A stretch of DNA of 23,566 bases from Candidatus Fervidifonticultor secundus (GTDB lineage: Bacteria > Sysuimicrobiota > Sysuimicrobiia > Sysuimicrobiales > Humicultoraceae): contig JAVKIP010000031.1 in the NCBI GenBank assembly GCA_031459385.1, forward strand, positions 1-23,566. Direction: 5' to 3'. The translations under genes were made by a program, and so were the position numbers. Position 1 is the first letter of the stretch. Each line of letters begins with the position of its first letter. This document shows, piece by piece, positions 1 to 23,566 of this stretch. Below the pieces are notes generated by a model. The model worked only from the letters and a program-made list of their open reading frames with translations, made no database searches and was not told the origin of the DNA.

Positions 1-2
1 TC

Positions 3-128
3 ATTCTCGCCGTCGTCCTGTTCATGATCGTCGCGGCGTTTGGTCTGCGGGGCGTGCTCGACGCCGCCGTCACCAAAGTCGGCGGCTGGATCGGCGCGGT
101 GAACCCACCCGCCCCGCCGACTCCGTAG
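3..128 (+). CDS. flp: Flp/Fap family pilin, 3' part (5' end outside window)
   Basis: Frame 3 reads ILAVVLFMIVAAFGLRGVLDAAVTKVGGWIGAVNPPAPPTP* (TAG 126-128): a hydrophobic helix followed by a short amphipathic tail, directly upstream of tadE/cpaB. The G|xxxxEY cleavage motif is not visible because the gene is truncated. Not in the ORF track. Confidence 0.75.
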   Translation: MLAVVLFMIVAAFGLRGVLDAAVTKVGGWIGAVNPPAPPTP

Positions 129-149
129 AGGACGCTACCTGCAGGTGCA

Positions 150-181
150 CGGGGCCATCCGGGGCAGACCGGATGGCCCCG
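150..181 (+). terminator. Strong intergenic stem-loop after flp (attenuator or mRNA stabiliser)
   Basis: CGGGGCCATCCGG (150-162) / GGCAGA loop / CCGGATGGCCCCG (169-181): perfect 13-bp stem with no U-tract. Confidence 0.65.
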
Positions 182-212
182 GGGCGACCACAGGCGGCAC
201 TTGGAGAGCGTC

Positions 213-641
213 ATGGCGCAGCGCGGCCAGGCCACGGTCGAGTTCGTCCTGCTCACACCGCTGCTGCTCGTGTTGTTGTTCCTGATCTTCGAGTTCGGCC
301 GGGTGTTCGGGTCGTGGCTGATCGTGACCAATGCGGCCCGGGAAGGCGCGCGCTTCGGCATCGTGCAGGCGTTCGACACGTCGTCGGATCCCGCCATCAA
401 GCAGCGGGTGCGGCAGACCGCGCAGTTCCTGACCATCAACGACGGCGCCTGCAGCGGCACCTACGACTCGTGCATTGAGATCGTGCGCACGACAGACGGC
501 CTCGAGAAGCTGGTGAGCGTGACGACCAGGTACAAAGTGTACACGCTGATGCCGATCACCGGAGACATTCCGTTTCTCGGGGCGATCAACTACCCGGGGT
601 ACCTCGAGGTGGTGGGCACCTCGACGATGCGGTGGGAGTAG
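213..641 (+). CDS. tadE: TadE/TadF-like minor pilin (pseudopilin)
   Basis: MAQRG|QATVEFVLLTPLLLVLLFLIFEFG...NAAREGAR is the TadE signature. GGAGAG SD at 203-208 favours ATG 213 over TTG 201. Confidence 0.92.
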   Translation: MAQRGQATVEFVLLTPLLLVLLFLIFEFGRVFGSWLIVTNAAREGARFGIVQAFDTSSDPAIKQRVRQTAQFLTINDGACSGTYDSCIEIVRTTDGLEKLVSVTTRYKVYTLMPITGDIPFLGAINYPGYLEVVGTSTMRWE

Positions 642-655
642 GAGGGCGAGTGGTC

Positions 656-1558
656 ATGAGGCGCAGATGGGTTGTGCCGGTAATCTCCGCGGTGCTGGCG
701 CTGCTGACGACCGGGGTCGTGGTGGGGTACCTGCAGTCGCTGCGCCAGCAGGTTACGGTGGTCGCGCCGGTCGAGACGGCCGCCGTCGTGTTCGCGCGGA
801 CGAACGTCGGGGAGCGCAAGCTGGTGGCGCCTGACGCGGTGGAGCTGCGCCAGGTGCCGGTAGGGGCCATCCACCCGCAGGCGGCGCGGCGCGTCGAGGA
901 CGTGGTGAACCGCGTCGCAGTCGCGCCGATCTTCGCCGACGAGCAGGTCCTGACCGCGAAGCTGGCGCCGCCGGGGGTCAACGTGGGGCTGTCGTACGTG
1001 CTGCCCCGCGACAAGCGGGCGATGACGATCGCCGTCAACGAGGTGGTCGGGGTGGCCGGGTTCGTGTTCCCGGGCGACCACGTGGATGTCGTCTCGACGG
1101 TGAGTCAGGACAACCTGAACCTGACTAAGATCGTGCTCCAGGACGTCGAGGTCCTGGCCATCGCGCAGAAGGTCGAGCAGAAGCCTGGGGAGGAACCCAA
1201 GGTCAGCACATCGGCGACGCTTGCCGTCACGCCGGACCAGGCCGAGATCCTAGCCCAGGTGGACAACAACGGCAGGGTCCGGCTGGCCCTGCGGCCGCAC
1301 GGCGTGACCGACAAGGTCGAGACGTCGGGCAAGACGATCCAGGCGGCACTGGGCCGCACGGTAGCTGCGGCAGCGCCCCGGCCCGCGTCCCCGCCCGTCG
1401 TCGCCGTCCGCACAGACGGCGTGCGGCGCGCGGCCCGGGGAAGCCTGGCCCGCGCCGCGGCCGCGGTCGCCCCGCCGGTGCCACCGCTCCTCTACACGGT
1501 GGACGTGTGGCGCGCCACCTCGCGGACCACGGTGCGCTTCGAGGAGCCCCGGCGATGA
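656..1558 (+). CDS. cpaB: Flp pilus assembly protein CpaB/RcpC (SAF + RcpC domains)
   Basis: N-terminal TM segment, SAF-like region, and RAMTIAVNEVVGVAGFVFPGDHVDV / VLQDVEVLAI / ATLAVTPDQAEIL / LALR motifs. GGAGG at 641-645 before ATG 656. Confidence 0.93.
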   Translation: MRRRWVVPVISAVLALLTTGVVVGYLQSLRQQVTVVAPVETAAVVFARTNVGERKLVAPDAVELRQVPVGAIHPQAARRVEDVVNRVAVAPIFADEQVLTAKLAPPGVNVGLSYVLPRDKRAMTIAVNEVVGVAGFVFPGDHVDVVSTVSQDNLNLTKIVLQDVEVLAIAQKVEQKPGEEPKVSTSATLAVTPDQAEILAQVDNNGRVRLALRPHGVTDKVETSGKTIQAALGRTVAAAAPRPASPPVVAVRTDGVRRAARGSLARAAAAVAPPVPPLLYTVDVWRATSRTTVRFEEPRR

Positions 1559-2646
1559 GCCCGGGTGCGCCCCTAGAGCAGCGCGGCACGGCCGTCGTCT
1601 TCGTCGTCGTTACGTTTCTCGTGCTACTGCTCCTGCTGGGGATGGCGGTCGACTTCGGCATCCTCCTGCGCTACCGGCGCGCCATGCAGAACGCGTGCGA
1701 CGCCGGCGTGCTGGCGGGCGCGCTGAACCTCAGGCGCGATCCGGCGTCGGTGGTGCCGACGACCGAGCGGTACGCCGAGAACGACATGCGCCGCAACGCC
1801 ATCTCCTGGACGTCGCTGGAGGCTGCGACCTACGACAAGAACTGGCAGCCCACGCTGATGGGGCCCGACCGGGTGCGGGCCGAGATCCACGCGATGGTGC
1901 CCCTGTTCTTCCTGCGGCTCGTCAGGGACAGCGTGGAGGTCGCGGTGGATTGTGCGGCCAAGCTCACACCGGTCATCTTCACCAAGGGCCTCGTGCCGTT
2001 GGGTCTGAACTACGACCAGTGGGAGCCCTACCACGCTTCGCCCTGTTGGGACTATGTCACGGCAGGCACGCTCATCCAGGAGCGGCCCCCGCAATGCCAG
2101 TCGTTCGGCATCACCGTCGACATCAGCGCCAAGAGCAACCCCTGGGGGTCGGGCAACACGGGCCTGCTCAGCATGAGCTGCTTCGACTGCACCAGCGGTG
2201 GTGCACGGCAGTGGGAGGAGTACTTCAAGTTCGGCGCCCCCACCCCTTACTGCTACGACATGGGCCAGACGAGCGCGGTGACGTCGGGGACGTATCCGGA
2301 TGGCAGCCCGGCGCTGTGCGCCAACGTCAAGACCGAGACCGGCGTCAAAATCGGCGCCCTCAACCAGGGCATCGACTGGCGGTGCAGCCAGCCTGCCCCG
2401 CCGGATTCCCTGGCACACATTATCATGATGCCGCTGCTGAATCCCGCCTACATCGAAGGAGGCCAGGGGACTTACACGACCGAGATCTGGGGGTTCGTGG
2501 CGTTCCAGCTGGACTGCAGCGGGAGGAGGCTCACGGGCGCCAACCCCACGATCAGGGGCGGCTTCGTGTCGATCGTCAGCGCGCAGGCCGTGGGGACCGA
2601 GACCGAGTTCGATACCGGCGTCTACACCATCAAACTCATCGAGTAG
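1555..2646 (+). CDS. tadG: TadG-like pilus protein (N-terminal Tad domain, Cys-rich C-terminal domain)
   Basis: QRG|TAVVFVVV...LGMAVDFG...MQNACDAGVLAGA is the Tad/TadG N-terminal signature. ATGA overlap with the cpaB stop and GAGGAG SD at 1541-1546. Confidence 0.82.
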   Translation: MSPGAPLEQRGTAVVFVVVTFLVLLLLLGMAVDFGILLRYRRAMQNACDAGVLAGALNLRRDPASVVPTTERYAENDMRRNAISWTSLEAATYDKNWQPTLMGPDRVRAEIHAMVPLFFLRLVRDSVEVAVDCAAKLTPVIFTKGLVPLGLNYDQWEPYHASPCWDYVTAGTLIQERPPQCQSFGITVDISAKSNPWGSGNTGLLSMSCFDCTSGGARQWEEYFKFGAPTPYCYDMGQTSAVTSGTYPDGSPALCANVKTETGVKIGALNQGIDWRCSQPAPPDSLAHIIMMPLLNPAYIEGGQGTYTTEIWGFVAFQLDCSGRRLTGANPTIRGGFVSIVSAQAVGTETEFDTGVYTIKLIE

Positions 2647-2656
2647 GGGCGGGAGC

Positions 2657-3779
2657 GTGGCCGACTACCTTCGCGTGGTGGTGGCGGTGCCCGACGAGGC
2701 CACGGCAAACCTCATCCATCGGGTCGTCAGTCACCACCAGGCCGCACGCGTCGTCGCCACCGTGGACAACGACGTGCGGCTGGTGGACGCCGTGACCTAC
2801 CGGCGGCCCCAGCTAGTGTTCATTTCCACCGATCTGGCGGACATGCGCGGGTTCGACACCGCCGACCGGCTCTCGCGCCGACACCCCGGGCTCTACATCG
2901 CCATGGTCTCGCCGCGGAACCGCCCGGAGGAACTGCGGCGTGCCATGAAAGCCGGCGCCCGCGAGTGCCTGTTCGAGCCGCTCAGCGAGGACGCGATCCT
3001 CCGGGTGCTGGACGAAGCGCGGGAGTTCGGCGGGGCGGTGGCGGGGCGGCGGGGCGCGGTCGTGGCCGTGATGTCGAGCAAGGGCGGCGTCGGGAAGAGC
3101 ACCCTGGCCACGAATCTGGCCGTAGCCCTCAGGCAGCTGGACGGCGGGCGGGTGGCGTTGGTGGACGGCGACCTGTACTTCGGCGACATCGCCCTGCTGC
3201 TCAACATCAAGCCGGAGCGGACGATCTACGAGCTCAACACGGCGCTCGACGCCGAAGTGGCGGACCGGTTCCTGCTGCCGCACGCGTCGGGTGTCGAAAT
3301 CCTGGCGGCGCCGGTGCGGACGGAGCAGGCCGAAGAGATCGGCGCGGAGCGGTTCCGCAGCATCCTCGGCGTTTTGCAGGACCTGTACGAGTTTGTGGTC
3401 GTGGACGCCACCGTCTCGTCGCTGGAGACCATGCTGGCCACGCTGGACGTGGCCGATGTGGTCTTGGTAGTGTCCACGCTCGACGTCGTCTGCCTGAAGG
3501 ACGTCACGCAGATGCTGGAGATGCTGGCCAAGCTGCGCTTCCCCCAGCACAACATCGTGCTGGTCGGCAACCGGTACGACGAGCGCGTCTCGCTGGCGCC
3601 GAAAGACGCCGAGCGCGCGCTCGGCCGCCCGTTCACCATGGTGCTGCCGCGCGACGACCGTATCATCGCCGCGGCCAACCGGGGCGTGCCGCTAATGCTG
3701 TCGGAACCGGGCGCGTCGTTCTCGCAGCGCGTGGTGGCGCTGGCGCGAACGCTGCGGGCCCAGATCGGGAGGGCAGACC

Positions 3780-3793
<14 letters not shown>
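2657..3793 (+). CDS. cpaE: CpaE/TadZ pilus assembly ATPase (receiver-like domain + MinD/ParA domain)
   Basis: Deviant Walker A SKGGVGKST, LVDGDLYFGD, VVVDA, and a receiver-like N-terminus (LRRAMKAGARECL). GTG start. Confidence 0.92.
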
Positions 3794-5075
<1,282 letters not shown>

Positions 5076-5088
5076 GGAGGAGACCGTC

Positions 5089-6027
5089 GTGGGCACGCTG
5101 ATCGCCGTGGTGTTCGCAGCCAGCCTGTGGCTGGCCTACCTGCTGGTAGGCCGCCTGCTGGCGCCGCGCGTCGCGGTGGCCGAGCGGCTGGAGGCGCTGC
5201 GCGGCACGGGCCGACGGCCGGCACCCGAGGCCGGCCGGTGGAGCGACGTGCCGGCCGCCGACCGGCTGATGGGACGCCTGACCCTGACGCCCAGACTCGA
5301 GCAGTTGCTCGACCAGGCCGACCTGCCCATGAAGCCCTTCGAGTTCGTGCTGGTGTCGCTGGTCAGCGGGCTCGGGCTGGCCATCGTCGGCATGCTGCTC
5401 CGCCGGGCCCCCCTCCTGGGCCCTGCGCTGGGGCTGGGCGGGCTCGCGCTGCCGCTGTTCTGGGTGCACCTGCGCCGGCTGCGCCGCAGGGATGCCTTCA
5501 ACCGGCAGATCCCCGACGCGCTCCAGGCCATCAGCAACACCCTGCGGGCCGGATACGGGTTCAGCCAGGGGATGCAGGTGGTCGCCACCGATCTGCCAGT
5601 ACCGATTTCCGTCGAGTTCGCCCGGGCCCTGCGCGAGATGAACCTGGGCCTCACGGTGGAGGAGGTCCTGCAGACCATGGCCCGGCGGATGCAGAGCCTC
5701 GACTTCGACCTGGCCGTCTCCGGCATCTTGATCAACCGGCAGGTCGGCGGGAACCTGGCCGAGCTGCTGGACCAGATCAGTGCGACGATCCGCGAGCGCG
5801 TGAAGCTGCAGAACTTCATCCGCGTGCTCACCGCCGAGCAGCGACTGTCGGCGATCGTCGTGATGGCGGTGCCGCCGCTGCTGGCCGTGATCCTGCTGGT
5901 CGCCTGGCGGGAGTACATGTCCTACCTGTTGTTCACGCGCGTCGGGCAGGCCCTGCTGGTCCTGGCCGCCCTGATGCAGGCCGCCGGCGTGTACGTCATC
6001 CGGCGCATCGTGGCCATCGAGGTATAA
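5089..6027 (+). CDS. tadB: Tad pilus inner-membrane platform protein TadB (T2SS F domain)
   Basis: QIPDALQAISNTLRAG, GGNLAELLDQISATIRER and several TM segments. GAGGAG SD. Confidence 0.93.
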   Translation: MGTLIAVVFAASLWLAYLLVGRLLAPRVAVAERLEALRGTGRRPAPEAGRWSDVPAADRLMGRLTLTPRLEQLLDQADLPMKPFEFVLVSLVSGLGLAIVGMLLRRAPLLGPALGLGGLALPLFWVHLRRLRRRDAFNRQIPDALQAISNTLRAGYGFSQGMQVVATDLPVPISVEFARALREMNLGLTVEEVLQTMARRMQSLDFDLAVSGILINRQVGGNLAELLDQISATIRERVKLQNFIRVLTAEQRLSAIVVMAVPPLLAVILLVAWREYMSYLLFTRVGQALLVLAALMQAAGVYVIRRIVAIEV

Positions 6028-6039
6028 AGGGGCACACCC

Positions 6040-6999
6040 ATGGACGTCGCGGTCATCGCCTTCCTGGTCTTCGCCTCGGTTTTCATGGGCGGAATGGCGC
6101 TCCTGCTGCGGCGGCCGGAGCAGCAGGCGGTGGCGGACCGGCTGCTGGCGCTGGAGCAGCAGCGGTCGCCCCGCGCCGCCGTGCTGGCGCTGCCGTTTCA
6201 CCGACGGGTACTCGTGCCAGCGGTACACCAGGCCATCCAGGCGGTCACCCGATTCCTGCCTCCCAGATCGTTGGCGGAGGTCGAGAAGAACCTGACGATG
6301 GCCGGCCGGCGGCGCAGCGATCCTGTCGTCTGGGTGCTCCGGAAGTACGCGCTCGCCGCGGCCTCCGCCGGCCTGGCATTGGTCGCCGCGCGCTACGCGC
6401 GCTGGCCGCTGGCCCAGCAGTTGCTCTTCACCGTGGCCGCCGGGGGCCTGGCGTACCTGTGGCCCGAACTGACGCTGCGCCGGGCGATCCTCGACCGGCA
6501 GGCGCGGATCGTGCGGGAACTCCCCGAGACCCTGGACCTGCTGACGATCTCCGTCGAGGCCGGGCTGGGCCTCGATCAGGCCCTGGAGACCGTCACGTCG
6601 CGCCGGGCCGGGCCGCTGTCGGACGAGATTCGGGCCTATCTGGACGAGATCCGGCTGGGCCGGGACCGGCACGAGGCGCTCAGGGCGCTGGGGTCGCGGA
6701 CCGGGGTCGAGGACCTGATCTCGCTGACTGCGACCCTGGTGCAGGCCATGGAGTACGGCGTCAGCATCGCCACGGTGCTGCGCGTCCAGGCCGACGAGGT
6801 GCGGACGCGCCGGCGCCAGCGCATCGAGGAGCGGGCGATGAAGGCACCGGTCAAGATGCTCTTCCCGCTCATCTTCCTGATCTTGCCGGCCCTGTTCGTG
6901 GTCGTGGCCGGGCCCGGCCTGATCCGGGCGTACGCGGAGTTCATCAAGCCCGGTGGCCCCTCGGGGCGGTTCGGAGCCCCGACGCACCAGATCCGGTAG
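6040..6999 (+). CDS. tadC: Tad pilus inner-membrane platform protein TadC
   Basis: LPETLDLLTISVEAGLGLDQAL and EERAMKAPVKMLFPLIFLILPALFVVVAGP. Confidence 0.94.
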   Translation: MDVAVIAFLVFASVFMGGMALLLRRPEQQAVADRLLALEQQRSPRAAVLALPFHRRVLVPAVHQAIQAVTRFLPPRSLAEVEKNLTMAGRRRSDPVVWVLRKYALAAASAGLALVAARYARWPLAQQLLFTVAAGGLAYLWPELTLRRAILDRQARIVRELPETLDLLTISVEAGLGLDQALETVTSRRAGPLSDEIRAYLDEIRLGRDRHEALRALGSRTGVEDLISLTATLVQAMEYGVSIATVLRVQADEVRTRRRQRIEERAMKAPVKMLFPLIFLILPALFVVVAGPGLIRAYAEFIKPGGPSGRFGAPTHQIR

Positions 7000-7024
7000 C
7001 GCCGGCGGGCCACGGAGGACGCAG

Positions 7025-8554
7025 ATGCAGATCTCCCGACGACGTCGTTCCTACACTGCACGGCGAGGAGGCTCAGCCGCAATGCGTACGCTGCTTTCGA
7101 GTGCACTCATCCTCATGCTGGCGACGATCGCGGCGCCGGTGGTAGACGCCAACGAGACCGTCGTCGTGCAGGTCAACCACGGGCTGCTGCTCAAGGTGCG
7201 CGGGGCCGAGCGCGTGGTGGTGGCCGCGCCGGAGATCGCCGACGTCAACCTGATCACCCGCAACGAGCTGATGATTATCGCCAAGAAGGTTGGCGAGACC
7301 ACGCTCAGCGTATGGGACGCGCGAGGGTTCACCACCTACCGGATCCTGGTGGTCACCGGTCCCGCCGAGGACCTGGTGCAGGTTATCACGCAGGTGCTGC
7401 GCGAGCCCCGGCTCACGGTGCGCGTGGTCGGGCAGGTGGTGGTCCTCGAGGGGTCGGTGAAGACCGAGGAGGACAGGAAGCGGGCGGAAGAGATCGCCCG
7501 GGCCCTGGCGACCGGCCGCACGGTGGCCAACGCGCTGACGGTGGAGCAAACGAAGGCGACCGAGGAGGAGCAGCGGCGGCAGGCGGCCGAGGCCGCCCGC
7601 CGGGCCCGCGAGACGCAGCTGCGCGAGGCGCTCCACGGCCTGCAGGTGACGGTCCGGCTGCTCGATCTGGAGACGGCCATCATCGAAGGCGGCGTCGCCA
7701 CCCAGGAGGACCTGCGGCGCCTGGAGAGCATCGCCCGGACGTTCGTGAAGAACGTCACGGTGCTGGTGCGCGTGACCGCGCCGCTGCAGATCCGCGTCGA
7801 CACCACGTTCGTCGAGCTCGACCGCACCGCGCTGCAGCAGATGGGGGTGGAGTGGGGTGGCGGCCAGGCGACCGATCCGTTCCTCACCGACCCGTTCGCC
7901 TTCCACTTCGGGAACCTGAACCAGGGCTGGCCCCTGACGCCGCTGCAGCTGCTGGTGGCGCGGCTGCGGGCGCTGGAGGCCCGCGGGGCGGCCCGGACCC
8001 TGGCGAACCCGCGGGCGGTGGTGATGCAGGGCCGGCCGGGCAAGCTGCTGGTGGGCGGCGAACTTCCCATTCCCATCGTGCAGGCCGACCGCACGGCCGT
8101 CCAGTTCAAGGAGTTCGGGATCCGGCTGGAGTTCTGCGTGAACTCGCTGCTCCGCAAGCAGGGCGAGCAGCTCGATTGCGTGCCCTCCCCGGGCATGGGA
8201 GGCGGCGACGGCCTGACGATGGACCTGCGCACCGAGGTGAGCACGCTGGACTTCTCCAACGCCATCGTGGCGGCAGGCTTCCTGATCCCGACCATCCGCA
8301 AGCGCGAGGTGCAGACGTCGGTGATGCTGCGGCCTGGCGAGTTCCTGCTGCTCGGCGGCCTGATCCAGCGCGAGCAGAGCCAGAACGTCCAGAAGGTGCC
8401 GCTTTTGGGCGACATCCCCGTCCTGGGTGCGCTGTTTCGCAGCACCCGTTTCCAGCGCGGCGAGACCGAGCTGGTGATCTTCGTCTCGCCCAGCGTGGTC
8501 GCGCCGACCCGGGAAGCACCGCCGACCCCGGCGGAGCCCACATCGTCGCCGTAG
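7025..8554 (+). CDS. cpaC: Tad secretin CpaC/RcpA with N-terminal pilus domain and BON-like domains
   Basis: Signal peptide (RTLLSSALILMLATIAAPVVDA), T2SS-T3SS_pil_N-like segment (VAAPEIADV...KKVGETTLSVWD), two BON-like repeats, and secretin motifs LVGGELPIP, FKEFGIRL, KVPLLGDIPVLGALFRS, ETELVIFVSP. Start is ATG 7025 or ATG 7082; both have an SD. Confidence 0.92.
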   Translation: MQISRRRRSYTARRGGSAAMRTLLSSALILMLATIAAPVVDANETVVVQVNHGLLLKVRGAERVVVAAPEIADVNLITRNELMIIAKKVGETTLSVWDARGFTTYRILVVTGPAEDLVQVITQVLREPRLTVRVVGQVVVLEGSVKTEEDRKRAEEIARALATGRTVANALTVEQTKATEEEQRRQAAEAARRARETQLREALHGLQVTVRLLDLETAIIEGGVATQEDLRRLESIARTFVKNVTVLVRVTAPLQIRVDTTFVELDRTALQQMGVEWGGGQATDPFLTDPFAFHFGNLNQGWPLTPLQLLVARLRALEARGAARTLANPRAVVMQGRPGKLLVGGELPIPIVQADRTAVQFKEFGIRLEFCVNSLLRKQGEQLDCVPSPGMGGGDGLTMDLRTEVSTLDFSNAIVAAGFLIPTIRKREVQTSVMLRPGEFLLLGGLIQREQSQNVQKVPLLGDIPVLGALFRSTRFQRGETELVIFVSPSVVAPTREAPPTPAEPTSSP

Positions 8555-8576
8555 GGTCGCAGGTGGGAGGCCCCGG

Positions 8577-8981
8577 ATGTACGTGATCAACCGGACGCGC
8601 GGCACGTACCTGGGCGTGGACGTGCAGGTGGCCAACTCCTTCCGGGCGCGGCTGCTCGGCCTGCTGGCGCACCGCGACCTCCGGTTCGGCGACGGGGTCT
8701 GGCTGGTGCCGTGCAACTCCGTGCAGACGTTTGGGATGCGCCACCCGATCGATGTGGTGTTTCTCGACGTCCGGCGGCACGTGGTGCGGGTGGTGGCGGG
8801 CGTGCGCCCGGCGCGGCTCATCTTGCCGGTGGCCGGGGCGCACTCGGCCCTGGAGCTGCCGGCTGGGGTAGTCCGCAGCAGCGAGACGCGGATCGGCGAT
8901 GTCATCGAGTTCGTGGCGGATCCGGTCGCCCGCATGGAGGAGGACAGGATGGCAGGGACCGCGCGCAGGGGCAGTCCGTAG
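8577..8981 (+). CDS. DUF192 family protein
   Basis: VANSFRARLLGLL...VPCNSVQTFGMRHPIDVVFLD...ALELPAG matches the DUF192 pattern often found in tad loci. GGGAGG SD. Confidence 0.82.
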   Translation: MYVINRTRGTYLGVDVQVANSFRARLLGLLAHRDLRFGDGVWLVPCNSVQTFGMRHPIDVVFLDVRRHVVRVVAGVRPARLILPVAGAHSALELPAGVVRSSETRIGDVIEFVADPVARMEEDRMAGTARRGSP

Positions 8982-8987
8982 GGGCCC

Positions 8988-9051
8988 GCCGGGGCGCGGT
9001 ACCGCGCCGCCGGCCCGGTGCGTGTGCCGCGCGCCCGGCGCGCCTCGGGCG
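8988..9051. terminator. Tandem GC-rich hairpins between convergent genes (putative bidirectional terminator)
   Basis: GCCGG-GGCGCG / GTAC / CGCGCC-g-CCGGC (8988-9014, 11 bp with one bulge) and CGCCCG...CGGGCG (9032-9051). No U-tracts. Confidence 0.45.
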
Positions 9052-9057
9052 AAGGGG

Positions 9058-9648
9058 CTACGGGGAACAGCGCCGGACGTGGCGCGTGCCCTCCACGTCG
9101 CAGCGTCCCGGGCACGGGTCCCAGGTGATCTTCAGCGTGTCGCGGTCGTAGACAGCAACGCCGTACCAGCGGGCCGGCGAGACGACCTCCACGTACGCCG
9201 GAAGGGCCAGGCCGTGCCGGCGCAGCGTGGCGCCGACCTCATGAGCCTTCGCCATGGCCAGCCGCCGCGCGCGGGCCGCGGTGGTGTCGGCGGCCAGTTC
9301 GATCGTCGCGCGCACCTGGGGCCGGTCGGCCCCCACCGTGCGCACGCACACCCGAGCGGGCTGCTCTGGGGCCAGGACCTGGCGGATAGGGTCGAGTACC
9401 GCCGGCCCGACCGTCGGCCGCGTAGCATCTGCTGGCGCAGCGACTTCGGGCACCGGCTGCGGCCGGCTGAGCACATAGTCCGAGACGGCATAGCCTGCGG
9501 CGAAGAACGCCAGCACCAGTAACGCGCGCACTGCCAGCGCCACCCTTTGCTGGCGCAGGCGGATCTCTTCCTGGATGCGGGCCCGGGCTTCGAGGCGGAA
9601 GCGCTCTTCTGCGTAGATGCGCTGCCGGAGTTCGGGCGAGAGGCTCAC
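9058..9648 (-). CDS. Hypothetical single-pass membrane protein
   Basis: GAGGAGG SD 8 nt before GTG 9648. Charged helical N-terminus, TM segment (VALAVRALLVLAFFAAGYAVSDYVL), Pro-rich linker and a C-terminal domain with 4 Cys. No family recognised. Confidence 0.75.
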   Translation of the reverse strand: MSLSPELRQRIYAEERFRLEARARIQEEIRLRQQRVALAVRALLVLAFFAAGYAVSDYVLSRPQPVPEVAAPADATRPTVGPAVLDPIRQVLAPEQPARVCVRTVGADRPQVRATIELAADTTAARARRLAMAKAHEVGATLRRHGLALPAYVEVVSPARWYGVAVYDRDTLKITWDPCPGRCDVEGTRHVRRCSP

Positions 9649-9698
9649 AGATCATGCCTCCTCACGCACCGCGGACCCCGGCGCTCCGCGGGTAGAAA

Positions 9699-9787
9699 AT
9701 CCCCCGGCGGGGGTGTCCAGCCCCCGGGCGGTAGGTTGGGCTCGTTGAGCATGTACCCAACAGCCTGAGCGCTCAGGCCTGAGAGAT
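9699..9787 (-). ncRNA. Candidate structured RNA (four-way junction, unassigned) upstream of the hypothetical membrane protein
   Basis: On the minus strand, AUCUCUC-A-GGC pairs with GCC-GGGGGAU and encloses three hairpins. It is preceded by a TATTAT -10-like box (9804-9809) and followed by UUUCU. Folded by eye; matches no family I can name. Confidence 0.4.
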
Positions 9788-9860
9788 AGCGGGCCGCAGA
9801 GCCATAATAGCGGCCGGCCCAGGCGGCGCAGGCGGCGTGCGGTGGCGACCCGCCTACCCG

Positions 9861-9871
9861 TGTGCTAGAAT
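9861..9871 (+). promoter_or_regulatory. Extended -10 promoter (TGTG-c-TAGAAT) for tRNA-His
   Basis: TGnTAGAAT ending 12 nt upstream of the mature tRNA 5' end. Confidence 0.65.
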
Positions 9872-9883
9872 GGCTCCCGGCGC

Positions 9884-9962
9884 GGTGGCCGTAGCTCAGC
9901 CCGGTGAGAGCGCCTGGCTGTGGCCCAGGAGGTCGGGGGTTCGAATCCCCTCGGCCACCCCA
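9884..9962 (+). tRNA. tRNA-His (GUG)
   Basis: G-1 plus acceptor stem GTGGCCG/CGGCCAC, C73 discriminator and encoded CCA (9960-9962). D arm GCTC/GAGC, anticodon arm CCTGG-CTGTGGC-CCAGG (GTG at 9920-9922), T arm GGGGG-TTCGAAT-CCCCT. Confidence 0.98.
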
Positions 9963-10183
9963 TGACGGGCGTCAGTCCTGCATGCGGCGCCGTGGTCCGC
10001 GCGCTTCATGGTTTCCTCCCCGGCGCTCGCCACTCCCGGGCTTGATGTAGACATGGTCACGCCCCGCCCCGGGTGTGGAGGGCGGCCGCCTAGAATCCCC
10101 CAGGTTGGGTATTGTAGCGAGATGTGGGCGGGTGCCTGGCACGGGCCCTGTCGCGCGGCAGTGCTGCAGGGTAGGTGCCGCAG

Positions 10184-10194
10184 ATTGTACCACA
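10184..10194 (-). promoter_or_regulatory. Consensus-like extended -10 promoter (TGTG-g-TACAAT) on the minus strand
   Basis: Reverse complement of ATTGTACCACA. A second TACAAT lies at 10111-10116. Points toward tRNA-His (antisense) and away from the pilin gene. Confidence 0.45.
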
Positions 10195-10260
10195 GCGTCG
10201 TGCCCCGGGGTCATGCGGCGTCGGCGAGCGCGGACGTATTCCACAAGGGGGTAAGAAGAC

Positions 10261-10671
10261 GTGCTGAGCGGCCTCTGGGGAAGGCAGCGGCGTCCTGGCG
10301 CGAGGGGCTTCACCCTCATCGAGCTGGTCGTCGTGCTGGCGATCCTGGGCATTCTGCTCGCGCTCGCCGTGCCCAGGTACCTCGGCGCCCACCGGCGGGC
10401 GTACAAGAAGGAAGGGCAGACGCTGCTGCAGGAGCTGAAGACGCTCTCGTGGGCATACTATCAGGAACGTAACGTCTTCACCAGCAATCTCAGTGCGCTG
10501 GGGTTCGCGATGCCGTCGGGCGCCAGCTGGAACGTACCGTCGGGCACCCCCGACGGCAGTACCGTCATCACCTGGACTCTGGACGGTGCGAGCGGCACGC
10601 CGGTGCAGGGGAGCACGTGCTCCGTCATCCTGAGCGCAGACGGCTCTGCAAGCCAGGGATGCACGTTCTGA
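10261..10671 (+). CDS. Type IV (IVa-like) pilin / pseudopilin with N-terminal methylation motif
   Basis: Basic leader RQRRPGARG|FTLIELVVVLAILGILLALAVPRY with E5, and a C-terminal Cys pair (STC...QGCTF). AAGGGGG SD, GTG start. Confidence 0.93.
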   Translation: MLSGLWGRQRRPGARGFTLIELVVVLAILGILLALAVPRYLGAHRRAYKKEGQTLLQELKTLSWAYYQERNVFTSNLSALGFAMPSGASWNVPSGTPDGSTVITWTLDGASGTPVQGSTCSVILSADGSASQGCTF

Positions 10672-10725
10672 CCTCCCAGGCCCCCGTGCCCTCCAGGCGG
10701 TACCAGGAGGGGAGCGCGCGCGAGC

Positions 10726-12006
10726 TCACTGCACGGCTTTGTAGGCGTTGATCCGGCCGTGCGCCCAATACCTGCCGGTGCCGCTGATCCGATCCGCGGT
10801 AGCCTCGATCTTGTTCCGGATGCAACTGTTCGTCGCGCATCCGGTGGCGGCCCATCGGGTCCAGCGCAGCCCTGCCAGTCCCGCCACGAACGGCGTGGCC
10901 ATTGAGGTCCCGCTCAGGGCGTCGTAGTCCTGCTTGTAGGCGTACTGCGTGGTCAGGTAGACGGGCGAATTCGGCATCGTCGAGAGGATGGCCACGCCCG
11001 GCGCGGCCACGTCCACCCAGGTCTTGTCCCAGTTGGAGAACGACGCCTTGCGGTCGGTCTGGTCGGTGGCGGCCACCGCGATGCACTCGGGGTAGGCGGC
11101 CGGGTACGTCTTGGCTTTCGTGCCGCTGTTGCCCGCCGCGCACGCGAGTACCGAGCCGGCCTGCCAGGCATTGACGACGGCGGACTCCAGAAAGATGGAC
11201 GGCAGGCTGCCGCCGAGGCTCAGGTTGATGACATGGGCGCCGTTCTGCACCGCCCACATGATGCCGTTCATGACGGCGTAGTAGCTGCCGGAGCCGGCCG
11301 CGTTGAGCACCTTCGCCGCCAGCAGGCTCACGCCGGGGTCGCCGGTGCCCCCGAGAGTCCCCCAGTTCATGCCCGCCACCCCGATGGTGTTGTTCGTCAG
11401 CGCGCCGATGATCCCCGCGACGTGCGTGCCGTGTCCGTTGTCATCGTCAGCGTCGCCGTCGCCGTTGACGTAATCCACCTGCGCGGCGACCGGAGGGAGG
11501 TCAGGGTTGCTGGTGTCGATGCCGGTGTCCACCACCGCGATCTTGACCGTGTTCCATCCCCTGGTGATGTCCCACGCCCCGGCGGCCTGGATCGGCCCGA
11601 ACCCCCACTGCGTGACGCACCCGTTCCGTGACGACGGGTAGCACGAGGTCGCGTAGTGGGGGTCGTCGGGTGCTGCCAGGGCCGTGGCGATCCCGTTCAG
11701 TTCCACGCGCTCCACCGCCGGATGGCGCGCGAGGCTGTGCAGCAGCGCCTCGAGCCGCGCCGGCGAGACCTTGAGCAGGTGCACGTCCAGGCCAGCGATG
11801 CGGCCGACCGCGCGCGCGCCCAGCGCCCGGGCGAATACATCGGCGTTCACGCTGAGGTTGGGCCTGAACTTGACGAGGATTTCGTCGGCCACGTACTGAC
11901 CGGCCGGCAGGAGCCCCGGCGACGGCGCGGGGGCCCCTCCGCCGGGGCCAGCCAGGGCCAGCAAGACCAGCACGAGGACGATCAATGCTCCCCCGAGGTT
12001 GCGCAT
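10726..12006 (-). CDS. Secreted S8 subtilase (thermitase-like) with propeptide
   Basis: Signal peptide, propeptide (DEILVKFR...VERVELN), catalytic triad VVDTG / NGHGTHVAG / GTSMATP and oxyanion AAGN. ATG 12006 is preferred because ATG 12015 directly abuts the GGAGGAG SD. Confidence 0.95.
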   Translation of the reverse strand: MRNLGGALIVLVLVLLALAGPGGGAPAPSPGLLPAGQYVADEILVKFRPNLSVNADVFARALGARAVGRIAGLDVHLLKVSPARLEALLHSLARHPAVERVELNGIATALAAPDDPHYATSCYPSSRNGCVTQWGFGPIQAAGAWDITRGWNTVKIAVVDTGIDTSNPDLPPVAAQVDYVNGDGDADDDNGHGTHVAGIIGALTNNTIGVAGMNWGTLGGTGDPGVSLLAAKVLNAAGSGSYYAVMNGIMWAVQNGAHVINLSLGGSLPSIFLESAVVNAWQAGSVLACAAGNSGTKAKTYPAAYPECIAVAATDQTDRKASFSNWDKTWVDVAAPGVAILSTMPNSPVYLTTQYAYKQDYDALSGTSMATPFVAGLAGLRWTRWAATGCATNSCIRNKIEATADRISGTGRYWAHGRINAYKAVQ

Positions 12007-12173
12007 TGACCTCATCTCCTCCCGTGTCGCGCCGGAACCAGGGATAGCAGTTCGCGTCTGCCGAACGGCCGTCCTGCCGGGCAGGGCCGGGGTCTCCAGA
12101 CCGGCTGCACAGGAACCCTGCCTGACGCCGGCGTAAGCAACTGCAAACCCGGCGCGCCGGTGGGGGGCGGCCT

Positions 12174-15100
12174 ATGGACACCACAGTGGTCACGCGACAA
12201 CCCCTGCGCGAGGTGAGCCTCGACGACCGCTACCTCCTCGAGGAAGGAACGGTCTACCTTCGCGGCATCCAGGCCCTGGTGCGGTTTCCGCTGGACGCGA
12301 GCCACCGCGACCGCCGGGCCGGGCTGCGGATCGGCACGTTCATCAGCGGCTACCCCGGGGCGCCGCTGGCGGGCTACGACCTGGCCCTACAGCAGATCCG
12401 CCCGCTGCTGGAGCAGCACGACATCGTCCACGTCCCGGCCACCAACGAGGACCTGGCGGCGACGGCCATCATGGGCACCCAGATGCTCGACGCCCACCCG
12501 CACGCGCGCTACGACGGGGTCACGGCCATCTGGTACGGCAAGGGGCCGGGGGTCGACCGTAGCGGCGACGCGTTGAAGCACGGCAACTTCGCTGGCACCA
12601 GCCGCCACGGCGCGGTGGTGCTCCTGGCGGGGGAAGACCATGAAGCCAAGAGCTCGTCGTTCCCCTTCCAGGACGACTACGCCTTCATGAGCGCGGGCAT
12701 CCCGGTGCTCTACCCGGCGTCGGTGCGCGAGTTCCTCGATCACGGCATCCACGCGGTGCACCTGTCGCGGTTCTCGGGGTGCTGGGTGGCCCTCAAGCTG
12801 GTGGCGGCTCTGGCCGACGGCAACGAGACGATCGAGGTGAGCCCCGACCGGCCGGCGGTGGTCGTGCCCCAGGTGGAGATCGACGGCCGGCCGTTCCGCA
12901 AGGTGGCCGACTTCGCTTTCTTCGGCACGAAGAACATCGAGCTGGAGCGGCACCTGTACTACGAGCGTCACCGGGCCGTGGTGGAGTACGCCCGGGCCAA
13001 CCGGCTCGACCGCGTGGAGGTGGACCCGCCCGACGCCCGGCTGGGGATCGTCACGGCCGGCAAGAGCTACGCCGATATGCGGCAGGCCCTGCTCGACCTG
13101 GGCCTCGACGACGAGGCGCTGCGGCGCTGCGGCATTCGCCTGCTGCGCGTGGGGCTCATCTACCCCGTCGACCGGCGCGCCATCCGGGAGTTCGCCCGGG
13201 GGCTGCGCGAGGTGGTGGTGGTGGAAGAGAAGCGGGGGTTCCTGGAGGCGCAGGTCAAGGAGGCGTTGTGCGGGCAACCGGTGGCGGTCGTGGGGAAGTT
13301 CGACGACACCGGGCGCCCGCTGTTCCCCATCCAGGGCGGGATGGACAGCGACCTGATCGCCGAGCGGCTGGCCGAACGGCTGCGGCCGTACGTGGGCGAC
13401 CACCCACCGATGCACCGGCGCCTGGCGGTCGTGCAGGCGATCCGGGCCCGCCGCTACGACGCCCACCCCGCGCGCACCCCCAACTACTGCTCGGGGTGCC
13501 CGCACAACGTCTCAACCCTGCTGCTGCCGGACATGGTGGCGTCGGGCAGCCCGGGGTGCCACTCGTTCGCGTCCCTGATCGACCAGCCCCAGCGGCGCAT
13601 CGTCGCCATGACCCAGTACGGCGGGGAAGGAGCCCCGTGGGTGGGGCTGCTGCCGTTCACCGACCGGACGCACCTGGTGGCCAACATGGGCGACGGCTCG
13701 TTCTTCCATTCGGGTTCGCTGAGCATCCGGTTCGCCGCCGCCGTGGGGGCGCACGTCACGTTCAAGATCCTCTACAACGGCGCCATCGCCAACACCGGGG
13801 CCCAGCGTCCGGTGGGTGGCAAGCCGGTGGCCGACCTGACCCGCCTGCTGGCGGCGGAGGGAGTGCGGGCCATCGCCCTGGTCACAAAGCAACCCGCGGC
13901 GTACCGGCGGGCCGCCCTGGCGCCCATCACCCGCGTCTATCACGTCGACCGGCTGGAGGAGGCGCTGCAGCGACTGCGCGAGGTGCCGGGCACGACCGTC
14001 ATGATCTACGACGAGATGTGCGCCAACGAGCGCCGCCGGTTGCAGAAGCGAGGCCGGCTGCCGGCGCCGACCCGCTTCGTGTTCATCAACGAGGACGTCT
14101 GCGAGAACTGCGGGCACTGCGGCAGCCTCACCAACTGCATGTCGCTACAGAAGGTCGACACCGAGTTCGGCCCCAAGACGCAGGTGCACCAGGCGTCGTG
14201 CAACACCGACTACCGGTGCCTGGGCGGCGACTGCCCGTCGTTCGTCACCGTCGACAGCCCGGCCGGCCTGCGGCGGCCGCAGCCGCCGCACCTGGAGGCC
14301 GATGCGGTCCCCGAGCCCGCCCGGCGCGTCGGACTGGAGGAGCCCTATCACATCTACATCCCCGGCGTCGGCGGCACCGGGGTCATCACGATCAACGCCC
14401 TGCTGGGCTACGCGGCCCTCATGGACGGTCGCTACGTCATGGGCTACGACCAGACCGGCGCCGCGCAGAAGTGGGGCCCGGTGCTGTCCAGCCTGATCAT
14501 CGCCCCGCAGGCCGGCGCGGTGGCGGCCAGCAAGGTCGGCGCGGGCAAGGCCGACCTGTACCTGGTGCTGGACATCCTGGGTGGCATCGCGCCCGCCAAC
14601 CTCGACCGGTGCGACCCCGAGCGCACGGTGGCGGTGGTCAACCGCACGCTGTTCCCCACCGGTGAGGTGATCCGCAACGCCTGGTATACGGTCGACGTCG
14701 ACGGCATGGTGGCCACCGTCGAACGCTATACCCGCGTGGCCGCCAACGTGGTGGTCGACGGCCGACAGCTGGCCGAGGCGCTGTTCGGCGATCACATGGC
14801 CACGAACCCGTTCATGCTGGGGGTCGCCTACCAGCACGGCCTGCTACCGCTGTCGGCGGCCAGCCTTGAGGCCGCCATCCGCCTGAACGGCGTGCAGGTC
14901 GAGCAGAACCTGCAGGCGTTCCGCTACGGACGGCTCTTCGCCGCCGACCCGGCGCGGGTACTGGCGCTCGTCGAGCGCCGGCGCCGGCCGGCCGACGAGG
15001 AGCAGGCGGCACAAGCCGTGCGCCTGGGCGGAGCCCGGGCGCGGGCGTACGCGGCCCTGCTGGCGCGCTGCGTCCACTTCGACGAGGAGTCGCGCCGCAT

Positions 15101-15722
15101 GCTGGCGGTGCGGGTGGCCGAACTGATCGACTACCAGAATATGGCCTACGCCACCCGCTACGTGGACGCGGTGCTGCAGGTGGCCGCCCGCGAGCAGGCC
15201 GCCCGGCCGGGGGCGGTGGCCATCACCCGCGCGGTCATCGCTTCCCTCTACAAGCTGATGGCCTACAAGGACGAGTACGAGGTGGCGCGGCTGTACCTGG
15301 AGCCGGCGTTCGGCCAGCGCCTGCGCGAGACGTTCGCCGACCCCCGACGTGTCGTCTTCCACTTCCACCCGCCGCTGTTGCGGGCGCTGGGGCTGCGGCA
15401 CAAGCTGGCGGTGGGGCCGTGGGTCCGGCCGCTGCTGCGCCTGCTGCGGGCGCTGCGGGGGGTGCGCGGCACGCCACTGGACCTGTTCGGCTACGCCGCG
15501 CTGCGGCGCGAGGAGCGGGCGCTGGTGGGGTGGTACCTCGAGCTGTTGGACCGCGCCCTGGCCGCGCTGCGGCCGGAGACCTACGACCTCGTCCTCCAGG
15601 TGGCCCGCCTGCCCGACGGCATCCGGGGCTACGAAGGGATCAAGCGGACTGCGCTGGCTACGGTACGCCGGCAGGCGGCCGAGCTGCTGGACCGCCTCGC
15701 CGACCAGGCGGTCCCGGCCTGA
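12174..15722 (+). CDS. Indolepyruvate:ferredoxin oxidoreductase family protein, fused alpha/beta single chain
   Basis: GIQALVR, ISGYPGAPL, WYGKGPGVDRSGD, RTPNYCSGCPHN, TPP motif GDGSFFHSG, ferredoxin CENCGHC...C / CNTDYRC...CPSF, beta subunit GVGGTGVIT and C-terminal KLMAYKDEYEVARL. Confidence 0.95.
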   Translation: MDTTVVTRQPLREVSLDDRYLLEEGTVYLRGIQALVRFPLDASHRDRRAGLRIGTFISGYPGAPLAGYDLALQQIRPLLEQHDIVHVPATNEDLAATAIMGTQMLDAHPHARYDGVTAIWYGKGPGVDRSGDALKHGNFAGTSRHGAVVLLAGEDHEAKSSSFPFQDDYAFMSAGIPVLYPASVREFLDHGIHAVHLSRFSGCWVALKLVAALADGNETIEVSPDRPAVVVPQVEIDGRPFRKVADFAFFGTKNIELERHLYYERHRAVVEYARANRLDRVEVDPPDARLGIVTAGKSYADMRQALLDLGLDDEALRRCGIRLLRVGLIYPVDRRAIREFARGLREVVVVEEKRGFLEAQVKEALCGQPVAVVGKFDDTGRPLFPIQGGMDSDLIAERLAERLRPYVGDHPPMHRRLAVVQAIRARRYDAHPARTPNYCSGCPHNVSTLLLPDMVASGSPGCHSFASLIDQPQRRIVAMTQYGGEGAPWVGLLPFTDRTHLVANMGDGSFFHSGSLSIRFAAAVGAHVTFKILYNGAIANTGAQRPVGGKPVADLTRLLAAEGVRAIALVTKQPAAYRRAALAPITRVYHVDRLEEALQRLREVPGTTVMIYDEMCANERRRLQKRGRLPAPTRFVFINEDVCENCGHCGSLTNCMSLQKVDTEFGPKTQVHQASCNTDYRCLGGDCPSFVTVDSPAGLRRPQPPHLEADAVPEPARRVGLEEPYHIYIPGVGGTGVITINALLGYAALMDGRYVMGYDQTGAAQKWGPVLSSLIIAPQAGAVAASKVGAGKADLYLVLDILGGIAPANLDRCDPERTVAVVNRTLFPTGEVIRNAWYTVDVDGMVATVERYTRVAANVVVDGRQLAEALFGDHMATNPFMLGVAYQHGLLPLSAASLEAAIRLNGVQVEQNLQAFRYGRLFAADPARVLALVERRRRPADEEQAAQAVRLGGARARAYAALLARCVHFDEESRRMLAVRVAELIDYQNMAYATRYVDAVLQVAAREQAARPGAVAITRAVIASLYKLMAYKDEYEVARLYLEPAFGQRLRETFADPRRVVFHFHPPLLRALGLRHKLAVGPWVRPLLRLLRALRGVRGTPLDLFGYAALRREERALVGWYLELLDRALAALRPETYDLVLQVARLPDGIRGYEGIKRTALATVRRQAAELLDRLADQAVPA

Positions 15723-15785
15723 CCCCGGGCCCGCGCCGCGTCCGGACGGGCATCAGGGACGGATGTCAGGAAAGGGGGGGAGACC

Positions 15786-16679
15786 GTGCACGTACTCATA
15801 CAGCAAGTCCTGCGTTCCCCGCGCGCCCTGGCGATGCTGGGGCTCGTGGTGCTCGTGGCGATGTCCGCCACGGCGGTGGCGGCGGAGCGCCGCGCCCGGG
15901 GCGGCGACGTGCTGGCGCCGCTGCTCCGCGCCGTCGCCGACGGCCGCATCGAGGTGGTGGAGCTGGGCGCGACGCTCAAGGAGACGACGCCCGTGATCCA
16001 GCTCCCGCCGCCGTTTGCCAACACGCCGGGGTTCAAGAAGCACGTCATCTCGGCGTTCGACGAGAAGGGGCCCGCCTGGAAGTGGTACTGGTACGAGATC
16101 GGCGAGCACGTGGGCACCCACTTCGACGCGCCCTGCCACTGGGTGACAGGGAAGGACAAGCCCTGCCTCCACCGGCTCGACCCGAGGACGTTGATCGGTC
16201 CCATCGCGGTGGTGGATATCACGAAGGAGGCGGCGGCCAACCCCGACTTGGTGGTCACCCGGGAGATGCTCCTGGCCTGGGAGCAGCGGTGGGGCCGGAT
16301 TCCCCGCGGGGCATGGGTCTTCCTGCGTAGCGGATGGTCCAAGAAGTACGCCGCACCCAAGGAGTACTTCAACGTGCGCGACGACGGGCCGCACACCCCC
16401 GGCATGGGTGCCTCGGGCGCCCGGTTCCTGGTGCAGGAGCGCGACATCGTGGGGGTCGGCGTGGAGACCATCGGGACCGACGCCGGGCAGGCGTTCCGCG
16501 AGCAGCCGCCCTTCCCCAACCACGCCATCATGCACGGCGCGGGGAAGTACGGCCTGACCTCGCTGTTCAACCTGGACCGCCTCCCGATCACCGGCGCGGT
16601 CCTGGTGGTCCTGCCCATGAAGGTCGAGGACGGGACCGGCAGCCCTGTCCGGCCCATCGCCCTGGTGCCCCGGCGTTAG
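15786..16679 (+). CDS. Cyclase-family metal-dependent amidohydrolase, isatin hydrolase-like, with N-terminal signal peptide
   Basis: Metal motif EHVGTHFDAPCHW, plus TPVIQLPP, GPAW, HWVTGKD, GPHTPG, IGTDAGQA, PPFP and GTGSPVR blocks that I recall from isatin hydrolases. Confidence 0.88.
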   Translation: MHVLIQQVLRSPRALAMLGLVVLVAMSATAVAAERRARGGDVLAPLLRAVADGRIEVVELGATLKETTPVIQLPPPFANTPGFKKHVISAFDEKGPAWKWYWYEIGEHVGTHFDAPCHWVTGKDKPCLHRLDPRTLIGPIAVVDITKEAAANPDLVVTREMLLAWEQRWGRIPRGAWVFLRSGWSKKYAAPKEYFNVRDDGPHTPGMGASGARFLVQERDIVGVGVETIGTDAGQAFREQPPFPNHAIMHGAGKYGLTSLFNLDRLPITGAVLVVLPMKVEDGTGSPVRPIALVPRR

Positions 16680-16696
16680 TCTGGCGCAGGCGCCGG

Positions 16697-17539
16697 TCAG
16701 GCGGACGGTGTCTCGGCGCTGCCGGCAGCCGGCGTCGAGACACCGTCCCGTTGCTCCAGGAACTCCTGCAGCGCGGTGTTGAACCGCTCCGCTTCCTCCA
16801 ACTGAGGGTTGTGGCCGCTGTGGTGAAAGGGCACCAGCCGCGCCCCGGGGATCCGCTGGGCCAGGGCCACCGCGCCCCCGTAGCGCTGCTTGCGGTCGTG
16901 GACGCCGTGGATCACCAGGGTCGGCACCCGGATCGCCGGCAGGAGGTCGTGCAGGTCGACGGCCTCCAGGTCCCGCGCCAGCATCTTCATGGCGTACGCC
17001 GGCCACTCTAGCATCGTCGCCAGCACGGCCTGGCGGGTCGCCGGCCCGGGGTCCTTGTAGAAATACGTCTCGAGCAGCCGCGCGGACGCCTCGGCCTTGT
17101 TGGTGGCCATCTCCCGGACATAGTCGCGCCACACCGCCGGCGCGAAGCCCACCTCGTCGTCATGCCCAACCAGGCGCGCACCGGTGCTGACCAGGACCAG
17201 GCGCAGGGGCCAGTGTGGATACCGTACCGCGAACGTGACGCCCACGTAGCCGCCAATGCCGTGGCAGACCAGCGAGCACGGCTCACGGGCCAGTGCCGCG
17301 ACCACCACCGCCAGATCCTCGGTGAACCGCGCCACCGTGTGACCGGTGCGTGGCTTGTCGCTCTGTCCGTGGCCACGCAGGTCGTAGGCGATGGTCCGAA
17401 AGCGGTCGGCCATGGTGTAGACCTGCTGTTCCCATACCTCGTGGCTTCCGGCCCCGCCGTGCACGAAGACCACCGGGTGGCCGGCGCCGAACTCCTCGTA
17501 GTAGAGGCGGACGCCGGGTTCGACCTCGACGAATGCCAT
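16697..17539 (-). CDS. Alpha/beta-hydrolase fold protein with Gly at the nucleophile position
   Basis: True start is probably MAFVEVEPG (ATG 17539); the track ORF from 18085 is an upstream extension overlapping the SBP gene. Motifs VFVHGG, DLRGHGQS, elbow VCHGIGG, PTLVIHGVHD and SGHNPQLE. Confidence 0.88.
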   Translation of the reverse strand: MAFVEVEPGVRLYYEEFGAGHPVVFVHGGAGSHEVWEQQVYTMADRFRTIAYDLRGHGQSDKPRTGHTVARFTEDLAVVVAALAREPCSLVCHGIGGYVGVTFAVRYPHWPLRLVLVSTGARLVGHDDEVGFAPAVWRDYVREMATNKAEASARLLETYFYKDPGPATRQAVLATMLEWPAYAMKMLARDLEAVDLHDLLPAIRVPTLVIHGVHDRKQRYGGAVALAQRIPGARLVPFHHSGHNPQLEEAERFNTALQEFLEQRDGVSTPAAGSAETPSA

Positions 17540-17544
17540 GACGC

Positions 17545-18537
17545 TCAGAGCCTCACCGGCACGAACTCCGCCGTGTAGTGGTCCGATAGCGGCCAGCGCA
17601 CCGTGAGGACGCCCAGCTCCAGCAACGTGTCCTGCATGAACTTCATCGCGTCGACGTCGAAGCGACCGTCGATGGACCACAGCGGCCGGGTGTTCTCGTA
17701 GGCCCGGCGCGTCGCGGGCTCGGGCCATCCGATGCCGCGGGCGGCGATCCGGATCGTCTCGTCGGCGTTGTCGCGGCAGAACCGCTGGGCCCTGAAGTAG
17801 CCGCGCAGCACCTTGCGCAGGTCTTCCTTGCGCTTGCGGATCACGTCGCTGGTGGCGTAGGCCACCTCGCTGATCCACTTGGGCGTGACCTCGTCCAGGC
17901 GCAGGATGATCTTGCCGACGCCCAGGTGCTCGGCCAGGGCCCCGGCGTCGCCGAAGATGAACGCCTGGACCTCGCCCCGCCGCAGGGCCGCCATCTGCGC
18001 GTCGAGCCCGCCCAGGCCCACGATGCGGACGTCGCGCACCGGGTCCCACCCCTGCTGCTTGGCCAGCAGCCGCGCGAACACCCACGTGGTGGCGCCCACG
18101 GCGGTGACGCCGATGGACTTGCCCCGCAGGTCGGCCACGCGGCCGATGCCCGGCGCGCCGATGAGCGTGAAGTGGTTCTTCTCGGTGATGACCGCCACGG
18201 CGCGGATGGGCGCGCCCTGGGCGCGGAAGACCAGGGGGTCGGTGGCGCCGGTCAGCCCGAGGTCGGCGGTGCCGGCCAGCACGCCGCGCAGCAGCGGGGG
18301 CCCGCCGGTGAACGTCACCACCTCGGGCGCGATGCCTTCCTCGCGGAAGAAGCCTCTCTCGACGCCGACCAGCACCGGTGCCATGATGGCCAGATCACCC
18401 AGCACGACCGGGCCCAGCTTGAACGGCACCGTTTGCTGGCCCCACGCCACACCGATCCGCAGCGCCGGTACCACCGCGCCCGCCGCCAGCGTGCTCACCG
18501 CTCCCTGCAGGAACCGTCGTCGCGTCACTGTCGCCAT
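17545..18537 (-). CDS. ABC transporter substrate-binding protein, NitT/TauT (SsuA/THI5-like), Tat signal
   Basis: Twin-arginine signal TRRRFLQG, plus GFFREEGI, DLRGKSIGVT and AALRRGEVQA. Confidence 0.9.
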   Translation of the reverse strand: MATVTRRRFLQGAVSTLAAGAVVPALRIGVAWGQQTVPFKLGPVVLGDLAIMAPVLVGVERGFFREEGIAPEVVTFTGGPPLLRGVLAGTADLGLTGATDPLVFRAQGAPIRAVAVITEKNHFTLIGAPGIGRVADLRGKSIGVTAVGATTWVFARLLAKQQGWDPVRDVRIVGLGGLDAQMAALRRGEVQAFIFGDAGALAEHLGVGKIILRLDEVTPKWISEVAYATSDVIRKRKEDLRKVLRGYFRAQRFCRDNADETIRIAARGIGWPEPATRRAYENTRPLWSIDGRFDVDAMKFMQDTLLELGVLTVRWPLSDHYTAEFVPVRL

Positions 18538-18559
18538 GCCGCTCCCCCCTTGTGTGGAT

Positions 18560-19294
18560 TCAGCGCCACGCCCCGAGCCGTCGGTTCAGGTGGTCGAGCC
18601 CGAGCACGGCCGCGATGGAGAACACCGAGATCAGCGCCGTGGCCGCCAACAGCGCTGCCGCGTTGAACGCCAGCGCGAGCTGCTGCATGAGGAAGCCCAT
18701 GCCGCGGATGCCGGCGAACATCTCGGTGAGCAGCGCGCCCACGAAGGCGAACACGGCTCCCACCCGCATGCCGGCCAGGATCGCCGGCAGGGCCGCAGGC
18801 ACCACCACCTTCACGTACACCTGCCAGCGGGAGGCGCCCATGGACGTGGCCACCACCAGCCACAGCGGCTCCACGTCGCGCACCCCGCCGGTGACCTGGA
18901 CGACGATGGGGAAGACGGCGAACAGGGCCGCCCCCAGCATCGCCGCGGGCGGGCGTACGCCCAGGCTCAGGACGATCCACGGGACCAGCAGGATCTTGGG
19001 CAGGCTGTAGGCCGCGACCAGATAGGGCATGACGACCTCCCGCAGCGTCCGCGCCGACCCCAGGACCAAGCCCAGCACCACGCCGATCGTCACAGCCGCG
19101 GCGTACCCGGCCAGTGTCTTCAGCAGCGTCTCGCCCAGACGGGGGAGTGCCTGCAGGCTCACCGGCCCCAGCGCCGCGGCCACCGCGCTGGGCGGCGGCA
19201 CGAAGAGCGGGTCTACCAGTCCCCGGCGGCTGGCCAGCTCCCACCCCAGGCCGAGCAGCGCCAGCGTGGTCGCCTGGACCAGGCGGATCTTCAC
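18560..19294 (-). CDS. ABC transporter permease (NitT/TauT family)
   Basis: GTG start overlapping the upstream TGA (GTGA). FVPPPSAV, LPKILLVP and EAA-like VATSMGASRWQVYVKVVVPAALP. Confidence 0.9.
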   Translation of the reverse strand: MKIRLVQATTLALLGLGWELASRRGLVDPLFVPPPSAVAAALGPVSLQALPRLGETLLKTLAGYAAAVTIGVVLGLVLGSARTLREVVMPYLVAAYSLPKILLVPWIVLSLGVRPPAAMLGAALFAVFPIVVQVTGGVRDVEPLWLVVATSMGASRWQVYVKVVVPAALPAILAGMRVGAVFAFVGALLTEMFAGIRGMGFLMQQLALAFNAAALLAATALISVFSIAAVLGLDHLNRRLGAWR

Positions 19295-20037
19295 TCGCTC
19301 CACCGGCGCACCCGGGCCTCCACCCGCCCCGCGGCCGCGTCGACGACCAGGGCCACCGCAGCCATCAACGCCGCCAGTGCCACGTACTCGGGCGTGCGGA
19401 GCAGGTTGTAGACATGGTTGATCATGAAGCCCACCCCGGCCCGCGAGCCCAGCAGTTCGCCCGCCAGCACACCCACGGTGCACAGCGCCAGACCCGAGCG
19501 CAGCCCGCTGGCGAGCGTGCCCGCCATGGCCGGCAGCAGCACTTTCCAGTAGATCGTCCACCGGCCCGCGCCCATGGCCCGCGCCACCGTCACCAGGTGC
19601 GGGTCGACCTGCTGTACGCCGGCCAGCACCGCCAGCACGATGGGGAAGAACCCCAGCAGGAAGCCGAATGCCACCTTGGAGGCGGTGCCCAGCCCGAAGA
19701 GCAACATCAGCGACGGGTACCAGACCACGCTGGGGACCGCGTAGAGGCCGGCCACGACCGGCTCGTACGCCCGCGCGAGCACGCGCCAGAAGCCCATCGC
19801 GAACCCCAGTCCCAACCCGGCCGCCACCGCCAGGGCGTAAGCCGCCGCGACCGTCTGCAGCGTGATGGCCAGGTGCTCTCCCAGCGGCGGGAGCAGCGGA
19901 TCGCGCAGCAACCGTACGAACGCGCCCGGCAGGGTCGATGGCGCGACGTAGAGCACGGGGTCCAGCGGACGCGCCACCGCCTCCCACGCGGCCAGCACGC
20001 CCGCCAGGAACGCGACGCGCCAGGCCGCCACTCTCAT
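19291..20037 (-). CDS. ABC transporter permease (NitT/TauT family)
   Basis: ATG 20037 overlaps the ATPase stop (ATGA). VPSVVWYP, VARAMGAGRWTIYWKVLLP and GELLGSRAGVG. Confidence 0.9.
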   Translation of the reverse strand: MRVAAWRVAFLAGVLAAWEAVARPLDPVLYVAPSTLPGAFVRLLRDPLLPPLGEHLAITLQTVAAAYALAVAAGLGLGFAMGFWRVLARAYEPVVAGLYAVPSVVWYPSLMLLFGLGTASKVAFGFLLGFFPIVLAVLAGVQQVDPHLVTVARAMGAGRWTIYWKVLLPAMAGTLASGLRSGLALCTVGVLAGELLGSRAGVGFMINHVYNLLRTPEYVALAALMAAVALVVDAAAGRVEARVRRWSE

Positions 20038-20816
20038 GATCCGTTTTGGGCCATGGCCCGCAGCGACTCTTCCCTGATCTGCTGCCACAGCCGCGCCCGC
20101 AGGGCCGCGGCCTCGGGCGTGTTGAGGTCGCGAGGGAACGGCAGGGGCACCGGCACGATGTCCTTGACGCGGCCGGGGCGCGCCGTCATGACCACGATCC
20201 GGTCGGACAGAGCGATGGCTTCCTGAATGCTGTGGGTCACGAAGACGATAGTCTTGCGGGCCTGCGCCCGGATCTCCCCGAGCCACTCGCCCATCAGCAG
20301 CCGCGTCTGCTCGTCGAGCGCCCCGAACGGTTCGTCCATGAGCAGGATCGGGCTGCCCAACGCCAGCGCCCGGGCGATCGCTACCCGCTGGCGCATGCCG
20401 CCCGAGAGCTCGCGGGGGTACTTGCGCTCGAACCCGGCCAGCCCCACCGACTCCAGCAGCCGGCGGGCCAGCGCCTCTCGCTCCCGCGGGGGTACCCCCA
20501 GCAGTTCCGGGCCGAAGCAGACGTTGTACAGCGCAGTGCGCCACGGGAACAGCCCAGGGTCCTGGAACACCATGGCCACCAGCCTGGGGTCCGGTCCCCG
20601 GAGCACCGTGCCATTGATGGTGATGGTCCCGGCATCGGGTGCCAGCAGGCCGCCAAGCATGGCCAGCACTGTGGACTTGCCGCACCCGCTGGGCCCGAGG
20701 ACGGTCAGGAACTCCTGCTCGCCCACTGAGAGCGTAATGTCCTCCACGGCGCGCACCGGTCCGGTGGCGGTGGTGTACGTCTTGGTGACGCCCCGCAGGA
20801 CGATGTGCTCGCCCAT
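20034..20816 (-). CDS. ABC transporter ATP-binding protein (NitT/TauT family)
   Basis: Walker A GPSGCGKS, signature LSGGMRQR, Walker B LLMDEPFGALD and H-loop VTH. Confidence 0.96.
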   Translation of the reverse strand: MGEHIVLRGVTKTYTTATGPVRAVEDITLSVGEQEFLTVLGPSGCGKSTVLAMLGGLLAPDAGTITINGTVLRGPDPRLVAMVFQDPGLFPWRTALYNVCFGPELLGVPPREREALARRLLESVGLAGFERKYPRELSGGMRQRVAIARALALGSPILLMDEPFGALDEQTRLLMGEWLGEIRAQARKTIVFVTHSIQEAIALSDRIVVMTARPGRVKDIVPVPLPFPRDLNTPEAAALRARLWQQIREESLRAMAQNGS

Positions 20817-20889
20817 AACCCCCCGGCACGCGTCGGCTGGCGTTCTTGATTCCGCGCGCGAGGTAGTACCCCTGCCGGTGCGCGCCGGG

Positions 20890-22641
20890 TTACGGGGTCG
20901 GGACGTCCCGGGACACCGGCTGCTCCAGCGCCGGCCGGTAGGCGTTCGTGATGGGCAGCCGCCGGTCGCGGCCGAACGCCTTGGGCGTGATCTTCACCCC
21001 GGGTGGCGCCTGGCGGCGTTTGTACTCGCTGCGGTCCACCAGGTGCACGACGCGCGCCACCGTGGCAGCGTCGAACCCGCGCGAGACGATCTCCTCGGGC
21101 GGCACGTCCTCCTCCACGTAGAGGCGCAGGATCGGGTCCAGCACCTCGTAGGGCGGCAGGCTGTCGGTGTCCTTCTGGCCGGGGCGGAGCTCCGCAGTCG
21201 GCGCCCGCTCGAGGATCCCCTGGGGGATGACGGCCCCGCGGCTGTTGCGCCACCGGGCTAGGTCGTAGACGAGGGTCTTGGGCACGTCCTTGATGAGGGC
21301 GAAGCCGCCGGCCATGTCCCCGTAGAGCGTGGCGTAGCCGCAGGAGTACTCGCTCTTGTTGCCGGTGGCCAGGAGCAGCCAGCCGAACTTGTTGGACAGC
21401 GCCATGAGCAGGGCACCCCGGATGCGGGCCTGGATGTTCTCCTCCGCCACGTCCGCGGGCCGGCCGGCAAAGGCCGGGGCCAGCGCCCGGAGAAAGGCGT
21501 CGAAGATCCCGCCGATCCCGACCTCGAGCATCTGCAGGCCGAGGTTCGCTGCCACCTGGCCGGCCAGGTCGCGGCTCTCCCGGGAGGTGTAGGGCGACGG
21601 CAGGAAGGCCACGTGGACGCGGTCGGGCCCCAGGGCGTCTGTGGCGATGGTGGCCACCAGCGCGGAGTCGATGCCGCCGGAGAGGCCCACGACGACGTCG
21701 GTGAAGCCGTTCTTGCGGACGTAGTCGCGCAGGCCCAGCGCCAGGGCCGCGTAGATCTCCTCGAGGGGCGGCAGGGGCTCGACGAGGTGCGCCGGCAGCG
21801 GGGGGCGACCCGCCGGTGCGCGGAGGTCGAGCGGTACCACCGGCGTGGGCAGCACCGTCTCGTCGGGCTCGCCGGCCCGGCGCAGCGCCTGCTGCTGGCG
21901 GGCCCGCCGCACCGCATCGAGGTCCAGGTCGCAGACGAGCAACTCCTCTTCGAACTGGGCCGCCCGTGCCCGCACCGCGCCGGTGTGATCGAGCACCACG
22001 CTGGCGCCGTCGAAGACCAGTTCGTCCTGCCCGCCGACCAGGTTGACGTAGGCGATGGCCGCGCAGTAGTCCCGGGCGCGTGTGCGCAGCATCTGCTCGC
22101 GCTCCCGCCACTTCCCTGCATGGTAGGGGGAGGCGTTGATGTTGACGACCACCAGGGCGCCGCCCCGTGCCACCGCCTGCGGGGGTCCCCCGGGGAACCA
22201 GATGTCCTCGCAGATCGTGACCCCGACCGGCGCGCCGGGCAGCGCGAAGACCGGACAGTCGCCGCCGGGGTGGAAGTAGCGCTTCTCGTCGAAGACGCCG
22301 TAGTTCGGCAGCCGGTGCTTGTAGTAGAGGCCCGCGCGCCGGCCGTCGGCGAACACGACCGCAGCATTGAACAGTCGCTGGCCGCCGTCCACGAAGCCGA
22401 CGACGGCCACGAGCCCCCGGGTGCAGGGCGCGATGCGCTCGAGCGCGGCGCGGTTGGCCCGCACGAAGTCCGGCCGCAGCAGCAGGTCTTCGGGCGGGTA
22501 GCCGGTGACGGCCAGTTCCGGGAAGGCTACCAGATCGACGCCCAGGTCGCGCGCGCGCGCCAGCGCGTCGCAGACGCGCCGGGTGTTCCCGTCGATGTCG
22601 CCGACCACGGTATTGATCTGCGCCAGCCCGATGCGCAGCAT
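20890..22641 (-). CDS. nadE: Glutamine-dependent NAD+ synthetase
   Basis: Nitrilase domain (FPEL, YKHRLPNYGVFDEKRYF, ICEDIW) plus synthetase domain (GLSGGIDS, ENIQARIRG, TGNKSE, GYATLYGD, PTAELRPGQKD). GGGAGG SD before ATG 22641. Confidence 0.97.
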   Translation of the reverse strand: MLRIGLAQINTVVGDIDGNTRRVCDALARARDLGVDLVAFPELAVTGYPPEDLLLRPDFVRANRAALERIAPCTRGLVAVVGFVDGGQRLFNAAVVFADGRRAGLYYKHRLPNYGVFDEKRYFHPGGDCPVFALPGAPVGVTICEDIWFPGGPPQAVARGGALVVVNINASPYHAGKWREREQMLRTRARDYCAAIAYVNLVGGQDELVFDGASVVLDHTGAVRARAAQFEEELLVCDLDLDAVRRARQQQALRRAGEPDETVLPTPVVPLDLRAPAGRPPLPAHLVEPLPPLEEIYAALALGLRDYVRKNGFTDVVVGLSGGIDSALVATIATDALGPDRVHVAFLPSPYTSRESRDLAGQVAANLGLQMLEVGIGGIFDAFLRALAPAFAGRPADVAEENIQARIRGALLMALSNKFGWLLLATGNKSEYSCGYATLYGDMAGGFALIKDVPKTLVYDLARWRNSRGAVIPQGILERAPTAELRPGQKDTDSLPPYEVLDPILRLYVEEDVPPEEIVSRGFDAATVARVVHLVDRSEYKRRQAPPGVKITPKAFGRDRRLPITNAYRPALEQPVSRDVPTP

Positions 22642-22693
22642 CCTGCGACCTCCCGGGTGCCCTCGCCGGCCGTCGCCGGCCCGCCTCCGCCCG

Positions 22694-22721
22694 ATTATAC
22701 TCCCGCCGGTGCAGCTGGCAC
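22694..22721 (-). promoter_or_regulatory. Sigma70-type promoter for nadE
   Basis: Perfect TATAAT (22694-22699, minus strand) with GTGCCA 16 nt upstream, immediately downstream of the groEL hairpin. Confidence 0.6.
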
Positions 22722-22722
22722 G

Positions 22723-22754
22723 CGAAGGCCCCGGAGCGGACTCCGGGGCCTTCG
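22723..22754 (-). terminator. groEL terminator-like hairpin
   Basis: CGAAGGCCCCGGAG / 4-nt loop / CTCCGGGGCCTTCG: perfect 14-bp stem 26 nt after the groEL stop. No U-tract. Confidence 0.7.
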
Positions 22755-22780
22755 GGATCCGCCGGGAGGCGCGCAGCCGG

Positions 22781-23566
<786 letters not shown>

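What the first reader, a model, noticed from the sequence alone, without database searches (positions are those of the whole stretch)
12174..20816. Candidate aromatic/indole catabolic island: fused IOR, exported isatin-hydrolase-like enzyme, ABC importer and nucleophile-less hydrolase
Seen: two tightly packed operons converge with only 17 nt between their stops (16679/16697). Known: isatin hydrolase opens isatin to 2-aminophenylglyoxylate, and IOR-family enzymes oxidatively decarboxylate aryl 2-oxo acids to acyl-CoA. An IOR plus isatin hydrolase pair occurs in proteobacterial auxin-degradation (iad-type) loci. Inference: here the ring could be opened outside the cytoplasm, the anionic product imported by the NitT/TauT-type ABC system and converted by the IOR to an anthraniloyl-CoA-like product. 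No Rieske dioxygenase or regulator is present, so this may be an oxygenase-independent, compartmentalised variant. The link between the two operons is unproven.
Basis: partly seen in the sequence, partly recalled or inferred. Interest (0 to 1): 0.7.

Follow-up and report, generated by a model that had tools for sequence, protein, structure and literature searches.

The report
Exported isatin hydrolase, importer and oxidoreductase
A hot-spring bacterium seems to open the indole-derived ring compound isatin outside the cell, import the resulting acid and turn it into a CoA ester, which would fill a step in indole breakdown that the papers I read leave unassigned.

Summary
Seven genes lie at 12174-20816 in two operons whose stops are 17 nt apart: a fused 1182-aa IOR, an isatin-hydrolase-type cyclase with a signal peptide, a Ser-less alpha/beta hydrolase, and a four-gene NitT/TauT-class ABC importer.

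- All seven genes stay together in a different order in same-genus relatives. IOR and the ABC operon also adjoin in a sister genus.
- The cyclase is far closer to solved isatin hydrolases (E 5e-83) than to KynB (about 4e-4).
- A signal peptide was seen only in this genus and in one unrelated lineage. In both, the gene adjoins a homologous ABC operon.
- In 46 of 79 other loci the cyclase adjoins a thiamine-dependent 2-oxoacid enzyme. In six it is a split IOR, twice within clusters that look like the 2-aminobenzoyl-CoA pathway.
- The window's genome carries such a cluster on another contig.

Against: no substrate has been tested. Sister-genus cyclases are cytoplasmic and sit beside a tryptophan-dioxygenase-like gene. 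The hydrolase is confined to this genus and truncated in one relative. The route is not oxygenase-free overall.

Verdict: new variant of a known kind, interest 0.6.

The parts
12174..15722 (+). Fused indolepyruvate:ferredoxin-oxidoreductase-family protein (IorA-like thiamine/Fe-S part, POR domain and DUF6537), 1182 aa. Proposed arylglyoxylate (isatinate) oxidoreductase that forms an aroyl-CoA.
   Evidence: Pfam and NCBIfam: NF009589 1281.7 bits against cut-off 816. It aligns with a split IorA over residues 55-694, including the MGDG and Cys motifs, and with the DUF6537 part of IorB. No solved relative at E <= 0.001.
15786..16679 (+). Isatin-hydrolase-type cyclase-family metallohydrolase, 297 aa, with an N-terminal signal peptide.
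   Evidence: PDB isatin hydrolase A at E 5.2e-83 and isatin hydrolase B at 4.9e-74; KynB only about 4e-4. The motifs HVGTHFDAPCH and WKW are present. GLTS stands in place of GLAS/GLQC (motif definitions from PMC6117287).
15786..15881 (+). Predicted Sec-type signal peptide, MHVLIQQVLRSPRALAMLGLVVLVAMSATAVA|AE. The cleavage site is my reading, not a program's prediction.
   Evidence: Strong SD before the GTG at 15786. Equivalent leaders in G001, G002 and L138. No such leader in sister-genus orthologues. By inspection, only L084 has one among the 72 other loci whose N-terminus could be read.
16680..16696 (.). 17-nt gap between the two converging stop codons.
   Evidence: No terminator-like hairpin was found here.
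16697..17539 (-). Cytoplasmic alpha/beta-fold protein without the serine nucleophile (CHGIGG). The aligned His and Asp positions are kept. 280 aa; last gene of the ABC operon.
   Evidence: Pfam Abhydrolase_1. Alignment to PDB esterases shows Gly at the Ser position. G001, L138 and L139 share the motif; nine homologues at 29-37% identity keep GxSxG. dN/dS is 0.19-0.21.
17545..18537 (-). Substrate-binding protein of the NMT1/SsuA fold with a twin-arginine leader, 330 aa. Proposed binder of isatinate or another arylglyoxylate.
   Evidence: PF09084 at 78 bits. TIGR01728 scores 112 against cut-off 163.5, and the taurine model scores 30 against 304. Orthologues lie beside IOR in G019. It is 33% identical (E 7e-53) to the binding protein beside the other exported cyclase.
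18560..19333 (-). ABC permease 2 (start approximate).
   Evidence: PF00528; 76% identical in G001/G002.
19291..20055 (-). ABC permease 1 (start approximate).
   Evidence: PF00528; 80% identical in G001/G002.
20034..20816 (-). ABC ATPase of the NitT/TauT class, first gene of the minus-strand operon.
   Evidence: PF00005. The closest named models (TauB, SaoA) all score below their cut-offs.

Best explanation
This is a two-compartment salvage and catabolic module for isatin or a close anilide/lactam analogue.

Proposed steps:
1. The cyclase-family metallohydrolase is exported and opens isatin to isatinate (2-aminophenylglyoxylate) outside the cytoplasm.
2. The Tat-exported NMT1-type binding protein and its ABC transporter import this aryl 2-oxo acid.
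3. The fused IOR oxidatively decarboxylates it to 2-aminobenzoyl-CoA.
4. That product enters the flavin monooxygenase/reductase and beta-oxidation-like cluster on contig C1 of the same genome.

The older core is IOR plus a NitT/TauT-class importer for aryl 2-oxo acids. This genus added the cyclase, which gained a signal peptide, and a Ser-less alpha/beta-fold protein whose role is unknown.

Shown here: gene content, family placement, signal peptides, conserved linkage, and the presence of the downstream cluster.
Inferred: every substrate, ligand and product.
For: Cyclase identity:
- PDB isatin hydrolases match at E 5e-83 to 7e-74; KynB matches at about 4e-4.
- The metal motif and the WxW motif are present.

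Linkage:
- G001, G002 and the metagenome contigs L138 and L139 keep the genes in the order IOR(-), then ATPase-perm-perm-SBP-(ABH)(+), then IH(-). L139 ends before the IH gene.
- In G019 the IOR converges on the orthologous ABC operon, whose binding protein is 72-73% identical, with no IH or ABH between them.
- G036, G039 and G033 carry ATPase-perm-perm-NMT1 SBP-IOR as one operon.

Export goes with the importer:
- Signal peptides occur on the IH of the window, G001, G002 and L138, and on L084 and L203.
- All six adjoin an ABC operon whose binding proteins are homologous across the two lineages (33% identity, E 7e-53).
- By inspection, none of the other 71 loci whose N-terminus could be read has such a leader.
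- In the quick tree the genus-g1 group is sister to cytoplasmic orthologues (support 99). L084 and L203 form a separate group.

The cyclase product is plausibly a 2-oxo acid:
- 46 of 79 other IH loci have a thiamine-dependent 2-oxoacid enzyme within 1.5 kb: 34 split ComDE-like, 6 full-length, 6 split IorA+IorB(DUF6537).
- In L071 and L112 the IH-IorAB genes sit beside a FAD_binding_3+Oxidored_FMN fusion, ACAD, ECH and other CoA-pathway genes.

Downstream and related context:
- G000 C1 carries the same fusion (46% identical) followed by ECH, RidA, ACAD, a PaaK-like ligase and TDO.
- All 8 IOR-bearing relatives have this fusion.
- In G012 the IOR follows a benzoate-CoA-ligase-family gene (TIGR02262, 605 bits against cut-off 375). 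This points to an aroyl-CoA product.
Against: - No biochemical data exist for any of the seven proteins.
- The window's cyclase lies in a 22-row branch of the quick tree. Apart from the window's own clade and L084/L203 it holds only actinobacterial and Chloroflexota-like rows. The one row from a species with characterised enzymes (L137, Roseibium aggregatum, GLQC) lies in the other branch. The signature is GLTS, not GLAS or GLQC.
- Its nearest cytoplasmic orthologues (70-76% identical, same motifs) sit directly upstream of a TDO-like gene in 5 of 5 sister-genus loci. That suggests a formamidase-type role there.
- Binding-protein homologues at 47-57% identity in metagenomes lie beside ECH, CoA-ligase and Liv-type genes, with no IH or IOR.
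- The f5 binding proteins beside IOR are only 23% identical, E 3e-7.
- L084 and L203 have no IOR within the DNA fetched. G094 has a fused IOR on another contig and no match to the monooxygenase/reductase model.
- The C1 fusion scores below the cut-off of its best NCBIfam model, salicylyl-CoA 5-hydroxylase/oxidoreductase (904 against 1078 bits).
- Related genomes are not independent samples.
Confidence: 0.5

Rival explanations
1. The architecture is as proposed but the chemistry is different or broader. The ABC-IOR core imports and oxidises another aryl 2-oxo acid, such as phenylglyoxylate, hydroxy- or methoxy-phenylglyoxylates from lignin, or arylpyruvates. The exported cyclase hydrolyses some other extracellular anilide, lactam or formamide whose product enters that route.
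For: - In f5 genomes the IOR-ABC operon is flanked by a 4-hydroxybenzoate 3-monooxygenase-family gene (489 bits against cut-off 351), a LigM/DesA-like demethylase (below cut-off) and, in G039, meta-cleavage genes.
- Genus g11 has the orthologous IOR and ABC genes with no exported cyclase.
- The IH signature is a variant, GLTS.
Against: - Hydrolysis of isatin is the simplest way for this enzyme family to yield a 2-oxo acid.
- IH-IorAB pairs sit in 2-aminobenzoyl-CoA-type clusters.
- G000 has that cluster.
Confidence: 0.25
2. The cyclase is a kynurenine-pathway formamidase acting on N-formylkynurenine or a similar aryl formamide. Its place beside IOR and the ABC operon in this genus is a rearrangement accident.
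For: - Orthologues at 70-76% identity with identical active-site motifs lie directly upstream of a TDO-like gene in L023-L027, 5 of 5 loci.
- Three of the five also carry a creatininase-family gene, and four have trpD alongside.
- A kynureninase-like class V PLP gene, well below its model's cut-off, recurs near IH in 11 of 79 loci.
Against: - The arylformamidase model scores 22.7 bits against a cut-off of 223. The KynB I(L/I)E motif is absent.
- A signal peptide makes little sense for a partner of a cytoplasmic dioxygenase.
- This genus has lost the TDO-B type gene: one search finds only the other TDO type in G000, G001 and G002.
- Export plus ABC adjacency recurs in a second lineage.
Confidence: 0.1
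3. The two operons are unrelated neighbours. The ABC system imports a sulfonate, nitrate or pyrimidine-type ligand, as named members of its class do, and IOR plus cyclase act on cytoplasmic metabolites.
For: - The best NCBIfam hits of the transporter parts are SsuA-family, TauB/TauC and Sao models.
- The closest solved binding proteins are an exported protein of unknown function and SsuA.
Against: - All those models score below their cut-offs.
- IOR-ABC adjacency persists through three gene orders in three clades of the phylum.
- More distant homologues of the binding protein sit by CoA-pathway genes, not by sulfur genes.
- No sulfonate monooxygenase or desulfonation gene lies on the contig.
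Confidence: 0.08
4. The exported cyclase is an organophosphate triesterase of the cyclase-phosphotriesterase type, used to scavenge phosphorus.
For: A cyclase-family phosphotriesterase of Ruegeria pomeroyi is described in the abstract listed for PMC12135135. The PDB entry 8f9x, titled only 'Cyclase family protein', matches at E 8.5e-29. That 8f9x is this enzyme is my guess.
Against: - Isatin hydrolases match about 50 orders of magnitude better.
- No phosphate-uptake or Pho genes are nearby.
Confidence: 0.02

Closest known systems
Isatin hydrolases LaIHA, LaIHB (Labrenzia/Roseibium aggregata) and RsIHA (Ralstonia solanacearum); PDB 5nna, 5nnb, 4j0n, 5nmp
   Same: Full-length similarity at E 5e-83 to 7e-74. 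The metal motif HxG[T/A]HxDxPxH, the WxW pocket motif and the aligned His and Asp columns are shared.
   Different: - The signature is GLTS instead of GLAS or GLQC.
- It carries a signal peptide. The alignments to the solved chains start within the first 12 residues of each chain, so those chains leave no room for a leader.
- In the quick tree it lies on a different main branch from L137, the row from the Roseibium aggregatum iad-type locus.
iad auxin-degradation locus of Variovorax and Bradyrhizobium (iadR, iadA/B = iorA/B, iadCDE Rieske system, iadF-J, iadI cyclase, iadK binding proteins)
   Same: It combines an IOR-family enzyme, a cyclase-family amidase and an ABC binding protein in a route that ends at anthranilate-level compounds (passages of PMC12852158, PMC9613470 and PMC12633357).
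   Different: - The window has no Rieske oxygenase, MarR, thiolase, SDR or CoA ligase.
- The IOR is fused, not split.
- The binding protein has the NMT1 fold.
- The cyclase is exported.
- In Variovorax, iadC-K2 without iadA/B restored anthranilate formation (PMC12633357), so the role of the IOR there is open.
Aerobic 2-aminobenzoyl-CoA pathway: anthranilate-CoA ligase plus 2-aminobenzoyl-CoA monooxygenase/reductase (Azoarcus evansii, Arthrobacter Rue61a)
   Same: G000 C1 and the IH-IorAB loci L071 and L112 carry a FAD_binding_3+Oxidored_FMN fusion with ECH, ACAD and a CoA ligase. The pathway is described in passages of PMC3534580 and PMC6221969.
   Different: - Here the CoA ester would be made by oxidative decarboxylation of isatinate, not by an ATP-dependent ligase acting on anthranilate.
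- That the FAD+FMN fusion is the domain architecture of the Azoarcus enzyme is recalled from memory, not tested.
- The best NCBIfam model is salicylyl-CoA 5-hydroxylase/oxidoreductase, scored below its cut-off.
Phenylglyoxylate:acceptor oxidoreductase of Azoarcus evansii (recalled from memory; not seen in any call)
   Same: The proposed chemistry is the same: an arylglyoxylate plus CoA gives an aroyl-CoA and CO2.
   Different: It is a multi-subunit enzyme of another 2-oxoacid-oxidoreductase branch. No sequence comparison was made here.
NitT/TauT-class ABC importers (SsuABC, TauABC)
   Same: Same folds and operon make-up.
   Different: Every equivalog or subfamily model scores below its cut-off. 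The genomic partners are CoA-pathway and IOR genes, not sulfur-assimilation genes.
Bacterial kynurenine formamidase KynB (PDB 4co9, 4cz1)
   Same: Same cyclase fold and metal-binding motif.
   Different: E is only about 4e-4 over about 45 residues. TIGR03035 scores 22.7 against 223. The I(L/I)E motif with the second-metal glutamate is not present.

Membership tests
Isatin hydrolase (cyclase-fold Mn hydrolase) | Cyclase domain PF04199 with full-length similarity to solved isatin hydrolases | tested here: met
   PF04199 at 121 bits. 5nna matches at E 5.2e-83 over query residues 43-294.
Isatin hydrolase (cyclase-fold Mn hydrolase) | Metal motif HxG[T/A]HxDxPxH | tested here: met
   HVGTHFDAPCH; invariant in alignment A1. 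The motif is defined in PMC6117287.
Isatin hydrolase (cyclase-fold Mn hydrolase) | Aromatic pocket motif WxW/FxW on the swapped hairpin | tested here: met
   GPAWKWYW.
Isatin hydrolase (cyclase-fold Mn hydrolase) | Signature GLQC or GLAS | tested here: inconclusive
   The window and all its phylum relatives in A1 have GLTS. Counts among the 91 family rows: AS 42, TS 11, AG 11, TQ 9, QC 4, not matched by my pattern 14.
Isatin hydrolase (cyclase-fold Mn hydrolase) | Mn-dependent hydrolysis of isatin to isatinate | not testable with these tools
   Needs an enzyme assay.
Kynurenine formamidase KynB | Equivalog model TIGR03035 and the I(L/I)E motif | tested here: not met
   22.7 bits against cut-off 223. 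GLTS stands at that position.
Fused indolepyruvate ferredoxin oxidoreductase family (PRK13030) | Full-length match above the curated cut-off, with the thiamine motif, Cys clusters, POR domain and DUF6537 | tested here: met
   NF009589 at 1281.7 against 816. PF01558 and PF20169 are above their cut-offs. The MGDG and CxxC stretches align with a split IorA.
Fused indolepyruvate ferredoxin oxidoreductase family (PRK13030) | Activity on indolepyruvate or another defined 2-oxo acid | not testable with these tools
   No solved or named close relative was found.
Aliphatic sulfonate / taurine ABC importers (SsuABC, TauABC) | Binding protein and permease above the curated cut-offs | tested here: not met
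   SsuA_fam 112.3 against 163.5; TauA 30.2 against 304; TauC 92 against 342; TauB 204 against 357.
iad-type auxin degradation locus | Rieske oxygenase IadCDE with a MarR regulator, beside the IOR and the cyclase | tested here: not met
   No Rieske or MarR gene on the 23.6-kb contig. For comparison, the Roseibium iad-type locus is L137.
Alpha/beta-fold serine hydrolases | Nucleophile elbow GxSxG | tested here: not met
   CHGIGG in the window, G001, L138 and L139. Nine more distant homologues keep the Ser.

The most novel reading that the evidence does not exclude
An extracytoplasmic isatin hydrolase, a dedicated isatinate ABC importer and a fused IOR together turn isatin directly into 2-aminobenzoyl-CoA. 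The route skips free anthranilate and the ATP-dependent ligase. An exported hydrolase next to this importer has arisen at least twice. More widely, thiamine-dependent partners (split ComDE-like decarboxylases, full-length decarboxylase-type enzymes, IorAB) would be the enzymes that consume isatinate in bacterial indole and auxin breakdown, a step the papers I read do not assign.
Probability: 0.4. Interest if true: 0.72.

Novelty: new variant of a known kind. Interest (0 to 1): 0.6.

Why it matters
Isatin and isatinate are repeatedly detected in bacterial indole and auxin degradation. The passages I read of a 2018 review (PMC6221969) leave the role of isatin hydrolase open and name no enzyme that acts on isatinate. 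My library searches found no paper linking isatin hydrolase to a 2-oxoacid oxidoreductase or decarboxylase.

Three results make that step directly testable:
- The cyclase adjoins a thiamine-dependent 2-oxoacid enzyme in 46 of 79 loci.
- In six of those loci the partner is IorAB, twice within clusters that look like the 2-aminobenzoyl-CoA pathway.
- The window holds an exported-hydrolase, importer and IOR version of the same pairing.

The locus also gives a candidate ligand class, aryl 2-oxo acids, for a branch of NMT1/SsuA-fold binding proteins that is usually annotated as sulfonate or nitrate binders. Finally, it is an example of a cytoplasmic enzyme that gained a signal peptide when it moved next to an importer.

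Tried and rejected
- RNA evidence: the look-up of sequencing runs listed no RNA holder. The five holders are DNA runs labelled hot springs metagenome, and three are possible sources of this DNA. I did not lay reads.
- Solved structures: none was found for the IOR. The binding protein's best match is an uncharacterised exported protein, so neither gave a ligand clue.
- Promoters and terminators: the scan found no promoter-like site and nothing at the convergent gap.
- Earlier findings of this scan: nothing relevant.
- Literature: two searches on a fused IOR or on isatin hydrolase with a ferredoxin oxidoreductase gave nothing useful.
- Wider phylum search for the binding protein: it added no new holders. 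The phylum has only 94 genomes, all in one order.
- Second exported lineage: the fused IOR of G094 has housekeeping-type neighbours that tell nothing.
- Hydrolase as a decaying pseudogene: rejected for the window's species. dN/dS is 0.19-0.21, like its neighbours, and four full-length copies share the motif. In G002, however, it is truncated.
- Tree: the careful search did not finish in time, so only the quick tree (SH-aLRT support) is reported.

Full report
**What is there**

The window is a complete 23.6-kb contig of a 3.3-Mb metagenome-assembled genome of about 70% G+C. Third-position GC and Pfam/NCBIfam scans place seven genes at 12174-20816.

On the plus strand:
- A fused IOR-family protein of 1182 aa. 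NF009589 scores 1281.7 bits against a cut-off of 816. POR and DUF6537 domains are present.
- 63 nt downstream, a 297-aa cyclase-family protein. Its GTG start follows a strong ribosome-binding stretch.

On the minus strand, in one tight operon:
- an ABC ATPase;
- two permeases;
- an NMT1-fold binding protein with a twin-arginine leader;
- 5 nt after it, a 280-aa alpha/beta-fold protein whose true coordinates are 16697-17539.

The two stop codons are 17 nt apart. The rest of the contig holds a Tad pilus operon, a pilin, a subtilase, nadE and groEL. There is no Rieske gene and no dedicated regulator.

**The cyclase**

It matches solved isatin hydrolases at E 5.2e-83 (isatin hydrolase A), 4.9e-74 (isatin hydrolase B) and 7.4e-74 (5nmp). 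It matches kynurenine formamidases only at about 4e-4, over about 45 residues. The arylformamidase model scores 22.7 bits against a cut-off of 223.

Passages of PMC6117287 define three motifs for isatin hydrolases:
- the metal motif HxG[T/A]HxDxPxH, which is present;
- a WxW/FxW pocket, which is present;
- a GLQC/GLAS signature, where the window has GLTS, as do all its phylum relatives in alignment A1.

Membership of the isatin-hydrolase branch is therefore well supported by sequence. Isatin as the physiological substrate remains an inference.

**Signal peptide**

The N-terminus reads MHVLIQQVLRSPRALAMLGLVVLVAMSATAVA|AE. Same-genus genomes G001 and G002 and the metagenome contig L138 carry equivalent leaders: a charged start, a hydrophobic core and an AxA-like end.

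Orthologues in sister genera (70-76% identical) and in G038 start directly with the mature N-terminal helix. In 72 of the 79 loci from other phyla my gene caller gave an IH gene whose N-terminus could be read. By inspection only L084 has a leader. No signal-peptide program was available.

**Are the operons linked?**

Within the genus, G001, G002, L138 and L139 hold the same genes in another order: IOR(-), then ATPase-perm-perm-SBP-(ABH)(+), then IH(-). L139 ends before the IH gene. There IOR and the ABC operon diverge from a short shared intergenic region.

In genus g11:
- In G019 the IOR converges on the orthologous ABC operon (binding protein 72-73% identical), with neither IH nor ABH between them.
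- In G012 both pieces lie on short separate contigs. There the IOR follows an aldehyde dehydrogenase and a benzoate-CoA-ligase-family gene (TIGR02262, 605 bits against cut-off 375).

In family f5 (G036, G039, G033), ATPase-perm-perm-NMT1 SBP-IOR form one co-directional operon. It is flanked by a 4-hydroxybenzoate 3-monooxygenase-family gene, a LigM/DesA-like demethylase and, in G039, meta-cleavage genes. Those binding proteins are only 23% identical to the window's, so this is the same transporter class rather than an orthologue.

IOR orthologues occur in 8 of 41 genomes searched. Binding-protein orthologues occur in 5 of 41 and in 5 of all 94 genomes of the phylum. In short, IOR plus a NitT/TauT-class importer is the older, recurring pair in an aromatic-acid setting. 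The cyclase and the hydrolase were added in one genus.

**Where the cyclase came from**

In five sister-genus loci (L023-L027) the orthologue lies directly upstream of a divergent TDO-like gene, 5 of 5. A creatininase-family gene follows in three, and trpD-trpC-trpF lie divergently upstream in four; the fifth starts at a contig end. The window's genus lacks that TDO type.

The quick tree puts the four exported genus-g1 sequences as sister to these five cytoplasmic ones, with support 99. The gene therefore moved, gained a leader and lost its TDO partner. This weighs against a strict isatin reading, because the ancestral role may have been a formamidase-type one.

**A second, independent case**

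L084 (an unrelated bacterium of 45% G+C) and the metagenome contig L203 are related to each other: IH 75% and SBP 79% identical. Both have SBP-ATPase-perm-perm-IH in one direction, and both cyclases carry signal peptides. Their binding protein is 33% identical over its full length to the window's (E 7e-53). That is closer than the f5 proteins that adjoin IOR.

The only other NMT1-type system near a cytoplasmic IH, in G012 (L025), is a 24%-identical paralogue on the opposite strand. Export of the cyclase and adjacency to this type of importer thus go together in two lineages.

The genome behind L084 has a fused IOR, 45% identical, on another contig. It gave no match to the monooxygenase/reductase model.

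**What the cyclase product is likely to be**

A scan of GTDB species genomes confirmed 594 relatives and returned 80 loci. One of these is G001 itself. I clustered the neighbours and ran Pfam and NCBIfam on cluster representatives. In 46 of the 79 other loci a thiamine-dependent 2-oxoacid enzyme lies within 1.5 kb:
- 34 have a split pair resembling sulfopyruvate/phosphonopyruvate decarboxylase subunits, scored below the cut-offs of those models;
- 6 have a full-length TPP_N/M/C enzyme;
- 6 have a split IorA plus IorB(POR+DUF6537).

In L071 and L112 the IH-IorAB genes adjoin a 762-771-aa FAD_binding_3+Oxidored_FMN fusion, ACAD and ECH. MarR, an SDR, a CoA ligase and a thioesterase are spread between the two loci. 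L092 has ECH, ACAD, RidA, MarR and a thioesterase.

From memory, that fusion is the architecture of 2-aminobenzoyl-CoA monooxygenase/reductase. The pathway itself is described in passages of PMC3534580 and PMC6221969. The six remaining loci of the 33 without a thiamine-type partner that had less than 1300 nt upstream number four, so some partners may simply be off the contig.

A caveat is that a class V PLP enzyme (11 loci) and SNF symporters (9 loci) also recur. An amino-acid-derived 2-oxo acid is therefore an alternative source for the decarboxylase substrate.

**Downstream capacity in this genome**

Contig C1 of G000 carries, on one strand:
- the same fusion (721 aa, 46% identical to the L112 protein);
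- ECH, RidA and ACAD;
- a PaaK-like CoA ligase;
- a TDO of the other type.

Its best NCBIfam model is salicylyl-CoA 5-hydroxylase/oxidoreductase, at 904 bits against a cut-off of 1078. Matches to this fusion were found in 18 of 41 relatives, and full-length copies in all 8 IOR-bearing genomes. These genomes are related, so this is only a consistency check.

**The Ser-less hydrolase**

CHGIGG replaces GxSxG in the window, G001, L138 and L139. The aligned His and Asp positions are kept. The nine homologues of 29-37% identity that I checked in the phylum all keep the Ser.

dN/dS against three relatives is 0.19-0.21, within the 0.11-0.29 range of its neighbours. The protein is therefore maintained. 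G002, however, retains only about the last 100 residues. Its role is unknown, and I do not build it into the mechanism.

**Literature**

- The Variovorax iad cluster lists iadA/iadB as iorA/iorB and iadI as a cyclase-family protein (table passage of PMC12852158; figure legend in PMC9613470).
- PMC12633357 (passages) reports that iadC-K2, without iadA/B, restores anthranilate formation. It describes IadI as annotated kynurenine formamidase that may be a broad-specificity amidase.
- The Roseibium aggregatum cyclase sits in an iad-type locus with no IOR annotated in the stretch shown.
- Searches for isatin hydrolase together with ferredoxin oxidoreductase, for isatinate-related terms and for 2-aminobenzoyl-CoA with indolepyruvate found no paper that proposes the isatinate-to-CoA-ester step or an exported isatin hydrolase.
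- Subscription journals are outside this library. I opened no supplements.

**Verdict**

What is new is the arrangement: export, importer and a fused IOR. The enzyme families themselves are known. I rate it a new variant of a known kind, with interest 0.6. I put 0.5 on the full isatin-to-2-aminobenzoyl-CoA reading and a further 0.25 on the same architecture acting on a related substrate.

Noticed in passing
L023-L027 (G006, G017, G012, G009, G023): In sister genera the isatin-hydrolase-type gene forms an apparent operon with a divergent TDO-like gene (PF03301 at 96-105 bits for the whole protein; TIGR03036 at 121 against cut-off 391). In three of five loci a creatininase-family amidohydrolase follows, and in four of five trpD-trpC-trpF lie divergently upstream. 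This may be a route feeding anthranilate-level compounds back to tryptophan synthesis.
   Followed up: partly
L045-L123 (genome-contig loci): In 34 of 79 loci from Acidobacteriota, Gemmatimonadota, Chloroflexota and others, a split thiamine enzyme (about 188 aa plus about 202 aa, ComD/ComE-like, below cut-offs) lies directly upstream of the cyclase. A class V PLP enzyme (11 loci) and an SNF symporter (9 loci) often accompany it. It is a candidate isatinate decarboxylase operon.
   Followed up: partly
G000:C1:92548-99639 (L136): One operon on the minus strand holds a TDO, a PaaK-like CoA ligase, ACAD, RidA, ECH and a FAD+OYE fusion monooxygenase/reductase. It looks like tryptophan-to-anthraniloyl-CoA catabolism in the window's own genome.
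   Followed up: partly
L021:9229-9555 (G002): The Ser-less hydrolase gene is reduced to its last ~100 codons in one same-genus genome, while the six other genes are intact.
   Followed up: yes
window 201-8554 and 10261-10671: A complete Tad/Flp pilus operon (TadE, RcpC, TadG-like, CpaE with a receiver domain, CpaF, TadB, TadC, secretin), followed by a DUF192 gene at 8577-8981. A separate type IV pilin gene lies further on, at 10261-10671.
   Followed up: no
window 9058-9648 (-): A 196-aa ORF with coding-type GC3 and no Pfam match.
   Followed up: no
window 10726-12015 (-): A subtilase with a fervidolysin-type N-terminal prodomain, transcribed divergently from the IOR.
   Followed up: no
L041-L043 (G036, G039, G033): The IOR-ABC operon of family f5 sits among 4-hydroxybenzoate 3-monooxygenase-family, LigM/DesA-like demethylase and Amidohydro_2 genes. 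In G039 meta-cleavage genes are also present. This suggests that lignin-derived arylglyoxylates are the substrates there.
   Followed up: partly
L063, L067, L070, L086, L059 (Angelobacter/Terriglobia loci): A BlaR1/BlaI-type sensor-repressor pair lies just downstream of the TPP-TPP-IH operon, convergently (only BlaR was seen in L059).
   Followed up: no
window 12174-20816: Near-identical DNA is held by four runs of one study labelled hot springs metagenome. Three of them are possible sources of this DNA, so this is not independent evidence of habitat.
   Followed up: no
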